Origin: an uncultured Clostridia bacterium
GTDB lineage: Bacteria > Bacillota > Clostridia > Christensenellales > UBA1242
Direction of reading: 5' to 3'
Assembly: GCA_947630405.1 (NCBI GenBank)
Contig: CANRHL010000001.1
Location: 20,822-84,821 of the forward strand
DNA length: 64,000 nucleotides
The position numbers were made by a program, and so were the translations under genes. The notes beneath the pieces were generated by a model. The model was given only the letters and a program-made list of their open reading frames with translations, ran no database searches and was not told the DNA's origin. Below are positions 1 through 64,000 of the stretch, piece after piece (positions within the stretch are counted from its first letter, which is position 1; each line of letters begins with the position of its first letter).

Positions 1-1
1 G

Positions 2-10
2 TGCTATAAT
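2..10 (+). promoter_or_regulatory. extended -10 element (TGcTATAAT) likely driving the trpS leader
   Basis: tgctataat at 2-10; the -35 would lie outside the window. Confidence 0.4.
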
Positions 11-38
11 AGTTATAACTTAAATAAAAGGAGTATAT

Positions 39-71
39 ATGTTTAATTCATTTATTTGGTGGCGCTGGTAA
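39..71 (+). CDS. 10-aa Trp-rich leader peptide MFNSFIWWRW (candidate trpS attenuation peptide)
   Basis: AAGGAG at 28-33, ATG at 39, TGG codons at 57-59, 60-62 and 66-68, TAA at 69-71. Too short for the ORF track; read directly from the sequence. Confidence 0.6.
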   Translation: MFNSFIWWRW

Positions 72-91
72 TTTTACACTTGCAAAATCGT

Positions 92-125
92 GTGTTTTGT
101 GAGTGTTTTTACGCATCACAAAACA
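92..125 (+). promoter_or_regulatory. leader hairpin whose 3' arm can alternatively pair into the downstream terminator
   Basis: tgttttgtga (93-102) pairs with tcacaaaaca (116-125). acaaaaca (118-125) is also complementary to tgttttgt (174-181) inside the terminator. Confidence 0.5.
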
Positions 126-163
126 TATAAATGGATTTAAATATTTTCAAAATAAATCTTAAG

Positions 164-208
164 CCCGTTGGTATGTTTTGTAGAAAACTTAATCAACGGG
201 TATTTTTT
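164..208 (+). terminator. intrinsic terminator (attenuator) just upstream of the trpS RBS
   Basis: cccgttg (164-170) pairs with caacggg (194-200), with an inner gtttt/aaaac stem, followed by tatttttt. Confidence 0.7.
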
Positions 209-227
209 ATCAAAAAGGAGATTTATT

Positions 228-1217
228 ATGAAAAAAGTTATACTTACTGGTGTTAGACCAAGCGGAAATCTAACACTTGGAAATTATTTGGGTGCAATTA
301 AAAACTTTGTGGACAGGCAAGAGCAATACGATAGTTATATATTTATTGCCGATTTGCACGCAATAACAAGCCCGAAAGACCCACAAAAATTAAAAGAAGC
401 AGTGTATAACTGCGTTGCTATGTATCTTGCGTGTGGTGTTGATCCAAAGAAAACGATTGTTTTTAAGCAAAGCGATGTGCTTGAACATGGAACACTTGGC
501 TTTATTATGACCTTTCAAACAAAAATGGGAGAACTCAGCCGCATGACACAATTCAAGCTGAAATCTCAACAACAAACAAAAGAAGGCGTTGACACAGGAT
601 TATTTGTCTATCCTACTCTTATGGTTGCGGACATACTGCTTTACAACACAAGCATTGTGCCTGTCGGAAAAGACCAACAGCAGCATGTTGAACTTACACG
701 AGATTTGGCAGAAAGATTTAATAAAAGATATGGGCAAACTTTCACTATGCCAGATGTTTATGTTGCGCCTGTGGGCAACAAAATTTTGAATTTGCAAAAT
801 CCACTTGAAAAGATGAACAAATCGGACAGTGGCGATAACAAAGGCACAATATTCTTAATGGACGACATTGAAGTTGCCAAAAAGAAAATTATGTCGGCAA
901 AGACAGACAACCTTGCTCATGTCCATTTTGACGAGGAAAATCAGCCCGGAATTTCAAATTTAATGAGCATTTTGTCAAAAATAACTGACGAGGACTTTGA
1001 AAGCATTGAAAAACGATACGAAGGCAAAGGCTATGGCGAATTTAAGAAAGAGGTTGCCGAAGTGGTTGCAAAGACTTTGGCAGAAATTCAAGCCAAATTC
1101 AAACAATTCAACAACAAAGATATGCTTGACAAAATCCTTTCAAATGGTGCAATAGACGCACAAAAAGTGGCAAGCCAAACATTAAAACGTGCCGCCAACG
1201 CATTAGGATTAAACTAA
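228..1217 (+). CDS. trpS: tryptophan--tRNA ligase
   Basis: MKKVILTGVRPSGNLTLGNYLG (HIGH-like region) and KMNKSDS (KMSKS-like). AAGGAG lies 7 nt upstream of the ATG at 228; the ORF-track start at 168 has no RBS. Confidence 0.95.
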   Translation: MKKVILTGVRPSGNLTLGNYLGAIKNFVDRQEQYDSYIFIADLHAITSPKDPQKLKEAVYNCVAMYLACGVDPKKTIVFKQSDVLEHGTLGFIMTFQTKMGELSRMTQFKLKSQQQTKEGVDTGLFVYPTLMVADILLYNTSIVPVGKDQQQHVELTRDLAERFNKRYGQTFTMPDVYVAPVGNKILNLQNPLEKMNKSDSGDNKGTIFLMDDIEVAKKKIMSAKTDNLAHVHFDEENQPGISNLMSILSKITDEDFESIEKRYEGKGYGEFKKEVAEVVAKTLAEIQAKFKQFNNKDMLDKILSNGAIDAQKVASQTLKRAANALGLN

Positions 1218-1240
1218 AATGGAGAGCAGTTGCTCTCTTC

Positions 1241-1314
1241 GGGCGAATAGTTTAATGGTAGAACAATAGTCTCCAAAACTATTGGCGTCAGTTCGATTCT
1301 GGCTTCGCCTGCCA
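1241..1314 (+). tRNA. tRNA-Trp (anticodon CCA)
   Basis: Cloverleaf: acceptor gggcgaa/ttcgcct, anticodon stem atagt/actat with loop ctCCAaa, T-arm gtcagttcgattctggc, encoded CCA end. Confidence 0.95.
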
Positions 1315-1333
1315 ATTTTTTTGCAAAAAAGTA

Positions 1334-1361
1334 TTGACTTTAAAAAAAAATATGCTAAAAT
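1334..1361 (+). promoter_or_regulatory. sigma-70 type promoter of the ThrRS-like leader
   Basis: TTGACT (1334-1339), 16-nt spacer ending in TGc, TAAAAT (1356-1361). Confidence 0.6.
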
Positions 1362-1383
1362 GTAAGTGTTAAGGAGCAAAACT

Positions 1384-1440
1384 ATGAAAAACGCATTGGT
1401 TTTACAACTTAATATAACCACCACCACCGTATCAAAATAG
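1384..1440 (+). CDS. 18-aa leader peptide MKNALVLQLNITTTTVSK with four consecutive ACC (Thr) codons
   Basis: AAGGAG at 1371-1376, ATG at 1384, ACC x4 at 1417-1428, TAG at 1438-1440. Below the ORF-track size cutoff. Confidence 0.6.
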   Translation: MKNALVLQLNITTTTVSK

Positions 1441-1480
1441 ATATGGTGTTTTGTGTGTGCAAAAAATAAAATAATATAAG

Positions 1481-1511
1481 GCAGCAACAAAACACAAAGT
1501 TGCTGCTTTTT
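1481..1511 (+). terminator. intrinsic terminator 1 of the ThrRS-like leader
   Basis: gcagcaac (1481-1488) pairs with gttgctgc (1499-1506), followed by ttttt. Confidence 0.65.
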
Positions 1512-1527
1512 AAATATTTAGACATTG

Positions 1528-1557
1528 GGCAGCAACTATAAAGGTTGCTGCCTTTTT
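1528..1557 (+). terminator. intrinsic terminator 2 of the ThrRS-like leader (same stem sequence as terminator 1)
   Basis: ggcagcaac (1528-1536) pairs with gttgctgcc (1544-1552), followed by ttttt. Confidence 0.7.
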
Positions 1558-1675
1558 GTTTAGGAGGGATTATGATTAAATTTGTAAAACTTAAAATTAT
1601 CACCCGAAAGGGTTATACTAAAAAATAAAACTAAAAAAAAACAAAAAATAAAAACAAAATAAAAAGGAGATTATT

Positions 1676-3124
1676 ATGGAAAACAAATTATTAAATAGAG
1701 AAGATATAGTTAAAGATATAAAAAAGGACTATTTCTTACTTTTGCCAAATGGCGAAGAAATTGCGTTAGATTTATCTAACAAAGAAGAAGTTTTAAATAA
1801 ACTAAATAAATATGGGTATGAAGAACTTATAGATTATGTAAAAGCGGAAGAATTGCCTGCCGAAGTTAAACCTGAAGCACCTTCCATTAAAGAGATGAAA
1901 AGGTTGGAACTTGCCGACAATGAAAGTGCAAGTGATAGCGGCAATCATAGAATGTACCCTAATGGGCAACTTATGTTCAGTTTAATTAAAGATTGGCAAG
2001 AACGCATTGCTAAATATGATTTAGGTGCAATGGAAATTGGCTCGCCACTTTTCTACAACAAAGCAGATGAGCAAATTTTAGCACAATGTGGCTCTTTTCA
2101 CGAAAGGCATTATTCGGTAAAAGTGCCAGATGACCCCAACAAAGAATTTATTTTGCGTTTTGCTGCCGACTTTGGCTTGTTTAAAATGGTGCAGCAAGCA
2201 AAATTTAGTTATAAGCAACTGCCATTAAGATTTTTTGAATATAGCGAAAATTTTAGATATGAAAAATCTGGCGAACTCTCTGGCTTAAAACGAGATAGAT
2301 TTTTCCATATGGCGGACATACACTGCTTTTGCAAAGATGAAGAACAAGCAATAGTGGAATATAAGGACATATTTAAAAAATATGAAAATTTAAACTCCGG
2401 TATGGGCATTAAATATGCAAATGTTTTGCGAATTGTTGATGTATTTTACAATAAATATAAACAAGACATTTTGGAATTAGTTAAGTACGCCAACCGCCCA
2501 TTGTTCATTGAAAGAATGGATAAAATGAAACATTATTGGGCAATGAAATCTGAGTGGCAATCAATAGATAGTGTACACGGCAACCAACAACTCTCTACTG
2601 TCCAATTTGATGTGAAAGAGGGCAAAGTTTATAACATTGTTTATGCTGACGAGAACGATGAAAAGAAAAATTGTGTAATTGTTCACTCGTCTGTTGGTGC
2701 GGTGGAAAGGTGTATGTATGCAATATTGGAAGAAGCACTTAAACTAGAACGCCCTGTACTTCCGCTATGGCTTTCACCCGTACAATTAAGAATTTTGCCC
2801 GTAAGCAACGAAGCGCACTTGAATTTTTGCGAACAACTAGATTTTGAAGGCATAAGGTTTGACATAGATGATAGAAACGAAAAACTAGGCAAAAAACTTG
2901 TCCGCGCAAGACAAGAGTGGATACCTTATGTTGTGGTTGTTGGGGATAATGAACTAAATGGTGCTAAATTTAAGGTTAATGATAGATTAAACAACCAAGT
3001 TTTAGAGATGAGCAAGGAAGAACTAGAAAACTTTATCTGCGAGCAAATTAAGAAATATCCATATAGGCCATTAGCATTGTCTAAATATTTAAGTAAACGC
3101 CCTTCATTCTATGGTGCGCTATAA
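1676..3124 (+). CDS. class IIa aminoacyl-tRNA synthetase, ThrRS-like catalytic core plus anticodon-binding domain, without the long N-terminal TGS/editing region
   Basis: Motif 2-like FRYEKSGELSGLKRDRFFHMADIHCFC; motif 3-like GAVERCMYAILEEA. C-terminal LPLWLSPVQLRILPV...DDRNEKLGKKLVRARQEWIPYVVVVGDNE resembles the ThrRS anticodon-binding domain. Only 482 aa. Confidence 0.75.
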   Translation: MENKLLNREDIVKDIKKDYFLLLPNGEEIALDLSNKEEVLNKLNKYGYEELIDYVKAEELPAEVKPEAPSIKEMKRLELADNESASDSGNHRMYPNGQLMFSLIKDWQERIAKYDLGAMEIGSPLFYNKADEQILAQCGSFHERHYSVKVPDDPNKEFILRFAADFGLFKMVQQAKFSYKQLPLRFFEYSENFRYEKSGELSGLKRDRFFHMADIHCFCKDEEQAIVEYKDIFKKYENLNSGMGIKYANVLRIVDVFYNKYKQDILELVKYANRPLFIERMDKMKHYWAMKSEWQSIDSVHGNQQLSTVQFDVKEGKVYNIVYADENDEKKNCVIVHSSVGAVERCMYAILEEALKLERPVLPLWLSPVQLRILPVSNEAHLNFCEQLDFEGIRFDIDDRNEKLGKKLVRARQEWIPYVVVVGDNELNGAKFKVNDRLNNQVLEMSKEELENFICEQIKKYPYRPLALSKYLSKRPSFYGAL

Positions 3125-3190
3125 AAAACCCTTTTCTACCCTATTTTTTACGAAAATTGCCAAAAATTAGAAAAATGTTCGATAAATCAC

Positions 3191-3219
3191 TTGACTTTTT
3201 CGAACAAATGTTCGATAAT
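3191..3219 (+). promoter_or_regulatory. promoter of the Com-like gene
   Basis: TTGACT (3191-3196), 17-nt spacer, GATAAT (3214-3219). Confidence 0.6.
3201..3214. promoter_or_regulatory. LexA (Cheo/SOS) box CGAACAAATGTTCG inside the promoter spacer
   Basis: Perfect CGAAC-N4-GTTCG palindrome. aaatgttcgataa is repeated at 3173-3185 and 3206-3218. Confidence 0.7.
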
Positions 3220-3318
3220 ATGAGTGATGATAGATATAAATATTCTTTAAGTTAGCCCCAGATAATGTAAAAGAAAAGAAAGTATTAAATGTCATCAAAC
3301 GCAAAAAGGAGGCGAAAA

Positions 3319-3516
3319 ATGCGTAAAGAATTTCGTTGCCCTTATTGTAATAAATTGGTGGGCATAACAAAAGAAGACGGAAAATCTATTGTAAAAGTGC
3401 TGCGGCGCGCACCAAGGAACAAATCTAACAATGAAACTATTTTCGAGAACAAATGTCCAAAGTGCAATAACCTAGTATATTTGCAATTTAGATTTTTACA
3501 AAACACAGGAACTTAA
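3319..3516 (+). CDS. small zinc-ribbon protein, Mu Com-like (RCPYCNKL ... KCPKCN)
   Basis: AAGGAGG RBS then ATG at 3319. Two CxxC pairs with the RCxxCNKL / KCPKC pattern I associate with Com-family proteins. Confidence 0.6.
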   Translation: MRKEFRCPYCNKLVGITKEDGKSIVKVLRRAPRNKSNNETIFENKCPKCNNLVYLQFRFLQNTGT

Positions 3517-3555
3517 AAAAGTTCATTTAGTTTAGGGGTCAAAGAATCCCATAGA

Positions 3556-3633
3556 GGCCATAATTAGAGCCCAACTGCTGTCATAGAACGGCAAATTAAA
3601 ACTTGTTTGGGAATTATGGTCTTTTTCTTTTTT
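3556..3633 (+). terminator. long-stem intrinsic terminator downstream of the Com-like gene
   Basis: ggccataatt (3556-3565) pairs with aattatggtc (3612-3621), with inner cccaa/ttggg, followed by tttttctttttt. Confidence 0.65.
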
Positions 3634-3810
3634 ATAAGACATAATTTGGCAAGATAAGTGGAATTTCTTAACTACAACACCTAGTAAAGGTGTTGTAAAA
3701 TTTTGGTGTAAGTTGTGGTAATTTACTCTCATTGAAAGAAAAAGGGGGAATTGCTATTAGACACCAACAAGAAATCATTATCTACCAATACTTTAATCTA
3801 TTTGAAAAGA

Positions 3811-3857
3811 CCTAATTTCAAATGGGGTTTACCCCGCCTTTTGAGATTAGGTTTTTT
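3811..3857 (+). terminator. strong intrinsic terminator within the ICE leader region
   Basis: 12-bp stem cctaatttcaaa / tttgagattagg enclosing gggg-ttta-cccc, followed by tttttt. Confidence 0.7.
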
Positions 3858-3895
3858 AATTGCCATATCCTAAAAAGTTTTTAAAAAAATTTTTT

Positions 3896-3920
3896 AATTG
3901 TAACAGGCATTGTTACAATT
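3896..3920. promoter_or_regulatory. perfect 10-bp inverted repeat (candidate operator) overlapping an extended -10
   Basis: aattgtaaca-ggcat-tgttacaatt. The right arm contains TGtTACAAT, upstream of the HTH gene. Confidence 0.5.
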
Positions 3921-3967
3921 AGCCCACTAAAATGTGGACTAGAAACTGATAAAAGGAGGTGATTGTA

Positions 3968-4306
3968 GTGCGAAGCAGATTTATACAAGACGCTATTCTT
4001 TCAATTCTGCAAGATGGCAAATTGCATAAAATGAAAGATTTGTGCGATGAACTTAATATCTGTCGAATGACGTGCGTAAGGCATATCAACGATTTGTCTT
4101 TGTACTACAATATCCAAACTTTTGTCGGTGGCAGCAAAGCAGGTGTAAGGTTGCTAGATAAGAAAATAGATATTACATATTTACAAGACAATGATCTGCA
4201 ACTCATTGTCGAGCAACTTGGGCGGTTGCAGAGCCCAAATCCAAATATCTCTAAATTTATTAGAAACCTTAACCGCTTTCTAAAAGGAGAGAAAAATGGA
4301 TTATGA
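3968..4306 (+). CDS. winged-helix/HTH DNA-binding regulator
   Basis: HKMKDLCDELNICRMTCVRHINDL HTH-like segment. GTG at 3968 sits 8 nt after AGGAGG; the track start at 3959 overlaps the RBS. Confidence 0.6.
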   Translation: MRSRFIQDAILSILQDGKLHKMKDLCDELNICRMTCVRHINDLSLYYNIQTFVGGSKAGVRLLDKKIDITYLQDNDLQLIVEQLGRLQSPNPNISKFIRNLNRFLKGEKNGL

Positions 4307-4805
4307 GAATTTAAACAATGAAACTCTAAACGATGATGACGAAATTGTGCTTATTGACTATTACGATAGAATACATCAGCAAATGATACACGGATTGCCC
4401 GTTACGAAAAAAGTTGCCAGATTTATGGAAAACAATAAAAAGAAAACTAGAAGAAAACAAAACGATTATGACTACTACACTAGGCCGCTAGAAAAATTTG
4501 ATGAAGAAGACCCAGACAAAATGCAATACTTTATTGATGAAAATTCGGACATTGAAAAGAATTTAGAATTGGCGGAACGAGAAAAATTGGAAGAATTGGA
4601 TAAAGAACACAAAACAACCATAATTGAAAACGCAATGATTGCCCTAACCCCAGAGCAGCAAGAAGTTGTGATTATGGCATACTACAAAAAAATGAGTTAT
4701 AGCGAAATTGCAAAAGAGTTGGGCATTAAAAAACCCTCCGTTTATGAACGAATGCACAACGCGGTGAAAAACATACGAAAATTTGTCGAAAATGGTCAAA
4801 ATTAA
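4296..4805 (+). CDS. sigma-70 region-4 type regulator (sigma-like HTH)
   Basis: C-terminal LTPEQQEVVIMAYYKKMSYSEIAKELGIKKPSVYERMHNAVKNIRKF. Confidence 0.7.
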   Translation: MDYENLNNETLNDDDEIVLIDYYDRIHQQMIHGLPVTKKVARFMENNKKKTRRKQNDYDYYTRPLEKFDEEDPDKMQYFIDENSDIEKNLELAEREKLEELDKEHKTTIIENAMIALTPEQQEVVIMAYYKKMSYSEIAKELGIKKPSVYERMHNAVKNIRKFVENGQN

Positions 4806-4956
4806 AAAATTTTCAACTTTTTTTCAAAAATTTTCTTAAAAATACCCTAACGATTTGCAATTTTATGTCCTCATAGATATAGAGGGGTCAAACAATTTTT
4901 GAAATTCTGGTTGGTGCGCACAACCAAAACTTTCAATAAAAATTTAAGGAGAAATA

Positions 4957-5397
4957 ATGAAAGAACATTACACAGTTAGAATTTATGACAAGCAACTGTC
5001 GGACAAAGTTGAAGGCCTATATAATAAATGTAAAGATTTATATTCTAGTCAAAATCCATTTTTAGTGGATTGCATTAGCAGGGGTGCGGAACTTATAGAA
5101 CACGATTTAGTTGGCGAGAATAAGAAAAACACAATTGCTTCCTTATATGATGAAATTCATTTAACTGTTAGGAAATTGGACAATCTTTTAAAACTTTGTG
5201 AAAAGAGTGCAAAAGAAACGATTGCCAACTTGTCAATCAATCAAAAACTTTTGTCTTGCAATTACAATATGCTTTTAGGATTGTCGGAAAACAACCCAAA
5301 ACCTAAAAACTTTATTGAAAATGGTATGTTTGATGATTTGCCAGAAAGATTAGGCGAATTATTGGAAGATATACTTAAACAAATTTTAGGGAAATGA
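4957..5397 (+). CDS. hypothetical protein, possible relaxosome accessory factor (by position only)
   Basis: Good RBS; its stop overlaps the relaxase start (ATGA at 5394-5397). Confidence 0.5.
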   Translation: MKEHYTVRIYDKQLSDKVEGLYNKCKDLYSSQNPFLVDCISRGAELIEHDLVGENKKNTIASLYDEIHLTVRKLDNLLKLCEKSAKETIANLSINQKLLSCNYNMLLGLSENNPKPKNFIENGMFDDLPERLGELLEDILKQILGK

Positions 5398-6584
5398 GTG
5401 TTCCTAATGTAAACTTTTTCATTGGATATGTGGATAGTTTAAAAGGGAAAAGCAGCGCAGATGAATATGTAAAGAATAATTTTGAAGCAAGACGATTTTA
5501 CAGCTCTGGTAAAGATTATGATTATGTTAAGTATGTAGCCACAGGTAGCAAAGAAAAACTTGATTATATTGCCTATTCTGGGAACAATGAGAAAAGCCAC
5601 GGAATATTTAACCCTAATGGGTTAATGTCGGCACAAGATATAAAAGAATTACGCAATAAATTAAGGAAAACTGCTAGTCCTATATGGCACGGTGTTATTT
5701 CGTTTACGGAAGATTTTGGAAATCAATTTTGCGACAATTATGAGAAAGCTTATGAGCTTATGAGAACTGAATTCCCTAAATTTTTTAAGGCGGCAGGACT
5801 AAACCCAGACAATATTGAGTGGTTTGCAGGTTTACACGAGAACACGGACAACAAGCATATACATTTTTCTTTCTTTGAAAAGACCCCTTTAAGAAAGAAA
5901 CAAAATAGTAAAAAATTATGCTATTCAAATGGATTTATAGTGCAAAAAGCAATAAATGATTTTAAAGTTAAGGTAGAATTGCGCCTTAAAAACTACACAA
6001 ACGATATTTCAATAGCAAGAAAAAGTATAACACGGACAACTGAAAAATTATTAAACACAGGAGATTATATGGAGAAATTAAAATCTCTAATCATTATTCT
6101 ACCCCGCAAAGGTAGAATGAGTTATGATAGCAAAAATATGCAAGAATATAGACCATATATAGATAGTATTATAAACACTATAATTAAAGCAAATAAGAAC
6201 TTAAAATACAAGTTTGACAATTTCTATGACCTATTGGGCAAAAGGGACAATCAAATTATTCAGGCATACACAAAATTAAAAATAGATTACACGGACAAAC
6301 TTATGCGAGATAAATGTATTAAAGACATTTATAGGCGTTTGGGCAACCTAGTTTTGTTTATGGCAAAAGAAATTCGAGCCGAGCAAGCAAAACTTGATAC
6401 CAACACAAGAAACCGCCTTTTACAAAAACGCATAGACAAGTTAAAGAGAAAAGCACTAATTAAAAAATGTATGCAATTAAATGACCTTGTTGACCAAGAA
6501 ATTATGAACGCATTTAAGGAATATTTGGACAAACTTGATGAAGCCAACTATAACCGATTAAAGGAAGAAGGGTTAATAGATTGA
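5394..6584 (+). CDS. conjugative relaxase (MobL/MOB-P-like, histidine triad)
   Basis: WHGVISF and LHENTDNKHIHFSF (HxxxxxxHxH metal motif); Tyr-rich N-terminus DYDYVKYV / LDYIAY. Confidence 0.7.
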   Translation: MSVPNVNFFIGYVDSLKGKSSADEYVKNNFEARRFYSSGKDYDYVKYVATGSKEKLDYIAYSGNNEKSHGIFNPNGLMSAQDIKELRNKLRKTASPIWHGVISFTEDFGNQFCDNYEKAYELMRTEFPKFFKAAGLNPDNIEWFAGLHENTDNKHIHFSFFEKTPLRKKQNSKKLCYSNGFIVQKAINDFKVKVELRLKNYTNDISIARKSITRTTEKLLNTGDYMEKLKSLIIILPRKGRMSYDSKNMQEYRPYIDSIINTIIKANKNLKYKFDNFYDLLGKRDNQIIQAYTKLKIDYTDKLMRDKCIKDIYRRLGNLVLFMAKEIRAEQAKLDTNTRNRLLQKRIDKLKRKALIKKCMQLNDLVDQEIMNAFKEYLDKLDEANYNRLKEEGLID

Positions 6585-8746
6585 AATTAGGTAAAAGGAT
6601 TATCTTAATTCTTATAACCTTATTTGCTTGTTATATATGTGGTTATTTATTAAATTTATTTGTTTCTAACAATTTTGTTTTTGAATTTAAAATATCTGTG
6701 GACTTAATGTTGGCAGGCAAAACCCTACTCTACACCTTTGAATTGTTTGCGGTATTTGCGGTTATTTACTTATTCATTTGGTTTAAAGGAATTGGCAAAA
6801 ACCCTAAAAAGATTTTGCAAGCAAATGAAAAGGATAAAGACATTTTCACAGGATTAGAACAAGCACATTTTCAAACAGATAAAGAAATTCAAAACAATTT
6901 TAGAACGATAGATTACGAAAATCTACCCAACGCAAAAATTGAAGGTATTGCAATTAAGACGGAAGAAACCAACAAAGGATACAAAGTTACATTTGCTAAC
7001 CCTGCCCACACTTTGATAATAGGAACAACGGGCTCTGGTAAAACAACCACCTTTATAAACCCAACCATACAAATATTGGCAAATACCTTTAATCAACCTT
7101 CTATGATTATTTCAGACCCAAAAGGGGAATTGTATGCGCTACACTCTAAAAGTTTGATAAAACGCGGATACGATGTAAGAATATTGGATTTAAGAAACCC
7201 TTATTGCTCATTAAGGTGGAATCCGTTAGAACACCCTTATGACCTATACCAAGAAATGCTAACTTTAAATGATAAAGTTATTTTGAACGAAGAAGAAGGT
7301 TATTTCATATTTGAAGGCAAGATTTATTACAGCGAAGAAGAAAAGAACGCTGCGGTGCAGGTGCGACAACAAGAAATCTTTGATGAAGTGTACGAAGATT
7401 TAAACGATATTTGTTCGGTGCTTTGCCCTATTAAAAATAAATCCGAGCCAATATGGGAAAGTGGTAGTAAAAACTTTATTTTGGCAATAGCACTTGCTAT
7501 GTTGGAAGATAGCGAAAACCCTAGTTTGGGTATGACAAGAGAAAAATTCAATTTCTACAACATAATGAAAATTGCCACTAACACGCAAAACGATTGTGAA
7601 GATTTAATGGCGTACTTTAAAAATAGAAGCCCAATTTCTAAAAGTGTTAGTTTGTCTAAACAAGTTTTAGACGCTAGTGATAAAACGCGCGGCTCATATC
7701 TATCTACAATCTTTGATAAATTGTCAATGTTTAGTGATATGAGTATTTGTTCGCTAACAAGTGCAAACGAAATAGATTTTAGCGAATTGCCAAATAAACC
7801 AACTGCCCTATTTTTGCAAATACCAGATGAAAAAGAAACACGCCATACACTTGCTGCTATGGTTATATTGCAAGCATATAAGGCACTTGTAGCAAAGGCA
7901 AACACCTATGCCGATTTAACTTTGCCGCGTAGTGTTTACTTTTTGTTAGACGAATTTGGTAACCTACCTAAAATTCACAAACTAGAACAAATGATTACGG
8001 TTGGCAGAAGCAGAAAAATATGGTTGGCGTTAGTTGTTCAATCTTATGCACAACTTGCAAAAGTTTATGATGACAAAACTGCCGACATTATAAAATCCAA
8101 CTGCAATATTCAAGTATTTATTGGTACAACTGACCTTAAAACAATAGAAGAATTTTCTAAAAAGTGTGGAAATTACTCTATTATGCAACGAAATGTAAGC
8201 TTTTCTTCTTCTAACGATAATGTTGGAAGTTCGGTAAGCATTAAGGAAAGACCACTAATCTACCCAACCGAATTGCAACAACTAAATAGCCCAGACAATA
8301 TGGGCAATGCAATAGTTAATGTATTTGGTTATCCACCAATTAAAAGCAAATATACACCAAGTTTTAAATGCAAACACTTCAACTTGGAAAAGACCAATCA
8401 ATTACTTTCGGAGGGCAAATATTTTAACGAAAAGAAAGTTTTATACAATATGCTAGACCGAAATGAGATTATCCTTTCAAATAAAGCAGGTGTGCCAATG
8501 CCAGATTTAGCACCATTTATTGAAAGTTTAATAATTCAAATTGAAAAACTAGATTTTGAAAGTTTAGGTTGCTTTGAATTAAAAATGGAAATGCTTAATG
8601 CGGTGGAAAAGAAAGATTTTAATAGATTAAGTAATATAGCAATTAAACTAGAAACCATTGCAAAAAACAGAAATAGCGAGGACTTTGCATTTGTTAAAAA
8701 CTTATGCGTAAAAGTTCAGCAGCTAAAAAGGTTGGCACGACAATGA
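6581..8746 (+). CDS. type IV coupling protein (VirD4/TraG family)
   Basis: N-terminal TM helices; Walker A GTTGSGKTT; Walker B YFLLDEFGNL; VVQSYAQL. Confidence 0.9.
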   Translation: MKLGKRIILILITLFACYICGYLLNLFVSNNFVFEFKISVDLMLAGKTLLYTFELFAVFAVIYLFIWFKGIGKNPKKILQANEKDKDIFTGLEQAHFQTDKEIQNNFRTIDYENLPNAKIEGIAIKTEETNKGYKVTFANPAHTLIIGTTGSGKTTTFINPTIQILANTFNQPSMIISDPKGELYALHSKSLIKRGYDVRILDLRNPYCSLRWNPLEHPYDLYQEMLTLNDKVILNEEEGYFIFEGKIYYSEEEKNAAVQVRQQEIFDEVYEDLNDICSVLCPIKNKSEPIWESGSKNFILAIALAMLEDSENPSLGMTREKFNFYNIMKIATNTQNDCEDLMAYFKNRSPISKSVSLSKQVLDASDKTRGSYLSTIFDKLSMFSDMSICSLTSANEIDFSELPNKPTALFLQIPDEKETRHTLAAMVILQAYKALVAKANTYADLTLPRSVYFLLDEFGNLPKIHKLEQMITVGRSRKIWLALVVQSYAQLAKVYDDKTADIIKSNCNIQVFIGTTDLKTIEEFSKKCGNYSIMQRNVSFSSSNDNVGSSVSIKERPLIYPTELQQLNSPDNMGNAIVNVFGYPPIKSKYTPSFKCKHFNLEKTNQLLSEGKYFNEKKVLYNMLDRNEIILSNKAGVPMPDLAPFIESLIIQIEKLDFESLGCFELKMEMLNAVEKKDFNRLSNIAIKLETIAKNRNSEDFAFVKNLCVKVQQLKRLARQ

Positions 8747-11700
8747 AAAAAACAAAATCTAAAAATATTTTAACAATTTTAATATTTTCTGTTTGCTTAT
8801 TCATTTCAATAGCACTTGCTTGTAGTGGATTGGTTAGCAGTGGCGGAAAATCTAATATGGGAGTTATAAGCCCATTTGTCGATGGCACTGTAATTATCCC
8901 AGATAATTCACTTGTGCATTGGGAATCCCCAGATTATAGCAATGCGAATTTAGAGCCAGACACCCCATATTCAAATGGTGTTTTAAGGCGGTATTTGTTT
9001 CTAGGAATTTACAATCAAGTAAGAAATGAAACCGTAAGCGGATTTCACTTCCCGCAATTTGTAAGATATTTCGAAGTGGCAAGAGTTGATGGTAGATACA
9101 TTTACGATGATGATGGTATTTTAGACACCAATTCTAGTGAAGAAGTTGTAAACTACCCTTCAATGCTTTATTCAACTGAAAGCACTTTGCCCGTTAAGAA
9201 AGACGCAGGCCCATTTTGGACAGACCATCAACCAAGTTTTAAAAACGGAGATTTGGAAGTAAACTTTTACTCCAACTCGACATCTTCGACATTCTATTAT
9301 GGCGTGCCGCGCGACCCTTCAAACAATTTTCACTCAATTTGCTACATAATAGATAAAGATTGTAAACCTTATATATCCAATCCAACAAAATTCAATGTAT
9401 ATCTAAACGCCACAGGGCAATACACCAACACTTTTTGGGGGAACACAAGTGGCAGTTATGGTATGAATTTTAATATGACCTATGACATTTCTATGGCAGC
9501 AAGAGATTGGAACAACTCGTTAAAGGCAAGTACGCCAAGCGGAACATATAAAGGCAAAACAATCTATTACTCACCGAAAGAATTTACTGCTATTGCAACA
9601 AACTTGAACAATTTATTGAAAATTAACGATGTTCAAATTGACCCGCTTTATGGAACTACTGTTGTGCCATTTAAAGATGGACACCACATAACCATAACCG
9701 ATGTTGGCATTACAAAGGTTGATTTGGAAAATGGCAGCGAGAACAACTACACTACCTATTATTGTATGATAGACAATAAATTGCCAGATGTTTCTTACAA
9801 CTATTCAAACACAAATGCCCTAGATTTAAGGAAAATAAGTTCAATCACAACTGAAAGCAGTGGTGCTAAAACACAAACAATCTATGAAGGCATTTTTAAA
9901 GACCAAGTACAAGTAAATTTTGGTGCGAACGAAGATGAAAGCCCAGAAACCGCCACCTACACTTTAAATGGCGAAACACACAACTTAACAAGCGGCACTT
10001 GGTTAAAACAGGAAGGCAGTTATGTTGTTACAATTAAAGATAGCGCAGGCAACACAACCATAAGCAAGTTTGATATAGATTGCACTAACCCATTTGCAAA
10101 CCTAAACCGAGTTAAAAATGATAATAACTATAAGGTTGCTAAATGGTATTTAACAACTATACCTAACGGATATAGCGGATATGGCACTTATTCGTTTTTA
10201 GAACGAGCAGACGCTTTAAATTACGCTTGCGAAATTGAAAAGCAAAATTTAGTTACAGAATATAATTTGGAACGAGTGGAAGATTTCGCCAACACGCACT
10301 TACTTGCAAAAGGAAATAGTGTTAAAGTTGGCAAGTATTGGTATTATAAATCAATAGACAATGACCAATTTTATGTTTATTACTTTGATGAGAACTCACT
10401 TAACCAAGCAATTCAACATTATGCTGAAAAGTTTGTTTCGGTGGAACATAAATATAATATCAATTCTTCATTAACACCAAATAACTATGGCAATATACTA
10501 GATAAAAGTATATATGACAATGTTGTTTCAAAAAATGGCATAAATGCTTATATGGGCAATAACTTTGTGTTTAGAACGGATAGCAATATGGAAAGTTATA
10601 AAATATATTGCGACTATGCCGAAGATAGCACCGAAGATTATAAGGAACTACAATACAACAAAGTTTTTTCAACCCAAGTTAATGGGTATGGACTTTACAA
10701 AATAAAGGAAATAGATTTTGTTGGACACGAAAGTTATTACTATCTATTTTTAGATAATCAGGCACCAATGCTAGACATTGAAGCAAAAATTTATGGCAAA
10801 GATAAGCTTATAAACCAATCTATATCCGTAAATGATATACCTAACAATGGCGAGCTTATCTATTATTATGAGAGTTTTAAAATAGCACAAGTTATAGAAG
10901 ATGATAAATGGTGGATTATGGAGATTAAAACACCAAAAGACACCGTTTTAAGATACACCTATTTAGATGAGTTGCCAAACTTTGGCAATCTCGGTGCAGG
11001 CGAATATTCAATTACAATAGCGGATAGAAATTCAAACAAATTTAATTTCAAAATATCCCTATTAGGAAAAGCACCAGAGGCAGTATTTCAAAACATAAAT
11101 GCCAACACTCAATTAAGGATAGATATTAAATGCAGCGAAGATTACAATTCTATAACCGAAATTAAGATTTATAGAAATGGAATTTGCTTAAATGCTGAAA
11201 ATGGATATGATGAATACCCTAATTTAGAAAATGATTTAATATTTATCAACCCATCTATCAAAACCTACACTTTTAACAAAGGCGGCACATACAAAGTTGA
11301 ATTGACCGACATATTTGGAAGAAGCATAACTTATGAATATAAGTTTGAAAAGGATTTGCCTGTTGGGGATTTAATTGGTGTTAAGCACAATGGCAAAACG
11401 AATAGCGAAGTTAGATTTACTTATAACTCATCAAAATATTATGTTGTTATAGAAAAGAATAGCGGTGTTTATACACCAGAAGAAAGCGAAAGTAACTTTA
11501 TCAAAACACTTATCTTTACGCCGAACGAAAATTTACAAGATTTTTATTCAATTAAGCTTATAGATAACACCGACCCAGAGAACTACAATATTTACAACTT
11601 TACAATCAAAACCATTAAACCTATCATCAATCTATTTGGAGTTGACCCTAATGGTACAACAGGCGGAAGTGTGTACGCACTATGGGATAGTGGCGAAGAA

Positions 11701-13119
11701 ATTTATTCTGCCACCTATTCACTAAATGGCAACACACAAGAATATAGAAAAGGACAAACTTTAACAATTGAAGGCAATTACACAATTACTTTAACTGATG
11801 AATTAGGAAATTCCACAACAATACAATTTGAAATAGACAAAAGCATTAACTTTGTTATTGCAGACCTTGATGGTAAAACTTATGAAATAGAAGATTTGGA
11901 CTATATCAATTTTGATATTAAAATAGTAAATAACGAGCCACTAAATGTAACCATTACAAAAAATGGCAATCCTTATGATTATGAATTTGGTTTAATGATT
12001 AGCGAAGAAGGATATTATGAAATTGTCCTTACTGACGAGTTTAACAACTCAATTTACTTTTACTTTACAATTGACAAAACACCACCATCCGCCACACTTT
12101 ATGGCGTAGAAGAATTTGGCAAAACGAATAAATCCGCTTGGGTTGTTTCAAATGACACCAATTTAACTTGTTGGTATGTTGTCAATGAAGCTTATAGAGA
12201 TAGTTATAAGCTTGGCGAAGAACTCACTAAAAGTGGTAAATATGTTGTCTATGTTGCAGATAGAGCAAACAATTTTGTTAGCTTTGAATTTCAAATAGAC
12301 AAAGAAATTGCGTTTGATATAAACACTTATCGAGGCGGAATTTCAAATGGCGGCGTGCGAATTATTGCTTATGAGAATTTAAAAATTTATATGGCAAAAG
12401 ATGAGCAAATGATAGATTATCAATTCGAACAAATTTTAAATGATGAGGGTGAATATTCATTTACAATAACAGACGAACTAGGAAATATGTATTCTAGTTA
12501 TTTCACAATAATAAACAAAGCAAAACAAAATTTACAACACTTGTTACAGGAAGACATTTCTATTAAATCAATTTCAAAAGACAATGAAACTTATGAGTAT
12601 GAACTTTTAGAAAATTCACTTTATCTTTATGATGAAGGCAAATACCTTATTTCAATTATAGACAACAAAACCAATAACGAATATTCATTTGAAATCACAC
12701 TTGATACTACCCCACCAACACTAGAAATTTTTGGTGTTGAAAATGGCGGCAAAACAAAAAATGTTGTTGTTTTGAAAAATGTATCGGAAACACCTTACGA
12801 ACTTATAATCTATGTTGATGGAGTTAGATTTGACTACAAACTTGGAGATAAAATTGAAAAATCTGGCAAGTTTGAAATTACACTAAAAGACGAAGCAGGC
12901 AACACAACCACTTACTCTTTTGAACGAGAATACTCATTCAATGCAGCAAGCATAGCAGTGTTTGTTGGACTTGGTGTTTTAGTTATTTTATTGATTATCT
13001 TGCTAATAAAATCTAGGCATCATTACTACAAAGAAAAGATTACGGAAGAAGAAATCAAAGAAACTTTGATTGATGATGATATAGACAGCAATGATAGCGA
13101 AAATACTGAAAATCAATAG
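8743..13119 (+). CDS. large surface protein / putative mating adhesin with Ig-like repeats
   Basis: ATG at 8743 overlaps the T4CP stop (ATGA). Signal peptide ...FISIALA|CSG. About eleven repeats of G-Y-(I/V)T(L/I)-D-GN-...F-(I/L)D by my count. C-terminal TM helix plus acidic tail, no LPxTG. Confidence 0.75.
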   Translation: MKKTKSKNILTILIFSVCLFISIALACSGLVSSGGKSNMGVISPFVDGTVIIPDNSLVHWESPDYSNANLEPDTPYSNGVLRRYLFLGIYNQVRNETVSGFHFPQFVRYFEVARVDGRYIYDDDGILDTNSSEEVVNYPSMLYSTESTLPVKKDAGPFWTDHQPSFKNGDLEVNFYSNSTSSTFYYGVPRDPSNNFHSICYIIDKDCKPYISNPTKFNVYLNATGQYTNTFWGNTSGSYGMNFNMTYDISMAARDWNNSLKASTPSGTYKGKTIYYSPKEFTAIATNLNNLLKINDVQIDPLYGTTVVPFKDGHHITITDVGITKVDLENGSENNYTTYYCMIDNKLPDVSYNYSNTNALDLRKISSITTESSGAKTQTIYEGIFKDQVQVNFGANEDESPETATYTLNGETHNLTSGTWLKQEGSYVVTIKDSAGNTTISKFDIDCTNPFANLNRVKNDNNYKVAKWYLTTIPNGYSGYGTYSFLERADALNYACEIEKQNLVTEYNLERVEDFANTHLLAKGNSVKVGKYWYYKSIDNDQFYVYYFDENSLNQAIQHYAEKFVSVEHKYNINSSLTPNNYGNILDKSIYDNVVSKNGINAYMGNNFVFRTDSNMESYKIYCDYAEDSTEDYKELQYNKVFSTQVNGYGLYKIKEIDFVGHESYYYLFLDNQAPMLDIEAKIYGKDKLINQSISVNDIPNNGELIYYYESFKIAQVIEDDKWWIMEIKTPKDTVLRYTYLDELPNFGNLGAGEYSITIADRNSNKFNFKISLLGKAPEAVFQNINANTQLRIDIKCSEDYNSITEIKIYRNGICLNAENGYDEYPNLENDLIFINPSIKTYTFNKGGTYKVELTDIFGRSITYEYKFEKDLPVGDLIGVKHNGKTNSEVRFTYNSSKYYVVIEKNSGVYTPEESESNFIKTLIFTPNENLQDFYSIKLIDNTDPENYNIYNFTIKTIKPIINLFGVDPNGTTGGSVYALWDSGEEIYSATYSLNGNTQEYRKGQTLTIEGNYTITLTDELGNSTTIQFEIDKSINFVIADLDGKTYEIEDLDYINFDIKIVNNEPLNVTITKNGNPYDYEFGLMISEEGYYEIVLTDEFNNSIYFYFTIDKTPPSATLYGVEEFGKTNKSAWVVSNDTNLTCWYVVNEAYRDSYKLGEELTKSGKYVVYVADRANNFVSFEFQIDKEIAFDINTYRGGISNGGVRIIAYENLKIYMAKDEQMIDYQFEQILNDEGEYSFTITDELGNMYSSYFTIINKAKQNLQHLLQEDISIKSISKDNETYEYELLENSLYLYDEGKYLISIIDNKTNNEYSFEITLDTTPPTLEIFGVENGGKTKNVVVLKNVSETPYELIIYVDGVRFDYKLGDKIEKSGKFEITLKDEAGNTTTYSFEREYSFNAASIAVFVGLGVLVILLIILLIKSRHHYYKEKITEEEIKETLIDDDIDSNDSENTENQ

Positions 13120-13158
13120 GAATTCTATTGATATTTTTAGTAAGCAGGATAAGAGTTA

Positions 13159-13297
13159 GACACAAAATCAAAATTTGTGCCCTCAAAACGCCCTATTTTA
13201 TAGGGGTTTTGCGGTGCGCCACCACCCTATGGGCAGTGGCTCAATTTTGTGTCAGCACTCTCAACCTTAAAGCAAGTGGGAAACCCACTTCTTTTTT
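13159..13297 (+). other. GC-rich structured intergenic element (three-way junction plus terminator); ncRNA, attenuator or oriT/ssi candidate
   Basis: P1 gacacaaaat (13159-13168) pairs with attttgtgtc (13244-13253). P2 is 13184-13211. P3 is gccac (13218-13222) with gtggc (13236-13240). Terminator aagtggg-aaa-cccactt plus T-run at 13274-13297. Confidence 0.5.
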
Positions 13298-13327
13298 CTT
13301 ACAAATAAATTAAATTATGGAGGATTT

Positions 13328-13618
13328 ATGAACACATTTTTAGCAATTGATTTTAACCCAATTTTAGCACCTGTATTAGAAGTGCTTAACGCAATACTTT
13401 GGCCAGCAATTGGTTTGGTTGGCTCTATTGGAACTATTTATTGTATTATTCTAGGCGTGAAGTTGGCAAAGAGTGATGAAGCGGGCTCACGAGAAAAAGC
13501 AAAGAAAGATTTGATTGGTGCAATTATTGGCTTTGTGGTTATCTTTGTTTTAATCGTAGGTTTGAAGATTGCTATGCCAATTTTACAAGATTGGGTTAGT
13601 ACACAAATTGTTGCGTAG
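13328..13618 (+). CDS. small two-TM membrane protein, VirB2/TrbC-like by size, topology and position
   Basis: 96 aa with two hydrophobic helices flanking a KSDEAGSREKAKKD loop; first gene of the T4SS membrane block. Confidence 0.5.
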   Translation: MNTFLAIDFNPILAPVLEVLNAILWPAIGLVGSIGTIYCIILGVKLAKSDEAGSREKAKKDLIGAIIGFVVIFVLIVGLKIAMPILQDWVSTQIVA

Positions 13619-13627
13619 GTAAAATTT

Positions 13628-14146
13628 ATGAATAAAAAAGTTTTAATTATAGGCGGTGTTATAATCGCAGTTTTGGTGGTTGTTCTAATTGTTATCTTTG
13701 GCGGCGCAAGTACAACAAGCAATATGGTAACCGAAGAAGAATTGGAACATACCATTTCTAGCATAACTTGTGAAATTGATAACGAACAAGACATTGAATA
13801 TAAAACTTCAATTTTTGTAAATGATATTCAATTTGACAACGAAATACAAAATAAAGTTTATAAAAAAATTAAATTAAATCATTCAAAAGAAATAAATTCA
13901 TTGGGCGTGGCATTTATTGTTAAACCCGAACAAGATACAACCTTTACTATTGAACTTGTAAAAAATGAACAAGTGCTAACAACAAAAACTTTGACCTTAA
14001 AAAGTGGGCAAGTTGGAAATGTTGGTTTGGTATTAAAGGAAGCGGTTAACATTTTGCCAACTGATGAATATGCAATTAAATTTAGTCAAAGTGAAAATAC
14101 AAGTTTTGTCTTTGACACCACACTATTCTTTTTTGACGAGGTATAA
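13628..14146 (+). CDS. membrane-anchored T4SS-associated protein (function unknown)
   Basis: N-terminal TM helix (VLIIGGVIIAVLVVVLIVIF) followed by a soluble domain. Confidence 0.45.
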   Translation: MNKKVLIIGGVIIAVLVVVLIVIFGGASTTSNMVTEEELEHTISSITCEIDNEQDIEYKTSIFVNDIQFDNEIQNKVYKKIKLNHSKEINSLGVAFIVKPEQDTTFTIELVKNEQVLTTKTLTLKSGQVGNVGLVLKEAVNILPTDEYAIKFSQSENTSFVFDTTLFFFDEV

Positions 14147-14148
14147 AA

Positions 14149-15531
14149 ATGAATTGGCTAACAGATTGGATTTTTGAACTTTTGTATGGTTTTCAAAAGA
14201 CAATTTGTTATATCATTGATTTCATTAGAGAAATCTTTTACACTCTTGCAGGAATTAAGACAGTTAATATTGAAGGGGAACAAACTGATTTACTTTCACA
14301 CTTTGTTCTGTCCGACACGGTTAAAACAACTTTCTTTTACATTTTCTTAATAGCTATTGTTTTGCTAGTTGTATTTGTTTTGGTGGCAATTATACGAAGC
14401 GAATATGCAAATGGCGAGAATAAAAAATCCAAGACATTGATTTTGGGTAAGGCATTTCAAAGTTTTTTGATATTCTTGCTTGTGCCTTTTATTTTAATTG
14501 CCGGCATAACACTTACAAATGTTATAATGTCCGCCATAAATGCTAGTATGAATCCTTACACTCTACAAGCAGGCGGACAAGCAACAATAGGTGGACAAAT
14601 ATTGGTTACTTGCGGACAATATGCCTTTATTGGAGATGCTGGCAGCAGGGCTGAAATTGAACGAATGTTCTTAACCGGCGAATTAAGTTATTTTGATATA
14701 AATGTTGTTAGTCAATACTATAACTTGCGAAGCTTGGACTTTTTAATTGGTATTGTTGGCTCGGTTGTGATAATGGTTATGTTTGTTATGAGTGCAATAA
14801 CATTTATACAAAGAATATTTGATATTGTGCTTTTGTATATCATATCCCCTATTAGCGTAAGTACAATTCCCGTAGATGATGGTAACAGATTTAGAATTTG
14901 GCGTGATATGACAATATCAAAAGTTTTGGGTGCTTATGGCATTATTTTGTCTATGAATTTATTTTTCATCATTATGCCACAAATACAAGCAATAACTTTC
15001 TTTGATAACGCGTTTAAAAATGGAATTGTGCAAATTTTGTTCTTAATTGGTGGTGCGTTTGCGGTTACAAAAGCAAACTTGGTTATTGCACAACTAACAG
15101 GCAATCAAGCAGGCAACAACGAAACACAACAACTTATTCGCAATATTCAAACGGGCGGCAACATTGTCAAATCCACTGTGGGTGCAGGGGTTATGGCAGG
15201 TGGCGCGCTATTAGGTGGCAAAAGGTTTGTGGACACTAAAAAGACCACTCGTTCGTTTGCAAGTGGGTTTAAAAACTCATTTACTACTCCACCTAGCAAA
15301 AGTTATCTAAACAAAGAACACCCAAGTAAGATAGCACAAATTGGTGGGCTTCCTACAAGAATAGCAACAATGCCAATAGGTATGATAAAAGATTTTGCAT
15401 CTGGCGGTATTGTTGGTGTTGGTAAGAACTTTATACCACGTGCTAGAAATGTATTAAGTGGAGATAGCATTATCAACCACGCACAAGGTAAACCAACTTC
15501 AAAGGAGCATATTGATGAGAATAATTCCTAA
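14149..15531 (+). CDS. polytopic membrane protein, VirB6/TrbL-like channel component
   Basis: Multiple TM helices and a Gly-rich C-terminal tail, immediately upstream of VirB4. Confidence 0.55.
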   Translation: MNWLTDWIFELLYGFQKTICYIIDFIREIFYTLAGIKTVNIEGEQTDLLSHFVLSDTVKTTFFYIFLIAIVLLVVFVLVAIIRSEYANGENKKSKTLILGKAFQSFLIFLLVPFILIAGITLTNVIMSAINASMNPYTLQAGGQATIGGQILVTCGQYAFIGDAGSRAEIERMFLTGELSYFDINVVSQYYNLRSLDFLIGIVGSVVIMVMFVMSAITFIQRIFDIVLLYIISPISVSTIPVDDGNRFRIWRDMTISKVLGAYGIILSMNLFFIIMPQIQAITFFDNAFKNGIVQILFLIGGAFAVTKANLVIAQLTGNQAGNNETQQLIRNIQTGGNIVKSTVGAGVMAGGALLGGKRFVDTKKTTRSFASGFKNSFTTPPSKSYLNKEHPSKIAQIGGLPTRIATMPIGMIKDFASGGIVGVGKNFIPRARNVLSGDSIINHAQGKPTSKEHIDENNS

Positions 15532-18136
15532 AAATACAAAAGTTAAAATAAAATTTTATAAAGATATAGGAATATATGACATAGTTTTAGCAGGCATAGC
15601 ATTGGCATTTATTGCCCTATTTGTTTCTAGCAATTTGCCTAACAAATATATGTTTGCAATTGGTGTTTTGGCTATTGTTGCACCTATGTATATTCCTTTG
15701 GGTGATATAAAACTTTATCAAGCAGTTGGTTATGGGATTAAGTTTGGCATTGCACAAAAAACCTTTTTAAAAAAGAAAAAGGGAAACAATCATATTAGTG
15801 TTATTGTGCCTTACTCCACAATTAAAGAAAATTTAATTGTTCAAAAAGACCATACGCTTACAGGCGTGATAGAAGTTAAACCCATTGAATTTAACTTATT
15901 AAGCGAAAATAAGCAAAATCATTTGATTGATGGTGTTATTTCTTCGACACTCAAAAATGTTGGCGTGTTGCAAGAATATGACTTAATAAAGTTGGATAAA
16001 CCTATCATTTTTGATAGTTATTTGAAAAATGAACTAACGCGCATACAAAAACTTATTGCAGAAAATGAAAATAACAATTTAAAGGAAGATGAGTTTAGAA
16101 AGCGAGTTGAAATTATAGAAGATAGAATAAACTTAATAGATAGTTTAAATTCAAATGAAAAGATTTATGCTAGTGCTTATTACATAGCAATACACGATAT
16201 TGATAAAAGAAGTTTAAATAATACACTAGATATTATAGAGCAAACATTAAAGAACAATAATTTAGAGGCAAAAAGGTTAAACAACAAAGAACTAGCAATA
16301 TTTTTGAAATATTCTTATGATAAAGATTTTGACGAACGAGAGTTTGATAAAATTGAAGAAAAAGATTATATAAGGCATATATACCCTAACTCTGTTCAGT
16401 TTAAAACCCTATCCACAAAACAAAATGACAAAACTTTAACGCATTTTATAATAACTGACTATCCACTAAAAGTGGATAATGCTTGGGGACAAGATTTATT
16501 CAATATTCCTAACACAAAAGTTGTTATGAAAGCAAAACCTGTGGATAAATACAAGGCCATTAAAAGAATAGATAACGCAATAAACGAGTTAATGTCGCAA
16601 AACACATTAGGCAAAGCAAGCTCTCAAATTGACAAGCAAACACATTTGGAAAGTTTGCAAATGTTGTTAGAGGGATTGCAAAATGATAATGAGGTATTTT
16701 TTGACATTACAATGATAATAACAGCTTATGACAAAGGAAAGGAAACCACAAATAAAAAATTTGTTAGAAGAAAGTTAAGAGAAATGGGTTTTAAATTTAG
16801 CGAAATGTTTGGCAGACAAATTGAAAGTTATTTTTCTTCAAATATCAACACTTACAACAAAACAAAAATATCACGAGGGATAAATTCTTCTTCAATTGCG
16901 GCGGCGTTCCCATTTGTTAGCAATGCAATATTAGATGACAATGGTTTGTTAATAGGCGAAAACCAACTACCTACTTTTGTGGACTTTTTTAGGCGAGATG
17001 ATGAACGAGTAAATTCAAACACGGTTATTATTGGCAAATCTGGTAGTGGAAAATCTTATGCAACAAAAATGTTGTTAGCAAACTTGGCAAGTGATAACGC
17101 AAAAGTGTTTATCCTAGACCCAGAAAACGAATATGGAACTTTGGCAAGCAATTTGTGTGGAAAAGTTTTAGATGTTTCATCTTCAAAATATGGAAGAATA
17201 AACCCATTTCATATAATAATGAGTTTAGACGATGAAAACCAAGATGGCAGCAACAACTCTTTCTACTCTCACTTGCAGTTTTTGGAAGAATTTTTTAGGT
17301 TAATCCTAGAAGGCATAAATGCGGATAGTTTGGAACTTTTAAATAAAGTTATTGTAGATGTATATAACAAAAAAGGAATTACACCTAAAACAGATTTAAC
17401 CACATTAAAGGCAAAGGACTACCCTATATTCCAAGATATTGCCGAAGAAATAGACAATAGGATTACAAGAGAAAAAGATGAGTACAATTTGTCCTGCTAT
17501 AAAGTTTTAGCAAACTATATGAGCAAATTTAGGCGTGGTGGTAGAAATTCTGCCCTATGGAACGGATTTACTACTTTTAACCCAACTGAAAATTTTGTTT
17601 GTTTCAACTTTCAAAAACTATTAGCAAATAAGAACAACCTTATTGCCAACGCACAAATGCTTTTAGTTTTAAAATGGTTAGACAACGAAGTTATTAAAAA
17701 TAGAGATTACAATTTGCTTAATGGAACTGAAAGAAAAATTGTTATAGCAATAGATGAAGCGCACGTGTTCATTGATGAAAAATTCCCTATTGCGTTAGAT
17801 TTTATGTATCAACTTGCAAAACGCATAAGGAAATACAATGGTATGCAAATTGTTATTACTCAAAACATTAAAGATTTTGTTGGTAGCCCAGAGATAGCAC
17901 GCAAATCTTCCGCAATTATAAATGTAAGCCAATATTCATTTATCTTTTCGCTTTCGCCAAATGATATAACTGACCTTTGCGCTTTGTATGAAAAGGCAGG
18001 ACAAATAAACGAAAACGAAACGGACAATATTGTAAACTTGCCGCGCGGAAGTGCTTTTTTAATTACAGGCCCAGCAAATAGGACAAATATTAGAATTGTG
18101 GCAACCCCACAAATTAAACAATTATTTGAAAATTAG
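15515..18136 (+). CDS. VirB4-family conjugation ATPase with N-terminal VirB3-like TM segment
   Basis: AAGGAG then ATG at 15515. Walker A GKSGSGKSY; Walker B IAIDEAHVF. Confidence 0.9.
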   Translation: MRIIPKNTKVKIKFYKDIGIYDIVLAGIALAFIALFVSSNLPNKYMFAIGVLAIVAPMYIPLGDIKLYQAVGYGIKFGIAQKTFLKKKKGNNHISVIVPYSTIKENLIVQKDHTLTGVIEVKPIEFNLLSENKQNHLIDGVISSTLKNVGVLQEYDLIKLDKPIIFDSYLKNELTRIQKLIAENENNNLKEDEFRKRVEIIEDRINLIDSLNSNEKIYASAYYIAIHDIDKRSLNNTLDIIEQTLKNNNLEAKRLNNKELAIFLKYSYDKDFDEREFDKIEEKDYIRHIYPNSVQFKTLSTKQNDKTLTHFIITDYPLKVDNAWGQDLFNIPNTKVVMKAKPVDKYKAIKRIDNAINELMSQNTLGKASSQIDKQTHLESLQMLLEGLQNDNEVFFDITMIITAYDKGKETTNKKFVRRKLREMGFKFSEMFGRQIESYFSSNINTYNKTKISRGINSSSIAAAFPFVSNAILDDNGLLIGENQLPTFVDFFRRDDERVNSNTVIIGKSGSGKSYATKMLLANLASDNAKVFILDPENEYGTLASNLCGKVLDVSSSKYGRINPFHIIMSLDDENQDGSNNSFYSHLQFLEEFFRLILEGINADSLELLNKVIVDVYNKKGITPKTDLTTLKAKDYPIFQDIAEEIDNRITREKDEYNLSCYKVLANYMSKFRRGGRNSALWNGFTTFNPTENFVCFNFQKLLANKNNLIANAQMLLVLKWLDNEVIKNRDYNLLNGTERKIVIAIDEAHVFIDEKFPIALDFMYQLAKRIRKYNGMQIVITQNIKDFVGSPEIARKSSAIINVSQYSFIFSLSPNDITDLCALYEKAGQINENETDNIVNLPRGSAFLITGPANRTNIRIVATPQIKQLFEN

Positions 18137-18144
18137 GAGATTTT

Positions 18145-19086
18145 ATGGAAGAAAATAAGTTTACAACGCTTGATGATTTAATTGAATTATCTCACAAGAA
18201 TTATTTACAAATGTTAAAGGACAATAAATTGCCAGAACTTTTAAGGGCAATTGGATTGTTCCCAGACCAAACGATTACAAATGATGTTTTGATTTTATCT
18301 CAAAACCCTAACGCAACTTGCGTTAAGCGTATGAAAGAGTGGAATTTTTATAAAAGAGTTGTAAAGAAAAGTGAAAAAGCAATAAAAGTGGTTGCACACC
18401 ACATTGAAAACTTAAACCAAGATTACACCGATGAACGAGGCAACACCTATTCACAGGATTTGCCTAAACTTGTGTACGAAGTTGGTTTTGTTTTTGATAT
18501 AGACCAAACCGAAGGCAAAGAATATAACTATTTGAACTCTAACAAAGAAAATGTTGCAGCACATTTTGAAGCAGTCAAAAAAGCATTGGAAATGACAGCA
18601 AAAGATTTTACATTTGAATACACCAACCAAGATGAAAATTCAAAAATAGATTGGGAAAATAAGGTTGTATATATTAAAGATGGACTATCTGTTAGCGATG
18701 TTATAGATGAGCTTATTAAAGATGTTTCTAAAATTCTTTTAACAACTAGAAAAAACGAAGGATTGGAAAATATTGGGGATTTAGAACAAAATTGCGTTAT
18801 TTATGCAATCAATTCAAAGTTAGGACTAGATTTGCCTAATTATGACTTTACAATTAACAACCTAACCGAAGCAGGTATGAAAAACTTTAATTATAACTTG
18901 CAAAAAATTAGGTCAGTTACAAAGCAAATGTTATCTAATGTAGAAAGCGCTATTGAATATGCGGTTAGAAAATTGGATAGAGAAATGGAACTTGCGGAAA
19001 AGACACAACAAAACTACGAAACGGAAAAACCTAGAACAAAACGCACTAGAACAAGACAAAGTGAAAGCGAGGTGGAAAATGCTTAA
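18145..19086 (+). CDS. ArdC-N-like (ssDNA-binding / antirestriction-type) domain protein
   Basis: NDVLILSQNPNATCVKRMKEWNFYKRVVKKSEKAIKV ... FVFDIDQTEG; the same domain recurs at the N-terminus of the 1923-aa protein. Confidence 0.5.
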   Translation: MEENKFTTLDDLIELSHKNYLQMLKDNKLPELLRAIGLFPDQTITNDVLILSQNPNATCVKRMKEWNFYKRVVKKSEKAIKVVAHHIENLNQDYTDERGNTYSQDLPKLVYEVGFVFDIDQTEGKEYNYLNSNKENVAAHFEAVKKALEMTAKDFTFEYTNQDENSKIDWENKVVYIKDGLSVSDVIDELIKDVSKILLTTRKNEGLENIGDLEQNCVIYAINSKLGLDLPNYDFTINNLTEAGMKNFNYNLQKIRSVTKQMLSNVESAIEYAVRKLDREMELAEKTQQNYETEKPRTKRTRTRQSESEVENA

Positions 19087-19351
19087 TATTGGTGGCGAAC
19101 TTGCATTTACTTTGCAAGACATAGATTATTCATCTAAAAAAGATTTACTAGATAGATTGCGTGCACTCCGTGAGAGTATGCACGATTACTCAAAAGAAGA
19201 ACGAAAAATATTAAAACCAATTTTGGCAGTTGCTATCCAACAAGCATTTTATATCAACGAGTGGGAACTTATGAGATATAAAAATTTTTGCAAATATAGA
19301 AGCGAACACGGATATGACAAAGTGGTTGTTCAACAAAAATTATTAGTTTAA
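19079..19351 (+). CDS. hypothetical protein (90 aa)
   Basis: GAGGTGG RBS then ATG at 19079, overlapping the preceding stop. The longer track ORF from 18953 overlaps the upstream gene out of frame. Confidence 0.4.
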   Translation: MLNIGGELAFTLQDIDYSSKKDLLDRLRALRESMHDYSKEERKILKPILAVAIQQAFYINEWELMRYKNFCKYRSEHGYDKVVVQQKLLV

Positions 19352-19361
19352 AGGAGTTTTA

Positions 19362-20417
19362 ATGGAAGAAAATAAAAAATCAAAAGCGGCAGGCATATCA
19401 ATTGGTATTATTGTTCTTGTTGTGTTTTTAGGATTTGGATTTTTAATTGGATTTGCACAAACAAGAAGCGCACAAAACTTGGCACAAACAAATGATGAAG
19501 GCCCTTATGCCGATTTTTACTTTAATAAAAATGGCGAACTTATTTATTATGCAGGTGATGAGAGTGAAGTTGTTGTGCCAGAAACCTACTCTATCAATAC
19601 AATTGCTCAAACAAAAGAAATTGTTAGTCAAAATGTAAACGAATTGACAAATATTGCTGCTAAATTAGGGTTGGAAGATTACACAATACTTGCAACGCAA
19701 GTGCCATCTCCAACTTCTTATGGCAAAACGGTTACTGAATACACACTAAAATTTAGATTTTTTGGTGCGGTTGCAGGTAGTGATTACACCGTAACAAGAA
19801 TTGCCGAAAGGGCGTTCACTGACAACACAAAAATAACAAGAGTTGAATTGCCGCAAACGGTTACATATTTGGGCGAAACTGCGTTTGCAGGTTGCACTAA
19901 ATTAAAAGAAGTGGTTTTGCCGCCTTCGTTAGATTATATGGGACAATATCAATTTCAGAATTGTTCTAGTTTAACATCAATAACAATTCCTAAAAACCTT
20001 ACGGATATAAATTATGGCAGCTTTATGAGTTGTTCTAACTTGCAAAGTGTAGAAATGTCAGACGATATTACTTGTATTGGCTCGCAAGTATTTTATTATT
20101 GCAAAAATTTGAAATCAATTAAATTGCCTGCCAATTTGCAACGCATAGAATCAAATGCTTTTTACTATACAGGGTTGGAAGAAATTGATATTCCTGCTAG
20201 CGTGAACTACATTTCAAACAGAGCATTTTGGGGTTGCAATAACCTAACGAAAGTTGTTTTGCGTTCATCTATGGTTGTGAGTGCGGACTCTTCAATTTTT
20301 AGCACCAATAGAAAATTGAAAATTTATGTAAATGATGACTTGTATGATAGTTATAAACAAAGTTATCCTTGGAGTGAATATTCTTCAAATATTTATAAAA
20401 TAAGCGAGATGGAATAA
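19362..20417 (+). CDS. membrane-anchored BspA-type leucine-rich-repeat surface protein
   Basis: N-terminal TM helix. Repeated units such as I-AF-C-L-I-IP-V-IG of about 23 aa (AFAGCTKLKEVVLPPSLDYMG, FQNCSSLTSITIPKNLTDIN ...). Confidence 0.8.
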   Translation: MEENKKSKAAGISIGIIVLVVFLGFGFLIGFAQTRSAQNLAQTNDEGPYADFYFNKNGELIYYAGDESEVVVPETYSINTIAQTKEIVSQNVNELTNIAAKLGLEDYTILATQVPSPTSYGKTVTEYTLKFRFFGAVAGSDYTVTRIAERAFTDNTKITRVELPQTVTYLGETAFAGCTKLKEVVLPPSLDYMGQYQFQNCSSLTSITIPKNLTDINYGSFMSCSNLQSVEMSDDITCIGSQVFYYCKNLKSIKLPANLQRIESNAFYYTGLEEIDIPASVNYISNRAFWGCNNLTKVVLRSSMVVSADSSIFSTNRKLKIYVNDDLYDSYKQSYPWSEYSSNIYKISEME

Positions 20418-20419
20418 AT

Positions 20420-21310
20420 ATGAAAAAAGTACAAGTTATGTCGTGGGGAGTATTGTTTATTGTAGCAATTGCCCTATGTCTTTTTTTAATTGGATTTACA
20501 CAAAGTGTAGATTTACATAAAGATAAAATTCTACCCCTAGATGGGTACATTTTAAGTGCAGGCACGATTGTTGGTTACGAGGGCGATGACAAAGTTTTGG
20601 AAATTCCCGCAAGTTATTCTTATGGTGGCACAAAGCAAAAAGTTGGGCAAATAACCTTTAATTATGAGTGGGAAGCTTTTGAATTTTTTGAAGAAAACTA
20701 TGCCATAGGTGCGGAAGGTTATTACGATTTTTATGAAGAAATTTACACGCACGAATATCCTTGGGATTACACCTACAACATAACTCAATATATTTATGTT
20801 CAGGGTGATGATTTTAAAATAACCAATATTGCAGAAAGTGCTTTTAGAAATAACCGAAAAATTGAAAAGGTTATTTTGCCACGAGCAATAGAGAAAATAG
20901 GCAACTTTGCTTTTGAAAATTGCTCTAACCTAAAAGAAGTGGAATTTAAAGAGGGATTAAAAGTGCTTGGGGATAGTGTGTTTAGGTGGTCAGGCGTAGA
21001 AAAAATAAACTTCCCACAAAGTTTAGAAACCATTTATCCATATTGCTTTAATGGTTGCTCTTCTTTAACGGAAGTAACCGTTGGCGAAAATGTTAAAGAA
21101 ATAATGATGGGTTGTTTTAATGGCTGCGACAACTTGGAATATGTTTATCTAAATTCGCAATACGCAATAGACACCTTTTACACGGATTATTACCAAGTAT
21201 TTTCACGCTGCCCTAAACTAAAAGCAATTTATGTGCCAGAAAAACATTTGAACTACTACCAGACAACTATGCCTTGGAGTATGTGGAGTGAATTATATAT
21301 AGCAATTTAG
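20420..21310 (+). CDS. second membrane-anchored BspA-type LRR surface protein
   Basis: N-terminal TM helix; AFENCSNLKEVEFKEGLKVLG, FNGCSSLTEVTVGENVKEI repeats. Confidence 0.8.
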   Translation: MKKVQVMSWGVLFIVAIALCLFLIGFTQSVDLHKDKILPLDGYILSAGTIVGYEGDDKVLEIPASYSYGGTKQKVGQITFNYEWEAFEFFEENYAIGAEGYYDFYEEIYTHEYPWDYTYNITQYIYVQGDDFKITNIAESAFRNNRKIEKVILPRAIEKIGNFAFENCSNLKEVEFKEGLKVLGDSVFRWSGVEKINFPQSLETIYPYCFNGCSSLTEVTVGENVKEIMMGCFNGCDNLEYVYLNSQYAIDTFYTDYYQVFSRCPKLKAIYVPEKHLNYYQTTMPWSMWSELYIAI

Positions 21311-21323
21311 TATGGAGTAAATT

Positions 21324-24300
21324 ATGACAGAACAAGCAGTTGCAAATGATTTAATTGAAAACATATTGGACAACACAATTTATCTTGCTAACTTTTTTAA
21401 GTTTAGAGTAAACAATCCCGCTTTTAATTTCGCACAAGCAATGCAAATAATAACTCGCAACCCACACGCAAGCATTTGCAAATCATTTGATGAGTGGAAC
21501 GCGCTAAATAGAAGAATTATTCGAAATTCAAAAGCACTTACATTTATTGATGAAAATAACCCTAGCAAGAAACGATATGTTTTTGATATAGACCAAACTT
21601 ATGGCGTGGATTATCCGCCAAAGACCTATCCTATGGACAATCATTTAGTTGCTGAAATAGACCAAATAAATGACATAGAAAGTGAAAACACAACAAACAA
21701 TTATTACAATCTTTTAGATGTTATTAACCAATTCAATGCTGAAAATGGTTATACAAAAGAAAATAAAACTGAAAACCAATATCTAAATAGATTTATTGCA
21801 ATTTATCTAAACGCGACATTTGTAAATTCAATAAAAGTGCCAGCGGAAGTGGATTTTGAAGAACTTGACACTAATAAAAAAATAGATTTATGCGAAGAAG
21901 CGGAAGAAATTGCAAAAGAAATTACAAATTCAATTTTACAAATAAGGAGAGAAAATGAAAAATCAAAATTACAATCCAATAGAGAAAGCTCAACAATTAG
22001 ACCGATACGGTATAATGGCATTGAACTATCTAAAAACAACTCGACAGAACAAATATCTATACTTGATGATGACGGAAACTTTGTTAGATTATTTGTTGAA
22101 GATACAAACTCAATGCAACCAAATGCAACAGAGATTGTTAAGGAAATTCCGCAAGAATATGAAACCAACATTGAATTATATGGAGAGATTACACCTAGAA
22201 CAAATGAATTACGAGATAGCGGAAGAATTGATAACCCACAAGATAATTTACAATATCTAAACTATAAACTAACTGAAAAAGATTTTGAAAAAATTGGCGG
22301 CGCAAAAACTAAATATAAAGATAATGTTGCGGCAATAAAACTTGTTAGACAACTAGATGAAGAAAACCGCAATCCAACGCAAGAAGAACAGGCAATTCTA
22401 GCCAAGTATGTTGGTTGGGGTGGAATTCCGCAAGTTTTTGATGAAAATAATGAGAATTGGCAAAAAGAATATGCCGAACTCAAAGAACTTTTATCCACGA
22501 AACAATATGAACTTGCGAAAAGCTCTACCCTAACCGCCCATTTTACTAGCAAAACAATCATTGATGGAATTTACAATGCGTTATCTAATATGGGATTTAC
22601 AAAAGGCACTATTTTAGAGCCCGCAGCAGGAACAGGCAACTTTATTGGACTTGTGCCAGATAGTTTTGATAAAACAAAAATTTCTGGCGTGGAAATTGAT
22701 GAGATAACAGGCAAAATTGCAAAATATCTTTATCCACAATCTAACATACAAATTACAGGGTTTGAAAACACAAACTTTAAAGACAATCAATTTGATAGCG
22801 TTATAACCAATGTGCCTTTTGGTGCTTATAAGGTTTACGATAGAGATTATGATAAATTTAATTTCTTTATCCACGATTACTTTATTGCTAAATCAATAGA
22901 TAAAATTAAACCAAATGGAATTTGTGCGGTTATTACTTCAAAAGGGACAATGGACAAACTTTCTAGCAGTTTTAGAAAGTATGTTGCTGACCGCGCTGAA
23001 TTGCTTGGTGCTATTCGCTTGCCAAACAACGCTTTTAAAGAGAACGCAGGAACGGAAGTTACGGCGGACATTTTGTTCTTCAAAAAGCGTGGAACAATGA
23101 TAGATAGCCAAGATAGTTGGATTTATGTAGGCAAAAATGAAAATGATATACCGCTAAACGAATATTTTATTGACCACCCAGAAATGGTGCTTGGAACAAT
23201 GAAACAAGGTGCAAGTATGTATGGTGGTGCTGATGAAACTTATTGCGAAGCTGACGATAGACCACTAGACATTGCCCTATCACAAGCAATAGCGAACTTG
23301 CCAAAGGAAATATACCAAGCACAAGTTGTTGTTGAAGAAGAAAAAAACGAAGATGTTTTGCCCGCAGATTATAACATTAGAAACTATTGCTATTCAATGA
23401 AAAATGACAAAGTGTATATGCGTGTTGATGACCAAATGATTTTACAAAACATTGCCAAAACAAATATAGATAGATTTAGGCGAATGATTGAAATAAGAGA
23501 TAAGGTTAGGTTTATTTTACAAAGGCAAATAGATAATTGTAGTGATGATGAATTGTTGCACGAGCAAACGAACTTAAACACTCTTTATGACAATTTTGTT
23601 AAAAAGTATGGATACTTAAATAGTAAACATAATAGAAATTTGTTTAGGCAAGACGCGGATTACCCTTTGCTTATTTCACTAGAAAACTATGATGAACACA
23701 ACAAAACCGCAACTAAAACCGACATATTTAGTAAACGCACAATAAGAATACACGAACGAGTTAAAACCGCAAATGATGCCCAAGAAGCATTGCAAATAAG
23801 CAAAAACGAGTTGGGCAAAGTGGATTTAAGATATATTGAACAACTTACAGGGTTAGATTATGACACTGTGGTAGAAAATTTAAAGAACTCTATATTTAAA
23901 AATCCACTTGCGGAAACTTTTAACACAGAAGAAGATATTAAATATGTTGGTTGGGAAACCGCCGATGAATATTTAAGCGGAAATGTTAAGCAAAAGTTAA
24001 GAATTGCAAAAAGGGCTGCACAAGACAATCCAATGTACAATGTAAATGTTGAAGCATTGGAAGAAACGCAACCAGAAGATATCCCGGCAAGTGATATTTC
24101 GGTTAGATTGGGTGCAACTTGGATTGACAAAAAGTATTACGAGCAATTTTTAGGGGAAAAGTTTAAAGTTAATAATTATTATAGAGATGAAATAAAGGTT
24201 GAATATAATAGATTTGATGGGAGTTGGGCAATTTCTGCACCTTCGTGGATTAAATCAAACATAGAATCCACGAGTATTTATGGAACTAATAGAATGAACG

Positions 24301-27095
24301 CATATAAGATTGCGGAACATTGCTTAAATTTGCAAACAATAAACATTTATGATGAAGTTGAAGATGGGGATAAAACTAGGCGTGTTTTAAATAAGGCGGA
24401 CACTATTGCAGCGAGAGAAAAACAACGAAAATTGGAACAAGAATTTAAGAATTGGATTTTTGATGACCCCGAACGAAGAAACGATTTAGTACAAAAATAC
24501 AATGAAACCTTTAACAATACACGATTGCAAAACTATAATGGGGATTATCTAACATTCCCAGAAATGAACCCGTGTATTGAACTTAAAAAACACCAAAAAG
24601 ATGCGGTAGAAAGAATAATAACAAGTGGCAACACTTTACTTCACCACGTGGTTGGTGCAGGCAAAACCTTTGAAATTGCCGCCGCTGCTATGAAATTGCG
24701 ACAATATGGTTTAGCACACAAACCTATGATAGTTGTGCCTAATCACTTGGTTATGCAATGGACACGAGAATTTAAGCACTTATACCCTAATGCTAATGTT
24801 TTAATGGCAACTAAAAAGGATTTAGAGAAAAACAATAGATTAAAGTTTGTTAGCCGAGTTGCCACAGGAGATTGGGATGCGGTGGTTATAGCTTCTAGCA
24901 GTTTTGAAAAAATACCTTTATCCAAAGAAAGGCAAGAAAAGAAAATAAATGAAGAACTTTTAGCAATTGAAACTGCTTTGTTAGAGGCAAAGGAAGAAAA
25001 CAACCGATTATCCATTAAAAATTTAGAACGTTCAAAGAAAAATAAAGAAGCGGTTTTAAAGAAACTGACCGATGGTAGCACAAAAGATAGTTTAATTAAG
25101 TTTGAAGATTTAGGTGTAGATTATTTGTTTGTTGATGAAGCACACAAATATAAGAACAAGTTTATATTCACAAAAATGAATAATGTGGCAGGCATTTCAA
25201 AGGCAATGTCATTAAGGGCAACCGACCTAGATATGAAATGTGAATATATAAACGATGTGCACCACTCCAACAAAGGTGTAGTGTTCGCCACAGGTACACC
25301 AATCTCAAACTCTATGGTGGAAATGTTTACAATGCAATCATATATGCAACGCCACGAATTGGAAGAAGCAGGCCTTAACTATTTTGACGCTTGGGCAGCA
25401 GCGTTTGGGGAAACTCAAACCGCACTTGAACTTGCACCAAGTGGCAATGGTTATAGAACTAAAACGAGATTTGCAAAGTTTACAAATTTGCCAGAACTTA
25501 TGAAAATGTATAGAAGCTTTGCTGATGTTAAAACAGCGGATATGTTGCATTTGCCAACACCGAAAGCAAACAAGATTGTTATAACCGCGAAACCATCACA
25601 AGACATTTTAAGGTTAAACGAAGTTATACAAGAACGCGCAGAAAAAATAAATGATGGAAATGTTTCGCCTAAAGAGGACAATATGCTAAAAATTACAAGT
25701 GATGGCAAAAAATTAGCACTAGACCCGCGCTGTTTTGATGAAACAAGCGAAGATGAAGAAGAAAATAAAGTTAACTTGTGTGTAAACAATGTTTTTAATA
25801 TATGGGAAAAGACCAAAGACAAACGCAGTACACAAGTTATTTTTTGTGATATGTCCACACCAAAATATGCTTTTAAAGATTATGTCCCAAAAGAGAATTT
25901 TGATATTTACAACGATATTAAAAGCAAATTGGTTGCAAAAGGCATACCAGAAAATGAAATTCGCTTTATACACGAAGCGAAAACTGACCTACAAAAACAA
26001 AATTTATTTGATGAAGTTTCTAACGGAAATGTTCGTGTTATTATTGGCTCTACTGAAAAATGCGGTGCAGGAACAAACATACAGGGCAAACTTATTGCCC
26101 TACACCATTTAGACACGCCTTATAGACCAAGTGATTTGCAACAACGAGAAGGCAGAATTGTAAGGCAAGGCAACTCTAATGATGAAGTGTATATTTACAC
26201 CTATGTAACCGAAAGAACATTTGATAGTTATTCTTATCAAATATTGGAAAACAAGCAAAAGTTTATTGCTCAAATTGACAATGGGGATTTAACCGTAAGG
26301 GAAGCAAGTGATATTGACGAAACAACACTCTCTTATGCCGAGATTAAAGCAATTACAACTGCCAATCCGAAGATTAAGCAAAAAATGGAATTGGAACAAG
26401 AATTGCAAAGATTGCACACCCTAGAAGCACAATATAGGAACAATAAATATACTTTGCAAGATAAGATTACAAAATTTTTGCCACAACGAATAGCAATTAC
26501 AAAGAACAACATTGAAAACTTAACTGCGGATATACCTTTGCGAAATGCAAATAAAAAAGCAGATTTTTTTATGCAACTAGGCAATAAAACTTATGATGAA
26601 CGAAAGGCAGCAGGCGAAATGCTTGTTAACGCAGTTAATTCTAACAAATACAACAATGTTGCAATAGGCAAAATTTGCGGATTTGAAATTGTCCCTTTGC
26701 CACGAGGGGCGCTTGTGGACAATAGACAAGTACAATTGGTTGGAAAAGGCAAATACACGGTGGATATTTCTACAAGTGATGTTGGTAGCATAACAAGAAT
26801 TGAAAACTTTTTATCTGGTATGGAAGATAAATTGAAAGATTATAAAGAACTAGAAATTGATTTGAACAACCAATTAAATTCTGCCAAGATAGAAGTTGAA
26901 AAACCTTTTGAATATGCCGAACAAATTAGTCAAATGACAAATGAACTTGCCGAACTAGACGCCGAGTTGGACTTAAATAAAAAGGAAGAGCCAATTGTTA
27001 CCGATGATGAAGAACTACAAAAAGAAAAAGAGCCAGAAATAGTGGAAGATGAAAACGAAGATTATGATGAAGAAACTGACGATATGGAGATGTAA
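21324..27095 (+). CDS. polyvalent protein: ArdC-N-like domain + N6-adenine DNA methyltransferase + SNF2/DEAD-box helicase
   Basis: ILEPAAGTGNF (SAM motif I), ITNVPFG (motif IV), VVGAGKTF (Walker A), FVDEAHKYKN (DEAH), QQREGRIVRQGN (helicase motif VI). Confidence 0.9.
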   Translation: MTEQAVANDLIENILDNTIYLANFFKFRVNNPAFNFAQAMQIITRNPHASICKSFDEWNALNRRIIRNSKALTFIDENNPSKKRYVFDIDQTYGVDYPPKTYPMDNHLVAEIDQINDIESENTTNNYYNLLDVINQFNAENGYTKENKTENQYLNRFIAIYLNATFVNSIKVPAEVDFEELDTNKKIDLCEEAEEIAKEITNSILQIRRENEKSKLQSNRESSTIRPIRYNGIELSKNNSTEQISILDDDGNFVRLFVEDTNSMQPNATEIVKEIPQEYETNIELYGEITPRTNELRDSGRIDNPQDNLQYLNYKLTEKDFEKIGGAKTKYKDNVAAIKLVRQLDEENRNPTQEEQAILAKYVGWGGIPQVFDENNENWQKEYAELKELLSTKQYELAKSSTLTAHFTSKTIIDGIYNALSNMGFTKGTILEPAAGTGNFIGLVPDSFDKTKISGVEIDEITGKIAKYLYPQSNIQITGFENTNFKDNQFDSVITNVPFGAYKVYDRDYDKFNFFIHDYFIAKSIDKIKPNGICAVITSKGTMDKLSSSFRKYVADRAELLGAIRLPNNAFKENAGTEVTADILFFKKRGTMIDSQDSWIYVGKNENDIPLNEYFIDHPEMVLGTMKQGASMYGGADETYCEADDRPLDIALSQAIANLPKEIYQAQVVVEEEKNEDVLPADYNIRNYCYSMKNDKVYMRVDDQMILQNIAKTNIDRFRRMIEIRDKVRFILQRQIDNCSDDELLHEQTNLNTLYDNFVKKYGYLNSKHNRNLFRQDADYPLLISLENYDEHNKTATKTDIFSKRTIRIHERVKTANDAQEALQISKNELGKVDLRYIEQLTGLDYDTVVENLKNSIFKNPLAETFNTEEDIKYVGWETADEYLSGNVKQKLRIAKRAAQDNPMYNVNVEALEETQPEDIPASDISVRLGATWIDKKYYEQFLGEKFKVNNYYRDEIKVEYNRFDGSWAISAPSWIKSNIESTSIYGTNRMNAYKIAEHCLNLQTINIYDEVEDGDKTRRVLNKADTIAAREKQRKLEQEFKNWIFDDPERRNDLVQKYNETFNNTRLQNYNGDYLTFPEMNPCIELKKHQKDAVERIITSGNTLLHHVVGAGKTFEIAAAAMKLRQYGLAHKPMIVVPNHLVMQWTREFKHLYPNANVLMATKKDLEKNNRLKFVSRVATGDWDAVVIASSSFEKIPLSKERQEKKINEELLAIETALLEAKEENNRLSIKNLERSKKNKEAVLKKLTDGSTKDSLIKFEDLGVDYLFVDEAHKYKNKFIFTKMNNVAGISKAMSLRATDLDMKCEYINDVHHSNKGVVFATGTPISNSMVEMFTMQSYMQRHELEEAGLNYFDAWAAAFGETQTALELAPSGNGYRTKTRFAKFTNLPELMKMYRSFADVKTADMLHLPTPKANKIVITAKPSQDILRLNEVIQERAEKINDGNVSPKEDNMLKITSDGKKLALDPRCFDETSEDEEENKVNLCVNNVFNIWEKTKDKRSTQVIFCDMSTPKYAFKDYVPKENFDIYNDIKSKLVAKGIPENEIRFIHEAKTDLQKQNLFDEVSNGNVRVIIGSTEKCGAGTNIQGKLIALHHLDTPYRPSDLQQREGRIVRQGNSNDEVYIYTYVTERTFDSYSYQILENKQKFIAQIDNGDLTVREASDIDETTLSYAEIKAITTANPKIKQKMELEQELQRLHTLEAQYRNNKYTLQDKITKFLPQRIAITKNNIENLTADIPLRNANKKADFFMQLGNKTYDERKAAGEMLVNAVNSNKYNNVAIGKICGFEIVPLPRGALVDNRQVQLVGKGKYTVDISTSDVGSITRIENFLSGMEDKLKDYKELEIDLNNQLNSAKIEVEKPFEYAEQISQMTNELAELDAELDLNKKEEPIVTDDEELQKEKEPEIVEDENEDYDEETDDMEM

Positions 27096-27098
27096 AAA

Positions 27099-27428
27099 AT
27101 GAATTATGACGAATACGAAAACCTTGTAAATGTGGTTGACCAAGAAGTTTTAGAGTATAGAAGAAATATGGTGCAGCATAGTGGACTTTATGTTTTTGAC
27201 CAAGCCAAGATTATTTATGCTTTTAACTTTATTGCGGATTGTTTAAGGGATTTTGACATTGCCGAGAAAATAGACAAGAAATTGCTACCTAGAAGAAATA
27301 TAGTTGCAAACCTAACCGATTTTTACCTTTTAAACCACACTGAAATTAGCGAAACTGATTTTGTGGATATGTTTGACTATCAAAAGGAAGATTTGTTAGA
27401 CATTTTTAGCGAGCATACCGAAATGTGA
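27099..27428 (+). CDS. hypothetical protein (109 aa)
   Basis: Coupled to neighbours; no family recognised with confidence. Confidence 0.45.
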   Translation: MNYDEYENLVNVVDQEVLEYRRNMVQHSGLYVFDQAKIIYAFNFIADCLRDFDIAEKIDKKLLPRRNIVANLTDFYLLNHTEISETDFVDMFDYQKEDLLDIFSEHTEM

Positions 27429-27435
27429 GGGTTAT

Positions 27436-28404
27436 GTGGAACAATACGAAATTGATAATCTCTTAACCAATTTACAAAATTATTTAGAAAAACGCGGATA
27501 TGATACAAGCAGGTTTATGAATTGCATAAACCCCAACCATACCGACAACAAACCATCAATGAAATATTTTAAAGATAATAAAGTTTATTGTTTTGGTTGT
27601 GGTGCAAGTTATGACTTGTTTGATTGCATTTCTATTTTAGAAAATGTAAACAACAAAGAAGCATTCAAACGAGCAATAGAATATTATGGTGGCAGTGCCA
27701 CGAAATTAAAACCAATTACACAACAAACAAAAAGGAAGGAAGATTATGTTCAAAAAACTGAAAGAAGCTATGAAAAAGCTTTTCAAATTTGGAAAGAAAA
27801 CCTCAAAAGACAACAACGAGCCAGACAATACTTAACTGATAGAGGCATTACATTAAAAACCATACAAAAATTTAATCTAGGTTTTAACACTTTTAACTTT
27901 AAAGATTATTCATTTAGCGGAATAATCATACCAATAAATTCTAGTTGCTTTACTGCCCGCAACATAGATAAAACTAGCGAAAACCGATATTACAAAACAA
28001 AAGGCAGCCATATAGAAATTTTTAATGCCAACGCACTAACTAATGACCTACCCTATTGTGTTATAACAGAAGGCGAATTTGATTGTTTAAGTTTTGATAG
28101 TGTTGGCGTTAATTCTATTGCTCTTTGTAGTGTTAGCAATACAAATAAGTTTATAAATTGTGGAAAATCTAAAACAAAAACTTACATATTGGCACTAGAC
28201 AATGATGAGGCAGGACAAAAAGCAACTTCTACCCTAATTGATTATTTTAAAGAAAACAATATCAATTATTGCGTGTTTGATAATTGCGGATACAAAGATG
28301 CTAACCAAGCACTTGTAGAAGATAAGGAATTATTTAGTAAATCCATAAAAGACATAGTTAAAGGCATAGAAAAGGAAAAAGAAAAACAAAACTTTGAAAT
28401 GTAA
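27436..28404 (+). CDS. DNA primase (CHC2 zinc finger + Toprim)
   Basis: CINPNHTDNKPSMKYF...CFGCG zinc finger; ITEGEFDCLS and ALDNDEAGQKA Toprim motifs. Confidence 0.85.
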   Translation: MEQYEIDNLLTNLQNYLEKRGYDTSRFMNCINPNHTDNKPSMKYFKDNKVYCFGCGASYDLFDCISILENVNNKEAFKRAIEYYGGSATKLKPITQQTKRKEDYVQKTERSYEKAFQIWKENLKRQQRARQYLTDRGITLKTIQKFNLGFNTFNFKDYSFSGIIIPINSSCFTARNIDKTSENRYYKTKGSHIEIFNANALTNDLPYCVITEGEFDCLSFDSVGVNSIALCSVSNTNKFINCGKSKTKTYILALDNDEAGQKATSTLIDYFKENNINYCVFDNCGYKDANQALVEDKELFSKSIKDIVKGIEKEKEKQNFEM

Positions 28405-28413
28405 GGAGAACAA

Positions 28414-28806
28414 ATGGATTTTATTGATGAATATTTAGACCACGAATTTGCTTCTAGTGTTGGAAGAACACCAGAATATGCAACATTTGAAAGGAAATAC
28501 AAGAACTATCTTAAAACACACTTGCCAAGTGGATATTCAATCCACGAATTTATTAAAAGCCATTTTGAATTTAGTTGTGTTATTAAATCCGATGACAATA
28601 AATTCTTTTATTTAAGCATACCAGATGTTAGATATGTTGTAAATGGGTGGAAAGAAAAGGTGCTTATTAGAACTATGGCGCACGATAAAGATTGGACAGG
28701 CGGACAAAATTATTTTATTGATATTACAAACTTAAAAGAAAGTTTGCAGGCACTTCACGCAAAAGGCCATATTTCTTTTAGGCGAGAATATGAAAGCGAG
28801 ATGTAA
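28414..28806 (+). CDS. hypothetical protein (130 aa)
   Basis: AAGGAG RBS; no family recognised. Confidence 0.45.
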   Translation: MDFIDEYLDHEFASSVGRTPEYATFERKYKNYLKTHLPSGYSIHEFIKSHFEFSCVIKSDDNKFFYLSIPDVRYVVNGWKEKVLIRTMAHDKDWTGGQNYFIDITNLKESLQALHAKGHISFRREYESEM

Positions 28807-28812
28807 GAATTT

Positions 28813-29925
28813 ATGCAACAACTATCAATTTTTGATGAGTTGGGGGATGAATTTAAAGAATATAAAGCAATAAAAAGCAACGATTGGTTATGGAGTTTTA
28901 AAGATTATCCACAAAAAAATGGATTAAAAGTGTTTAGTTGTTTTGCAGGTGGTGGTGGCTCTACTATGGGATATAAACTTGCAGGTTATGATGTTATAGG
29001 TTGTTTAGAGATAGACAAAAGAATGAATAACATTTACAAGTTAAACCACAATCCAAAATACAATTTTCTTATGGATATACGAGAATTTAACAATACACCT
29101 AACAACGAATTGCCAAAAGAATTGTTTGACTTGGATATTTTAGATGGCAGCCCACCCTGCACAACATTTTCAATTTGCGGAAAACGAGAAGCAACTTGGG
29201 GAAAATTGAAAAAGTTTAAAGAGGGACAAAAAGAACAAACACTTGATGACCTACCCTTCATTTTCATTGAAACGGTAGACAAATTAAAACCTAAATTTGT
29301 TGTTATGGAAAATGTGGAAGGATTAACACAGGGCAATGCTTGGAGATATGTTCAAAGAATTTATGCTAGTTTTAAAAAAATTGGATATAAAGTTAAGCAT
29401 TGGTTGTTAAAGGGCGAATTTATGGGCATACCACAAGCACGCCATAGAATATTCTTCATAGCAACAAAATTAGATATTGATTTAGACAAAATCAATATGG
29501 CATTTAACTATAAACCAATCTTATTTAAAGAGATAAAAAGTAAAAAAGGACTACCCTTACCCAAATGGGTTGAAAAACTTGCAGAGAACGCTAAATATGG
29601 CGAGAGAAATTTAGAAAATGCAAGTTTAAGATTGCGAGGCAAGGCGTCTTTTTTTAATTATTGCTTTGTGTATGATGACAAAATTTCGCCAACTCTCACA
29701 GCAAGAGCAAATTTAATTAGGTGGGACACTAAAAACTTTTTATCCAAGCAAGATATGTTAAGCGTTTCGACATTCCCACAAGATTTTAAATTTATAAATG
29801 AAGCACCAGACCAAATGGGATTTGTTTGTGGAATGAGTGTTCCGCCAATAATGATAAAGCGAATTGCGGAAAGATTATACCCATATTTAATAGACAACGA
29901 ATTAAGGAGTGAAAATGGACAATAG
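28813..29925 (+). CDS. DNA (cytosine-5)-methyltransferase, orphan (no adjacent endonuclease seen)
   Basis: FSCFAGGGGS (motif I), GSPPCTTFS (motif IV), ENVEGL (VI), QARHRIFF (VIII), GMSVPP (X). Confidence 0.9.
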   Translation: MQQLSIFDELGDEFKEYKAIKSNDWLWSFKDYPQKNGLKVFSCFAGGGGSTMGYKLAGYDVIGCLEIDKRMNNIYKLNHNPKYNFLMDIREFNNTPNNELPKELFDLDILDGSPPCTTFSICGKREATWGKLKKFKEGQKEQTLDDLPFIFIETVDKLKPKFVVMENVEGLTQGNAWRYVQRIYASFKKIGYKVKHWLLKGEFMGIPQARHRIFFIATKLDIDLDKINMAFNYKPILFKEIKSKKGLPLPKWVEKLAENAKYGERNLENASLRLRGKASFFNYCFVYDDKISPTLTARANLIRWDTKNFLSKQDMLSVSTFPQDFKFINEAPDQMGFVCGMSVPPIMIKRIAERLYPYLIDNELRSENGQ

Positions 29926-30562
29926 AACATTAACTGCAAAAGAAATAAAGAAATTTTTTGAAAATTGTAAAGGCCATAAATTTGAATGTTTTTATAAAAT
30001 GGTGTTTGCTTATAGATTGTCGCGCTATGAAATGTTAAATTTGCAATGGGAAGATATAAATTTTGACAATGATACAATTACAATCTACCCCGTTAAGTAT
30101 GTTATAGACCACAAGCGAGCAAAGAACTATTGGCAAAAATATAAAAATACTGAATTTGGTAGAACTTACCCTTTGTTGCCAGATATTAGAAATTTGCTTA
30201 TCAAACGAATGGAAAAGCAAATGGAAAATTCTAAAAATGAAAATTTCAATGCGGACAACACAAAATATGTTTGTATAGATAAAAATGGCAAACTTATCAA
30301 TGCGAACACTTTAAGCAGAAATTTAAAATACATAACCAAGAAAGCAAAACTACCAACTATTTTAATTTCGGACTTGAAACATAGTGCGGAAGATTTTTTC
30401 TTTAAGAAAACAACAAGCATTGACTTTTATAGGTGTTGGACACGCGCCGACATTTTGCAAAGACAAGAAAATGTTTATGGCGATTTTAATTTATTAAGAG
30501 GCAAAAGATTTGTTAAAGAGTTAGACAATTTAATTTCAAACGAGAGAGAACTCGAAATGTGA
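29915..30562 (+). CDS. tyrosine-recombinase catalytic-domain paralog with degenerate active site and no N-terminal DNA-binding domains
   Basis: Aligns by eye to the C-terminal half of the adjacent integrase. Arg I (YRLSRYE) and a Tyr (NVYGDF) are kept, but HDLRHS is replaced by SDLKHS. Confidence 0.55.
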   Translation: MDNRTLTAKEIKKFFENCKGHKFECFYKMVFAYRLSRYEMLNLQWEDINFDNDTITIYPVKYVIDHKRAKNYWQKYKNTEFGRTYPLLPDIRNLLIKRMEKQMENSKNENFNADNTKYVCIDKNGKLINANTLSRNLKYITKKAKLPTILISDLKHSAEDFFFKKTTSIDFYRCWTRADILQRQENVYGDFNLLRGKRFVKELDNLISNERELEM

Positions 30563-30569
30563 GGTTGCT

Positions 30570-30779
30570 ATGAAAAGTTATGAATTATGCAAATGTATGT
30601 TTACTGAATATCCAGATTGCGTTGGTGTGCAAGAACTTATGCAAATGTTGGGTATAAAGAAAACAAAAACTTATGAATTGCTACAAAGTGGAGAAATAAA
30701 AGCAAAAAAGATTGGAAAAGATTATAAAATTTCAAAAGTAAATGTTATTGCCTACATAATTGGAGAAGAACAATTATGA
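30570..30779 (+). CDS. xis: excisionase-family HTH DNA-binding protein
   Basis: 69 aa, VGVQELMQMLGIKKTKTYELLQSGEIKAKKIG; its stop overlaps the int start (ATGA). Confidence 0.75.
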   Translation: MKSYELCKCMFTEYPDCVGVQELMQMLGIKKTKTYELLQSGEIKAKKIGKDYKISKVNVIAYIIGEEQL

Positions 30780-32035
30780 CAGGTAGATTGGCATTAAAAA
30801 ATGGTTTATGGTATGCAGTTTTAAGTTATAAAGATGAAAACAACCAATTTAAGCAAAAATGGATAAATACTCATTTAAAAGAACGCGGAAATAAAAAAGA
30901 AGCTCAAAAGATTTTAAATGAACAACTGCAAACATTTAATCCACACGAAGAAAAACCAAAACAAAATGAAACTAAAACCGAAGATATACTTTTAGTTGAC
31001 TATGTCGAAAAAGTTTTTAATGAAAAAAGCAGCAGTTTAAGCCCTATAACAGCTAGTGCTTATGAATCAATAATTAAAATTATCAAATTATATTTCAAAG
31101 ATGATTTGCTAAAAGATATAACCTATAAAGATATTGAAAGGTTTTATGATTATTTAAGATATGAACGCAAAGTTGGCAACACCACTGTAAAACATTACGC
31201 CAATGTTCTATCCCCTGCTTTTAGACAAGCATATAGAGATGATTTAATCCCTAAAAACCCTTTTGAATTTCTACCTAAAATTAAAAGAGATAAGCGGAGT
31301 ATTGAATTTTACAATAAAAATGAATTGGAAAAACTTTTTCAATATACCGACAACACTGATATTGGTTTGATAGTTAGAATAGCAGCATATTATGGATTTA
31401 GGCGAAGTGAAGCACTTGGACTTAAATGGAAAGCAATAGATTTTGACGCAAAAACCATAAAGGTTGAACACAAAGTTGTAAAAGTTAAGAAAATATTATA
31501 TAGGCAAAATAAACTTAAAACGGAAGCGAGCTCACGAACTTTGCCTTTAATACCAGAAATTGAACAATTATTACTCCAACGAAAGAAAGAAATTGAAAAA
31601 AACAAGACATTGTATGGAAAATCTTACAACGATAAATACAATGAATATATTTTTGTAAATGATATTGGTGATTTGATGTTGCCAGACCACATTACGCAAA
31701 AATTTAACAGAATATTAAAGCAAAACAAGTTAAAACATATTCGTTTTCACGATTTAAGACATAGTTGTGCGAGTTTACTTGTTGCGAACAATGTTCCTAT
31801 GAAAAACATACAAGAGTGGTTAGGACACGCAAATTTCAATACAACCGCCGATGTATATTCACATTTGGACTTTTCTGGGAAAGTTAAATCTGCTAATATT
31901 ATAGAAGCTCAATTGTCGGTGGGTGTTGAAGATGAAAAAGAGTTAGAAAGGGAAATTGAAGAACTAAAAAAGAAAATTCGTGAGAAAGAACAATTAAAAA
32001 AAGCTTTAAAACTTAAAGACAATGAAATGAACTAG
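30776..32035 (+). CDS. int: site-specific tyrosine integrase
   Basis: N-terminal arm-binding type domain (LWYAVLSYKDENNQFKQKWI); YGFRRSEALGLKW, KTEASSRTLPL, FHDLRHSCAS, LGHANFNTTADVYSH. Confidence 0.95.
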   Translation: MTGRLALKNGLWYAVLSYKDENNQFKQKWINTHLKERGNKKEAQKILNEQLQTFNPHEEKPKQNETKTEDILLVDYVEKVFNEKSSSLSPITASAYESIIKIIKLYFKDDLLKDITYKDIERFYDYLRYERKVGNTTVKHYANVLSPAFRQAYRDDLIPKNPFEFLPKIKRDKRSIEFYNKNELEKLFQYTDNTDIGLIVRIAAYYGFRRSEALGLKWKAIDFDAKTIKVEHKVVKVKKILYRQNKLKTEASSRTLPLIPEIEQLLLQRKKEIEKNKTLYGKSYNDKYNEYIFVNDIGDLMLPDHITQKFNRILKQNKLKHIRFHDLRHSCASLLVANNVPMKNIQEWLGHANFNTTADVYSHLDFSGKVKSANIIEAQLSVGVEDEKELEREIEELKKKIREKEQLKKALKLKDNEMN

Positions 32036-32077
32036 GCACTAATCTGCTTGGTTTTTTTATTATACGATACAAAACGG

Positions 32078-32106
32078 TTGCAAAAAACAAACCACGATGC
32101 TATACT
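32078..32106 (+). promoter_or_regulatory. outward-facing promoter near the ICE right end
   Basis: TTGCAA (32078-32083), 17-nt spacer ending in TGc, TATACT (32101-32106). Confidence 0.45.
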
Positions 32107-32119
32107 GATTTTTGCAAGA

Positions 32120-32152
32120 ATTTGTTGTGAATTTGTGAAAAATTTGTGAAAA
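32120..32152 (+). repeat. three tandem 11-nt repeats (atttgttgtga / atttgtgaaaa / atttgtgaaaa), candidate recombinase arm-type sites
   Basis: Direct reading; one-helical-turn phasing, about 90 bp beyond the int stop. Confidence 0.45.
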
Positions 32153-32266
32153 AGCACATTTTTCGGCCATTTGGGGGTTAAATTTTGTTCATTTTTTAAA
32201 GCAAAAACTCAAACCCCCAATCAACATAGAATTGATACGCACAATGGCAACTGTTTGTGGTGGAGA

Positions 32267-32299
32267 ACAAAAAAAGTTTCAGCAATAATTTGCTGAAAC
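32267..32299 (-). terminator. intrinsic terminator downstream of tRNA-Arg
   Basis: gtttcagca / tgctgaaac stem, with an A-run on the plus strand (T-run on the minus strand). Confidence 0.65.
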
Positions 32300-32320
32300 C
32301 CCCTATAAAATAGGTGTTTT

Positions 32321-32397
32321 TGGTGCACCCAGAGGGATTCGAACCCCCGGCCTCCGCGTCCGTAGCGCGGCGCTCTATCCAGCTGGGCTATGAGTGC
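32321..32397 (-). tRNA. tRNA-Arg (anticodon ACG)
   Basis: Reverse complement GCACTCA TA GCCCAGCTGGATAGAGC G CCGCG CTACGGA CGCGG AGGCC GGGGGTTCGAATCCCTC TGGGTGC A CCA. Confidence 0.95.
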
Positions 32398-32426
32398 ATA
32401 TTAAGATAATTGTGATATTTTTTTAA

Positions 32427-32494
32427 GGGGAAATATCAAACCCCTGCTCACAAGTTCCGTAGACCAACGCTCTATCCAGCTGAGCTATGAACGC
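32427..32494 (-). pseudogene. 5' two-thirds of a second tRNA-Arg(ACG)-like gene lacking a 3' acceptor strand
   Basis: GCGTTCA TA GCTCAGCTGGATAGAGC ... CTACGGA ... AGGGG-10 nt loop-CCCCT, then TAAAAAA where TGAACGC would be needed. Confidence 0.45.
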
Positions 32495-32607
32495 GCGTCA
32501 TAAATTTGTTCTTTTCTTATTTGCGATTGTATTGTAGCACAATTTGTTTGGTTTGTAAAGTTATTTTAAAAAAATTTTGAGATAAACTCAAAATTTCTTT
32601 TTTATTG

Positions 32608-33153
32608 CTATTCAAATTTTTTGCCGCAGTTAGAGCAAAATTTTGCGCTTTTTGGATTTTTTGTTCCGCATTCTTGGCAATATTTAACATTGTTATTTTG
32701 ATTTGCTCCAGTAGCAGATTTTGCTTTAACAACGCCTTCTGCAACGCCGCTGCTTACCGCACCAACAACTTTTTCTATTGCTGGGGAAGTTTCGTCTGCC
32801 AAATAGTTTATTGTTTCTCCGGCAACAGGGGCAACCGTGCTTGCTCCAAATGCCAAAATTTCACGCTGATGAGCAACCACAAGCATTGATATAGCGATAA
32901 CTCCCGGAATTAATGCTACACCAATTAAAGCCGCACCGCTAAATATGGCCTGATTTCTGTCAGACTCGGCTTCAAACCAACCATCTTGCAACATATCCGG
33001 AACGGGTTTATTAACACCATTAACGATAACAATAATGCCTGCAATAATAAGAGTGAGTGCGATTAACCCGGCAATTAACGCTGCCTTTTTAAAAAACTTT
33101 TTGCCTTTTTGATGAGTTTGTTCGTTAACATATTTTCCGTTCATTTCTGCCAT
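32608..33153 (-). CDS. membrane protein with C-terminal zinc-ribbon
   Basis: Two TM helices; C-terminal YCQECGTKNPKSAKFCSNCG. Confidence 0.6.
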   Translation of the reverse strand: MAEMNGKYVNEQTHQKGKKFFKKAALIAGLIALTLIIAGIIVIVNGVNKPVPDMLQDGWFEAESDRNQAIFSGAALIGVALIPGVIAISMLVVAHQREILAFGASTVAPVAGETINYLADETSPAIEKVVGAVSSGVAEGVVKAKSATGANQNNNVKYCQECGTKNPKSAKFCSNCGKKFE

Positions 33154-33294
33154 AAAATTCTCCTTTATGTTCTTAATTTAACACAAATGTTTTAATTTGT
33201 AAAGACATTTTTTAAACTTTTTAAAAAAGTTAATAAATCCGTTTGACTAAAACAAAAGTAAGTGATAAAATTTTGTTTATTCAAAGGAGAAATT

Positions 33295-34314
33295 ATGAAT
33301 TGGAATAACATTTGGAATAGCATAACAACCTTCTTCCACGATCGCGTTTGGAATATTGTAATTTTCTTTGCAATATTGGTTGTTGGCATAATTGTAATTA
33401 AAATTGTAATGGCGGCGCTTAAGAAAATTTTAAGCAAAACCAAAATGGAAAAAATTGCGCAACAATTCCTATGCACAATAGTAAAATTCGTGTTGTGGTT
33501 AGTGTTGGTGCTAATTTTGTTGAACCGCATTGGCGTGGATATCACCGGGCTATTAACGGCCTTTAGTGCGGTTATACTTGCCGTTGGTATGGCACTTCAA
33601 AATGCAATTGCAAACGTGGCAAACGGAATAATCATCATTTCAAGCCACATGTTCAAGAAAGGCGACTATATTGTTGTTGGCGGCGTTGAAGGCAACATAA
33701 CCGACATAAATTTTATGTTCACCACGCTAATAACTGTAGATAACAAGCGCATAACCCTACCTAACTCAAGCATCATCAATAGTAATGTAACAAATTTGGG
33801 CGCATATCCAAAGCGCAGGGTAGATTTCACTTTTTCAGTTGCCTACGAAAGTGATGTTGACCTTGTTAAGAAAATTGTAACCGATGTAATGGCAAGTGAT
33901 GGCAGAATTTATTTGGACCCAGCACCATTTTGCCGCCTAAAAACTTTGGGTGCAAGCAGCATAGATTTCTTTTCAAATTGCTGGTGCGATAATTCTGATT
34001 ATTGGGACGTTTACTATTATGTTATGGAGAACGTTTATAACGAGTTCAAGCGCAACAACATTTCCGTGCCTTATAACCAAGTTGAAATGCGTGAAAGGAA
34101 GGATGTTGTTAAAATGCCTGTTAGTGGCAAAGGCCTACCAAAGCGCGTTGAAAAGGTGAGAGAAGAGCACGAGCACACTTTAAAAGAGGCAATTGTAAAC
34201 ACCTTTAACAAGGTTGGCAAAGAAAAGAAGAATAAAGAAAAAATAAAAAAAGAAAAGGCAAGTACAGAAAAAACAAATAAGGAAAATTCTAAAAAGGAAA
34301 AGAATAAAAAATAA
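33295..34314 (+). CDS. mscS: small-conductance mechanosensitive channel (MscS family) with Lys/Glu-rich tail
   Basis: GDYIVVGGVEGNITDINFMFTTLITVDNKRITLPNSSI; AAAGGAG RBS then ATG at 33295. Confidence 0.85.
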   Translation: MNWNNIWNSITTFFHDRVWNIVIFFAILVVGIIVIKIVMAALKKILSKTKMEKIAQQFLCTIVKFVLWLVLVLILLNRIGVDITGLLTAFSAVILAVGMALQNAIANVANGIIIISSHMFKKGDYIVVGGVEGNITDINFMFTTLITVDNKRITLPNSSIINSNVTNLGAYPKRRVDFTFSVAYESDVDLVKKIVTDVMASDGRIYLDPAPFCRLKTLGASSIDFFSNCWCDNSDYWDVYYYVMENVYNEFKRNNISVPYNQVEMRERKDVVKMPVSGKGLPKRVEKVREEHEHTLKEAIVNTFNKVGKEKKNKEKIKKEKASTEKTNKENSKKEKNKK

Positions 34315-34431
34315 GATTAAAGGTTGCAACACGTGTTGCAATTTTTGTTTTTAGCGAGCATTTTATTGACTATATTCCAACAATTTTCTATAATAGTAAC
34401 GTTTAAATTAAAAAATAAATAAAAGGGTATT

Positions 34432-37062
34432 ATGAAAAGTTTTTACAATCAAAAGACAGATGAAGTTTTTAAAGATTTATCCACCAACGAAAACGGCCTA
34501 ACTCAAGCCGATGCGGCAGAGAGGCTAACAAAATATGGCGAAAACAAGTTGAAGGAAGGCAAAAAGAAATCCGTTATTGCGCGCTTTTTTGCACAGTTTA
34601 AAGATGTTATGATAATTCTTTTGCTCGTTTCGGCAGTCATCTCGCTTGTGTTTTCGTTCATTGGCGATGGCAAAAGCGAACTTATTGATGCAATCATCAT
34701 TTTTGTAATTGTCATTTTAAATGCCACACTTGGCGTGGTGCAAGAGATGAAGGCGGAAAACGCGATGGACAGTTTAAAAAAGATGAGCCAACCATATTCT
34801 AAAGTGGTGCGCGATGGCAAACAAATTTTTGTTAAAACATCTGAACTTGTGCCGGGCGATATTGTGCTACTTGAGGCGGGCGATGTTGTGCCAGCCGATT
34901 TGCGCCTTGTTGAGTGTTCAAGTTTAAAGTGTGACGAATCTGCCTTAACGGGGGAAAGCAACGCCGTGCTTAAAGATGCAACTTTGGTGTTGCCAGAAAA
35001 AACTGCGCTAGGCGATAGGAAAAACATGTGCTTTTCTTCAAGCGTGGTGGTTTATGGCAGGGGAACAGGCGTGGTTATTGCCACCGGGCAGACGGCAGAA
35101 ATTGGCAAGATTGCCAGCATGCTTAACGAGGAGGAAAAGGAAACCACAACTCTTGAGCGCAGCCTTAATAAACTTGGCAAAATTCTAACCATAATTGTGC
35201 TTGCCATTGCCGTTGTGATTTTCTTTGTAGATATATTTGTAACCAAACTTAAATGGACCGAATCTCTAATGACGGCGGTTGCCATTGCCGTTGCCGCCAT
35301 ACCGGAAAGTTTGATGGTGGTGGTAACAATAATTCTTTCAATTGGCGTAACCAAACTTGCCAAGAAAAATGTTATAATCCGCAAACTTCACGCGGTGGAA
35401 ACGCTTGGTTGTTGCGAAATAATTTGTTCAGATAAAACCGGCACAATCACTCAAAACAAAATGACAGTTCGCGAGGTGTTTGCCGACAATAAAACGCTGG
35501 ATATAACCGCAAAAAATGATAGCCTTGCTTACAATCATTTGGTAAACAACATGGTGCTTTGTAACGATACTAAGGTGCAAGATAATGCGCTACTTGGCGA
35601 CCCAACCGAAACCGCACTTGTTTACTATGCACAAAATATTGGCATACAAAAACCAAACTTAGATAAAGCCATGAAGCGCGTTAACGAAATTCCGTTTGAT
35701 AGCGAACGCAAACTGATGAGCACGTTAAATAAATTTAATTCTAATTTAATTCAGCACACAAAAGGTGCAATTGATGAGTTGCTTGAAAGGTGCAAATACA
35801 TAATTGTTGACGATAAAAAACGCAAACTCACGGCTGACGATATTGAAACAATAACCGCCGCCAACGAAAAGTTCTGCGCTAAGGCATTAAGGGTTTTGGG
35901 CTTTGCTATTAAGGAATGTAAAACTGAAGCGGACTTTTCGGAAAAGGACCTTACCTTTGTTGGCCTGGTTGGCATGATTGACCCACCAAGAGAAGAAGTT
36001 TACGAGGCACTTAAAAAGTGCGAAAGAGCGGGCATGCGCGCCATTATGATTACGGGCGACCACAAAAACACCGCTTACGCAATAGCAAAAGAGTTGCATA
36101 TTGTGGAGAGCATGAAAGAGGTAACCGATGGTTCATATCTCGACAATTTCACAGACGAGCAACTTAAAACTGAAATTTGGAAGTTTAGAGTTTTCACCCG
36201 CGTTAGCCCAGAACACAAAGTGCGCATAGTTAAGGCGTTTAGGGCAAACGGCAAAGTGGTTGCCATGACGGGCGATGGCGTGAACGATGCGCCAAGCATA
36301 AAGTCGGCAAACATAGGCATTGGCATGGGCAAAACGGGCACCGAAGTCACAAAAGAGGTGGCAGATATGGTGCTAACAGATGACAACTTTGCAACCATTG
36401 TGGTGGCGGTTGAAGAGGGCAGAAAAATTTACACCAACATTCAAAAAACAATTCAATTCTTAATAGGCTGCAACATTGCCGAAGTGCTTGCAATTTTCAT
36501 CTTAACCTTGTTGTTCCCAAATTTAACATTCTTAACTGCGGTGCAAATTCTGTTCATAAATTTAGTAACCGATAGCCTGCCGGCAATTGCGCTTGGTATG
36601 GAAAGAGTGGAACGCGATGTTATGGCGCACAGGCCAAGAAAAGCAAACGAAAACATTATTGGCGGGCGAATTGGCTTTAACATTTTCTATCAAGGCATAA
36701 TTCAGGCAACCGCAGTAATTTGCATTTTCATTTTAGGTAAATACTTGTTTGGCGATGCAGTGGCTGCCACAATGGGCTTTTTAACCTTGAACTTAATTCA
36801 GCTTGTGCAAATGTACATTGTTAGAACAAATCACTCGGTGTTCACAACAAATCCATTTAACAACAAAATGATGAACATTGCTTTGCTTGTTGGCGTTGCG
36901 CTATTGCTTTTAATTTCACTAATTCCGCCTGTTGCAGCAGTTTTCCATTTGGCAAGTTTAACGGTTGGTCAGTGGTTTATTGTGTTAGGTTTCTCGCTAA
37001 TTCCGTTGCCAATTGTGGAGATTGTAAAACTTGTTCAAAACAAAGCAATAAAAGAAAAATAA
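34432..37062 (+). CDS. P-type cation-transporting ATPase, Ca2+-ATPase-like (type IIA)
   Basis: CSDKTGTITQN phosphorylation site, MITGDH, MTGDGVNDAPS, ten-TM layout. Confidence 0.9.
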   Translation: MKSFYNQKTDEVFKDLSTNENGLTQADAAERLTKYGENKLKEGKKKSVIARFFAQFKDVMIILLLVSAVISLVFSFIGDGKSELIDAIIIFVIVILNATLGVVQEMKAENAMDSLKKMSQPYSKVVRDGKQIFVKTSELVPGDIVLLEAGDVVPADLRLVECSSLKCDESALTGESNAVLKDATLVLPEKTALGDRKNMCFSSSVVVYGRGTGVVIATGQTAEIGKIASMLNEEEKETTTLERSLNKLGKILTIIVLAIAVVIFFVDIFVTKLKWTESLMTAVAIAVAAIPESLMVVVTIILSIGVTKLAKKNVIIRKLHAVETLGCCEIICSDKTGTITQNKMTVREVFADNKTLDITAKNDSLAYNHLVNNMVLCNDTKVQDNALLGDPTETALVYYAQNIGIQKPNLDKAMKRVNEIPFDSERKLMSTLNKFNSNLIQHTKGAIDELLERCKYIIVDDKKRKLTADDIETITAANEKFCAKALRVLGFAIKECKTEADFSEKDLTFVGLVGMIDPPREEVYEALKKCERAGMRAIMITGDHKNTAYAIAKELHIVESMKEVTDGSYLDNFTDEQLKTEIWKFRVFTRVSPEHKVRIVKAFRANGKVVAMTGDGVNDAPSIKSANIGIGMGKTGTEVTKEVADMVLTDDNFATIVVAVEEGRKIYTNIQKTIQFLIGCNIAEVLAIFILTLLFPNLTFLTAVQILFINLVTDSLPAIALGMERVERDVMAHRPRKANENIIGGRIGFNIFYQGIIQATAVICIFILGKYLFGDAVAATMGFLTLNLIQLVQMYIVRTNHSVFTTNPFNNKMMNIALLVGVALLLLISLIPPVAAVFHLASLTVGQWFIVLGFSLIPLPIVEIVKLVQNKAIKEK

Positions 37063-37133
37063 AATTAAAAATTTTAACTTACTAAAATTTTTACAATTTA
37101 TAAAATTTTGATAGCAAATAAATTAATTAACTC

Positions 37134-37163
37134 ACAACCAAACGTCATGTTTGGTTGTTTTTT
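37134..37163 (+). terminator. intrinsic terminator of the ATPase gene
   Basis: acaaccaaac-gtcat-gtttggttgt followed by ttttt. Confidence 0.75.
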
Positions 37164-37164
37164 A

Positions 37165-37193
37165 TTGACAAATTTTCTTTAATTGTCTATAAT
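37165..37193 (+). promoter_or_regulatory. consensus promoter of recF, placed for a leaderless transcript
   Basis: TTGACA, 17 nt, TATAAT; the -10 ends 7 nt before the recF ATG and there is no SD. Confidence 0.7.
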
Positions 37194-37200
37194 ATAAAAA

Positions 37201-38280
37201 ATGAAAATAACATCAGTTGAACTTAAAAATTTTAGAAATTATTCGGGGTCTAAAATCGAATTTAGTGATGGTTTAAATTTTATTGTTGGTGCAAACGCGC
37301 AGGGCAAAACTAATTTGCTTGAAAGCATTTATCTAACTAGCGTTGGCAAAAGCCCAAAGCACGTTAAAGATAAACAAATTATAAAATTTAACGAAACTGC
37401 TGGCAAAATAGACCTTAATTTTTTAACCAATTCGGGTAGCAAAAACATAAAAATTTATTTGGATAAACTCAACAAAAAATCCATTAAAGTTAACAACCTT
37501 AATGTGCTTAAATTAACTGAACTTGTTGGCACACTTTCAGTTGTTTATTTTAGCCCAGACGAACTAAAATTAATTAAGGAAGTGCCAGAAGATAGACGCA
37601 CATTTTTAGATATTTCAATTAGCCAATTCGACAAAAATTACCTTTATAATTTGCTAAAATACGACAAAATTTTGCGTCAGCGCAACACTCTACTTAAAAG
37701 TGCAGATAGCATTGTGTCGAAAAAAGAACAACTAAATTTGTTCACTCCACAACTCATTGAAACGGCGGAAAAAATAATTTTAAAACGGCTTGAATTTGTC
37801 GAAAAACTGAAAGCCGAAGCCACAAAAATTCACAGCATTATAACCGAAAATGAAATGCTTAACATTGAATATAGTTATAAAAAAACTGACCTTTCAATTA
37901 AAGAAGATTTACAAAATCAGTTTAATAAAAATTTGGATAAAGAGCTTGAACTTGGCTTTACGCTTATTGGCCCACACAGAGATGATTTGGAGTTTTCAAT
38001 AAATAACACCGATGCCAAACTTTATGCAAGCCAGGGCCAGCAGCGAACTATTGCGCTTGTTGTTAAACTTTCGCTTATGGAGGTTATTAAAAAAGAAATT
38101 GGCGAATATCCGGTGCTGCTATTAGATGACGTTTTAAGTGAACTAGATAATTCAAGGCAAAATAAATTAATAGAGTTTGTAAATAAATTTCAAACTTTAA
38201 TAACCTGCACGCAAATTCCAAACATAAATTTGCCATATAACACAATTAAAATTGAAAACGGTAGTGTAAAAACATGCTAA
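37201..38280 (+). CDS. recF: DNA replication and repair protein RecF
   Basis: MKITSVELKNFRNY...GANAQGKTNLLESIY (Walker A), SQGQQRT signature, LLLDDV. Confidence 0.9.
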   Translation: MKITSVELKNFRNYSGSKIEFSDGLNFIVGANAQGKTNLLESIYLTSVGKSPKHVKDKQIIKFNETAGKIDLNFLTNSGSKNIKIYLDKLNKKSIKVNNLNVLKLTELVGTLSVVYFSPDELKLIKEVPEDRRTFLDISISQFDKNYLYNLLKYDKILRQRNTLLKSADSIVSKKEQLNLFTPQLIETAEKIILKRLEFVEKLKAEATKIHSIITENEMLNIEYSYKKTDLSIKEDLQNQFNKNLDKELELGFTLIGPHRDDLEFSINNTDAKLYASQGQQRTIALVVKLSLMEVIKKEIGEYPVLLLDDVLSELDNSRQNKLIEFVNKFQTLITCTQIPNINLPYNTIKIENGSVKTC

Positions 38281-38330
38281 ATTTAATTTACTAAACATAA
38301 AAATTTTGTATAATAAAAATAGGAGGAATT

Positions 38331-39359
38331 ATGAGTGTTTTATTAACCGGCGGGCTTGGTTACATTGGCTCGCACACCGCAGTTGAACTTTTAAACGCTA
38401 ATGAGGATGTGGTTATTATTGATAACCTTTCAAATAGCGATTTATCTGTTAAAGAAAAAATTAAAAAAATTGTTTCCGCCACCCGCGAGATAAACGAAAT
38501 CAACTTTAAAGTTTATGTTGGAGATGTTAGGGACTATAAATTTTTAAACCAAGTTTTTAGCGAAAATAAAATTGATTCGGTAATTCATTTTGCCGGGCTA
38601 AAAGCGGTTGGTGAATCGGTAGCAAAACCTCTAGCCTATTATGATAACAACCTAATTTCCACCATCAATTTGTTGGAAGTTATGAAAGCGCATGGCGTTA
38701 AGAATTTTGTGTTCAGTTCAAGCGCAACGGTTTATGGCGCGGCAAAATCCATGCCAATTTATGAGGATTTTCCAACTGGGGCAACCAACCCTTATGGCAG
38801 AACAAAATTGTTTATTGAGGAAATTTTAAAGGACGTTTACGCAAGCGATAATTCATTTAACTTTATCATCCTTCGCTATTTCAACCCAATTGGTGCGCAC
38901 GATAGCGGCCTTATTGGTGAAAATCCTAACGGAATTCCTAACAATTTAATGCCTTACATTTCACGCGTGGCAACCGGCAAGTTAGATTGCCTTAGCGTTT
39001 TTGGTAACGACTATAACACCAAGGATGGCACTGGCGTTAGAGATTACATTCACGTGGTGGATTTAGCGTTAGGCCATGTTTGTGCAATTAAAAAATTAAA
39101 GTCTAAATGCGGGCTTAAAATTTACAATTTAGGCACGGGCGTTGGCTATTCAGTGTTGGATATTGTTAATGCCTACAACAAGGTGTGCGGCAACAAGGTT
39201 AAGTATAAAATTGTTGCTCGCCGTCCGGGCGATGTTGACGTTTGCTACGCCAATGCAGATAAAGCCTATAAAGAACTTCATTGGAAGGCAGAGCGCGATT
39301 TAGAAAATATGTGCAAAACCAGTTATAATTTTGAAAAGCAACAAAAAAGTGGCAACTAG
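38331..39359 (+). CDS. galE: UDP-glucose 4-epimerase
   Basis: TGGLGYIGSHT Rossmann motif, YGRTK catalytic motif, length 342 aa. Confidence 0.9.
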   Translation: MSVLLTGGLGYIGSHTAVELLNANEDVVIIDNLSNSDLSVKEKIKKIVSATREINEINFKVYVGDVRDYKFLNQVFSENKIDSVIHFAGLKAVGESVAKPLAYYDNNLISTINLLEVMKAHGVKNFVFSSSATVYGAAKSMPIYEDFPTGATNPYGRTKLFIEEILKDVYASDNSFNFIILRYFNPIGAHDSGLIGENPNGIPNNLMPYISRVATGKLDCLSVFGNDYNTKDGTGVRDYIHVVDLALGHVCAIKKLKSKCGLKIYNLGTGVGYSVLDIVNAYNKVCGNKVKYKIVARRPGDVDVCYANADKAYKELHWKAERDLENMCKTSYNFEKQQKSGN

Positions 39360-39365
39360 CCACTT

Positions 39366-40712
39366 TTAATTTTTTAATAAGCGCGACTTTAAATCGTTCA
39401 CCAACATTTTAACATGGGGGTTGGTTTTTATTTGGTTTGAAATTTTATCCCTTGCATGCATAATTGTGGTGTGGTCCCGCCCGCCAAACATTGTGCCAAT
39501 GGCAGTTAGCGGAACGTTGAGCATATCATTAATTAAATATATACACATTTGCCTTGGCTCAACAATTTCTTTGTTGCGTTTGCTTGAAATTAAATCCTCT
39601 TTTGTAACCTTAAAGAACTCGCAAATTGTGTTAATAATTTTGTTTGCGTCCAAGTCCACGCGCTCAGTTTCGGCGTAATCTTTAAGCGCTTCTTTGGCAT
39701 CTTCAAGCGAAGTGTGAGTTTTGTTAAGCAAACTTGAGTAGAACACCACTTTACTTAAAATGCCTTCCATATCACGCACGTTTGTGCCAGATTTTTGAGC
39801 AATTAAATCGATAACATCATCGTCAACCAAATAACCTTCTTGGCTGCATTTTTTCTTTAAAATGGCAACTTTGGTTTCGTAATCTGGCTCTTGAATATCT
39901 TGAATTAGTCCACTAGAAAATCTGCTCCTAAGCCTTTCTTCAAGTGCGCTCATCTCGTTAGGCGAGCGGTCAGACGCAATGATGATTTGCTTGTTGTTTT
40001 GGTATAAATCGTTAAAAGTGTGGAAGAACTCCTCCTGCGTGCCCATCTTCTTTGAAATGAACTGGATATCGTCCACCATCAACACGTCAACATTTCTATA
40101 TTTTTCTCTAAAATCGTTGCTCGATTTTTTACTGTTTCGTATGCTTTCAACATAATCGTTTGTAAATTTTTCGCAAGTGACATATAACACATTAAGGTCT
40201 TTATTATGTTCCTCTAAATAGTTGCCCACGGCGTGAAGTAAGTGTGTTTTGCCAAGCCCAACTCCGCCATAAATGAATAGTGGATTAAATTTTTCTCCCG
40301 GGTGCTCTGCCACGTTTTGCATTGCTGCACAAACAACTTGGTTGGATTTGCCCACAACAAAATTTTCAAACGTATATTTTTTGTTAAACTTGCTTTTGGT
40401 TGGTGTTTCCTTAGTTTCAACTTCTTCCGCTTGTTCGTTGGTTTGCCTTAGGCTTTCTTCATACTCGTGTGCCTCAACAATGCTAACAAAGGTGTAAGGT
40501 GTGAACTCAGAGCGCACACATTTTGTAATTTTTTCAAAAATTCCGGGCTGATTTACTTGCGTTTTTGCCGTGATGCTTGGCGCTAACAAAATGAGCTCAT
40601 CGTTTTGATACCTTGCTGGGGTTAGCGTGTTTATCCACAAATCATAAGTTACTGCGGTAACTTCATTTTCTAGTTTTTTTAAAACTTCCTTCCACTGTTC
40701 TTGCAACAACAT
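39366..40712 (-). CDS. dnaA: chromosomal replication initiator DnaA
   Basis: GGVGLGKTHLLHA, MVDDIQF, C-terminal DNA-binding domain GGRDHTTIMHA. Confidence 0.97.
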   Translation of the reverse strand: MLLQEQWKEVLKKLENEVTAVTYDLWINTLTPARYQNDELILLAPSITAKTQVNQPGIFEKITKCVRSEFTPYTFVSIVEAHEYEESLRQTNEQAEEVETKETPTKSKFNKKYTFENFVVGKSNQVVCAAMQNVAEHPGEKFNPLFIYGGVGLGKTHLLHAVGNYLEEHNKDLNVLYVTCEKFTNDYVESIRNSKKSSNDFREKYRNVDVLMVDDIQFISKKMGTQEEFFHTFNDLYQNNKQIIIASDRSPNEMSALEERLRSRFSSGLIQDIQEPDYETKVAILKKKCSQEGYLVDDDVIDLIAQKSGTNVRDMEGILSKVVFYSSLLNKTHTSLEDAKEALKDYAETERVDLDANKIINTICEFFKVTKEDLISSKRNKEIVEPRQMCIYLINDMLNVPLTAIGTMFGGRDHTTIMHARDKISNQIKTNPHVKMLVNDLKSRLLKN

Positions 40713-41170
40713 AGCATTCTCCTAATGTTTATTATAGTAAAAAATTTTTAATTGTCAAACTAATCTACAATTTTTTTATAATAATCTCGCCCGTTTTAAT
40801 TTTAATAATGCCGGCGGTCATAAAAAAAGTTATGCACCCATATTTTTTAGTTAACAACAGTTTTAACGGATTTATTAACATCTTAATCACAACTAATGTG
40901 CATAAGTTTTGTTGTGAATATGCCAATTTTTGCCAATATATAGTGCTATTTTGGCGGGGTAAAAAAGTTATCCACTTTTCCACACTCTTTAATAAAAAAA
41001 TCATTATCAAAAAAATAAAAAATAAATTAATAAATAAATTCGCGCGAAAATCGATGAAAATACTATTTTATAGTATTTTTGGCCTATTTTTTGAAAATTA
41101 TAAATATAAAATATTTATAGCATAAAAAGTTGAAAAAAATTTTGCAAATTTTTACAAAATATTTTAATTT
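40713..41170. other. probable oriC: DnaA-box cluster plus AT-rich unwinding region between divergent dnaA and dnaN
   Basis: TTATGCACC (40830-40838), tgtgcataa (40897-40905, reverse TTATGCACA), tgtgaatat (40913-40921), TTATCCACT (40968-40976), TTTTCCACA (40976-40984), then a very AT-rich 40990-41160. Confidence 0.6.
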
Positions 41171-41173
41171 TGT

Positions 41174-41202
41174 TTGACATATACGGGCGCTTTTGCTAAT
41201 AT
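41174..41202 (+). promoter_or_regulatory. dnaN promoter
   Basis: TTGACA, 17 nt, TAATAT. Confidence 0.6.
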
Positions 41203-41245
41203 GTTGTTGTATCATAGATACGTTAGGGGTTTAAAAGGACAAACG

Positions 41246-42343
41246 ATGAAATTTAAATGCGATGGATTGGAAATTAGCGAGGCAATTGCAGTTGTTAGCA
41301 AGGCTATCAGTGGCAAAACCACTTCTCAAATTTTGGAAGGCATAAAAATGGTGTGTGGGGACGATAAAATTGTTTTAACCGCCACAGACCTTGAAATGAC
41401 AGTGGAAAAAACCATTAGGGCAGAAGTTGAAAGTGCTGGTGAAACAGTTGTTCCAGGCAGATTGTTCGGCGAGTATATTAAAAAACTAACCGGCGAACAA
41501 ATCGAGTGTGAACTTAACGAAAAAAACCAACTAAAAATTTCCTATACCGATAGCGAAGGCACAATACAATGCATGGAAGTTAGTGAATTTCCTACAATCA
41601 AAGAAGTTGAAAAAACCGATTATTTTGAAATTTCAAAAGAGAATTTTAAATCACTAATTAACAATGTATTTTATGCAGTTGCGCAGGACGATAGCCGCCC
41701 AATTTTAAAAGGAATTTTACTTGAAACCGCCAAAAACGAAATTAAGGCAGTTGCAGTTGATGGTTGCAGATTAAGCATATCTAACAAGCCATTAGTTATG
41801 TCAACAAGCGACTTTAAAATTATTGTTCCGGGCAGAAACCTTAACGAAATTGTTAAAGTGCTTGATAACGAAGGCAACATTAAAGTTTACATTCACTCTA
41901 ACAACATTATGGTGGATTTAGGCGACACAATAATTATAAACAGGCTTATCGATGGCCAGTTTATTAACTACCGCCAAATTTTGCCAAAAGATTTTGCAAC
42001 AATAGTTACCATTAATCGTGAGCAACTTGAGGACGCAATTGATAGGGCAAGCGTGCTTTCTAAAATAGACAAAAACAACCTTGTTAAATTCGATATTAAG
42101 GAAAAGAATTTAATGCTCACTTCAAACAGTGAACTTGGCAACACGCGTGAAAACATCACGGTTGGGGTTAAGGGTAGCGATTTAAACATTTCGTTCAATA
42201 GTAAATATTTTAGCGATTGTTTGCGCGTTATTGATAACCCTTATGTTAAAATGAATTTCAATAGCCAAATTCAACCATGCGTTATAACACCAAGCGAAGG
42301 GGACGAATTTATTTTCTTAATTTTACCTGTTAAATCAAGATAA
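41246..42343 (+). CDS. dnaN: DNA polymerase III beta sliding clamp
   Basis: MKFKCDGLEISEAIAVVSKA... three-domain length (365 aa). ATG at 41246 is preceded by AAAGGA; the track start at 41174 is the -35 hexamer. Confidence 0.95.
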   Translation: MKFKCDGLEISEAIAVVSKAISGKTTSQILEGIKMVCGDDKIVLTATDLEMTVEKTIRAEVESAGETVVPGRLFGEYIKKLTGEQIECELNEKNQLKISYTDSEGTIQCMEVSEFPTIKEVEKTDYFEISKENFKSLINNVFYAVAQDDSRPILKGILLETAKNEIKAVAVDGCRLSISNKPLVMSTSDFKIIVPGRNLNEIVKVLDNEGNIKVYIHSNNIMVDLGDTIIINRLIDGQFINYRQILPKDFATIVTINREQLEDAIDRASVLSKIDKNNLVKFDIKEKNLMLTSNSELGNTRENITVGVKGSDLNISFNSKYFSDCLRVIDNPYVKMNFNSQIQPCVITPSEGDEFIFLILPVKSR

Positions 42344-42428
42344 AAAAATTGAATATGGCGCAAATAAAATTTAGATAAACTAATTGATTTCTAAACTAAA
42401 TTTTAGTTAAATACAATAAAAAATAAAA

Positions 42429-42454
42429 AGCGGAATTTTACGTTCCGTTTTTTA
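42429..42454 (+). terminator. dnaN terminator
   Basis: cggaa-ttttacg-ttccg followed by tttttt. Confidence 0.6.
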
Positions 42455-42506
42455 ATTGTTTTTATTGTGCTTAATTTTTATCAATAAAAAAAGCGGGGTT
42501 AACCGC

Positions 42507-43082
42507 TTAAAAAGTTTTATCATCAGTGTTTGAAAGTTTTTCTTCCAAGTCTTCAAAAAGTTGCTCTGTTTCTTTCTGCCTTTGATAGAACGACCATTCT
42601 GCAATGGCACGGAATAATTCTAACACTCCAGGGCTGTCAATATCATTTTGTTCAGCTTTCATAAATGATAAAGGATTTTCATAGGCTTTGTCTAAGTCCT
42701 CTGCAACTTCCTTACTATAATCTAAAGTAATGATATCTGATTGTATGAAAGGAACAACAATAGTTTTTGAGCCGTCCTCAAACGACACAACAAAATAGCC
42801 ATTTTTAAATTCTGAAATTTTGGCGGTTTTGTTTAAATCAATGCATCGCCAAATAGTTTTTTTCTCTGTGCTACCAACAAAGAATAAACTAACAAAATCT
42901 GGATGCTCTTCTTCATAGGTATCTGTTCTAAACACATACAAACCGTTATCAAAATCAGCATCTGTTAAATTTTTGTCTAGCCATCGCCTTATTTCAAAAT
43001 AAGAGCGACATTCGGTTAATTGTTCAACAGCAGCGGGTTTAACATATTTTAAATCCATAATTTTTTTATTATTTTCTTTCAT
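42507..43082 (-). CDS. hypothetical protein (191 aa)
   Basis: AAGGAG RBS before the ATG at 43082; no family recognised. Confidence 0.5.
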   Translation of the reverse strand: MKENNKKIMDLKYVKPAAVEQLTECRSYFEIRRWLDKNLTDADFDNGLYVFRTDTYEEEHPDFVSLFFVGSTEKKTIWRCIDLNKTAKISEFKNGYFVVSFEDGSKTIVVPFIQSDIITLDYSKEVAEDLDKAYENPLSFMKAEQNDIDSPGVLELFRAIAEWSFYQRQKETEQLFEDLEEKLSNTDDKTF

Positions 43083-43181
43083 AAAATTCTCCTTTTGTTT
43101 TTTTATTATAGCACAGGGGGGGGTTGTCAATACCTTTTTAAAAATTTTTTGAAAAATTTTGTTGGAACGCAATTTGCGATG

Positions 43182-43961
43182 CTAAGTGCCTGTGCTTTGA
43201 TATTTCTTTATGCACCAATTAAAGAATAGCACGCACGGGATTATAAATAGTGAGCCAACTAGCGGCGAAATTGCGTAAATCACTTGTGGCAAACTGCCGT
43301 AACCCATTAGGTAAGAGATTGGCAGATAATTAAAGCAAGCAAACGGCAAAATGAAAGTGAAAATGCGGGCAAGCCATTTGTTGTAAACGTTAATTGGGTA
43401 AAACGAAAGTTCTTTTCCGCCGTTAGTTATAATGTTAATAAACTCCAAATTTTCAACAGTGAAAACGCTAACGCCTGCGCCAATCATAAATATGCCGGTT
43501 ATAACCACCACGCCGCAAATGTAAACCGAAATTAGCACCAGCACTTTATAAATTGTCCAACTAATTGCCAAATGCATAAGCGCGATTATTGAAACCACAA
43601 TTCCAAGCACAACGCGCCCGAGTTTTGAAAATTCAATGTTGTTTGCAAAAATTTGGAAGTGCAAATTTACCGGGCGGATGAGCATTCTATCAAGCGTGCC
43701 GGTGCGAATCAATTTTGCAAATTCATCGTAGCCACGCGCAAAACATTCGGCAAACGAAAACACGGTTGTTATTATGCCAAACATTAATAGTGTTTCGTAA
43801 AATCCCCAATATCCAACCGATTTAAATTGCTTAAACATAATCCACACTGTTGCCAATTCGCCAAGCGAGATAACCACCTGAGTTATGGCAATTAAAAGCG
43901 TGTTTAAGCGGTATTGCATTGACGATTTTACGTGCATGTTAAAATATTTGTTATATAGCAT
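43182..43961 (-). CDS. ABC-2 type transporter permease
   Basis: Six predicted TM helices, in an operon with an ABC ATPase. Confidence 0.7.
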   Translation of the reverse strand: MLYNKYFNMHVKSSMQYRLNTLLIAITQVVISLGELATVWIMFKQFKSVGYWGFYETLLMFGIITTVFSFAECFARGYDEFAKLIRTGTLDRMLIRPVNLHFQIFANNIEFSKLGRVVLGIVVSIIALMHLAISWTIYKVLVLISVYICGVVVITGIFMIGAGVSVFTVENLEFINIITNGGKELSFYPINVYNKWLARIFTFILPFACFNYLPISYLMGYGSLPQVIYAISPLVGSLFIIPCVLFFNWCIKKYQSTGT

Positions 43962-43962
43962 T

Positions 43963-44757
43963 TTAACCCCCTTGAATAACCGTCTTTTTAAGCGAGGATT
44001 TTAATAGCAATTTTCCAATTATTATTAATGCAATGAGCCAAGCGAGTGAAATTAAAATTTGAACAAGTGCCGTTTTAATGTCCATATTGCCAATGTAAAT
44101 TCTAAACGGCAAATCGCTTATACACCTAAACGGCATATAATTTAACACATTTTGTAACGCTTGTGGCAGCATTGGAAGTGGCAAATATACGCCACCAAGT
44201 AGGCCAACCACAACATTAACAATTCCGGTTGAGCCGCGCGTTGAAAGTGTTATAAATGTTAAATAAACTGCAAACATTGAAATTGCGCCATTAATTAACA
44301 TACCAATAATTAACGCGATTAAGAACAACAAAAATGCGGGCAAACTAACGGGCAGTGATAGGCGCATGCTGGCTGGCAAAATTGATGCAACCACAATTAT
44401 TGGAATAAAGCGGAGCAAGGTGCTTGCAAGCGTTGAGCCAATGTAACTAAAATACCACTGATTGTATAAATTGAGCGGGCGAACAAAATTATAACAGATG
44501 TCGCCATTTTCAATTTGCGTGCAAACATTTTTTGGCACGTTCACAAAGCGCATTGCAAAGAAGGCTTGGCCAAGCCAAACATATGTTACCATTTGCGCGG
44601 TGGAAAAACCTTCTATTCCCCTGCCCATAAAGGCGGAATAGAGATAGATGTACATAACGCCCCAAAAAAACTGCGTTAATGCACCCGAAATTGCTTTGGC
44701 GCGATATTGAATTTCGCCCTTAAAGTGCATTTTAAAAAGACCAAAATAAGAACCCAC
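43963..44757 (-). CDS. ABC-2 type transporter permease
   Basis: Polytopic membrane protein, paralogous layout to the neighbour. Confidence 0.7.
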   Translation of the reverse strand: MGSYFGLFKMHFKGEIQYRAKAISGALTQFFWGVMYIYLYSAFMGRGIEGFSTAQMVTYVWLGQAFFAMRFVNVPKNVCTQIENGDICYNFVRPLNLYNQWYFSYIGSTLASTLLRFIPIIVVASILPASMRLSLPVSLPAFLLFLIALIIGMLINGAISMFAVYLTFITLSTRGSTGIVNVVVGLLGGVYLPLPMLPQALQNVLNYMPFRCISDLPFRIYIGNMDIKTALVQILISLAWLIALIIIGKLLLKSSLKKTVIQGG

Positions 44758-44765
44758 TTTTCCTC

Positions 44766-45752
44766 CTATATATCATATTCGGTGTAAAGTTTTGCCAAAA
44801 TTTCGTCCACGCTCACCATGTCCACAGAAAAATCTACCAACTCATATTTTTCGCTTATGTGGTTGATAAAATCTCGTGTGTTAAATTCTTTATTATCTGT
44901 TTTAAAAACGGCGGTGTTTTTGTTGTGCGAAACAACTTCGTAGCCTTCAAGTTCCACTTGCGGATACTCTTTTGCAAACTCAACGGTTATGGTTTTTGCC
45001 GTGCCATATTTGTGCTTAATTTCTGCAAAACTGCCGTTATATAAAATTTGACCCTTGCCAATTAAAATGATTTTGTTGGTTAGCGCGTCAACGTCACTCA
45101 TGTCGTGCGTGGTTAAAATAATTGTGGTGTGCCAAGTGCGATTTATGTATTTAATAAAATCTCTAACCGCAAGTTTTGTTACCGCATCAAGGCCGATTGT
45201 TGGTTCATCTAAAAACAAAATTTTAGGTTTGTGAAGTAGCGCACCTGCAAGTTCGCATTTCATTTTTTGCCCAAGTGAAAGTTGCCTTAGCGGACAATCT
45301 AATAGGTCAGTTAAATTAAGCACTTTGGTGAGCAGTGCTAATGTTTCATTAAACTCTTCAGTTGGAATTTTATAAATATCTTTTAAAAGTAAAAAACTAT
45401 CTTTTATTGGCACGTCCCACCACAACTGCGAACGCTGACCGAACACAACCCCTATGTTTTTAACATATTTTTTTCTGTTCTTCCACGGGGTGAAGCCGTC
45501 AATTTTGCAATCGCCCGAAGTTGGCGTTAAAATGCCACTCATAATTTTAATTGTGGTGCTTTTGCCCGCGCCGTTTGGCCCAATGTAGCCAACAATATCG
45601 CCCTCTTCAATTGAAAACGAAACGTCTTTTAACGCGTGAATTATTTTGTGCTGGCGCTTAAATAGGCTTTTAACACCGCCCCAAAATCCTTTGCTTTTAA
45701 GTGGGATTTTGAAATCTTTACAAATGCCGGAAAACTCAATAATTTTTGTCAT
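44766..45752 (-). CDS. ABC transporter ATP-binding protein
   Basis: GPNGAGKST, LSLGQKMKCELAGAL, LFLDEPTIGLD; AAGGAG RBS before the ATG at 45752. Confidence 0.9.
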   Translation of the reverse strand: MTKIIEFSGICKDFKIPLKSKGFWGGVKSLFKRQHKIIHALKDVSFSIEEGDIVGYIGPNGAGKSTTIKIMSGILTPTSGDCKIDGFTPWKNRKKYVKNIGVVFGQRSQLWWDVPIKDSFLLLKDIYKIPTEEFNETLALLTKVLNLTDLLDCPLRQLSLGQKMKCELAGALLHKPKILFLDEPTIGLDAVTKLAVRDFIKYINRTWHTTIILTTHDMSDVDALTNKIILIGKGQILYNGSFAEIKHKYGTAKTITVEFAKEYPQVELEGYEVVSHNKNTAVFKTDNKEFNTRDFINHISEKYELVDFSVDMVSVDEILAKLYTEYDI

Positions 45753-45959
45753 ATGTGCTCCTTTGACAATATAATAAAAATTAATTAAGCCGAAACTAAA
45801 CTTATTTAGTTTACCACAAAATTTTGTTATATGCAACACTTTTTCGCAAAAAAATCAAAAATTTTTCCTAAAATTATCAAAAATCCGCCCAAACCGACCG
45901 AAAAAACAGCACAATTTTAACAAAATTGACTATTGCCAATCTAACATAATCGTATTTTA

Positions 45960-46592
45960 TTAATATTTATTTCGCAACTTATTGTATTTTTCTAAAACTT
46001 GCAAGCCAAAGTCTTTTCCAAACTCTTCATCATCTTCATCGTCAAGTAAATAAATGAAATCACTCATAGGTTTTCCAACTCTTGCATCACCAAAGTCCAA
46101 AATTCCGCAAGGCAAATTGTTTTCATTAAACAACACATGATTTAAACTAAAATCTCCATGCAAAAGCACAAAATCTTTTCTTTTTATTGGCAATATCTGT
46201 TTTTGATTGTGTAGGTCAAACAAAAATTTTGCAATAATATTAGCACATTTTTCTTTATTGCTTTTGCTTAACTTTAAAAATTCTTCTCGACTTAACTTTT
46301 TGCCATTAAGTTTTTTAGAAACCGAATATACAAATTCTTCTTTGCCTGTTTTGAACTTCCCTTTAAATGTCACGTTTGGTATTCCTAAATTTAGTTTGTT
46401 TTGCAATCCTTCCAAAATATTCATTTCCACTTGCAAACAATCACTTGCTTTCTTGTGCTTAGGTAATTTTATAACCAAATTATTATTTATGCAAAATGCT
46501 TCACAATGATTGCCAGCACCTAAAAATTCTACACTTTTAATTTTTAATTTATTTTTAACTATTCTCTTAACATCTTCAATAGTATATTTCAA
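45960..46592 (-). CDS. aminoglycoside phosphotransferase, APH(2'')-like, short form
   Basis: LHGDFSLNHVLF...GILDFGDARVG...DFIYLLDDEDDEEFG closely parallels the APH(2'')-Ia segment HNDFSCNHLLL...GIIDFGDSGI...DFIYLLEDSEEEIG as I recall it. Confidence 0.7.
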   Translation of the reverse strand: MKYTIEDVKRIVKNKLKIKSVEFLGAGNHCEAFCINNNLVIKLPKHKKASDCLQVEMNILEGLQNKLNLGIPNVTFKGKFKTGKEEFVYSVSKKLNGKKLSREEFLKLSKSNKEKCANIIAKFLFDLHNQKQILPIKRKDFVLLHGDFSLNHVLFNENNLPCGILDFGDARVGKPMSDFIYLLDDEDDEEFGKDFGLQVLEKYNKLRNKY

Positions 46593-46637
46593 AATTCACT
46601 CCTAAGTTTGCAAATAAAATTTTATGTTTAATTTATT

Positions 46638-46723
46638 TGGTGCGGTTAAAGGGACTTGAACCCTTACGGTGATGCCACCACTAGAACCTGAATCTAGCGC
46701 GTCTGCCATTTCGCCATAACCGC
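46638..46723 (-). tRNA. tRNA-Leu (anticodon CAG), class II with long variable arm
   Basis: Reverse complement GCGGTTA...CTAGA TTCAGGT TCTAG TGGTGGCATCACCGT AAGGGTTCAAGTCCCTT TAACCGC A CCA. Confidence 0.95.
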
Positions 46724-46866
46724 ACGTCGCAACTCTCACCTTTGCTAGTTTGTTTCGTTACACTACACAAACATAAGCCTAGGGTTCGGTTGCTCCTTAT
46801 CCCCATTAAAAAGCAAGTTTTTAACGGGGACTCCTTTTTTACTTGTAATTTGTTTGCACCGCCATC

Positions 46867-46898
46867 CCCCACTGCAACATTCGTTTTGTGGGGACCCC
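46867..46898 (+). repeat. dispersed hairpin repeat, copy 1 (ccccac-N15-gtgggg-acccc)
   Basis: 31 of 32 nt identical to 50368-50399; related in reverse orientation to 62198-62230. Confidence 0.6.
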
Positions 46899-46973
46899 GT
46901 GTTTTTAAAGAATAAGCCTTTTTTCTATAGCTTGTCGTTAACTCTTTAAAAGTTTTTATTTTATTAGATTGTG

Positions 46974-47555
46974 TTATTTTTGTGTGCGCAATCTATTTAG
47001 GTAGCAGTTGTAGCACATGCCTTCGTAACTTTCGTCTGCGCCGATTTGCACTTCTGCGCCCGTGGTTACAATTTTTCCGTCAACAAGGCGCGCATTAACT
47101 GTTGCTTTGCGCCCGCATTTGCAAACCGATTTAATTTCGCTTAGCGAGTCCGCAATTTCAACTAGCCGTTTGCTGCCTTCAAAAAGTTCGGTTTTAAAAT
47201 TGGTAAGCAGGCCATAGCACAACACCGGGATTTTTTGCGAAATAATTTTTAGTTCGTTAACTTGTTTGGTGGAAAGAAATTGGCATTCGTCAACAATAAA
47301 AACGCTGTTTATAGTTTTAACATAATGCTTGTAAAGGTCAATGAAACTTTCGTTTTTATCAAACTCAATGCACTCCTGCTTTAGCCCGATGCGCGAACTG
47401 ACCATTGGTTTGCCGTCCACCACGCAGCGAGTGTCGGTTTTGGGTTTAAACAAAAACACTTCAAAACCCTTTGTTATGTAGTTAAAGCGGCACATTAAGG
47501 CTTGCGCCGTTTTGCTGCTGCCCATTGCACCATATTTAAAATATAATTTGCTCAT
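46974..47555 (-). CDS. tdk: thymidine kinase
   Basis: GAMGSSKTA P-loop; C-terminal CxxC...CxxC zinc site (CKCGRKA ... CYNC). Confidence 0.9.
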   Translation of the reverse strand: MSKLYFKYGAMGSSKTAQALMCRFNYITKGFEVFLFKPKTDTRCVVDGKPMVSSRIGLKQECIEFDKNESFIDLYKHYVKTINSVFIVDECQFLSTKQVNELKIISQKIPVLCYGLLTNFKTELFEGSKRLVEIADSLSEIKSVCKCGRKATVNARLVDGKIVTTGAEVQIGADESYEGMCYNCYLNRLRTQK

Positions 47556-47670
47556 TTTTTAGCCCTTTATTATTGTAAAATAAAAGCAAAAAAATGTCAA
47601 TGAAAAATGAGATTTTTATTTGTTTGCAACAACAAAACATTTTGAATTTTTTATTTGAGTTTACAATTTT

Positions 47671-48525
47671 TTATTTCTTAAAATTTTCGTTAAAGTGGTG
47701 GAGTTTGTTGCGTTTATCTTTATAAGAAATTAGCGTGTTTAAATTTACGTTTTCAACGCTTTTAAAAATGTTGGCTTCAATCATTGGGTCGGATTGCTTG
47801 AGTTTCGCAATAAGGTCCTTTGTCTGTTTGCGTTTACCTAGTTCGCCGTGCGCGTTTTCGTTTGTGCGCTCGGTAAATTTGCAGGCGCATTGCAAGAAGG
47901 TTAGTTCGTTATATTTTGCAAAATGTTTTATGTCGTCCTCGCGGATTAAATAGAGCGGGCGGATGAGTTGCATGCCCTTAAAATGTGCGCTTTTAATTTT
48001 TGGCATCATGGTTTGGAATTGCCCGCTATAAAGTATGCTCATTAAAATGGTTTCAATAACATCATCATAATGATGGCCGAGCGCAATTTTGTTGCAACCT
48101 AACTCCTTGGCTTTGGCGTAAAGGTGGCCGCGGCGCATGCGCGCGCAAATGTAGCATGGCGATTTTTCAATGTTAATTACATTTTCAAAAATGTTGGTTT
48201 CAAAAATTGTGAGCGGAATTTCAAGTATCTCAGCATTTTTTTCAATCAGCGCGCGATTTTTTTTGTTGTAGCCCGGGTCCATGCACAAAAACACAAGTTC
48301 AAACGGAATTTTGTTGTGGCGCTTTAATTCTTGAAAGAGTTTCGCCATTAAAAAACTATCTTTTCCGCCCGAAATGCACACCGCAATTTTATCGTTTGGT
48401 GCAATTAAATCATAGTCGTTTATGGCGCGGCAAAATTTGGAAAACAGTTCTTTTTTAAACCTTTTTCGTATGCTCTCTTCAACTTGAAAGGCTTTTGTTG
48501 TGCCTTGCTTTTCAATTTTTCTCAT
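47671..48525 (-). CDS. ttcA: PP-loop ATPase, tRNA 2-thiocytidine synthetase TtcA-like
   Basis: CISGGKDS PP-loop; SPCYICARMRRG; start at 48525 taken as a leaderless ATG 6 nt after TGtTATAAT. Confidence 0.8.
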   Translation of the reverse strand: MRKIEKQGTTKAFQVEESIRKRFKKELFSKFCRAINDYDLIAPNDKIAVCISGGKDSFLMAKLFQELKRHNKIPFELVFLCMDPGYNKKNRALIEKNAEILEIPLTIFETNIFENVINIEKSPCYICARMRRGHLYAKAKELGCNKIALGHHYDDVIETILMSILYSGQFQTMMPKIKSAHFKGMQLIRPLYLIREDDIKHFAKYNELTFLQCACKFTERTNENAHGELGKRKQTKDLIAKLKQSDPMIEANIFKSVENVNLNTLISYKDKRNKLHHFNENFKK

Positions 48526-48569
48526 ACAATCATTATAACACAAAAATTAAATTAAAAGCGTTATTTAAT

Positions 48570-48598
48570 TTGAAATAAATATTATTTTATGCTAAAAT
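48570..48598 (+). promoter_or_regulatory. promoter placed for a leaderless transcript of the amidotransferase-like gene
   Basis: TTGAAA (48570-48575), 17 nt ending in TGc, TAAAAT (48593-48598), 7 nt, ATG at 48606. Confidence 0.6.
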
Positions 48599-48605
48599 TT
48601 AACTT

Positions 48606-49316
48606 ATGAAAGAAAAGGTAATAATAGGAATTGTGGCAAAGCACGAACAGACGCGCAGACTTCGTGAAAACACCGTGCTTAGAGATGAAATTAAAGATGC
48701 GATTTTTGCAAATGGCGGAGTGGCGATTGGCATTTTGCCATCCACACGAGATTTGACAATGGTTGATATTGTTAATGAAAATGTAATTTGCAAAAATATT
48801 AACAAATTGCTTAGCACAAAAGAAAAAGAAAATTTAATTGCACAAATTAACCTTTGTGACGGCATAATTTTGGGTGGCGGCAACGGCAGCGATTTTTATG
48901 AAGTGTGGATTGCACTTTATTGTTATAAACACGACATCCCACTTCTTGCAATCTGCGCCGGGCAGAATAATATGATTAGGGCAATTGGCGGCTCTATTAA
49001 AGAGATTAAAGATAAGACGAAACACCATGATATGTATAGTGATTATGTGCACGATATATTTATTAAACCGAACACAAAATTTTACGAAATGGTTAAAACG
49101 ACAAAAATGAAAGTTAATTCTCGCCACAATCGCACAATAGATAACCCAAACAAACTGCAAGTTTCCGCCTACGATGATGATGGCAACATTGAAGTGGTGG
49201 AAGATGCAACAAAAAAGTGTTTTATAGGGTTGCGCTTTCATCCAGAGTCGTTATATTATAAAGATGATTTACATAACAAAATCTTTAAAAAATTTATAGA
49301 GTGGTGCAAAAAATGA
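48606..49316 (+). CDS. class I glutamine amidotransferase-like / peptidase C26 (gamma-glutamyl hydrolase family)
   Basis: LLAICAGQN (nucleophile Cys), GLRFHPES. Confidence 0.8.
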   Translation: MKEKVIIGIVAKHEQTRRLRENTVLRDEIKDAIFANGGVAIGILPSTRDLTMVDIVNENVICKNINKLLSTKEKENLIAQINLCDGIILGGGNGSDFYEVWIALYCYKHDIPLLAICAGQNNMIRAIGGSIKEIKDKTKHHDMYSDYVHDIFIKPNTKFYEMVKTTKMKVNSRHNRTIDNPNKLQVSAYDDDGNIEVVEDATKKCFIGLRFHPESLYYKDDLHNKIFKKFIEWCKK

Positions 49317-50017
49317 AAAAGTTAGAGTTTAATTCAAAATTTTTAAATGAAATTTTTAATGGCAATATTGTTGAGAATTTCGCGTTTGAAAAATCAGGCG
49401 AAAATTATTCCTCTATTATGAGAGCGGTGGAGAAGGCTGGTCAAAAGCAATTTGAATTAAAAACGCTTGTTGAAACGATGAAAAATTCGCGCCTTTTCCC
49501 GTTGTTTAATAAGACAATTAACTCAATCAAATTAGATGTTATTTACAAAAGCCACACGCATGGTATTTGCCATATTGAGCGTACCACATTTTGGGCATTT
49601 TGCCTTTCGGTTTTGTTGAAATTGAACAAAAGAAATTGCTATTTGGCGCTGATTTTGGCAATGTATCACGACACGGGCAGAATTAATGACAAAGAGGATA
49701 GAACGCACGGAAAACGCAGTGCAGAAAAATTAAAAAATTTCGGTTTAAAACTCTCGAAAAGGGAATTAAATATTTTGCAGTGCATTATTGAGGCGCACTC
49801 AATTAACGATAACGAATTTGGCGATTTGTTGGCGCAATATGGCATTAAAGAAAACAAAAAAATTCGCACACTATTTAACATTTTAAAGGATAGCGACGGG
49901 CTGGATAGAGTTAGATTAACCCCGCTTGATATCGACCCTAAATTTTTGCGCACACAATTTTCTAAACAAATTATCCTTTCTGCCTTTACATTAAAACAAA
50001 TTTATGATATAATATAA
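49313..50017 (+). CDS. HD-domain phosphohydrolase
   Basis: HTHGICH ... MYHDTGR HD motif. Confidence 0.7.
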   Translation: MKKLEFNSKFLNEIFNGNIVENFAFEKSGENYSSIMRAVEKAGQKQFELKTLVETMKNSRLFPLFNKTINSIKLDVIYKSHTHGICHIERTTFWAFCLSVLLKLNKRNCYLALILAMYHDTGRINDKEDRTHGKRSAEKLKNFGLKLSKRELNILQCIIEAHSINDNEFGDLLAQYGIKENKKIRTLFNILKDSDGLDRVRLTPLDIDPKFLRTQFSKQIILSAFTLKQIYDII

Positions 50018-50029
50018 AAGTTGCGACGT

Positions 50030-50117
50030 GGAAAGTTGTCAGAGAGGTCGAATGTGCCGCTCTCGAAAAGCGGTAAGGTGAAAGCCTTCGGCGGTTCGAA
50101 TCCGCCACTTTCCGCCA
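50030..50117 (+). tRNA. tRNA-Ser (anticodon CGA), class II
   Basis: GGAAAGT...CCGCT CTCGAAA AGCGG, long variable arm, GGCGGTTCGAATCCGCC ACTTTCC G CCA. Confidence 0.95.
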
Positions 50118-50135
50118 AGAATTAAAATCAACTTG

Positions 50136-50196
50136 TTAGGTGGCGGATTGTGCACCTTGTGCACTCCGCAAAAATTGCGGCGAACCGCCGGGCGTG
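50136..50196 (+). repeat. 61-63 nt structured repeat, copy 1 (ggcgg ... gtgcac-ctt-gtgcac ... ccgcaa-aaa-ttgcgg ... ccgcc)
   Basis: Near-identical to 50441-50503 (three small differences). Confidence 0.6.
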
Positions 50197-50270
50197 TCGG
50201 TCGCAAGTAGGCAAAGCATAGTAAGAATTTTGCTCCCGACAATTGACGCTGCACTTCGTTTGCTTGAATA

Positions 50271-50291
50271 CGAATCCGCCACTTTCCGCCA
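50271..50291 (+). repeat. 21-nt perfect direct repeat of the tRNA-Ser 3' end (att-like scar)
   Basis: cgaatccgccactttccgcca at 50097-50117 (inside the tRNA) and again at 50271-50291. Confidence 0.8.
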
Positions 50292-50367
50292 TGCTCGTGG
50301 TACGCCTTTAAATTGAATTGTTGCGCCACGGCTTACAATTACAATCTTTATGCGACCACTGCGCTTA

Positions 50368-50399
50368 CCCCACTGCAACATTCGTCTTGTGGGGACCCC
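50368..50399 (+). repeat. dispersed hairpin repeat, copy 2
   Basis: ccccactgcaacattcgtcttgtggggacccc, followed at 50422-50436 by taactctttaaaagt, which also follows copy 1 at 46939-46953. Confidence 0.6.
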
Positions 50400-50440
50400 T
50401 TTGCTTATAAAGAGCACTGCGTAACTCTTTAAAAGTCAAA

Positions 50441-50503
50441 TTAAGGTGGCGGATTGTGCACTTTGTGCACTCCGCAATAAATTGCGGCGAACCGCCTGGC
50501 GTG
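50441..50503 (+). repeat. 61-63 nt structured repeat, copy 2
   Basis: ttaaggtggcggattgtgcactttgtgcactccgcaataaattgcggcgaaccgcctggcgtg. Confidence 0.6.
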
Positions 50504-50509
50504 CACTCG

Positions 50510-51298
50510 TTATTTTAAATATTTTTTGTAATTTTTTATTGTAATTTCGTTGGGTTTAATTTTGTTTAGGTCTGCCCAAGCAATGGGGAAAGAGATTGGT
50601 GCGTTATCGCGGGCGCGCAGTGAATATGGTGCAACGCAAGTTGCTCCTTTTTTGTTGCGTAAAAAATCGATAAATATTTTATTTTTTCGGTTTATTTTTT
50701 TTATGTTTGTTGTGAATAAATCCGGATATTTTTCTTCTAAATAAATTGCAATCTGTTTTGAAAATTCACTAAAATTTTTCCAATTTAAATTTTTTATTGG
50801 CACTAATATGTGATAACCTTTGCCGCCGCTTGTTTTTAAATAGGATTTTAAGTTTAAATTATCTAAAACTTGTTTTAATAATTTAACACCCTCTCTAAGT
50901 TTTTTAATTGGCAAATTTTCATCTGGGTCAAGGTCAAAAACCATTAAATTTGGTTTATTTATTTCGGGGGCTGTGCAACCCCAGAAATGAAATTCAATTG
51001 TGCCCATTTGCGCTTCGTAAATAATTTCTTTTTTTGTTGATAAATAAAAATATTCGGCCTTGTTAATTTTAATTTTGTGGGTTATACTTTCATTTTCAGG
51101 GTGTTTTTTAAAAAAACAACTTTTGTTATTTGCACTATGGCAGCGAATAACTGAAATTGGTCTATTTTTAATGTGCTTTAATAAATAATTAGAAATATCA
51201 TTATAATAATTAATCACATCTAATTTTGTTATTTTATTTTTAAAAATAATTTTTTCGGGCGAACTTATTTTTATGCCATTTATTTTAATTTCTTTCAT
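50510..51298 (-). CDS. ligD: NHEJ polymerase/primase (LigD Pol domain, stand-alone)
   Basis: MVFDLDPDE, YLKTSGGKGYHILVPI. Confidence 0.85.
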   Translation of the reverse strand: MKEIKINGIKISSPEKIIFKNKITKLDVINYYNDISNYLLKHIKNRPISVIRCHSANNKSCFFKKHPENESITHKIKINKAEYFYLSTKKEIIYEAQMGTIEFHFWGCTAPEINKPNLMVFDLDPDENLPIKKLREGVKLLKQVLDNLNLKSYLKTSGGKGYHILVPIKNLNWKNFSEFSKQIAIYLEEKYPDLFTTNIKKINRKNKIFIDFLRNKKGATCVAPYSLRARDNAPISFPIAWADLNKIKPNEITIKNYKKYLK

Positions 51299-51299
51299 A

Positions 51300-52817
51300 T
51301 TATTTTCCTATTTCTAAATTAATTGTTTTTGCATCTTTATCTTCACGCAAGCCAACAAAACTTGGCTGACGCAAAATGCTATCTTTAGTAAGTTCTGCAA
51401 ACTTAATTTCGGCAACATATTTAGGTTTAACCCAATTTGCTTTTATTTTTTTATTTGGTAAAAAATCGACTTTGCAATCAGATTTAATTTTATTTAATTT
51501 ATTATTTAATTCTTTTTTTAATTTTTCATTAAAACCCGTTCCAACTTTTCCAACATAATATAATTTTTTATTTTTATAATATCCCACTAAAATTGCACTT
51601 AAAAGCGGATTTTTTTCAGTTGTTAAAAAGCCAATAATTACAAATTCTTGCCGCATGTAACATTTAATTTTTAGCCAATCTTCATTGCGTTTGCCTGCGT
51701 AAACTGAATTAATATTTTTTGCAACAATTCCTTCCAAATTATTCTTTTTTGCAAAATTGAAACATTGCTTTCCTTTGCCGATAATATGTTCACTAAAAAT
51801 TAAATTTTTAGAACTTTTTATTAAAATATTTTTTAACATTTCTTTTCGCTTAATTAATGGTATGGTGCGAAGGTCTTTTCCATTTAGTGCAAGCAAATCA
51901 AAAACAACATATTCTAGTTCATTTGGCGCAGTTTTTAATTTTTCTTGTAATAGCGAAAAATCAGATTTTCCTAAATTATCAAATGCCACAACTTCGCCGT
52001 CTAAAATACAATTAAATTTTAATTTTTTTATGCCCTCAACGATTGATGGAAATCTTTTTGTGTAGTCCTTATTATTCCGCGTTAAACATTTCACATTTTC
52101 GTCTTCTTTATAAGTTACAACGCGGTAACCATCGTATTTTATTTCAAATACCCAGTCTTTCCCGGTGGGAATTTTGTTAGTTAATGTGCACAACTGCACG
52201 GAACAATTTTTAAATGGATTTTTATTTGAATTTTTTATTTCTTTATTTTTAATTTTTTGCGCGCTTTCACATTTTATAAACCAAAGGTTATTTTCTTTTG
52301 TGTTTTTAAATTTTTTATTTTCTGTTTTATTTATTTTTTCAACATTTATTTTTTTATTTTCTTTATTTTTATTTTCATTTTTGTTGCCGGCGTTTTTCAT
52401 TTTAATAAGAGAATATTCACCGTTAAATTTTTTGCCGTTTAATTTAATTTTTATGTGTCCTTTTTTTATGCCGAAATCCAAATCATAGCTTGGTGTGAAT
52501 GTGCCAAAATCAAAAATTTCAACTGAGCCCGCACCATAATTACCCGCGGGAATTACGCCTTCAAATTTTGCATATTCAAGTGGGTGGTCCTCAACTTGCA
52601 CGGCAAGGCGTTTGTCGTTAGGATTGTTGGACAATCCCTTTGGAACCGCCCAACTTAAAAGCACGCCGTTATGTTCAAGCCGAAAATCGTAATGCTCGCG
52701 TCGCGCAAAATGGTGTTGAATAACAAAAATGCCGCCCGCACTTTTTGCTTGCGGCCTGCCTTGTGGCTCGCTTGTTGCACTGAAATTGCGCTTTTTATTG
52801 TAGGTTGTTAATTTCAT
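51300..52817 (-). CDS. ligD: ATP-dependent DNA ligase LigD (3'-phosphoesterase + ligase domains)
   Basis: FVIQHHFARREHYDFRLE...SWAVPKG (PE domain); FEIKYDGYR (KxDG adenylation motif). Start moved to the ATG at 52817, because the track N-terminus runs into a repeat. Confidence 0.85.
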   Translation of the reverse strand: MKLTTYNKKRNFSATSEPQGRPQAKSAGGIFVIQHHFARREHYDFRLEHNGVLLSWAVPKGLSNNPNDKRLAVQVEDHPLEYAKFEGVIPAGNYGAGSVEIFDFGTFTPSYDLDFGIKKGHIKIKLNGKKFNGEYSLIKMKNAGNKNENKNKENKKINVEKINKTENKKFKNTKENNLWFIKCESAQKIKNKEIKNSNKNPFKNCSVQLCTLTNKIPTGKDWVFEIKYDGYRVVTYKEDENVKCLTRNNKDYTKRFPSIVEGIKKLKFNCILDGEVVAFDNLGKSDFSLLQEKLKTAPNELEYVVFDLLALNGKDLRTIPLIKRKEMLKNILIKSSKNLIFSEHIIGKGKQCFNFAKKNNLEGIVAKNINSVYAGKRNEDWLKIKCYMRQEFVIIGFLTTEKNPLLSAILVGYYKNKKLYYVGKVGTGFNEKLKKELNNKLNKIKSDCKVDFLPNKKIKANWVKPKYVAEIKFAELTKDSILRQPSFVGLREDKDAKTINLEIGK

Positions 52818-52849
52818 ATTTTTTCCTTTTATAAAAAATTTGCAATTGA

Positions 52850-53025
52850 GATTCTTCGCTCGCTTACTCGCCCAGAACGACACGGGAGATAGTTCCTTCG
52901 GCTGCGCTCAGAATGACACGCAAGATAGATGATTCACTTCGTTCAGCATAACATAGAAGGTTGGGTGTTTTGTGAATTTTCTTTTTTAAATAGATGCTTT
53001 ACTCCGATCGGCATGACATGGAAAG
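52850..53025. repeat. degenerate tandem repeats (about 36-43 nt units) between ku and ligD
   Basis: gattcttcgctcgcttactcgcccagaacgacacgggagatag / ttccttcggctgcgctcagaatgacacgcaagatag / atgattcacttcgttcagcataacatagaagg ... ctttactccgatcggcatgacatgg. Confidence 0.5.
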
Positions 53026-53865
53026 TTATTTTGCAAGTTTTAATTTTTTCGATGCCCGCTTTTCGACATTTTTAGGTGCTTGTTTTTCGGCTTTTTTTGC
53101 TTTAGGTTTTTGCTTTTTTGTGGCGGTTAAACTCTTTTTAAGTGCGTCCATAATGTTGATAACGCGCGCAGATGATTTCTTTTCTTTTGGCGCAACAATT
53201 TGCCCGCCCGAAATTTTCTTTTTTATTGCCGCTTTAACGCGTTCGGTGTAATCGTCCTTAAAAGCGGAAATGTTAAATTCGCTTGTTAATTGATTAATTA
53301 AAGTTTCGGCAAGTTCAACTTCTTTTTTATCTAACTTTGCGGGCTTAATTTCGGGCGTCGATACAATTTCCTCAGCAAAAAACATGGTGTTTAATAACAT
53401 TTTATTTTCACTGACGCGCAACAAAATTAAGGTATCTTTGCTGCCTAAAACTGTTTTTGCGATGCCCGCCTTATTTTGCTTTTTCATGGCCTCCATTAGC
53501 AAATTAAACGCCTTGTCCGCACCGTTGGGGCTGACGTAATAGGATTTATCAAAATAGATTGGGTCAACCTCGCCTAAATCCACAAACTGCTCAATAGAAA
53601 TGGTTTTATCTTTTTCAGTTTTCAATTTTTCAAAATCCTTATCGGTGAAAATAACATATTTATCTTTTTCGTACTGATAGCCGCGCACAATATCTTCATT
53701 TTTAACTTCTTTTTCGTTGCAGTCCACACAAGTTTTTTTGTATTTAATTCGGCTCATTGTGTTTTTGTCAATCATGTTAAAACCGATGTCGTTATTTTTA
53801 ACCGCCGCGCTCAAACTCACTGGGATATACACCAAGCCAAACGAAATTGCTAATTTAATTGCCAT
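53026..53865 (-). CDS. ku: Ku DNA end-binding protein
   Basis: MAIKLAISFGLVYIPVSL...RGYQYEKDKYVIFTDKDF; Lys-rich C-terminal tail. Confidence 0.9.
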   Translation of the reverse strand: MAIKLAISFGLVYIPVSLSAAVKNNDIGFNMIDKNTMSRIKYKKTCVDCNEKEVKNEDIVRGYQYEKDKYVIFTDKDFEKLKTEKDKTISIEQFVDLGEVDPIYFDKSYYVSPNGADKAFNLLMEAMKKQNKAGIAKTVLGSKDTLILLRVSENKMLLNTMFFAEEIVSTPEIKPAKLDKKEVELAETLINQLTSEFNISAFKDDYTERVKAAIKKKISGGQIVAPKEKKSSARVINIMDALKKSLTATKKQKPKAKKAEKQAPKNVEKRASKKLKLAK

Positions 53866-53960
53866 AATTTCTCCTTATAATTAAGATGGACAAATGTGAA
53901 AATATTATTTATTTTTATTAAATGTTTTGAACAGGGCGAATTTTGTGATATAATGTGAAT

Positions 53961-54575
53961 ATGAAATTAGATGATTTAATTAAGGAAAGGCACTCGTGCC
54001 GAAGTTATTTGCCAACCGCAATTAGCGATGCAAAAATTAAACAAATTGTGGAGGCCGCTCGGCTTGCTCCATCAAGCAAAAATGCGCAACAGTGGAAATT
54101 TGTTTGCATAAAAGCAAAAGAAGAAAGTCACGACATTGCCAACATTTTGGAAAATTATTACATTAAAAATAAAAATAATAAAGAAAAAATGTTGGGCGCA
54201 AGCAGCGTTTTTGCCACGGGCAAAATTTTGGAAAGTTGCCCTGCCATAATTTTGGTGTTTGCCGACACCGAAAACATAACGCGCACCAAGGTGGAAGATA
54301 TTTCCGCACTTTTAAGCATTGGCGGCGCGGTGGAACATATGATGTTAAAAGCAACCGACATGGGCCTTGGCTGCCTTTGGATTTGCGACACATATTTTGT
54401 GCATAACGAACTTGCCGACTACATTTTGAAAAAATTAAAAGGCACGGAAAAGGAAAATTTTATTTCAAAGAAAAATCGCTTGGTGTGTGCCATGGCGGTG
54501 GGCGTAATGGCTGAGCCAAAATACCCTAAAAACCGAAAAACCCTTGATGAAATTTTGTGCATAATTAACAACTAA
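53961..54575 (+). CDS. nitroreductase family protein
   Basis: RHSCRSY...APSSKNAQQWKF; ATG at 53961 lies 6 nt after TGaTATAAT. Confidence 0.85.
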   Translation: MKLDDLIKERHSCRSYLPTAISDAKIKQIVEAARLAPSSKNAQQWKFVCIKAKEESHDIANILENYYIKNKNNKEKMLGASSVFATGKILESCPAIILVFADTENITRTKVEDISALLSIGGAVEHMMLKATDMGLGCLWICDTYFVHNELADYILKKLKGTEKENFISKKNRLVCAMAVGVMAEPKYPKNRKTLDEILCIINN

Positions 54576-54578
54576 ATT

Positions 54579-54605
54579 GCGCCTGCAAAAAGCGGGCGCT
54601 TTTTT
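54579..54605 (+). terminator. intrinsic terminator
   Basis: gcgcctgc-aaaaa-gcgggcgc followed by tttttt. Confidence 0.7.
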
Positions 54606-54845
54606 CATACAATGTATTAGCCAAGTTTGGCAAAAATTTAATAAAAATTTGTAAAAACATGATAAAAACGCAATAAATTTAATAAAAAACAATAAAAAAT
54701 AATTAAAAAACAAATAAAAAATTAATTTATTTTTAAATTTTTAATTAATAAAAGGTTAAATTAAAAAATATTTTTACTAAAAAATAAATAAAAATTTTAT
54801 TTAAAAATTTTTGCCAAATTTTGGCAGGTTTTAGAGGAGATAAAA

Positions 54846-55142
54846 ATGTTATCAGTTATAATAAGCAGTGTTTGCAGCATCATTTCTGGTATGGTGCTTT
54901 TCTTGCTGCAGCACTATATAAAACAAAGGCATAATTCGGACACTGTTAAAGATAAAGAAAATCACAAAAAAGACATTTTAATTTTAAAAAGCCTTAACGC
55001 ACTTGGCAAACTTGCCATGAGCAATTCAACAGTAATTAACAGTGCAGAAAAAAATTCCGATGCCAAAGAAGCGCTTACCGAATATAACAAAGTTAATAGC
55101 GAAATGGTTAACTTTTTAATTGAAAATTCGAGCAAAGAATAA
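54846..55142 (+). CDS. small membrane-anchored protein (98 aa)
   Basis: N-terminal TM helix, GGAG RBS, coiled-coil-like tail. Confidence 0.5.
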   Translation: MLSVIISSVCSIISGMVLFLLQHYIKQRHNSDTVKDKENHKKDILILKSLNALGKLAMSNSTVINSAEKNSDAKEALTEYNKVNSEMVNFLIENSSKE

Positions 55143-55153
55143 AGGAGAAAAAA

Positions 55154-55531
55154 ATGGAAATTATTTGTGTTCCAATTATTGTTGCGGTGGTGTATGGTCT
55201 AATTGAAGTTTACAAAACCATTGCGCGAGCAAACGAAAAAATGCTTAATTTTATTCCAATTATTGGTTTAATTTTAGGTGTTACTTTTGGCGTGTTGTTT
55301 TATTACTTTTTGCCAAGCCTAATTGTTGCCAACAATTTGTTTAGTGCAATTTTGGTGGGTGCGGCAAGCGGACTTTCGGCAACAGGATGCAACCAAATTT
55401 TTAAACAACTTAAAAAATATGGCGTAACTGTTAAAGAATCCGCCGCTGAGCCGAACGCGACGAGCAAAACCGAAATAAATGAAACTAAAACAAAAGAAAA
55501 TAATGAAACAGGCGAAACAAATAATAATTAA
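55154..55531 (+). CDS. small three-TM membrane protein, holin-like (tentative)
   Basis: Three hydrophobic helices followed by ...AASGLSATGCNQIFKQLKKYG and a charged tail. Confidence 0.45.
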   Translation: MEIICVPIIVAVVYGLIEVYKTIARANEKMLNFIPIIGLILGVTFGVLFYYFLPSLIVANNLFSAILVGAASGLSATGCNQIFKQLKKYGVTVKESAAEPNATSKTEINETKTKENNETGETNNN

Positions 55532-55721
55532 ATTTAATTTAATTAAAAAATAAAAAAATTGACAGACGAAAACAAAAATAGCAAATAAAATAATAAACTG
55601 AAAATTACGAAACAAAAACCGCTTTTATTTGGCGGTTTTTTATTTAAAATGTTAAAACCTTTAATTTTTAGTTGCCTTTTAATTTTTTTTGATTTACAAT
55701 TAAATTATTAAAGGAGAAATT

Positions 55722-56300
55722 ATGAAAAAGTTTTTTAAAGAATTTAAAGATTTTATTGCTCGTGGCAATGTGCTAGACTTGGCCGTTGGCGTTATTATCG
55801 GCGGCGCGTTTTCGGCAATTATAACCGCGCTTACAAACGGCATTTTAATGCCGCTCATTAATGCCTTGCTTGCTAAATGCGGCGGCGGATGGGAAAGTGC
55901 TTACACATTTTTAATTCGCGCTTACGAAGCAGATGGCGTAACGCTTGATTTGGCAAAATCAATTTACATCGATTGGGGTGCATTCATAACCGCCATTATC
56001 AATTTCTTGTTAATTGCGTTTGTGTTGTTCTTAATTGTAAAAATTATGATGAACGCACGCAATGCCGTTACAAACAGTGCAAAAAAATGGCCTAATAGGG
56101 AGGAACTTAAAACTCTTAAAGCCGAAGGCGTTAACATTAAGGATAGGAAAGCCGTTATTGCAGCAACTGCCGAACTAAGGGAACGCAACAAACCAGCACC
56201 AGAACCTGCAAAGCCAACGCAAGAAGAACTTTTAACCGACATTTTGGTTGAACTTAAAAAACAAAATGCCACAAAAGAAAAATCAACAAAAACAAAATAA
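55722..56300 (+). CDS. mscL: large-conductance mechanosensitive channel with extended C-terminus
   Basis: FKDFIARGNVLDLAVGVIIGGAFSAIITAL. Confidence 0.9.
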   Translation: MKKFFKEFKDFIARGNVLDLAVGVIIGGAFSAIITALTNGILMPLINALLAKCGGGWESAYTFLIRAYEADGVTLDLAKSIYIDWGAFITAIINFLLIAFVLFLIVKIMMNARNAVTNSAKKWPNREELKTLKAEGVNIKDRKAVIAATAELRERNKPAPEPAKPTQEELLTDILVELKKQNATKEKSTKTK

Positions 56301-56380
56301 AGGCTAGGCGTAATGCCTAGTTTTTTCTTTAACTTTAAGCGGTGGTTTTTCATATTATGGTTAAACGAAGGAGAATTTTT

Positions 56381-57784
56381 ATGGCTATATGTCATTGTTT
56401 TAATAAATGCAATCCGTGTGCAAAACCGGGCAAAAAGCCGCCCCAAAATGTCGGGTACACTACACTAATTCCGGGGCCAACCGGACCACAAGGCATGCCC
56501 GGGCAGGCAGATAAAATTGCAATTTCTGGCATTGAAATTGTTGAGCCAAGTGCACCAGCGCAACTTATTGATAATTTTGAAAATTCCACCCACAATTTGT
56601 TTTTTAAAATCCCGTGCGGAGCAACCGGGCCAAACGGCGAAGCAGATAAAATTCAAGTGGCGGCGGTTGAAACTGTGGACGCTGACTCTCCCGCTGAAGT
56701 GGTGGATAGTTACGACCAAAACACGCATTTTTTAGATTTTAAAATTCCGCGTGGTGCGCAGGGCTTGCCGGGCGAACGTGGAGCGCAAGGCGAGAAAGGC
56801 GAAAGGGGAGAAAAGGGCGAGCCTGGGGAGAAAGGAGAGCCGGGAGAAAAAGGAGAACAAGGCTTACAAGGAGAAAGAGGAGAACGCGGCTTACAGGGCG
56901 AAAGGGGCGAGCCGGGCCCGCAAGGGTTACAAGGTCCGCCTGGTGCAGATGGCGAGAAGGGAGAGCGCGGAGAGCAGGGTGACCCTGGTCAACCCGGACC
57001 TGCCGGCCCAACCGGAGAAATGGGTAAAAGCCTAATTTATGGCAATTATTCCACCACCTTTTATCCTAATACGGCCGCGCTGGTTGATGTTAACGCCACC
57101 AACTTCCCCTATGGCTATCAAGAGATAAAAAAGGGAGATACCGTGCTTTCAAACAACGGAGTTTTGGGTGCGGTTTTAAATGTGGACGAAAACACAAACA
57201 AGGCAACTGTCCGCTCGCTGGCAAGTTTTATGGGCCCAAAGGGGGATAAAGGCGAAAAAGGCGATCCAGGTCAGCCCGGGCCCGAACTTATTAAAACTGC
57301 GCTAGTGCTAGGATATAATGACGATACGCGGAACTTCCCGGCAGAGGGCAAAGAAATTGCATCCGGTGGGCGCATACCATTTAACCGCATTGAAACGAAT
57401 TTGGGCAACATAATCTCGCTTGAAACGGACAACACCATCAAGTTTGAATTAACCGGCACATACATTATTAATTTTGTTGTTTCCGCCTACTGTAAAGCGC
57501 AAAGCGGGCAATATAACCCGGCGGACGATTTTATGTGCATCGGGTTTAGGGAGGTGGATAGCGATAAAATTTTTGCAGCCACAAACGGCTGGAATAATAG
57601 CGAATTTGCAACATCACTTTCCGGTCAAGGCGTGTTTGTTATAGACGATGTTGGCAAGAAATATGAACTTGTTAATTTAAACAAAAAACCGGTTTTCGTT
57701 AATGCCGTGAACATCGAAAAAACTATAACAACCTCTTATTTTGCAAGTGTGCTGGCCACAATGGTGTTTGTTAAGGTGTATTAG
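56381..57784 (+). CDS. collagen-like triple-helix repeat protein with BclA/C1q-like C-terminal domain
   Basis: Long G-X-Y tract (GLPGERGAQGEKGERGEKGEPGEKGEPGEKGEQG...) and a second short G-X-Y tract. AAGGAG RBS then ATG at 56381. Locally GC-rich. Confidence 0.85.
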   Translation: MAICHCFNKCNPCAKPGKKPPQNVGYTTLIPGPTGPQGMPGQADKIAISGIEIVEPSAPAQLIDNFENSTHNLFFKIPCGATGPNGEADKIQVAAVETVDADSPAEVVDSYDQNTHFLDFKIPRGAQGLPGERGAQGEKGERGEKGEPGEKGEPGEKGEQGLQGERGERGLQGERGEPGPQGLQGPPGADGEKGERGEQGDPGQPGPAGPTGEMGKSLIYGNYSTTFYPNTAALVDVNATNFPYGYQEIKKGDTVLSNNGVLGAVLNVDENTNKATVRSLASFMGPKGDKGEKGDPGQPGPELIKTALVLGYNDDTRNFPAEGKEIASGGRIPFNRIETNLGNIISLETDNTIKFELTGTYIINFVVSAYCKAQSGQYNPADDFMCIGFREVDSDKIFAATNGWNNSEFATSLSGQGVFVIDDVGKKYELVNLNKKPVFVNAVNIEKTITTSYFASVLATMVFVKVY

Positions 57785-57863
57785 AAATTTTAAAAATTTT
57801 AAAATAACTATTGCAAATTAGTTTTATATGTGTTATAATACAAAAAAGATAAGGAAGGTGCAT

Positions 57864-58571
57864 ATGATAAAAAATGTTATTTTCGACTTGGAAGGTGTTA
57901 TAACCGACGTTAAAAATGTTACGGTTGAAAGTGTTTTGCCCGCCGAACTTAAAAAACAATATAAAGGCAAATATAACAAGGTGCTTTTAAAGGATTATTG
58001 GGCAAATGTCGCACACAATTTTGCCGTTAACACAACCCTAAACAAACAAAAAATTAAAACCAAAGCCCTTGTTGATGACTATAACAAAGGCAAACTTACT
58101 GAGGAAGAGTTTATGGCACTGCTTGTTAAGGCAAGTGAAGAGCCTAAAGCCGTGCTTGAAGCCGTTTACACAAAACTTAAATTGAAATCTAACAACAAGT
58201 TGATTGCTTCCACCATCAACACCATCAAAAAACTTAAAGACGATGGCCACAAAGTTTTCGTGCTTGCCAATGTTGGCGAGGGAATGGTGGATACAATGCA
58301 CTATATGTTAGACGATGCTTTGTTTGATGGCGTTATGCTTTCTTGCGAAGTTAAAAAGTTAATTCCTGAGGAAAGCACTTATCAATACGCTCTTAAAAAA
58401 TGGAAAATTAAAGCAGAGGAAACTTTGCTTGTGGATAACAGTGAAAAGAACATTGCTCCATTCTTAAAAATGTTTGGCTACACTGTGCTTTTCAACACTG
58501 CAAATTCAAGCGAGGAAAATAAACGCGTTTACGACTATGTTTATAAAATTAACAAGGTTGCAAACAAATAA
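57864..58571 (+). CDS. HAD-superfamily hydrolase
   Basis: N-terminal VIFDLEGVIT motif I; AAGGAAGG RBS. Confidence 0.75.
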   Translation: MIKNVIFDLEGVITDVKNVTVESVLPAELKKQYKGKYNKVLLKDYWANVAHNFAVNTTLNKQKIKTKALVDDYNKGKLTEEEFMALLVKASEEPKAVLEAVYTKLKLKSNNKLIASTINTIKKLKDDGHKVFVLANVGEGMVDTMHYMLDDALFDGVMLSCEVKKLIPEESTYQYALKKWKIKAEETLLVDNSEKNIAPFLKMFGYTVLFNTANSSEENKRVYDYVYKINKVANK

Positions 58572-58597
58572 AGTTACTAATAAATTGAGATATAAAA

Positions 58598-58621
58598 ATC
58601 CGCCTGATGCGGATTTTTTTG
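58598..58621 (+). terminator. intrinsic terminator
   Basis: atccgc-ctgat-gcggat followed by a T-run. Confidence 0.75.
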
Positions 58622-58803
58622 TGCCTTTTAAACGTGTGAAGGATTTAGTAAATTAATGAAACAAACTAGCAAAAGTGAATTTTGCGACGTTTTTACTTTA
58701 CTTTTTTAAAATTTTTTTGCATAATTTAATTGTAAAGTTAAAATTTTTAATTTTGCGCAATCAAAAATAGTTCGCCACACCGTGTGGCTTTAAAGGATGT
58801 TAT

Positions 58804-59070
58804 ATGATAGAATTTAGATACGATACTCAACTTTTAATTGAGGGCAAAAATTTAAGCGAAGATAAAATTAGAGATTATTTTTTAAACAATTTTAAAGGCG
58901 ATTGCCTTATTGCCGTTGGAGATGGCTTGGGCGATAACAGTGAAACCATTAAAATTCATTTCCACACCAATGAGCCTTGGGACGTGCTTAAATATTGCGC
59001 CACACTTGGCGAAATTTGCGACATCGTCGTCGAAGACATGGACCGTCAATCCAGAGGATTGAAGGGGTAA
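58804..59070 (+). pseudogene. C-terminal fragment of a DAK2-domain fusion protein (YloV-like)
   Basis: 88 aa ...IKIHFHTNEPWDVLKYCATLGEICDIVVEDMDRQ resembles only the extreme C-terminus of roughly 550-aa YloV proteins. Confidence 0.5.
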
Positions 59071-59187
59071 TAATTTTTTGTTTTCTTATTGACAAATTGG
59101 TTTTTTGTGCTATAATGATAGGAATAATCTTTTTTTGGTTTATGTAAAAAATTTTGAGGACCAAATAAGTAAAAGGTGGGCGCGCCT

Positions 59188-59877
59188 ATGAGTTTAATTG
59201 ATAAAATTTTGCTCAAATTAAAGCGTAAACAGGACAAGGTGGCGGCGTTAGACTACGATAGAGTTCTAAAATTTGCCAAGAAAAAGCACAAAGGTCAATT
59301 TAGAAAAGACGGAGTTACGCCTTACATTACTCATCCAATACGCGTGGCAAAAATTGTGGAAAAGTTTGTTACCGAGTATGGCAGACCGGAAGATAAAGAG
59401 GTTCTGCCCGAACTTGTTGCGGCCGCTTTGCTGCACGACACGGTTGAAGATACTAAAATTTCTTACCGCCACGAGTTAACCGACCGTTTTGGCGAGTTGG
59501 TGGCGGGGCTGGTGATGGAAGTTACCACCATCGACCACGAAAAAAACGAAAAAGGCAAAGATAGATACCTTGCCGAACGCATGTCAATTATGTCCGAATA
59601 TGCGCTGGTTATTAAATTTTCGGATAGGCTAGATAATGTTAGCGATTGCTCAATTTTAAGCCTGGAAGATAAATTCAAATTGCGCCGCGGCACAGAAAAT
59701 ATTTTGAAATATGTTGAAGATAAGCGCTGGCACTATTTTAGCGAAATCCATAAGGCATTATTAGATACCCTTTGGGAAGCACTAAATGATAATATACCAT
59801 ATAAAATTTTTGAAGGCACCGAATTTGAAGCTCTGGTGTTCGACAACATCTCTTATCACAATCCAAACTACGCATAA
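59188..59877 (+). CDS. HD-domain (p)ppGpp hydrolase-like protein (small alarmone hydrolase type)
   Basis: HKGQFRKDGVTPYITHPIRVA ... AALLHDTVEDT. Confidence 0.75.
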   Translation: MSLIDKILLKLKRKQDKVAALDYDRVLKFAKKKHKGQFRKDGVTPYITHPIRVAKIVEKFVTEYGRPEDKEVLPELVAAALLHDTVEDTKISYRHELTDRFGELVAGLVMEVTTIDHEKNEKGKDRYLAERMSIMSEYALVIKFSDRLDNVSDCSILSLEDKFKLRRGTENILKYVEDKRWHYFSEIHKALLDTLWEALNDNIPYKIFEGTEFEALVFDNISYHNPNYA

Positions 59878-59883
59878 AATAAA

Positions 59884-59908
59884 AACTCCGCGCTATGCGG
59901 AGTTTTTT
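59884..59908 (+). terminator. intrinsic terminator
   Basis: aactccgc-gctatg-gcggagtt followed by tttt. Confidence 0.75.
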
Positions 59909-60004
59909 GTGTCGGGCCACAACACGTGTCCAAGTTTACTCTCTTTTCGGGAGTGAACTTCGGTCCCCCAGATTTCCTCGCTTGAACATACTAATATTAT
60001 ACTG

Positions 60005-60045
60005 CCTCGATTGAGTCATGTCAAATATTTTTGACTCATTTGAGG
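60005..60045. promoter_or_regulatory. imperfect 14-bp inverted repeat, candidate operator of the XRE regulator
   Basis: cctcgattgagtca (60005-60018) versus tgactcatttgagg (60032-60045). Confidence 0.45.
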
Positions 60046-60057
60046 CATATTTTTTAT

Positions 60058-60285
60058 ATGGAATTAATTGAAAAGTTATCGCGTATGTTTGCAAAGCGCT
60101 TAAAAGAACTTATGAAAGAAAGGCAATTGAGCGTTTCTGGATTATCGCGCGAAACGGGTTTGCCTAGAACAAGCATATCCAATTGGCTAAATTTAAAAAG
60201 AACACCAATGATTGATGCGCTTTATGTTTTGTCGAACTATTTTGAAGTTTCAATTGATTATCTTTTAGGGAGAGTTGATTTATAA
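60058..60285 (+). CDS. XRE-family HTH transcriptional regulator
   Basis: FAKRLKELMKERQLSVSGLSRETGLPRTSISNWLN. Confidence 0.75.
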   Translation: MELIEKLSRMFAKRLKELMKERQLSVSGLSRETGLPRTSISNWLNLKRTPMIDALYVLSNYFEVSIDYLLGRVDL

Positions 60286-60376
60286 GAAAAAATTTGTCGA
60301 AAGCAATTTTTTTGATTTATTTATTGACAACCTTCCTTTTTTTTGTTAAAATATTTTCGTTTAAAAGGAGCAGAAC

Positions 60377-60511
60377 ATGAAACAAACTTATCAGCCTAAG
60401 AAAAAACAACGCAGTAAAGTTCACGGCTTTAGGGCCAGAATGAAAACTTTATCTGGCAGAAAAGTTTTAAAAAGGCGCAGAAACAAGGGCAAACAAGAAT
60501 TAACTAAATAG
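60377..60511 (+). CDS. rpmH: 50S ribosomal protein L34
   Basis: [44 protein letters not shown] read directly (44 aa, below the track cutoff); AAGGAG RBS. Confidence 0.95.
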
Positions 60512-60524
60512 GAGAACGCGGCCA

Positions 60525-60872
60525 ATGCTTTCTAGCAAAAATCGTTTAAAAAAACGCAAAGAATTTAATTATATCTATAAAAAAGGCACAGTTATTCACG
60601 CACCGGATTTTAGTGTACATTTCGTGCGCGCCTATAAAAAATATCCGCAAATCGGCATTTCGGTTAGCAAACAGGTGGGCAACAGTGTGGTTAGGAGCCG
60701 CGTTAAGCGCATAATTAGCGAGGCGTGCAGGCTAAACATTGCGCACTTTGATGTTAAAAATTATGTGTTCACGGCAAAACCTTCTATTGTTAACAAAAAG
60801 TCCACAGACATTGAAACGCAACTTGTTAACATGCTTAAAAAGAACAAACTTTATGTGGATTTAGAGAGTTAA
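60525..60872 (+). CDS. rnpA: ribonuclease P protein component
   Basis: Follows rpmH; LKKRKEFNYIYKKG ... VSKQVGNSVVRSRVKRI. Confidence 0.9.
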   Translation: MLSSKNRLKKRKEFNYIYKKGTVIHAPDFSVHFVRAYKKYPQIGISVSKQVGNSVVRSRVKRIISEACRLNIAHFDVKNYVFTAKPSIVNKKSTDIETQLVNMLKKNKLYVDLES

Positions 60873-60873
60873 A

Positions 60874-61152
60874 ATGTGGTTTAGAATTTATTATGTTTTA
60901 ACCTATCCGCTCACGCTCATTGCACTTGCGCTTTTGTGGATTTATAGGAAGGTGCTTACCTTTTCAAAGGGGAAGTCGTGCCGATTCACTCCAACTTGCA
61001 GCCAATATGCGTGGGCTAGTGTGCTTGAATTTGGCGCGATTTGGGGTGGTGTGCTTACGGCAAGGCGGCTAGTTAAATGCAGGCCGAATCACCCTGCCGG
61101 AATAGATATGCCAAAATTAAACTTATATGGGAATTATAAATGGAAATGTTAA
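60874..61152 (+). CDS. yidD: membrane protein insertion efficiency factor YidD
   Basis: CRFTPTCSQYAWASVLEFG. Confidence 0.9.
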   Translation: MWFRIYYVLTYPLTLIALALLWIYRKVLTFSKGKSCRFTPTCSQYAWASVLEFGAIWGGVLTARRLVKCRPNHPAGIDMPKLNLYGNYKWKC

Positions 61153-62174
61153 ACGCAGTTAGCACAATGCTTGCAGCCGATTTATGGGTTAACCTCATTA
61201 ACCTATTTGCAAAATGGGTGGTGAATTTCGGCTGGGCAATTATTTTATTTACGGTTGTTTTAAAACTAGTGATTAGTCCACTAGATATTTTGCAACGCGT
61301 GGCAAGCAACAAGCAAACGCGAGTTATGAGCGTTATGCAGCCGCAACTTAACGCTTTGCAAGAAAAATATGGCAACAACAAAGAAAAACTTAACCAAGAA
61401 ACTAACAAACTTTATAAAAAATACAACACTGGGCTAGGTGGCATGTGCATTATTATGCTGGTAACCATGGTGCTAAACATCGTTATTGTGTTCACGCTTT
61501 ATAACACGGTTAGAAATTATGGTAACGACATTTTGTATGATAACTATTATCAACTAGATGCCGTTTATAAGGATGCAGAAACATCGGCTTCAAGCGATTT
61601 AGATGCAGATGGCGTTAAAAATTATGCAATTGAAATGACGCAAGAAAAGTATGACGAACTTGCAAAACAAAATAGTTGGCTTTGGGTTAAAAATGTTTGG
61701 AAAGGCGACATTAACACTAGCCAATACGTTGGGTTTGATGACTTTGCAAATCACTTTAATTTGCAGGGTGCCGAACGCGATGCTGCCAAAGCAAGATACG
61801 ATGTTATAACGGCAGAAGTGGGTGGCGGCAGCGCTGCAAACGGAAATTATGTACTGATAATTTTAGCGGCGGTGGTTAGTTTTGTAACGCAACTAATTTC
61901 AATGCTGCTACTAAAACCAAAAGGTCAAAAACTGCCAATGATGAACAAAATTATGATGGCAATTATTCCAATCACCATGATTATATTGGCATCAACGTCA
62001 AACGTAATTTACACACTGTATGTTATCGTCAACTCGCTTGTAACGGCATTAATTTCAACCTTAATTTCGCTGATTATGAACAAGATAAACAAAAAATATG
62101 AAGGCAACGAAGACCTTCTTTTGAAAAAGAAAAAAGTTGAAGTTGTTGAATATTCCCGCAATTACAAGAAATAA
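61140..62174 (+). CDS. yidC: membrane protein insertase YidC/OxaA
   Basis: PLDILQRVASNKQTRVMSVMQPQLNALQEKYG..., multiple TM helices, synteny. Confidence 0.9.
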   Translation: MEMLNAVSTMLAADLWVNLINLFAKWVVNFGWAIILFTVVLKLVISPLDILQRVASNKQTRVMSVMQPQLNALQEKYGNNKEKLNQETNKLYKKYNTGLGGMCIIMLVTMVLNIVIVFTLYNTVRNYGNDILYDNYYQLDAVYKDAETSASSDLDADGVKNYAIEMTQEKYDELAKQNSWLWVKNVWKGDINTSQYVGFDDFANHFNLQGAERDAAKARYDVITAEVGGGSAANGNYVLIILAAVVSFVTQLISMLLLKPKGQKLPMMNKIMMAIIPITMIILASTSNVIYTLYVIVNSLVTALISTLISLIMNKINKKYEGNEDLLLKKKKVEVVEYSRNYKK

Positions 62175-62197
62175 TACCTTGTCACCCTGAGCGTATC

Positions 62198-62230
62198 GGG
62201 GTCCCCGTAAGAACTTTGTTCGCAACGGGG
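62198..62230 (-). repeat. dispersed hairpin repeat, copy 3 (inverted orientation, compensatory stem changes), nested in gtcaccctgagcg ... gtcgaagggtc
   Basis: Reverse complement ccccgt-tgcgaacaaagttctt-acgggg-acccc versus ccccac-tgcaacattcgtttt-gtgggg-acccc. Confidence 0.55.
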
Positions 62231-62399
62231 AGAAAGTCGAAGGGTCTAATAATTAAAAGGGCAAGAAAAATTTTTAAAGCAAAAGCGAGAGTTGCGAAAA
62301 AGTCTTGCCTTTTTTCTTTTAATATGATATAATATATTTTGAAATTAATATATTTTTAGTTTTTAATTTTTAATTTTGTAATTTTAAAAGGAGAATATT

Positions 62400-63131
62400 A
62401 TGCAAATAGAAGCAACAGGCAAAAGCGTGGAGTTGGCAATTCAAAATGGTCTTTTGGAGTGCGGCAAAAAACGCGAAGAAGTTGAAATTAAAGTGATTGA
62501 TAATGGTGGGCTTTTTAAAAAGGCAAAAGTGGTTTTATCTTGGGGAGAGCAACAGGCGGAGCCCGAAGTTGAAAGTGGAGCAACTGAGCCAAGCGAGGAA
62601 AAGGCGGAAGTGGTTGCCGAAGAGCAAGCAAGCGAACAACCAGCAGAAAAAGAAAAGCCAAAACGCGTTGTGGATACCACCCGTTTGCAAGAAAGAGGCA
62701 AAGAATTTTTACTTGGCCTTGCGCATTTTGTTGACGAATCCGCCACGGTTGAAGTGACTGCTGGCGAAAACGAAGTTAGTTTTGCCGTTAAGGGCGAAAA
62801 CATGGGCAAATTGATTGGTTATCACGGCGAAAATATTCAAGCAATCCAAGTTTTGTTAAGCGGCTTAAAGTTAAGGAGTGAAGGTCCAGTTAGATTATAT
62901 TTGGATATAGACGGATATAAATCCAACCGCAATCAATCGATTGTCGATTTGGCAAATAAGGTGGCAGAACAAGCCATTAAAATTGAACGCAACATTCATC
63001 TAGACCCTATGAACGCATACGATAGACGCATCGTGCACATAACCTTGCAAGATAGGGACGATGTTACAACCGAATCCACCGGCGAAGGCGAAAAACGCCA
63101 CGTGGTTATTAAACCTATCTTTAGAAAATAA
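62400..63131 (+). CDS. jag: Jag/KhpB RNA-binding protein (Jag-N, KH, R3H)
   Basis: C-terminal LDPMNAYDRRIVHITLQ R3H motif; synteny after yidC. Confidence 0.9.
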   Translation: MQIEATGKSVELAIQNGLLECGKKREEVEIKVIDNGGLFKKAKVVLSWGEQQAEPEVESGATEPSEEKAEVVAEEQASEQPAEKEKPKRVVDTTRLQERGKEFLLGLAHFVDESATVEVTAGENEVSFAVKGENMGKLIGYHGENIQAIQVLLSGLKLRSEGPVRLYLDIDGYKSNRNQSIVDLANKVAEQAIKIERNIHLDPMNAYDRRIVHITLQDRDDVTTESTGEGEKRHVVIKPIFRK

Positions 63132-63175
63132 ATGGCGCGCAGCAAACTAAATAAAAAGTGGCATGTGCCACTTTT

Positions 63176-63430
63176 TTATTTTAAATTGGGTTTTATGCGG
63201 GCAATTTCTTTTTTAATTTCGTTTATTACAACCTCAATTTTTGTTAGGCTCATTAAAGCGTTATAATTTTTCATGCGCTCAAAATCGTTAGTGCCGGCAA
63301 CAAACATATCGCAATCCTTTTTTAAACTGCGCCGCTCCAAACAATGCCCACACGAAACTTTATAAAGACCGTCCCTTTTATCAAACCCATAATGTTGAAT
63401 ATAAAATTTGCAATTTTCACAATTACTCAT
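63176..63430 (-). CDS. small Cys-rich (zinc-binding?) protein, 84 aa
   Basis: CENC ... CGHC pairs; GGAGAG RBS. Confidence 0.5.
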   Translation of the reverse strand: MSNCENCKFYIQHYGFDKRDGLYKVSCGHCLERRSLKKDCDMFVAGTNDFERMKNYNALMSLTKIEVVINEIKKEIARIKPNLK

Positions 63431-63640
63431 TTTTCTCTCCTTTTAAGATTTTGATATATTACAAAATATTTTTATAAAATGTATAAAATTTTCAAAAAAA
63501 ATTTCAATGGATACTTTTTGTATCAAAATTTTGGAATTTGGATACTTTTAGTATACATTTTAACAATTTTATTTGACTTATTTGTTGGTGTTTTGATATA
63601 CTATACTAGAATTTTTTATAAAAATTTTAAGGAGAAAATT

Positions 63641-64000
63641 ATGGAGAACAACGATTTACTAAACGAATTTGAAATTAAAGTTGATAAGGTTAAAAGGCTT
63701 GAAGCTTCGGGCGAAAAAGCGTATAAAGCAAAATTTAACAAAACGCACGAAATTCACGACCTTGAAAAATATGAATTAGGCACGCACGTTTCTATTGCTG
63801 GGCGCATGACTTTTAAACGCACTTTTGGCAAACTTATTTTTGCTCGCCTTTATTCAATTGGCGATAATTTTGATTATGATTTATCCAAGCCTATTCGCAC
63901 AAGTGTGCAGATAAGTTTAAGCCAAAATATTGTGGGCGAGGAAAGGTTAAAATATTTTAAAGAGTTTTGCGACATTGCCGACCATATTGGCGTAACCGGC
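63641..64000 (+). CDS. lysS: lysine--tRNA ligase, N-terminal part (runs off the window)
   Basis: AAGGAG RBS, ATG at 63641. OB-fold anticodon-binding region VSIAGRMTFKRTFGKLIFARL; open to the window end. Confidence 0.8.
   Translation, partial: MENNDLLNEFEIKVDKVKRLEASGEKAYKAKFNKTHEIHDLEKYELGTHVSIAGRMTFKRTFGKLIFARLYSIGDNFDYDLSKPIRTSVQISLSQNIVGEERLKYFKEFCDIADHIGVTG

Follow-up and report, generated by a model that had tools for sequence, protein, structure and literature searches.

A putative leader-peptide attenuator upstream of trpS in an uncultured lineage of Clostridia

Positions 2–227 of the 64 kb stretch of DNA analysed here (the window, from an uncultured Clostridia bacterium) very probably constitute a ribosome-mediated (leader-peptide) transcription attenuator, which would tie the tryptophan–tRNA ligase gene trpS to the supply of charged tRNA-Trp. 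The compact element (about 190 nt) contains the features by which attenuators are recognised, namely a leader ORF preceded by a ribosome-binding site (RBS) of its own, tandem cognate codons, an intrinsic terminator, an antiterminator overlapping this terminator and an anti-antiterminator overlapping the codons. The leader-trpS unit, comprising promoter, RBS, mini-ORF, alternative helices and covarying terminator, is kept in 36 species-level relatives. As judged from sequence comparison, confidence in the class of mechanism is high, while the detailed relay of helices, which rests on folding models, is proposed with moderate confidence. The class itself is known, and what appears unusual is the layout with a decoy hairpin together with the lineage-wide pattern.

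Leader ORF and its conservation

The leader and the genes following it contain these features, those without a named profile or tRNA type having been read directly from the sequence:

2–10, forward strand: extended -10 promoter element (TG-n-TATAAT; TGCTATAAT)
28–33, forward strand: RBS of the leader ORF (AAGGAG), a strong RBS being present in nearly all relatives
39–71, forward strand: leader ORF of 10 codons with its ATG at 39, encoding MFNSFIWWRW-stop
215–220, forward strand: RBS of trpS
228–1217, forward strand: trpS, tryptophan–tRNA ligase of 329 aa (TIGR00233, 349 bits)
1241–1314, forward strand: tRNA-Trp (CCA), 24 nt downstream of trpS, a layout shared by relatives L001 and L035

The -10 element, the AAGGAG, the start codon and the encoded decapeptide had all been pointed out in a preliminary description of this DNA, and each was found where it had been placed. 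The three TGG codons listed there (57–59, 60–62 and 66–68) are likewise present, but the third is not conserved, as relatives have K, R, L, I, V, Y, S or Q at this position, and the predicted regulatory Trp codons are those at 57–62. The tRNA-Trp gene may be co-transcribed with trpS and hence share its control. The RNA from 17 to 228 folds 5.5 standard deviations better than its dinucleotide shuffles.

When one genome per species was scanned, about 40 loci encoding TrpRS of 70–88% identity were obtained, all of them from gut or rumen metagenome-assembled genomes (MAGs) bearing the labels Clostridia, Eubacteriales, 'Bacilli' or Candidatus Caccovivens. The alignment of upstream regions that had been recommended as a check bore out the earlier reading, as the mini-ORF occurs in 36 relatives, and the helices and terminator described below carry compensatory changes. 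In these relatives the mini-ORF has 10–12 codons, lies 177–260 nt upstream of trpS and encodes the consensus M-F-N/S-S-F-I-W-W-R-x. Two Trp codons are found in 36/36 (adjacent WW in 34, LWIW in L029 and L030), and their register is fixed relative to segment A of the leader RNA (see below), while flanking codons vary. Synonymous changes (TTT/TTC, ATT/ATC and CGT/CGC/CGA) occur within the ORFs. A promoter TTGACa/t-17-TATAAT, of which the -10 ends 23–33 nt before the leader ATG, precedes the ORF in 35/36 relatives; since it occupies the same place, 2–10 of the window is read as the -10, with the -35 probably just off the window start. A look-up of proteins identical to the window's TrpRS gave no match, and the -35 is deduced from the relatives. 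The same leader is also found upstream of trpB in L026, L034 and L144, and trpS then follows in the first two.

As trpS is under T-box control in Bacillus and many Firmicutes (PMC1262725), and the UGGUGG of the leader superficially recalls T-box sequence, a divergent T-box sensing uncharged tRNA-Trp directly, with an incidental mini-ORF, has to be weighed. Nothing in the 64 kb window reached the gathering score of the T-box model (RF00230), and 1–1700 gave no hit at E≤10, in keeping with the absence of a T-box in the preliminary description, and neither the window nor 272 kb of relatives' loci contained a match to a T-box or any other Rfam cis-regulator. The Stem I/specifier-loop architecture is absent, while UGGUGG sits in what is predicted to be a translated ORF with a strong RBS and conserved frame and stop position. 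The element measures only about 190 nt, and the five-segment model given below fully explains it. The probability left to a T-box is negligible. The ribosome-mediated attenuator proposed earlier in place of a T-box is instead favoured by the conserved mini-ORF, the compensatory changes, the lack of any T-box match and the cognate-codon leaders found at thrS and tyrS.

The leader could alternatively encode an arrest peptide, which would sense free tryptophan or a drug as TnaC or the Erm leaders do, stall the ribosome through its own sequence instead of through a shortage of Trp-tRNA, and drive the same RNA switch. The N-terminal MFNSF is unusually conserved, even in variants with His or Arg codons, and a function at the peptide level is possible in principle; however, the peptide has just 10–12 residues, those past WW vary freely, and the conserved codons 3–9 are the ones that pair with segment 2 of the leader RNA, with compensatory RNA changes. 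The codons moreover match the downstream gene (Trp for trpS and trpB, Thr for thrS, Tyr for tyrS and RRRR for an ArgE-like gene), as predicted by the sensing of codon supply and not by a fixed motif, and free-tryptophan sensing has a logic opposite to that needed for trpS. Arrest of this kind is thus very unlikely. TnaC itself is about 24 residues long with W, D and P conserved, arrests translation when the stop codon is reached and acts through Rho-dependent termination. A TnaC-type reading of the window leader was rejected, as the peptide has 10–12 residues and no conserved D or P, and an intrinsic terminator is present.

Alternative helices and the terminator

The window and the 36 relatives were aligned (alignment A1, 37 sequences) and analysed by RNAalifold and explicit pair counts, which together with folding of the window define the following segments:

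46–65, forward strand: segment 1, within the leader ORF, pairing with 113–136 (RNAalifold consensus helix)
76–88, forward strand: segment A, 5' arm of the A:B hairpin (13 bp with B)
93–110, forward strand: segment B (UGUUUUGUGAGUGU), a near copy of D and partner of A or C (pair counts)
112–137, forward strand: segment 2 (C and C'), partner of the leader ORF, of B or, as antiterminator, of the terminator 5' half (pair counts)
152–160, forward strand: anti-SD stretch (AUAAAUCUU), complementary to the trpS RBS region at 218–226 (minimum free energy (MFE) fold)
163–208, forward strand: intrinsic terminator with lower stem 163–172/192–201, upper stem 175–179/184–188 and U-tract 203–208

Segment A begins 5 nt past the stop codon and 16 nt past the first base of Trp codon 8, and a conserved U-run (106–110) lies on the 3' side of the A:B hairpin. 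Across the 37 sequences, the helix between the leader ORF and segment 2 (L:C; 46–65, including UGGUGG, with 113–136) has about 95% of its alignment cells paired and six compensatory pairs. The corresponding values are 97% and four pairs for A:B (76–88 with 94–106), 92% and three pairs for B:C (93–105 with 112–125), and 93% and five pairs, the latter in up to 14 sequences, for the terminator lower stem. Slid-partner controls gave 34–58% paired for the helices overall. Joint changes in A, B and C preserve both A:B and B:C in L008 and L017. The calculated energies are -12.1 kcal/mol for A:B, -17.1 for B:C, -10.8 for C:D and -15.2 for L:C, and -16.9 kcal/mol for the terminator hairpin (163–201), which is followed by U A UUUUUU to position 208.

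The antiterminator consists of 118–128 paired with 171–181 and 130–134 paired with 165–169, sharing 16 nt with the terminator 5' arm; 96.9% of its cells are paired in the 37 sequences, compared with 34–53% in slid controls. Segments B, C and D hardly vary, and direct covariation in the antiterminator is confined to one position, where C119-G180 is replaced by U-A in three related sequences (L024, L037 and L046), the remaining changes being wobble-compatible. The complementarity of 118–125 to 174–181 noted in the preliminary description is real and extends further than described, as the contact involves not only the terminator upper stem but also its G+C-rich lower stem (130–134 with 165–169).

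The terminator, placed earlier at 164–208 and 20 nt before trpS, stands as a hairpin at 163–201 with its U-tract reaching 208, while the trpS ATG is at 228 and not at 229. A simple terminator scan did not list it, owing to an internal loop and to an apical part above the 3–8 nt loop limit of the scan. The described 10-bp hairpin was found exactly, 93–102 (TGTTTTGTGA) being the perfect complement of 116–125 (TCACAAAACA). The 1:2/2:3/3:4 logic drawn from these elements is supported, but the hairpin which had served as its 1:2 pairing is better read, according to the folding models, as a decoy that would capture segment 2 when the ribosome is at the stop codon, with A:B keeping the decoy in check. 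The sequence of B (AUGUUUUGUGA) closely repeats that of D (UAUGUUUUGU), which marks B as the decoy for segment 2. An earlier caveat that the Trp codons lie about 25–35 nt upstream of segment 1 does not hold, since segment 1 (46–65) is the leader ORF itself and includes these codons, so that the worry over geometry disappears.

Selection between terminator and antiterminator by a protein bound to the leader RNA, either TRAP-like or TrpRS itself, with the mini-ORF not being the sensor, has precedents in TRAP acting on the trp genes of Bacillus subtilis and in E. coli ThrRS, which autoregulates via its own mRNA. In the 227 nt of leader sequence, however, only five scattered GAG/UAG triplets without a repeat array were found, there is no apparent mimic of a tRNA anticodon arm, and such binding would leave unexplained the conserved RBS, start codon, WW and stop codon at a fixed distance from A; this explanation is regarded as highly improbable. 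A TRAP leader proper, which contains nine to eleven (G/U)AG repeats at 2–3 nt spacing, was rejected because that array is absent in 1–227.

Control might also be mainly translational, the terminator 5' flank sequestering the trpS RBS and the leader ORF modulating this pairing, with termination being secondary. The MFE fold of the window contains the 9-bp anti-SD pairing (152–160/218–226). As gaps make scoring by alignment columns impossible, a duplex test was applied to each sequence, in which the anti-SD complementarity beats shuffles (z<-2), with visible co-changes, in 15/37 members but is absent or weak in 22/37, whereas the terminator stem with U-tract and the antiterminator are near-universal. 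Mainly translational control is thus unlikely, and the anti-SD pairing is better taken as an additional layer than as an alternative to transcription attenuation; in many family members this pairing of the terminator 5' flank with the trpS RBS may add translational control.

Ribosome position and the proposed switch

In equilibrium folding, the full-length leader always adopts B:C and the terminator, whichever part of the ORF is masked, and never the antiterminator, so the switch must be kinetic and co-transcriptional, as in known attenuators. When growing prefixes of the RNA were folded with the leader masked, A:B together with the antiterminator was the MFE structure for transcripts ending at positions 183–196, until the terminator 3' arm is out. 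Prefix folding at this decision point with ribosome masks was then applied to all 37 sequences. With a protection of +11 to +15 nt, a ribosome whose A site holds Trp codon 7 or 8 gave A:B and the antiterminator in 37/37, and one two codons beyond the Trp codons gave mostly B:C. With the ribosome at the stop codon, the B:C decoy formed in 31–34/37 and the antiterminator in 3–6/37, while in its absence A:B formed in 33/37, L:C in 23/37 and the antiterminator in 5/37. The footprint limits used are those known for ribosomes in general and may not be those of this organism. Segment A begins just past the predicted front edge of a ribosome stalled at codon 8, which would explain why codons 7 and 8 are fixed in the family and codon 10 is not.

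In the proposed mechanism, transcription would start about 7 nt downstream of the -10 and a ribosome would load onto the 10-codon leader ORF, its position at the time when RNA polymerase arrives at the terminator setting the fate of the transcript. When Trp-tRNA is scarce, the ribosome would stall at Trp codon 7 or 8 and cover segment 1, with its front edge just before A (position 76). A would then pair with B and lock the decoy away, leaving segment 2 (118–134) free to pair with 165–181, so that the terminator would not form and trpS would be transcribed. When Trp-tRNA is plentiful, the ribosome would move on to the stop codon and cover A; the free B would capture segment 2 as it emerges, 165–181 would be left free, and the terminator would form, ending the transcript at about 205–208. 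Without a ribosome, the leader ORF is predicted to pair with segment 2, and A with B, so that the terminator would form as well. The A:B hairpin with its U-run may serve in pausing; it also looks like a weak terminator, which, if efficient, would defeat the switch. The sequence features, their conservation, the covariation of each helix, the lack of a T-box and the switching in silico are results of the analysis, whereas we infer the footprint sizes, the kinetic folding, the pausing at A:B with its U-run and how the cell would respond physiologically.

Comparison with known attenuators

The his leader of Salmonella and E. coli is a six-segment (A–F) relay with seven His codons, and E. coli pheST is an aminoacyl-tRNA synthetase (aaRS) operon under leader-peptide attenuation. 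The trpS leader resembles the former in having a relay of more than four segments and the latter in controlling an aaRS gene, but both of these leaders are proteobacterial and unrelated in sequence, and the his leader has no duplicated decoy copy of its antiterminator target. In common with E. coli trpL, the present leader has tandem Trp codons towards the end of a short ORF, the 1:2/2:3/3:4 pairings and an intrinsic terminator, and its predicted default when untranslated is termination. It differs from trpL in preceding an aaRS gene instead of biosynthesis genes, in giving no match to the Rfam Trp_leader model (RF00513; E≤10, 1–1700), and in having within the 1:2 loop an extra A:B hairpin, the 3' arm of which nearly duplicates segment 3 and would serve as a decoy for segment 2. 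Masking by a ribosome that has reached the stop codon would here fall on A, and not on segment 2 as in trpL.

Leader-peptide attenuators of aaRS genes are known for pheST of gamma-proteobacteria and for trpS and leuS of Streptomyces (PMC1262725), and have been proposed for alaS, thrS, trpS and leuS of S. lividans (PMC8079986). Like those of Streptomyces trpS, leuS, thrS and alaS, the leader described here contains cognate codons and would raise the synthetase when charged tRNA is scarce (PMC1262725; PMC8079986). The Streptomyces systems, however, belong to high-G+C Actinobacteria, have many of their leaders on leaderless transcripts and are unrelated in sequence. Several of them lack a clear U-tract terminator (PMC8079986). 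Some of the genes regulated in Streptomyces are second copies, such as trpS2 of S. avermitilis (PMC1262725), whereas trpS of the window looks like the housekeeping copy.

In a comparative study of 2005, the aaRS genes of Firmicutes were mostly under T-box control and none under classical attenuation (PMC1262725). The T-box (RF00230) likewise senses the charging of a specific tRNA, controls aaRS genes through a terminator and an antiterminator and can be retargeted via one codon, but it binds the tRNA directly without translation, and its defining structures are absent here. His-leader attenuators of his operons have been predicted in some Firmicutes (PMC9413887), so that classical attenuators do exist in Firmicutes lineages without the usual regulator, although these control biosynthetic operons and not aaRS genes. 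A literature search, which was incomplete in coverage, yielded no description of leader attenuators for the aaRS genes of Firmicutes.

Leaders of thrS and tyrS and codon-swapped variants

An attenuator of the same kind is predicted upstream of thrS, the gene following trpS and its tRNA in the window:

1334–1558, forward strand: putative thrS attenuator (sequence reading, folding and terminator scan)
1334–1361, forward strand: promoter of the thrS leader
1371–1376, forward strand: RBS of the thrS leader ORF
1384–1440, forward strand: thrS leader ORF (MKNALVLQLNITTTTVSK), with Thr codons (TTTT) at 1417–1428
1480–1488/1499–1507, forward strand: leader hairpin
1527–1553, forward strand: leader terminator and U-run
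1676–3124, forward strand: thrS, an archaeal-type ThrRS without editing domain

The hairpins of this leader follow the 1:2/2:3/3:4 logic, and the Thr leader is predicted to regulate thrS. In relatives whose ThrRS is 91–60% identical, thrS is again preceded by Thr-rich leaders. The position of thrS after trpS was not seen in close relatives, so their adjacency is specific to this window. In the relative L044, a YYYYY leader (MKKLFANNSYYYYYI) and a terminator precede tyrS (TIGR00234, 384 bits). When DNA from the lineage was scanned blindly for mini-ORFs combining an RBS, a run of codons and a terminator, hardly anything other than these leaders came up.

A metagenome pattern scan for the B...C core yielded about eight true members among the matches listed, the others being mostly chance hairpins. 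Variants of the trpS leader scaffold in which the codons differ were found at the following loci:

L027: leader MVYSFVLLHHHR with HHH codons, upstream of a TIGR00725-family gene
L110: leader MFNSFTCWRRRR, upstream of an ArgE/DapE-family deacylase gene
L184: leader MFNSFNMWHHK, upstream of an ArgE/DapE-family deacylase gene
L149: leader MFNSFNMWHWHN
L182: leader MFNSFILWHHDS, on a short contig

L027 shares its B, C, D and terminator segments with the Trp version, and its CAUCAUCAU codons are matched by a complementary AUGAUGAU in segment 2, the L:C duplex having an energy of -22.6 kcal/mol. Among the variants is one with RRRR codons upstream of an ArgE-like gene. This small sample suggests, from sequence comparison, that the scaffold has been retargeted by codon swapping. 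The wider proposal, that leader attenuators replaced T-boxes in this lineage for at least trpS, thrS and tyrS and that a modular decoy scaffold is retargeted through its codons and the bases of segment 2, is a tentative one, to which we give slightly less than an even chance.

Genomic context

The window is chromosomal, as dnaA (39366–40712, reverse strand), dnaN and recF are present. It also contains a conjugative element at about 3.2–32 kb, with genes for a MobP2 relaxase, VirD4, VirB4 and, adjoining tRNA-Arg, an integrase; attachment-site repeats for this element were looked for and not found. A phage database search of 1–4000 returned a tRNA match only. The possibility that trpS and thrS are cargo of the conjugative element, in the manner of auxiliary drug-resistant synthetases, was considered and rejected. 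In relatives the leader-trpS unit occurs in varied chromosomal contexts without a conjugative element, as does thrS, which indicates that leader-trpS is not mobile cargo.

Significance

Leader-peptide attenuation is a textbook mechanism, while the aaRS genes of Firmicutes are regarded as the domain of the T-box. The element described here has no Rfam match and is thus a new one for annotation pipelines to recognise in MAGs. With its compact size, a two-codon switch that is sharp in silico, a decoy hairpin and natural codon variants, it may provide a convenient test system for the way in which ribosome position determines RNA folding. Retargeting of the scaffold, if true, would parallel the swapping of T-box specifiers, but in a form that depends on translation. 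An uncultured low-G+C lineage of gut and rumen Clostridia having cognate-codon leaders for trpS, thrS and tyrS would further imply that T-boxes and attenuators are interchangeable in evolution.

Genomic setting

The window carries recF, dnaA (minus strand) and dnaN at 37201-42343, which places it next to the chromosomal replication origin. A conjugative element, which encodes an ECF-like sigma factor, a 1471-aa protein and a 1923-aa protein, occupies about 3200-32400, and its other features are as follows.

5394-6584, MobP2 relaxase
6581-8746, VirD4
15458-18136, VirB4, similar to that of Mycoplasma ICEs
30776-32035, tyrosine recombinase, adjoining tRNA-Arg (32321-32397)

Attachment repeats flanking the element were searched for and not found. 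A 55-nt stretch (32436-32490) shares 75% identity with part of the neighbouring tRNA-Arg gene; it is possibly the relic of a tRNA, or else a second tRNA missed by ARAGORN.

Attenuator and small ORF upstream of thrS

A second cognate-codon attenuator lies upstream of thrS (1334-1675) and includes a TG-extended promoter together with the following features.

1417-1428, four ACC codons of the leader peptide MKNALVLQLNITTTTVSK
1480-1488/1499-1507, hairpin
1527-1553, terminator

The Thr-rich leader is kept before thrS among relatives whose ThrRS identity is as low as 60%. The ThrRS itself (1676-3124) is of the archaeal type, with PRK03991 as the top NCBIfam match (residues 150-613); it lacks the N-terminal editing domain, and its closest homologues beyond its own lineage are from DPANN-type archaea.

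The stretch at 1563-1628, between the Thr terminator and thrS, holds a second small ORF, which has its own ribosome-binding site, starts with ATG at 1572 and encodes MIKFVKLKIITRKGYTKK. This ORF contains a stable tetraloop hairpin (ACCC-GAAA-GGGU; 1602-1613) which is retained by relatives, while the locus L207 has ACCC-UUCG-GGGU in its place and encodes a different peptide. The retention of the hairpin, together with the loop replacement and altered peptide in L207, suggests a conserved RNA element.

Leaders with other regulatory codons

In the relative's locus L044, a Tyr leader (MKKLFANNSYYYYYI; 4640-4990) with 1:2, 2:3 and 3:4 hairpins and a terminator precedes tyrS (4987-6216). The Trp attenuator, the predicted leader-peptide attenuator before trpS, has an RNA scaffold that is also found with altered regulatory codons (HHH, RRRR, WHH and WHWH) in five loci.

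L027, 2217-2432, minus strand
L110, 1427-1679
L184, 10062-10286
L149, 58-315, minus strand
L182, 823-1018

Where the gene behind the scaffold was identified, it encodes no aminoacyl-tRNA synthetase, but an ArgE/DapE-family deacylase in L110 and L184 and a TIGR00725-family protein in L027. In this last locus, the new His codons are matched by complementary bases within segment 2, the part of the attenuator that pairs alternatively.

Genes linked to trpS

A tRNA-Trp(CCA) gene (1241-1314) lies 24 nt downstream of trpS, an order also present in the relatives' loci L001 and L035. As no obvious terminator was seen in this 24-nt gap, the Trp attenuator may also govern tRNA-Trp, together with TrpRS. 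In some relatives, trpB is located immediately upstream of trpS. The Trp leader is upstream of trpB in L026 and L034; in L144 it was seen ahead of trpB alone, and none was found for L025. Where the leader precedes trpB and trpS, a single attenuator is predicted to govern both the synthesis and the charging of Trp.

Follow-up and report, generated by a model that had tools for sequence, protein, structure and literature searches.

The leader of the threonyl-tRNA synthetase gene (thrS) described here is most probably a classical ribosome-mediated transcription attenuator, which would report the supply of charged tRNA-Thr and control the ThrRS gene; judging from sequence and folding models, we put the probability at about 85%. 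The mechanism is of a known kind; its use on thrS is new, and it is uncommon in Firmicutes, where T-box control of synthetase genes is the textbook case. The following features were located in the window, by which we mean the whole 64-kb stretch of DNA that was analysed.

39–1314, plus strand: upstream context with a Trp leader (MFNSFIWWRW, 39–71), trpS (228–1217) and tRNA-Trp (1241–1314).
1334–1361, plus strand: sigma-70-type promoter (TTGACT at 1334–1339, 16 nt, TAAAAT at 1356–1361) with an extended −10 TG at 1353–1354.
1366–1415, plus strand: possible, tentative 5′-terminal hairpin that would contain both the SD and the AUG of mini-ORF1, part of the MFE fold.
1371–1376, plus strand: Shine-Dalgarno sequence (SD) AAGGAG of mini-ORF1, 7 nt from the ATG at 1384.
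1384–1440, plus strand: leader mini-ORF1, 18 codons, product MKNALVLQLNITTTTVSK followed by a stop, starting at an ATG that has a separate SD.
1417–1428, plus strand: putative regulatory codons, four consecutive ACC (Thr), read directly from the sequence.
1419–1459, plus strand: hairpin 1:2 (core 1425–1433 with 1440–1448), −16.5 kcal/mol, program-listed as terminator-like.
1446–1454, plus strand: segment 2, 5′ strand of the predicted antiterminator (GUGUUUUGU); GGTGTTTTGTG hardly varies across 16 loci.
1478–1512, plus strand: predicted terminator 1 (T1), AAGGCAGCAAC / GUUGCUGCUUU and a U-run, −14.3 kcal/mol.
1487–1495, plus strand: segment 3, 3′ strand of the predicted antiterminator (ACAAAACAC), formed by the end of the T1 5′ arm plus the T1 loop.
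1498–1537, plus strand: predicted relay helix of the T1 3′ arm with the T2 5′ arm, which excludes both terminators, −14.8 kcal/mol.
1527–1561, plus strand: predicted terminator 2 (T2), GGGCAGCAACU / GGUUGCUGCCU and UUUUUGUUU, −18.5 kcal/mol.
1562–1628, plus strand: SD AGGAGG (1562–1567) and mini-ORF2 (1572–1628), product MIKFVKLKIITRKGYTKK followed by a stop, beginning MIKFVKLKIITRKG.
1602–1613, plus strand: small hairpin ACCC-GAAA-GGGU within mini-ORF2, paired in 100% of cells over 16 loci.
1629–1662, plus strand: A-rich, largely unstructured spacer, from sequence and fold.
1663–3124, plus strand: SD AAGGAG (1663–1668) and thrS (1676–3124), encoding a ThrRS-like catalytic core and an anticodon-binding domain.

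A preliminary description of this DNA had already proposed an attenuator with a Thr-codon leader ahead of a ThrRS-like gene. Its promoter, its SD with the ATG at 1384, its four ACC codons and its twin terminators with the same stem are all present base for base where it had placed them, and the proposal is supported by conservation, covariation and folding with a masked ribosome. The promoter has 10 of 12 consensus matches and is the top-ranked promoter-like site within positions 1–4000; relatives carry TTGAC(A/T)...TA(T/A)A(A/C)T at the equivalent position. The SD motif TTAAGGAG is kept in nearly all loci compared. Mini-ORF1 has a length of 17–18 codons in 15 core-clade loci, where the N-terminus of its peptide is variable and ..LNITTT(T/A).. 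is conserved. Relatives have between two and six Thr codons in the leader ORF, with six in L015 and only two in L021 (NITAATILN). As background, Thr accounts for 5.2% of codons in the other genes of the window. Of the mini-ORFs that lie between genes behind an SD, only the trpS and thrS leaders contained a run of a single amino acid in a window-wide scan, and this uniqueness, together with the recurrence ahead of the orthologue in independent assemblies, indicates that the set of elements around mini-ORF1 exceeds chance expectation.

Hairpin 1:2 pairs the Thr codons with GGUG and GUGUGUG 3′ of the stop and holds the stop codon in its loop. It is followed by UUUUGUGUGU and is therefore likely to be a pause or anti-antiterminator element. 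Its stem shows compensatory changes between loci (GUAUC/GAUAU to AUAUU/AAUAU to UUAUU/AAUAA). This hairpin and a second conserved mini-ORF had been overlooked in the preliminary description; with hairpin 1:2 added, the leader reads as a four-segment attenuator. The complementarity claimed earlier between 1446–1454 (GTGTTTTGT) and 1487–1495 is confirmed at 100% over 9 nt. The motif GGTGTTTTGTG was rejected as a marker of further attenuators in the window, its other matches (52964 and 59099) being unrelated.

The stem GCAGCAAC/GTTGCTGC occurs at 1481–1506 and at 1529–1551, each copy followed by a T-run. These are its only two matches in 64 kb (none in 100 shuffles), which rules out a genome-dispersed repeat. 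The T1 3′ arm (1498–1506) and the T2 5′ arm (1529–1537) are 100% complementary, so that antitermination at the first terminator could pass to the second. The identity of the two stems could also stem from a recent duplication instead of selection for cross-pairing.

The arrangement is conserved ahead of the same gene in more than 20 metagenomic loci, with ThrRS identities from 98% down to about 56%. The order ORF, hairpin, terminator was found ahead of the orthologue in L001–L003, L005–L012, L014, L015, L020, L021, L099 and L102, and a looser version of it in L016/L018/L023, L022, L024, L025, L100 and L101. Clades at 56–61% identity have differing downstream structures, some lacking a clear U-tract terminator (L025, L101). 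The genes upstream of the leader vary among relatives (HD-domain, TfoX and others), and the leader therefore travels with thrS. A blastn search of positions 1–3200 against plasmid and phage records matched nothing beyond the tRNA and a fragment of trpS, and so gave no annotated relative.

Covariation was counted in 16 loci, with shuffles and slid alignments as controls. In the terminated state, 89.4% of cells were paired with 18 double-changed pairs; none of 500 shuffles equalled this, and the slid controls gave 33–53%. The antiterminated state likewise had 89.4% of cells paired in the 16 loci. Among the single helices, T2 had 95% of cells paired (6 double-changed pairs), T1 90.6% (5 pairs) and the relay helix 90.6% (5 pairs). 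The antiterminator helix 1446–1454:1487–1495 paired in 88% of cells and is almost invariant, with a double-sided change in one pair only and thus little covariation of its own. In L015 its complementarity is kept despite a different terminator stem. T1 of L020 lacks a U-tract, which leaves a single real terminator, and therefore only the relay pairing can link mini-ORF1 to that terminator. For the tentative hairpin at 1366–1415, 75% of cells paired with 5 double-changed pairs (slid controls 34–50%), which points weakly to a possible element.

These data bear on an alternative reading, in which the hairpins are constitutive terminators or insulators of the trpS–tRNA-Trp unit and the small ORFs arose by chance. 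The region does lie directly 3′ of tRNA-Trp, and many small ORFs are expected in AT-rich DNA. However, a strong promoter stands between the tRNA and the ORF, the leader stays with thrS while the upstream genes of relatives differ, and the ORF length, Thr run and hairpins are conserved with compensatory changes. We regard this reading as very improbable.

Folding of the leader as a whole is much more favourable than that of shuffled sequences (z = −7.1 and −6.2; 0 of 100 and 0 of 200 equal). A ribosome was represented in the folding by a mask over nucleotides P−14 to P+15, with the stalled P sites at 1414–1423. With the ribosome masked on the ACC run, the MFE structure holds 1446–1454:1487–1495 and T1 is absent, in agreement with the earlier proposal that a ribosome stalled there leaves segment 2 free. 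T1 is present in the MFE structure when the mask sits at the stop codon or is left out. In silico, T1 is thus switched off only when the mask lies over the ACC run. With its P site at 1435, a ribosome that has reached the stop would cover the RNA to about 1450; of the segment that it had been thought to cover entirely, about half would be masked.

The preliminary description had further proposed that pairing between the two terminators would abolish both. The cross-pairing itself is conserved, but T2 is the more stable structure (−18.5 against −14.8 kcal/mol for the relay) and still forms when the leader is folded to equilibrium with the ribosome stalled on it. The block of T2 would therefore be kinetic only and not hold at equilibrium, and full read-through would rest on a kinetic argument.

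Building on the elements in the sequence, on how these are conserved and covary, and on the switch seen in silico, we infer how stalling, folding kinetics, the relay and the physiological logic would fit together. The transcript would start about 7 nt past the −10 box, and a ribosome would translate the 18 codons of mini-ORF1. When Thr-tRNA is plentiful, the ribosome would reach the UAG at 1438, within the loop of hairpin 1:2, before departing; segment 2 (GGUGUUUUGUG), at first hidden under the ribosome, would next be taken up by the ACC codons as hairpin 1:2 forms. T1 would form, and any transcripts that escape it would run into T2, which would reduce basal expression still more. Under a shortage of Thr-tRNA, the ribosome would stall with an ACC codon in the A site, covering the 5′ arm of hairpin 1:2, and the free segment 2 would pair with ACAAAACAC at the end of the T1 5′ arm and in its loop. 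The orphaned T1 3′ arm would pair with the identical T2 5′ arm once this is made; T2 would thereby be blocked kinetically, and the polymerase would enter thrS. If this is true, one ribosome decision disables two terminators in a relay.

Downstream of T2, mini-ORF2 has a core [KR][LI][KR]-I-I-T-R-K-G that is conserved in the core clade, where its Ile codons vary at third positions only. By clade the peptide reads IITRKG, FTLRG, LTAQQG or SSEITC; its position is retained, as is one ACC codon. The hairpin at 1602–1613 shows one A-U to G-C change in 16 loci, and its loops across loci are GAAA, GUAA, GCAA, UUCG, CAAG and AGCA. Our guess is that mini-ORF2 serves to load ribosomes anew and to make the long leader more stable; it could be an ORF1 copy that has degenerated. 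In relatives, 31–61 nt separate the stop of ORF2 from the start codon of thrS. A translational attenuator, with ORF2 or T2 hiding the thrS ribosome-binding site (RBS), was rejected: the unpaired probability of the SD ranges from 0.14 to 0.96 across loci without a pattern. The peptide-level conservation of ORF2, with its Ile-Ile codons changed at third positions only, is what one would expect if one or both mini-ORFs encoded functional micro-proteins co-expressed with thrS. Against this, ORF1 has a fixed length and a fixed Thr run but a freely varying N-terminal half, the ORF2 peptide differs by clade while its position and one ACC codon persist, and the terminators separate ORF1 from everything downstream. 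Micro-proteins are in our view the least probable of the alternatives.

Control in trans, by ThrRS itself, by uncharged tRNA at a T-box-like element or by a small molecule at a riboswitch, would be in line with known solutions, namely ThrRS autoregulation in E. coli and the T-box of thrS in Bacillus (PMC2965389), and the conserved ACCC-GNRA-GGGU hairpin in ORF2 is without an assigned role. Yet T-box elements gave no Rfam match at E ≤ 10 in positions 1–5000, and no T-box reached the gathering threshold in the window plus nine loci (136 kb). Riboswitch hits were likewise absent, so that a better-fitting model of this kind, raised earlier as a possible objection, was not found. At E ≤ 10 the Rfam search returned only noise apart from the tRNA and a sub-threshold match to Thr_leader (RF00506; 18.2 bits, E = 6.3 at 1393–1516, against a gathering threshold of 55 bits). 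The thrS leader is analogous to RF00506 and not a member of it. A specifier-loop, a T-box sequence and an anticodon-like 7-nt loop are all absent from the leader, the RBS of thrS is not consistently structured, and the four-segment attenuator fully accounts for the conserved segments. Such control in trans is therefore hardly probable, and the attenuator remains the preferred reading.

The regulated gene encodes an archaeal-type ThrRS-like protein without an editing domain, with one Thr in 482 residues; both the protein type and the single Thr had been overlooked in the preliminary description. The product matches Pfam PF00587 and PF03129, and its best solved relatives are all ThrRS. It scores below the cutoffs of NCBIfam PRK03991 (418.9 bits against 484, matching only positions 150–612 of the model) and TIGR00418 (287.8 bits against 383.65), which is likely due to the missing N-terminal part. 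H216, H337 and T308 align with H385, H511 and T482 of E. coli ThrRS, which we take to be active-site residues. The position aligned to C334, presumably a Zn ligand in E. coli, is Asp in 120 of 120 homologues, normal full-length archaeal ones included. Homologous proteins are annotated as "hypothetical" or "ligase-related".

Among the homologues compared, 77 of 114 have 0–3 Thr, mostly 0–2. This low-Thr clade lacking the editing domain comprises gut Clostridia-type bacteria and assemblies labelled as DPANN archaea. A Thr-rich leader ORF precedes 7 of 9 low-Thr ThrRS genes in metagenome loci when the upstream sequences are read manually. An automatic rule alone (at least 4 Thr in 6 codons) found a leader at 5 of the 8 low-Thr loci and at 1 of the 68 with normal Thr; with L095 re-assigned to the low-Thr group, 0 of 67 normal-Thr genes have one (Fisher p = 1.6e-8, for the re-assigned counts). 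By these counts, low Thr content of the ThrRS and a Thr leader ahead of its gene are correlated. With a single Thr, synthesis of the enzyme itself would barely depend on scarce Thr-tRNA, and it could presumably still be made under a shortage of charged tRNA-Thr.

The Trp leader of trpS is conserved in L102–L104, and 117 of 120 homologues of the trpS product lack any Trp. Equilibrium folding with ribosome masks leaves the terminator of the trpS leader unswitched, and its mechanism appears to require a kinetic chain of five segments. Paralogy of the two leaders is not supported: they share only the 14-nt GTGTTTTGTG(A/T)GTG, with a score that 26 of 300 shuffles also reach. In L014, tyrS follows thrS behind a mixed Thr/Tyr leader (..NSTYYTVTF), and the Tyr content of this TyrRS is 1.2%; tblastn of 102 loci returned no further tyrS or trpS genes. 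Leader-peptide attenuation of aaRS genes in this lineage is thus seen for thrS and trpS only, and L014 suggests it for tyrS. Only to that extent does the earlier idea of a lineage-wide replacement of T-boxes stand.

The same observations help to judge whether mini-ORF1 could sense the speed or coupling of translation in general, as leaders of the bmrCD or erm type do, with an incidental Thr run; read-through would then follow whenever ribosomes slow down. Such an architecture would answer any stall in codons 11–16, hairpin 1:2 with its U-run could simply enforce transcription-translation coupling, and the leader of L021 has just two Thr codons. However, every clade retains the Thr run despite large sequence change, Tyr codons were gained exactly where tyrS joins thrS, the neighbouring trpS carries a Trp leader, and the leader correlates with Thr-free ThrRS genes. 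A general sensor is improbable, albeit the strongest of the alternatives to a Thr-specific attenuator.

More synthetase requires the very aminoacyl-tRNA that is in shortage, which is an old logical problem. The single-Thr ThrRS addresses this problem and is an extreme natural case of avoidance of the cognate residue. We tentatively propose a two-part 'starvation-proof synthetase', in which a cognate-codon leader is combined with a cognate-purged enzyme, extended to trpS and maybe tyrS, together with the twin-terminator relay; we hold the chances of this wider proposal to be somewhat below even. If it is true, the enzyme of the bacterial members can be made near the absence of Thr-tRNA and is switched on under precisely this condition. 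In a literature search with subscription journals mostly outside its coverage, we found no description of such a design, no case of a thrS leader-peptide attenuator and nothing relevant on a threonine-free ThrRS, the latter two being weak evidence of novelty. The leaders are invisible to Rfam and the protein names uninformative, and genome annotation misses both. With the thrS and trpS attenuators, an uncultured gut Clostridia-type group would use a proteobacterial mechanism for the problem otherwise solved by T-boxes.

Compared to known systems, the leader has a promoter-proximal ORF preceded by an SD, a cluster of cognate codons and an intrinsic terminator before the gene, and in silico it has an antiterminator that depends on the position of the ribosome and whose helix is conserved. 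It resembles the trp, his, thr, leu and ilv attenuators of E. coli and Salmonella in its short SD-preceded ORF with a cognate codon run, in its 1:2, 2:3 and 3:4 segments with a Rho-independent terminator, and in the placement of the stop, where a terminating ribosome masks segment 2 (here to about 1450). In contrast to these amino-acid operon attenuators, to which it has no sequence or covariance-model homology, its target is an aaRS and not a biosynthetic operon, its host is a low-GC Clostridia-type bacterium, and it adds two same-stem terminators and a second mini-ORF.

T-box control of thrS in Bacillus is established (PMC2965389). With the T-box of thrS/thrZ in Bacillus subtilis and other Firmicutes the leader would have the signal, tRNA-Thr charging, and the output, read-through of a terminator before thrS, in common, whereas the sensor would be the translating ribosome and not a tRNA binding the RNA. 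The translational operator of E. coli thrS, a tRNA-Thr-like leader bound by ThrRS, is alike as a cis-acting leader that regulates thrS. However, control here would be transcriptional and not translational, without a mimic of the anticodon arm: the region before the thrS SD is A-rich, the RBS shows no consistent structure across loci, and the loop of the only conserved hairpin has 4 nt. The encoded enzyme shares the archaeal-type core and anticodon-binding domain with the crenarchaeal split ThrRS (ThrRS-cat with a separate editing protein), but it is bacterial and almost all of its Thr residues have been purged.

The closest precedents are the leader-peptide attenuators of aaRS genes, with an ORF rich in the enzyme's own codons and a terminator/antiterminator; they include pheST (pheM leader) of gamma-proteobacteria, trpS and leuS of Streptomyces and hisS paralogues of Bacilli (PMC1262725, PMC2965389). 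Relative to these, the thrS leader concerns a different amino acid and a different lineage, and it differs in its tandem terminators with the proposed relay and in an enzyme that is nearly free of its cognate residue.

The predicted switch in the leader upstream of the ThrRS-like gene thrS is a real finding. When positions 1-4200 were read, the promoter, Shine-Dalgarno (SD) sequence, leader ORF, four ACC codons and twin hairpins claimed in a preliminary description were all present. The leader and its gene comprise:

1334-1361, promoter (TTGACT 1334-1339, 16 nt, TAAAAT 1356-1361) with TG 5′ of the -10 box
1371-1376, SD AAGGAG of mini-ORF1
1384-1440, mini-ORF1, encoding MKNALVLQLNITTTTVSK
1417-1428, regulatory codons of mini-ORF1 (ACC x4)
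1478-1512, terminator T1
1527-1561, terminator T2
1572-1628, mini-ORF2, encoding MIKFVKLKIITRKGYTKK, with a strong SD (AGGAGG) directly 3′ of the T2 U-run
1676-3124, thrS, class II core and HGTP anticodon-binding domain

The promoter (10/12 matches) is the top promoter-like site within 1-4000. The stem pattern GCAGCAAC-N(3-15)-GTTGCTGC matches twice in the 64 kb (1481-1506 and 1529-1551) and never in 100 shuffles, and each of these two same-stem hairpins is followed by a T-run. The 9-nt complementarity claimed between 1446-1454 and 1487-1495 is exact. Folds of 1362-1680 and 1384-1565 were compared with shuffled sequence and gave z-scores of -7.1 and -6.2, respectively. A possible 5′-terminal hairpin (1366-1415) encloses the SD and AUG of mini-ORF1; it is paired in 75% of cells over 16 loci with some compensatory changes, and could affect how the leader is translated or help to keep the RNA stable.

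The preliminary description had named conservation of the mini-ORF as a check on the attenuator, and a Thr-run leader ORF does recur upstream of thrS in relatives. We compared 11 genome loci with 84-98% ThrRS identity and additional contigs down to ~56% identity. In the core clade, wherever upstream sequence exists, the order is promoter, SD, an ORF of 17-18 codons ending in ..LNITTT(T/A)xxx, hairpin, GGTGTTTTGTG, terminator(s), second mini-ORF, A-rich spacer and thrS.

Leader peptides and Thr-run ORFs at loci of relatives
L005, core clade: MKNAIVLQLNITTTTILF
L008, core clade: MKQFIISKLNRTTTTVSK
L012, core clade: MKNSVSLQLNITTTTLLF
L015, core clade: MKKLVCIINITTTTTTYR
L099, core clade: MKNIINSKLNITTTTYHSC
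L020, core clade: MKLLNAYKLNTTTTILI
L022, more distant clade: ..VITTTTINS..
L024, more distant clade, 47% GC genome: ..FTTATTTAT..
L025 and L101, more distant clades: ..KTTTTT(T)A
L016 and L100, more distant clades: ..NITT(V/T)..

At L024 an analogous GGCGUUUUG/CAAAACGC pairing reaches into the locus's own terminator. The relatives, which come from animal guts, are binned as uncultured Clostridia, Eubacteriales or Christensenella. Gene neighbours 5′ of the leader vary from locus to locus, so the leader belongs to thrS; in one clade spo0A adjoins thrS.

The window genome is Firmicute-like with low GC (~34%). Directly 3′ of thrS lies an apparent integrative mobile/conjugative element (about 3200-32400), and chromosomal genes, dnaA and dnaN included, follow past it, which places the leader and thrS on the chromosome.

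4296-4805, sigma-70 region 4 protein, in the element
5394-6584, MobL relaxase, in the element
8704-13119 and 21324-27095, very large ORFs, in the element
30776-32035, tyrosine integrase, in the element beside tRNA-Arg
32321-32397, minus strand, tRNA-Arg
39366-40712, minus strand, dnaA
41174-42343, plus strand, dnaN

The dnaA and dnaN genes, usually found in tandem, are divergent here (39366-42343), and the 460-nt spacer between them may hold the replication origin. Further on, an ORF of 480 aa containing collagen triple-helix repeats (56342-57784) lies in a stretch with a local GC of 43.5% against about 34%.

Covariation was scored in an alignment of 16 loci. The terminated structure (hairpin 1:2, T1, T2 and the small mini-ORF2 hairpin) is paired in 89.4% of cells, with both-side changes at 18 of its 41 pairs; none of 500 shuffles reaches any of five measures, and slid controls are 33-53% paired. 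Hairpin 1:2, absent from the preliminary description, pairs the Thr codons CACCGUAUC with GAUAUGGUG 3′ of the stop codon, which lies within the loop, and varies among loci (GUAUC/GAUAU, AUAUU/AAUAU, UUAUU/AAUAA). UUUUGUGUGU comes next, and the hairpin was picked out as terminator-like. To judge by the trp leader, it may provide the pause that keeps polymerase and ribosome in step. The antiterminated structure is likewise paired in 89.4% of cells. Its 2:3 helix (1446-1454 with 1487-1495) is 88% paired and almost invariant with one double change only, and the helix between the T1 3′ arm and the T2 5′ arm is paired in 90.6% of cells and has both-side changes at five pairs. The T1 and T2 stems change in concert across genomes, from GGCAGCAAC in the window to GACGGCAAC in L005, GA(C/T)(G/A)GUAAC in L007 and GCAGCG in L020. 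The T1 of L020 has no U-tract, so that only T2 is able to terminate there and pairing between the T1 and T2 arms is the sole path from mini-ORF1 to T2. A single terminator is found in L015, L024 and L099, which argues that the twin arrangement is derived.

For constraint folding, the transcript to the T1 end was used and the ribosome was represented by masked nucleotides P-14 to P+15. With P sites 1414-1423 masked (stalled, ACC in the A site), the minimum free energy fold holds 1446-1454:1487-1495 and T1 is absent; with the ribosome placed at the stop codon T1 forms, and the ribosome-free fold contains hairpin 1:2 and T1. In this model the folds follow the classical four-segment logic. The predicted energies (kcal/mol) are -16.5 for hairpin 1:2, -14.9 for the 2:3 duplex, -14.3 for T1, -14.8 for the relay hairpin (T1 3′ arm 1498-1506 with T2 5′ arm 1529-1537) and -18.5 for T2. 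The cross-pairing of T1 and T2 had been proposed to abolish both terminators. The complementarity of the arms is exact, but T2, the most stable element, persists in the stalled-state equilibrium fold, and the relay is thus workable only kinetically: the freed T1 3′ arm would capture the 5′ arm of T2 before the matching 3′ arm has been transcribed. T2 would square down basal read-through, and the relay would let the induced state past both terminators. The mechanism proposed for the Thr-codon attenuator is essentially right once hairpin 1:2 is included and the relay is taken to be kinetic.

Mini-ORF2, likewise absent from the preliminary description, keeps a core [KR][LI][KR]-I-I-T-R-K-G in the core clade. 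Its two Ile codons differ at third positions only, which is a coding signature, and its ACC codon is invariant. Within it, a conserved 4-bp tetraloop hairpin (1602-1613, ACCC-GAAA-GGGU; general form ACCC-NNNN-GGGU) has the loops GAAA, GUAA, GCAA, UUCG and CAAG across loci and a compensated form, GCCC-AGCA-GGGC, in L014. The peptide shifts along with the loop (IITPRG, FTLRG, LTAQQG); both the RNA and the peptide appear to be under constraint. ORF2 of the 59-61% clade differs (..F(L/F)SSEIT(C/F)..). As 1582-1604 is 78% identical to mini-ORF1 1400-1422 and another repeat shares the 182-nt spacing, mini-ORF2 may be a degenerate duplicate of mini-ORF1. It may reload ribosomes and so shield the leader of 230 nt, or impose a further Thr-dependent pause.

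The thrS protein matches the archaeal-type ThrRS model PRK03991 (positions 150-612) and scores below the equivalog cutoffs, probably because the N-terminal editing domain is missing. Its closest solved relatives are ThrRS without exception, and H216, H337 and T308 align with E. coli H385, H511 and T482. The position aligned with the Zn ligand C334 of E. coli is Asp in 120/120 homologues. The gene appears to encode an archaeal-type ThrRS without editing domain, in a bacterial genome; proteins of this type carry the public labels 'hypothetical' or 'aminoacyl-tRNA ligase-related'.

There is one Thr codon (T308) among the 482 of thrS, where ~25 are expected from the 5.2% Thr of the window's other genes. 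Among 114 compared homologues, 77 have 0-3 Thr (most of these 0-2), all ~475 aa long without the editing domain, whereas the other 37, full-length archaeal enzymes among them, have 9-31. Where most normal homologues have Thr, the purged ones carry Ser, Val or Lys; the sole Thr kept is that of the active site, QLSTVQ(F/L)D, with Ser there in six proteins. A Thr-rich leader ORF was found at 7 of 9 low-Thr genes (metagenome loci, upstream sequences read by eye). A rule of at least four Thr in six alone gave a leader at 5/8 low-Thr versus 1/68 normal-Thr loci. With L095 re-assigned to the low-Thr group, no leader is left at the 67 normal-Thr genes (Fisher p = 1.6e-8 with the counts so re-assigned). 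The eighth low-Thr gene, L021, has a leader with two Thr codons only. The simplest interpretation is an enzyme adapted to being made under Thr-tRNA scarcity, the same condition that would open the attenuator. No description of a threonine-free ThrRS was found in the literature searched, which, given its incomplete coverage, is weak evidence of novelty. The threonine-free enzyme is a more surprising result than the attenuator and merits follow-up.

Depletion of the cognate residue appears, from the sequences, to extend to trpS and to one tyrS. The trpS region comprises:

39-71, Trp-rich mini-ORF, MFNSFIWWRW
228-1217, trpS (TIGR00233, 349 bits)
1241-1314, tRNA-Trp

TrpRS has zero Trp in the window copy and in 117/120 homologues. 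The leader is kept in relatives (L102-L104; MLYSFIWWRK, MFSSFIWWRKI), as are RNA segments 3′ of it (within 39-215). Equilibrium folding with ribosome masks gave no switch of the trpS terminator, and a five-segment kinetic chain therefore seems needed. A common origin of the two leaders is not supported, as the shared GTGTTTTGTG(A/T)GTG just 3′ of the leader ORFs (91-104 for trpS, 1446-1459 for thrS) is not significant (26/300 shuffles reach the score). In L014 (514-3587), tyrS follows thrS by 65 nt and the leader, MKKFMSLQLNSTYYTVTF (..NSTYYTVTF), has Tyr codons in place of two Thr codons. This mixed leader is a natural experiment whose sequence supports codon specificity. Since the spacer has a promoter-like TTGATT-N16-TATAAT, co-transcription of thrS and tyrS is likely but not certain. 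Tyr makes up 5 of the 420 residues (1.2%) of the L014 TyrRS, versus 4.4-5.5% in neighbouring genes.

A T-box or riboswitch, the rival explanation, was not detectable, the T-box search covering 136 kb. The suggested lineage-wide replacement of T-boxes holds for thrS and trpS, with tyrS suggested. A tRNA-like operator is absent from the thrS ribosome-binding site, whose SD shows no consistent pattern of accessibility. With the proteobacterial Thr_leader model the thrS leader reaches 18 bits, below the threshold of 55, and it is analogous to this family, not a member. Synthetase genes with known or predicted leader-peptide control are pheST in gamma-proteobacteria, trpS and leuS in Streptomyces (PMC1262725) and hisS paralogues in Bacilli (PMC2965389); the Streptomyces study stated that classical attenuation was not known for any Firmicute aminoacyl-tRNA synthetase (PMC1262725). 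No report of a thrS case was found in the literature searched. The mechanism belongs to a known class; what is new is the gene, the lineage and the twin-terminator design.

Follow-up and report, generated by a model that had tools for sequence, protein, structure and literature searches.

The SOS-triggered transfer of mobile elements explains the spread of genes by DNA-damaging antibiotics, and the SOS wiring known for such elements is represented by a few models, namely SetR of SXT, ImmR/ImmA of ICEBs1 and the phage antirepressors. Among the latter, Tum of coliphage 186, the Gifsy antirepressors and AntC of N15 are antirepressor or activator genes of temperate phages placed under LexA control. 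The integrative and conjugative element (ICE) analysed here, contained in a 64-kb stretch of DNA (hereafter the window), resembles this type in that a small gene of the mobile element follows a promoter containing a LexA box of the host type, the HTH regulator of the element (112 aa) has no self-cleaving (S24) domain, and the host SOS response would be read via one small trans-acting protein. It differs from the phage systems in being a Clostridia ICE whose small protein, a zinc ribbon with four cysteines, has no sequence relationship to theirs, in having relatives that add an element-borne LexA paralogue to the operon, and in the lack of co-variation between the zinc ribbon and the HTH regulator, which argues weakly against a zinc ribbon that binds and inactivates an HTH repressor.

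A second term of comparison is given by SetR of SXT/R391 and by lambda cI. Most relatives of the window ICE (form A, see below) encode an S24-peptidase repressor with intact catalytic Ser and Lys, and RecA-stimulated self-cleavage is the likely trigger in them; however, this repressor binds DNA with a LexA winged helix (PF01726, TIGR00498) domain and not a cI/XRE HTH, it has Cys-Gly as its cleavage site and a LexA-type box as its operator, and the window ICE has no such gene. The expectation of the first-pass annotation that the route would be unlike ImmR/ImmA and SetR must then be narrowed, since it agrees with the window ICE, which encodes no such repressor, but not with most of its relatives, which encode a SetR-like self-cleaving repressor of the LexA type.

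In the Bacillus phage GIL01, lysogeny is controlled by host LexA together with gp7. The ICE shares with it a control promoter with a (here predicted) box for host LexA and a very small element protein beneath, although no sequence relation of the zinc ribbon to gp7 was found. As for the Com protein of phage Mu (PF10122, PHROG 6417/13819), it too is a zinc ribbon with four cysteines and a length of about 60 aa, and has the knuckles R-C-P-x-C-N-K-L and K-C-P-[KR]-C; the window protein differs from it in an insertion of 22 residues, folded as an additional beta hairpin, that separates the knuckles, in a Pfam score below the cut-off, and in its context, that is the SOS module of an ICE with no mom-like gene downstream.

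Terminators have also been described in conjugative elements of Gram-positive bacteria, such as the T1 insulator of Tn916 with the canT antiterminator (PMC11658703), and pLS20 possesses the conAn antitermination system (PMC8191782). Similarly, strong intrinsic terminators near one end of the window ICE set the regulatory and transfer genes apart from transcription close to that end; unlike pLS20, no match to ConAn1 (PF17362) was obtained among the proteins scanned. A literature search on LexA and ICEs combined with zinc ribbons or MobL returned nothing relevant.

The promoter at the left end of the element

The block to which the locus belongs embeds MobL, T4SS-DNA_transf, a T4SS pilin, TraG P-loop/AAA_10, HTH_17 (Xis) and Phage_integrase (a tyrosine integrase), so that relaxase, coupling protein, VirB4-type ATPase, integrase and excisionase are found together, as in an integrative and conjugative element. 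Copies of this element show three unrelated left flanks (the window and L009, with a class II aaRS gene; L010; L013), and the homology between independently inserted copies begins at the two positions given in the first line of the list below; in the relative L028 it likewise begins near 3146. The LexA box lies 30-70 bp inward of the left end, and the zinc-ribbon gene is the first gene inside the ICE. The three unrelated flanks, together with the linkage to the MobL relaxase gene, which is about 2 kb downstream of the zinc-ribbon gene in 14 of 16 related loci, rule out that the latter is a host gene. TrpS similarity places the host in a Clostridia lineage, the closest named TrpS relatives (81-82% identical) being labelled as Clostridiales or Clostridia MAGs.

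3147..3172, + strand: zone of the left-hand ICE boundary, with homology from 3147 onwards in L010 and from 3171 onwards in L013
3173..3185, + strand: the more upstream of two copies of the 13-mer AAATGTTCGATAA, with a single GTTCG half-site, within the terminal ~15-40 bp of the ICE
3191..3219, + strand: P_box, predicted sigma-70-type promoter TTGACT-N17-GATAAT upstream of the zinc-ribbon gene
3201..3214, no strand assigned: predicted LexA-family operator CGAACAAATGTTCG, which shares its final base with the start of the -10 hexamer
3226..3318, + strand: 5' UTR of the zinc-ribbon gene, ~93 nt, folding z between -2.8 and -3.4
3319..3516, + strand: gene of the 65-aa four-cysteine zinc ribbon (CPYC...CPKC; family alignment A3)
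3553..3633, + strand: terminator T1, directly after the zinc-ribbon stop codon; long hairpin GGCCATAATT...GGAATTATGGTC, then TTTTTCTTTTTT

The exact box CGAAC-N4-GTTCG occurs once in the window, where 0.02 copies are expected by chance and any match is found in 2 of 100 shuffles; this expectation and the conserved position in the promoter rule out a chance match. Its core, GAAC-N4-GTTC, is present twice, the second copy (at 14659) being intragenic. The box fills the 17-nt spacer between TTGACT (3191-3196) and GATAAT (3214-3219), hexamers which give 10 of 12 consensus matches, and P_box is the best promoter-like site of the + strand in 3000-5000, as well as the sole + strand site 5' of the zinc-ribbon gene. 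The consensus for the Gram-positive LexA operator (SOS/Cheo box) was taken from PMC4234289, where the clostridial operators are GAACnnnnGTTC/GTTT, and the spacer boxes of the ICE family agree with them. In an alignment of 14 promoters (A6), the TTG of the -35 hexamer, the right half-site TGTT and the A-TA-T of the -10 hexamer are all invariant; the window -10 reads GATAAT versus TATAAT in the relatives and, as far as the alignment can tell, the window box is shifted to the perfect LexA consensus with the first -10 base sacrificed. A palindrome, an overlap with the core promoter and a position conserved in orthologous promoters are found together; by position and conservation the box behaves as a LexA-family operator, to which LexA would bind.

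The first-pass annotation had proposed most of this anatomy: the perfect LexA box, its placement between the two hexamers, the 65-aa protein with RCPYCNKL...KCPKCN in ORF 3319-3516 and the position of its gene as the first in the ICE orientation are all borne out. It had also proposed that a 13-nt direct repeat adds a half-site, and this stands in part. Indeed, exact copies of the 13-mer occur at 3173-3185 and 3206-3218 only, but the upstream one is limited to the clade of the window, being kept in L010 and L013 and absent from the homologous promoter of L028.

Forms of the module with and without a LexA paralogue

The relatives considered are 16 related loci from Christensenellales/Clostridia MAGs, plus further loci such as L031 and L040. 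In 13 of the 16, and in L031 and L040, the homologous promoter is followed by a two-gene operon, in which the gene of a LexA paralogue precedes that of the zinc ribbon. The paralogue (198 aa) scores 130-153 bits on TIGR00498 (cut-off 110.95), matches PF01726 and PF00717, and keeps the catalytic Ser and Lys together with a Cys-Gly cleavage site. An element-encoded Peptidase_S24 repressor is therefore present in 13 of 16 related loci and absent from the window ICE; a phmmer search with the L015 paralogue against all window ORFs of at least 35 aa found no LexA-like ORF. The window ICE shares the absence of the paralogue, with box, promoter and zinc ribbon retained, with at least four other lineages; across the five, the zinc ribbons are about 26-55% identical to that of the window and a box is found in each spacer. 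A deletion scar of the paralogue gene between promoter and zinc ribbon was sought by local alignment and discarded, promoter homology being all that the alignments show.

The pairing of box and gene extends to related ICEs, as the first-pass annotation had suggested checking: of 11 further lineages examined, 10 keep a box at this promoter position, even though their zinc ribbons share no more than 23-55% identity with that of the window. Spacer boxes of the type GAAC/AAAC-N4-GTTC/GTTT, with unrelated flanks, are found in L005, L021/22, L025, L026, L027/30, L028, L031, L032, L039 and L041. The one exception is the clade L015-L019, in which the spacer box is degenerate, with paralogue and zinc ribbon intact; a further member, L033, has a promoter with a different palindrome. 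Across the related loci examined, GAAC-N4-GTTC occurs only at this promoter, one intragenic match in L026 excepted. Most of the relatives examined, among them L021 and L025-L029, have an equivalent of T1 directly 3' of the zinc-ribbon gene.

Based on this comparison, we consider it reasonably probable that the LexA-type operator in P_box and the zinc ribbon constitute a portable SOS module opening a MobL/tyrosine-integrase ICE, with the LexA of the host as the repressor in the window; the module looks like a DNA-damage sensing unit not described before. In form A, that of most relatives, P_box is followed by the ICE LexA paralogue, the zinc-ribbon gene and T1; in form B (the window and at least four lineages), by a 5' UTR of 90-150 nt, the zinc-ribbon gene and T1. 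Since the window ICE encodes no LexA-like protein, its P_box would be repressed in trans, most probably by the LexA of the Clostridia host. DNA damage would then stimulate, through RecA, the self-cleavage of LexA, P_box would be freed and the zinc-ribbon protein made. The transcript is expected to stop at T1, and the zinc ribbon would therefore be the sole dedicated output of the module, acting in trans.

The zinc ribbon and the region downstream

The zinc-ribbon family is rare, with members of 62-66 aa. In the window the ORF is preceded by AAGGAGGC, and the AF2 model of its product (pLDDT 85.5) has five beta strands. Compared with the folds of the PDB, this model matched nothing at E<2, and PDB sequences searched by profile gave nothing below E 0.2. 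None of the zinc ribbon, the HTH protein and orf146 is covered by an NCBIfam family, and the close zinc-ribbon alignment, when used to scan metagenome and viral sequences, retrieved distant or unrelated zinc ribbons only. The pattern of cysteines had been associated in the first-pass annotation with Mu Com. On the Pfam model of that family (PF10122) the window protein reaches 16.6 bits, below the gathering threshold of 22.9, with residues 1-14 and one knuckle matched; 3 of 16 family members match the model at E<=0.01, and one of the members (P0002) obtains 24.2 bits with no single stretch significant. An hhalign comparison of A3 with a Com alignment alone gave 91.4% probability (E 8.9e-7) over 39 columns, covering both knuckles with a 22-residue insertion between them, and PHROG 6417 ('translational regulator') is matched by 6 of 16 members. 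The similarity to Com is accordingly retained as a weak lead. No mom-type modification gene lies 3' of the zinc ribbon, where T1 is followed by other terminator-like hairpins and then by the HTH and sigma-like genes:

3673..3697, + strand: second terminator-like hairpin, 10-bp stem
3811..3857, + strand: terminator T2, CCTAATTTCAAA...TTTGAGATTAGG then TTTTTT; stem CCTAAT/CCTTAAT conserved across the family
3896..3920, no strand assigned: perfect palindrome AATTGTAACA-GGCAT-TGTTACAATT, ~50 nt 5' of the HTH gene
3968..4306, + strand: gene of the 112-aa HTH protein, first downstream ICE regulator; weak HTH_11 match, conserved synteny
4296..4805, + strand: gene of a 169-aa sigma-70 region-4 protein

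The palindrome class follows the similarity of the HTH proteins, those of the window, L015 and L029 sharing 55-63% identity, whereas zinc ribbons 92% or 72% identical adjoin different palindrome classes; the 92% identical ones stand beside HTH proteins only 47% identical. The type of zinc ribbon is independent of the HTH, sigma-like and palindrome types, and recombination has shuffled the module separately from the regulators that lie downstream. The palindrome at 3896-3920 is probably an operator of the HTH regulator and no target of the zinc ribbon. The latter, in turn, would probably act neither on a specific HTH regulator nor on the HTH leader, but on a target that is generic or inherited along with it, for example RNA polymerase, terminators, LexA, RecA or its own mRNA. 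In the 5' UTR, a hairpin loop exposes the block GCCCC (3255-3259), which shows complementarity to the SD GGAGGC (3308-3313); the two are the only invariant UTR blocks over the five paralogue-less lineages, and no covariation was seen there. When 3000-5000 and the relatives' 5' UTRs were compared with known RNA families, the result was only a sub-threshold osmY match (26 bits versus 46.9), which we take as chance.

The uncoupling of the zinc-ribbon type from the HTH, sigma-like and palindrome types, which points away from a specific downstream target, also fits a reading in which the zinc ribbon activates no ICE gene and is an accessory factor of LexA, a co-repressor or cleavage modulator in the manner of GIL01 gp7, the signal reaching the ICE by read-through of T1 and T2 from P_box. 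Its invariant partners are a LexA-type operator and a LexA protein, ICE-borne or of the host, and the topology, a small protein under a LexA-repressed promoter, is like that of GIL01. Yet no similarity in sequence or fold to any LexA-binding protein was detected, the sole family-level signal is that of the Com-type, nucleic-acid-binding zinc ribbons, and read-through would not be needed if the HTH gene had an extended -10 promoter of its own downstream of T2, as seems to be the case in most relatives. We regard this reading as unlikely, though worth keeping in view.

The first-pass annotation had instead proposed that a Com-type RNA-binding zinc ribbon remodels the RNA of 3517-3958, by translational activation or antitermination, and so switches on the HTH and sigma-like regulators. 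This RNA is strongly structured (MFE -130 kcal/mol, z = -7.2, equalled by 0 of 100 shuffles) and contains two or three terminators; no canonical + strand promoter is predicted in the window between P_box and the HTH gene; and Com is the nearest named family, by the hhalign match over both knuckles, the PHROG 6417 matches and the score of P0002. The idea of a structured leader of some 450 nt is nevertheless correct as to the structure only, which consists chiefly of two conserved terminators and the palindrome that tracks the HTH protein, and the 450 nt are not a leader of the zinc-ribbon transcript because a strong intrinsic terminator, T1, directly follows the gene and should end it. Moreover, the HTH ribosome-binding site is free in the MFE fold, the changes in the hairpin or palindrome 5' of the HTH gene follow the HTH protein, not the zinc ribbon, and the window protein, with its insertion between the knuckles, stays under the Pfam cut-off. 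Remodelling of a leader by a Com-like protein is thus unsupported, the similarity to Com being weak and the structure being one of terminators plus an HTH-tracking palindrome, and the model as a whole appears to us quite improbable.

The repressor and the biology of the family

Compared with B. subtilis LexA, the ICE LexA paralogues have a different recognition helix, and so the box could be tuned to the ICE paralogue rather than to host LexA. If this were carried further, the window box would be a relic or a site for the paralogue only, and its promoter either constitutive or repressed when a co-resident related ICE supplies the paralogue. The presence of a paralogue with such a helix in most relatives is consistent with this, as is the fact that the module is dispensable in some of them; indeed, L020 is without it and in L023 the zinc-ribbon gene is truncated, so that an ICE can evidently do without the module. 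Form B, however, is old and recurrent, with a spacer box in each of its five lineages, the window box has moved to the perfect LexA consensus, with GATAAT against the relatives' TATAAT, and the boxes agree with the published clostridial operators. A relic is, on this evidence, very doubtful.

As for the possibility that the 13-mer repeats and the palindrome serve recombination, as integrase arm or Xis sites, with no transcriptional operator, their location within the terminal 30-70 bp of the element and the frequency of direct repeats as arm-type sites near ICE ends would suit it, but it is hardly tenable, given that the right end has no 13-mer copy and no similarity to the left end above shuffle level (which discards both integrase arm sites and terminal inverted repeats), that relatives lack the upstream copy, and that the palindrome keeps its position relative to the -35/-10 and not to the element end, also in L032 and L039, which have a different neighbourhood. 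Direct att repeats between the ICE ends were sought and none were found.

If the portable SOS module proposed above is correct, the ICE family of uncultured gut Clostridia has a wiring different from that of the models known so far, with a LexA-type operator at the very edge of the element. The forms with and without the paralogue provide a natural comparison of self-controlled and host-controlled SOS sensing, and the conserved zinc ribbon of 62-66 aa is a small and tractable candidate for a new regulator. It is possible, though we advance this only as a speculation, that the module is a previously undescribed plug-in SOS sensor of gut-Clostridia ICEs, in which a LexA-type operator is combined with a paralogue that is optional and has a UmuD-like Cys-Gly site, and with a distantly Com-like zinc ribbon serving as a generic switch (an RNA- or RNA-polymerase-binding factor passing T1/T2, or a modulator of LexA or RecA); in that case, DNA damage would be coupled to conjugative transfer in the gut microbiota.

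The LexA-type box and the left end of the ICE

The first-pass annotation had described a perfect LexA box inside the promoter of a 65-aa zinc-ribbon gene, accompanied by a 13-nt direct repeat; box, repeat and ORF were all verified in the sequence.

3173-3185 and 3206-3218: exact copies of the 13-mer AAATGTTCGATAA, with no others found
3191-3196 and 3214-3219, + strand: promoter TTGACT / GATAAT (P_box), 17-nt spacing, 10/12 matches
3201-3214: LexA box CGAACAAATGTTCG, exact sequence match, between TTGACT and GATAAT
3255-3259 and 3308-3313: GCCCC block and SD GGAGGC
3319-3516: 65-aa ORF (zinc-ribbon protein), with the ribosome-binding site AAGGAGGC upstream

TTGACT/GATAAT is the top + strand site of 3000-5000 in a promoter scan, and a UTR of about 93 nt separates it from the zinc-ribbon gene. 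The exact 14-mer box occurs once in the window versus 0.02 copies expected from dinucleotide-preserving shuffles, any match to it being present in 2 of 100 shuffles; the 12-mer core GAAC-N4-GTTC occurs twice, the second copy (14659) being intragenic.

From ~3.15 kb to ~32 kb the window carries a genuine ICE. Its regulators are an HTH protein and one with sigma-70 region 4; its transfer functions comprise a MobL relaxase, a VirD4-type coupling protein, a T4SS pilin and a VirB4-like ATPase. The element further encodes a primase, a C5 methylase, an excisionase (HTH_17) and a tyrosine integrase of 419 aa, and upstream of xis-int there is another, short ORF (217 aa) resembling Phage_integrase. Cargo or accessory genes are located at 8704-13119, 19362-21310, 21324-27095 and 29909-30562; among the cargo are a surface-type protein rich in repeats (1471 aa), two leucine-rich-repeat proteins of BspA type and an SNF2/ResIII helicase protein of 1923 aa. 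Tandem copies of AATTTGTGAAA at 32131-32153, about 100 nt 3' of the integrase stop codon, may represent integrase arm-type or Xis sites at the right ICE end. Near the same end, 32436-32490 (- strand) shares 75% identity with part of the neighbouring tRNA-Arg gene (32321-32397) and is not called as a tRNA by ARAGORN; it may be a tRNA remnant or a degenerate duplicate.

Identical or 98%-identical zinc-ribbon proteins are encoded on short metagenomic contigs, and the same element is found behind three unrelated left flanks, namely that shared by the window and L009 (a class II aaRS gene) and those of contigs L010 and L013. Since the window homology of these independently flanked copies starts at 3147 or 3171, box, promoter and gene all fall in the initial 30-370 bp of the element, which bears out the proposed location at its left edge and rules out that the zinc-ribbon gene is a host gene. 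The adjoining host gene (1676-3124) encodes a 482-aa class II aminoacyl-tRNA synthetase (tRNA-synt_2b and HGTP_anticodon), whose exact protein was not found in a large gene-position index. No obvious terminator lies between it and the ICE end, so that transcription from the host side may continue into P_box. By TrpS similarity the host is a Clostridia lineage: among named proteins, the nearest relatives (81-82% identical) carry the labels Clostridiales or Clostridia MAG.

The operator, the zinc-ribbon gene and an optional LexA paralogue

The zinc-ribbon family is a rare one: two clusters were returned when 5.8 billion proteins were searched by word index, and an exhaustive profile search across 1.84 billion representatives yielded ~16 true family members of 62-66 aa, sharing the pattern C-P-x-C...G...P...C-x-x-C (alignment A3). 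Searching species genomes with the relaxase retrieved 16 loci, from MAGs of Christensenellales, Clostridia and Firmicutes; 14 of them have a zinc-ribbon homologue ~2 kb 5' of the relaxase gene, and the order zinc ribbon, 260-490-nt gap, HTH, sigma-like, orf146, relaxase is kept.

Directly 5' of the zinc-ribbon gene, 13 of the 16 loci and the more distant L031 and L040 harbor a gene for a 198-aa protein with the domains PF01726 (LexA_DNA_bind) and PF00717 (Peptidase_S24), which scores above the cut-off of the NCBI LexA equivalog model (TIGR00498, 130-153 bits vs 110.95). Aligned to B. subtilis LexA, these paralogues retain the G-[DN]-S-M serine and the catalytic lysine, and Cys-Gly occupies the position of the LexA Ala-Gly scissile bond. 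UmuD has a Cys-Gly pair as well. The operon promoter of this arrangement (form A) is homologous to that of the window, its spacer holding a LexA-type box between a CTTG[CA] -35 and a TATAAT -10 (A6, an alignment of 14 promoters), the DNA upstream being unrelated.

LexA-type boxes in the promoters of the window and related loci (form B, paralogue-less)
Window (form B): CGAACAAATGTTCG
L028: CGAACAAATGTTCT
L027 and L030: CGAACAAATGTTTT
L026: CAAACAAATGTTCT
L025 and L005 (the latter form B): CAAACATTTGTTCT
L021: AGAACAAATGTTCT
L031: TGAACAAATGTTCT
L032 (form B): AGAACAAATGTTCT, between TTGACA and TATAAT
L039 (form B): AGAACATTTGTTCT
L041 (form B): CGAACATTTGTTTT

The pairing of box and gene is thus conserved in related ICEs, the box being degenerate in the L015-L019 clade only; in all loci compared, GAAC-N4-GTTC occurs at this promoter only, bar one intragenic match in L026. 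These putative operators fit the clostridial LexA operators published as GAACnnnnGTTC/GTTT (PMC4234289). Form A ICEs (L015-L031) also carry a second palindrome straight after the -10, at +1 to +30 (~235-262 in L028), which is absent from the window. Examples are AAAGAAC-GGTGT-GTTCTTT, ACAAAC-GGTGC-GTTTGT and ACATAC-GCTAT-GTATGT; the arms co-vary, and the centres in L019 and L016 are roughly each other's reverse complements. The palindrome could serve as a second operator, spaced N5-6, or form a stem-loop at the 5' end of the mRNA.

No LexA-like ORF was found anywhere in the 64-kb window, whose promoter drives the zinc-ribbon gene directly, with no paralogue between. This form B recurs in four further lineages (L005-L008, L032, L039 and L041), with zinc ribbons ~26-55% identical to that of the window; hence, the invariant unit is the promoter LexA-type operator plus the zinc-ribbon gene, the paralogue being optional. 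The window box is a perfect palindrome, the first -10 base is changed (GATAAT vs TATAAT in relatives) and the -35 is nearer consensus than theirs (A6). A perfect box at the cost of a -10 base fits tuning to LexA supplied in trans. Complementary to the invariant SD GGAGGC, a GCCCC block is the sole conserved block of the otherwise divergent 5' UTRs of all five form B lineages (window, L005, L032, L039, L041); it lies in a hairpin loop in four of the five, with weak fold z-scores, and no covariation at the GCCCC/SD pairing was seen among them. The block might act as an anti-SD element or as a loop to which a protein binds, a reading that we offer only as a lead.

Terminators and palindrome upstream of the HTH gene

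The idea that the zinc ribbon acts on a structured leader found no support. The region 3517-3958 does fold far better than shuffles (z -7.2), but what it contains are terminators, a hairpin and a palindrome that tracks the HTH protein.

~3553-3633: T1, intrinsic terminator (long hairpin and U-tract) straight after the stop codon
3673-3697: 10-bp hairpin
3811-3857: T2, second terminator
3896-3920: perfect 10-bp palindrome

Relatives share this layout, with T1 close behind the zinc-ribbon gene and a T2 of conserved stem sequence. Terminators near the end of Tn916 act as an insulator (PMC11658703). A sub-threshold Rfam match to osmY RNA at 3897-3968 (26 bits vs a gathering score of 46.9) overlaps the palindrome and was taken as chance.

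A palindrome or hairpin with compensatory changes in its arms lies 5' of the HTH gene in all relatives (about 60-110 nt upstream in L015-L030). Class A has a GC-rich stem and an AAATGGT-like loop, class B a CAGRCATTG centre; a TGnTAAGAT or TGnTAAAGT extended -10-like motif lies 3' of it in most loci. Class and HTH type go together: one class is shared by L015, L029 and the window, whose HTH proteins are 55-63% identical, whereas L015/L016 and L028/L029, whose zinc ribbons are 92% and 72% identical, have HTH proteins only 43-47% identical and differ in class. Since the class follows the HTH protein and not the zinc ribbon, the SOS module behaves as a recombining cassette. Most simply, this suggests that the palindrome is the autoregulatory operator of the HTH regulator; it argues against recognition of the HTH leader by the zinc ribbon and, equally, against a specific antirepressor contact between zinc ribbon and HTH protein. 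The related ICE L020 (1-1830) lacks the SOS module, and in L023 (256-388) the zinc-ribbon gene is reduced to its 28 C-terminal codons; both retain T2 and the HTH/sigma/relaxase block, so the module is accessory.

The zinc ribbon as the proposed output of the module

The proposed likeness to phage Mu Com is weak. Against PF10122 the window protein reaches 16.6 bits (cut-off 22.9), with the first knuckle only matched, and many generic zinc-ribbon families give similar scores. Com is matched at E<=0.01 by three of the 16 family members (one, P0002, at 24.2 bits with no individual stretch significant) and PHROG 6417 ('translational regulator') by six. A Com alignment was built from homologues of Mu Com; the homologues among the matches listed are all annotated PF10122. 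Its hhalign comparison with the family profile spanned both knuckles at 91% probability (E 8.9e-7), the ICE family having an insertion of 22 residues. The AF2 model is confident (pLDDT 85.5, five beta strands) but found no fold match in the PDB. Com is thus the nearest named family, with membership of it no more than possible. In sequence, Mu Com and the ICE family are bridged by a 57-aa zinc ribbon of Com type that lacks the insertion (RCPHCNKLLGK...KCPKCHAFVYL); it is encoded on the IMG/VR phage contig L034 (2212-2385), between the terminase large subunit and portal genes.

At the level of sequence, the comparison demonstrates a conserved LexA-type operator in the first ICE promoter with the zinc-ribbon gene as constant cargo, a LexA paralogue in most relatives, conserved terminators, and a module recombining independently of the downstream regulators. 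LexA (host LexA in the window ICE) would repress P_box, DNA damage would derepress it, and the zinc ribbon would be the trans-acting output. Such modularity favours a partner that is either generic or inherited together with the zinc ribbon, the candidates being RNA polymerase or terminators, LexA or RecA (gp7-like), and its own mRNA.

No account of such a module turned up in full-text searches. Its logic resembles that of the LexA-controlled antirepressor genes of temperate phages and the use of host LexA by GIL01. The view that this route differs from that of SetR stands for the window ICE, which lacks a LexA-like ORF, but not for its form A relatives, which resemble SetR-type self-cleaving repressors. 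Four things set the module apart from all three systems: the kind of element and its host, its location right at the ICE edge, a LexA-type paralogue that has a Cys-Gly site, and a zinc ribbon as partner. The interest of the module would be higher if the zinc ribbon proved to be a new type of switch.
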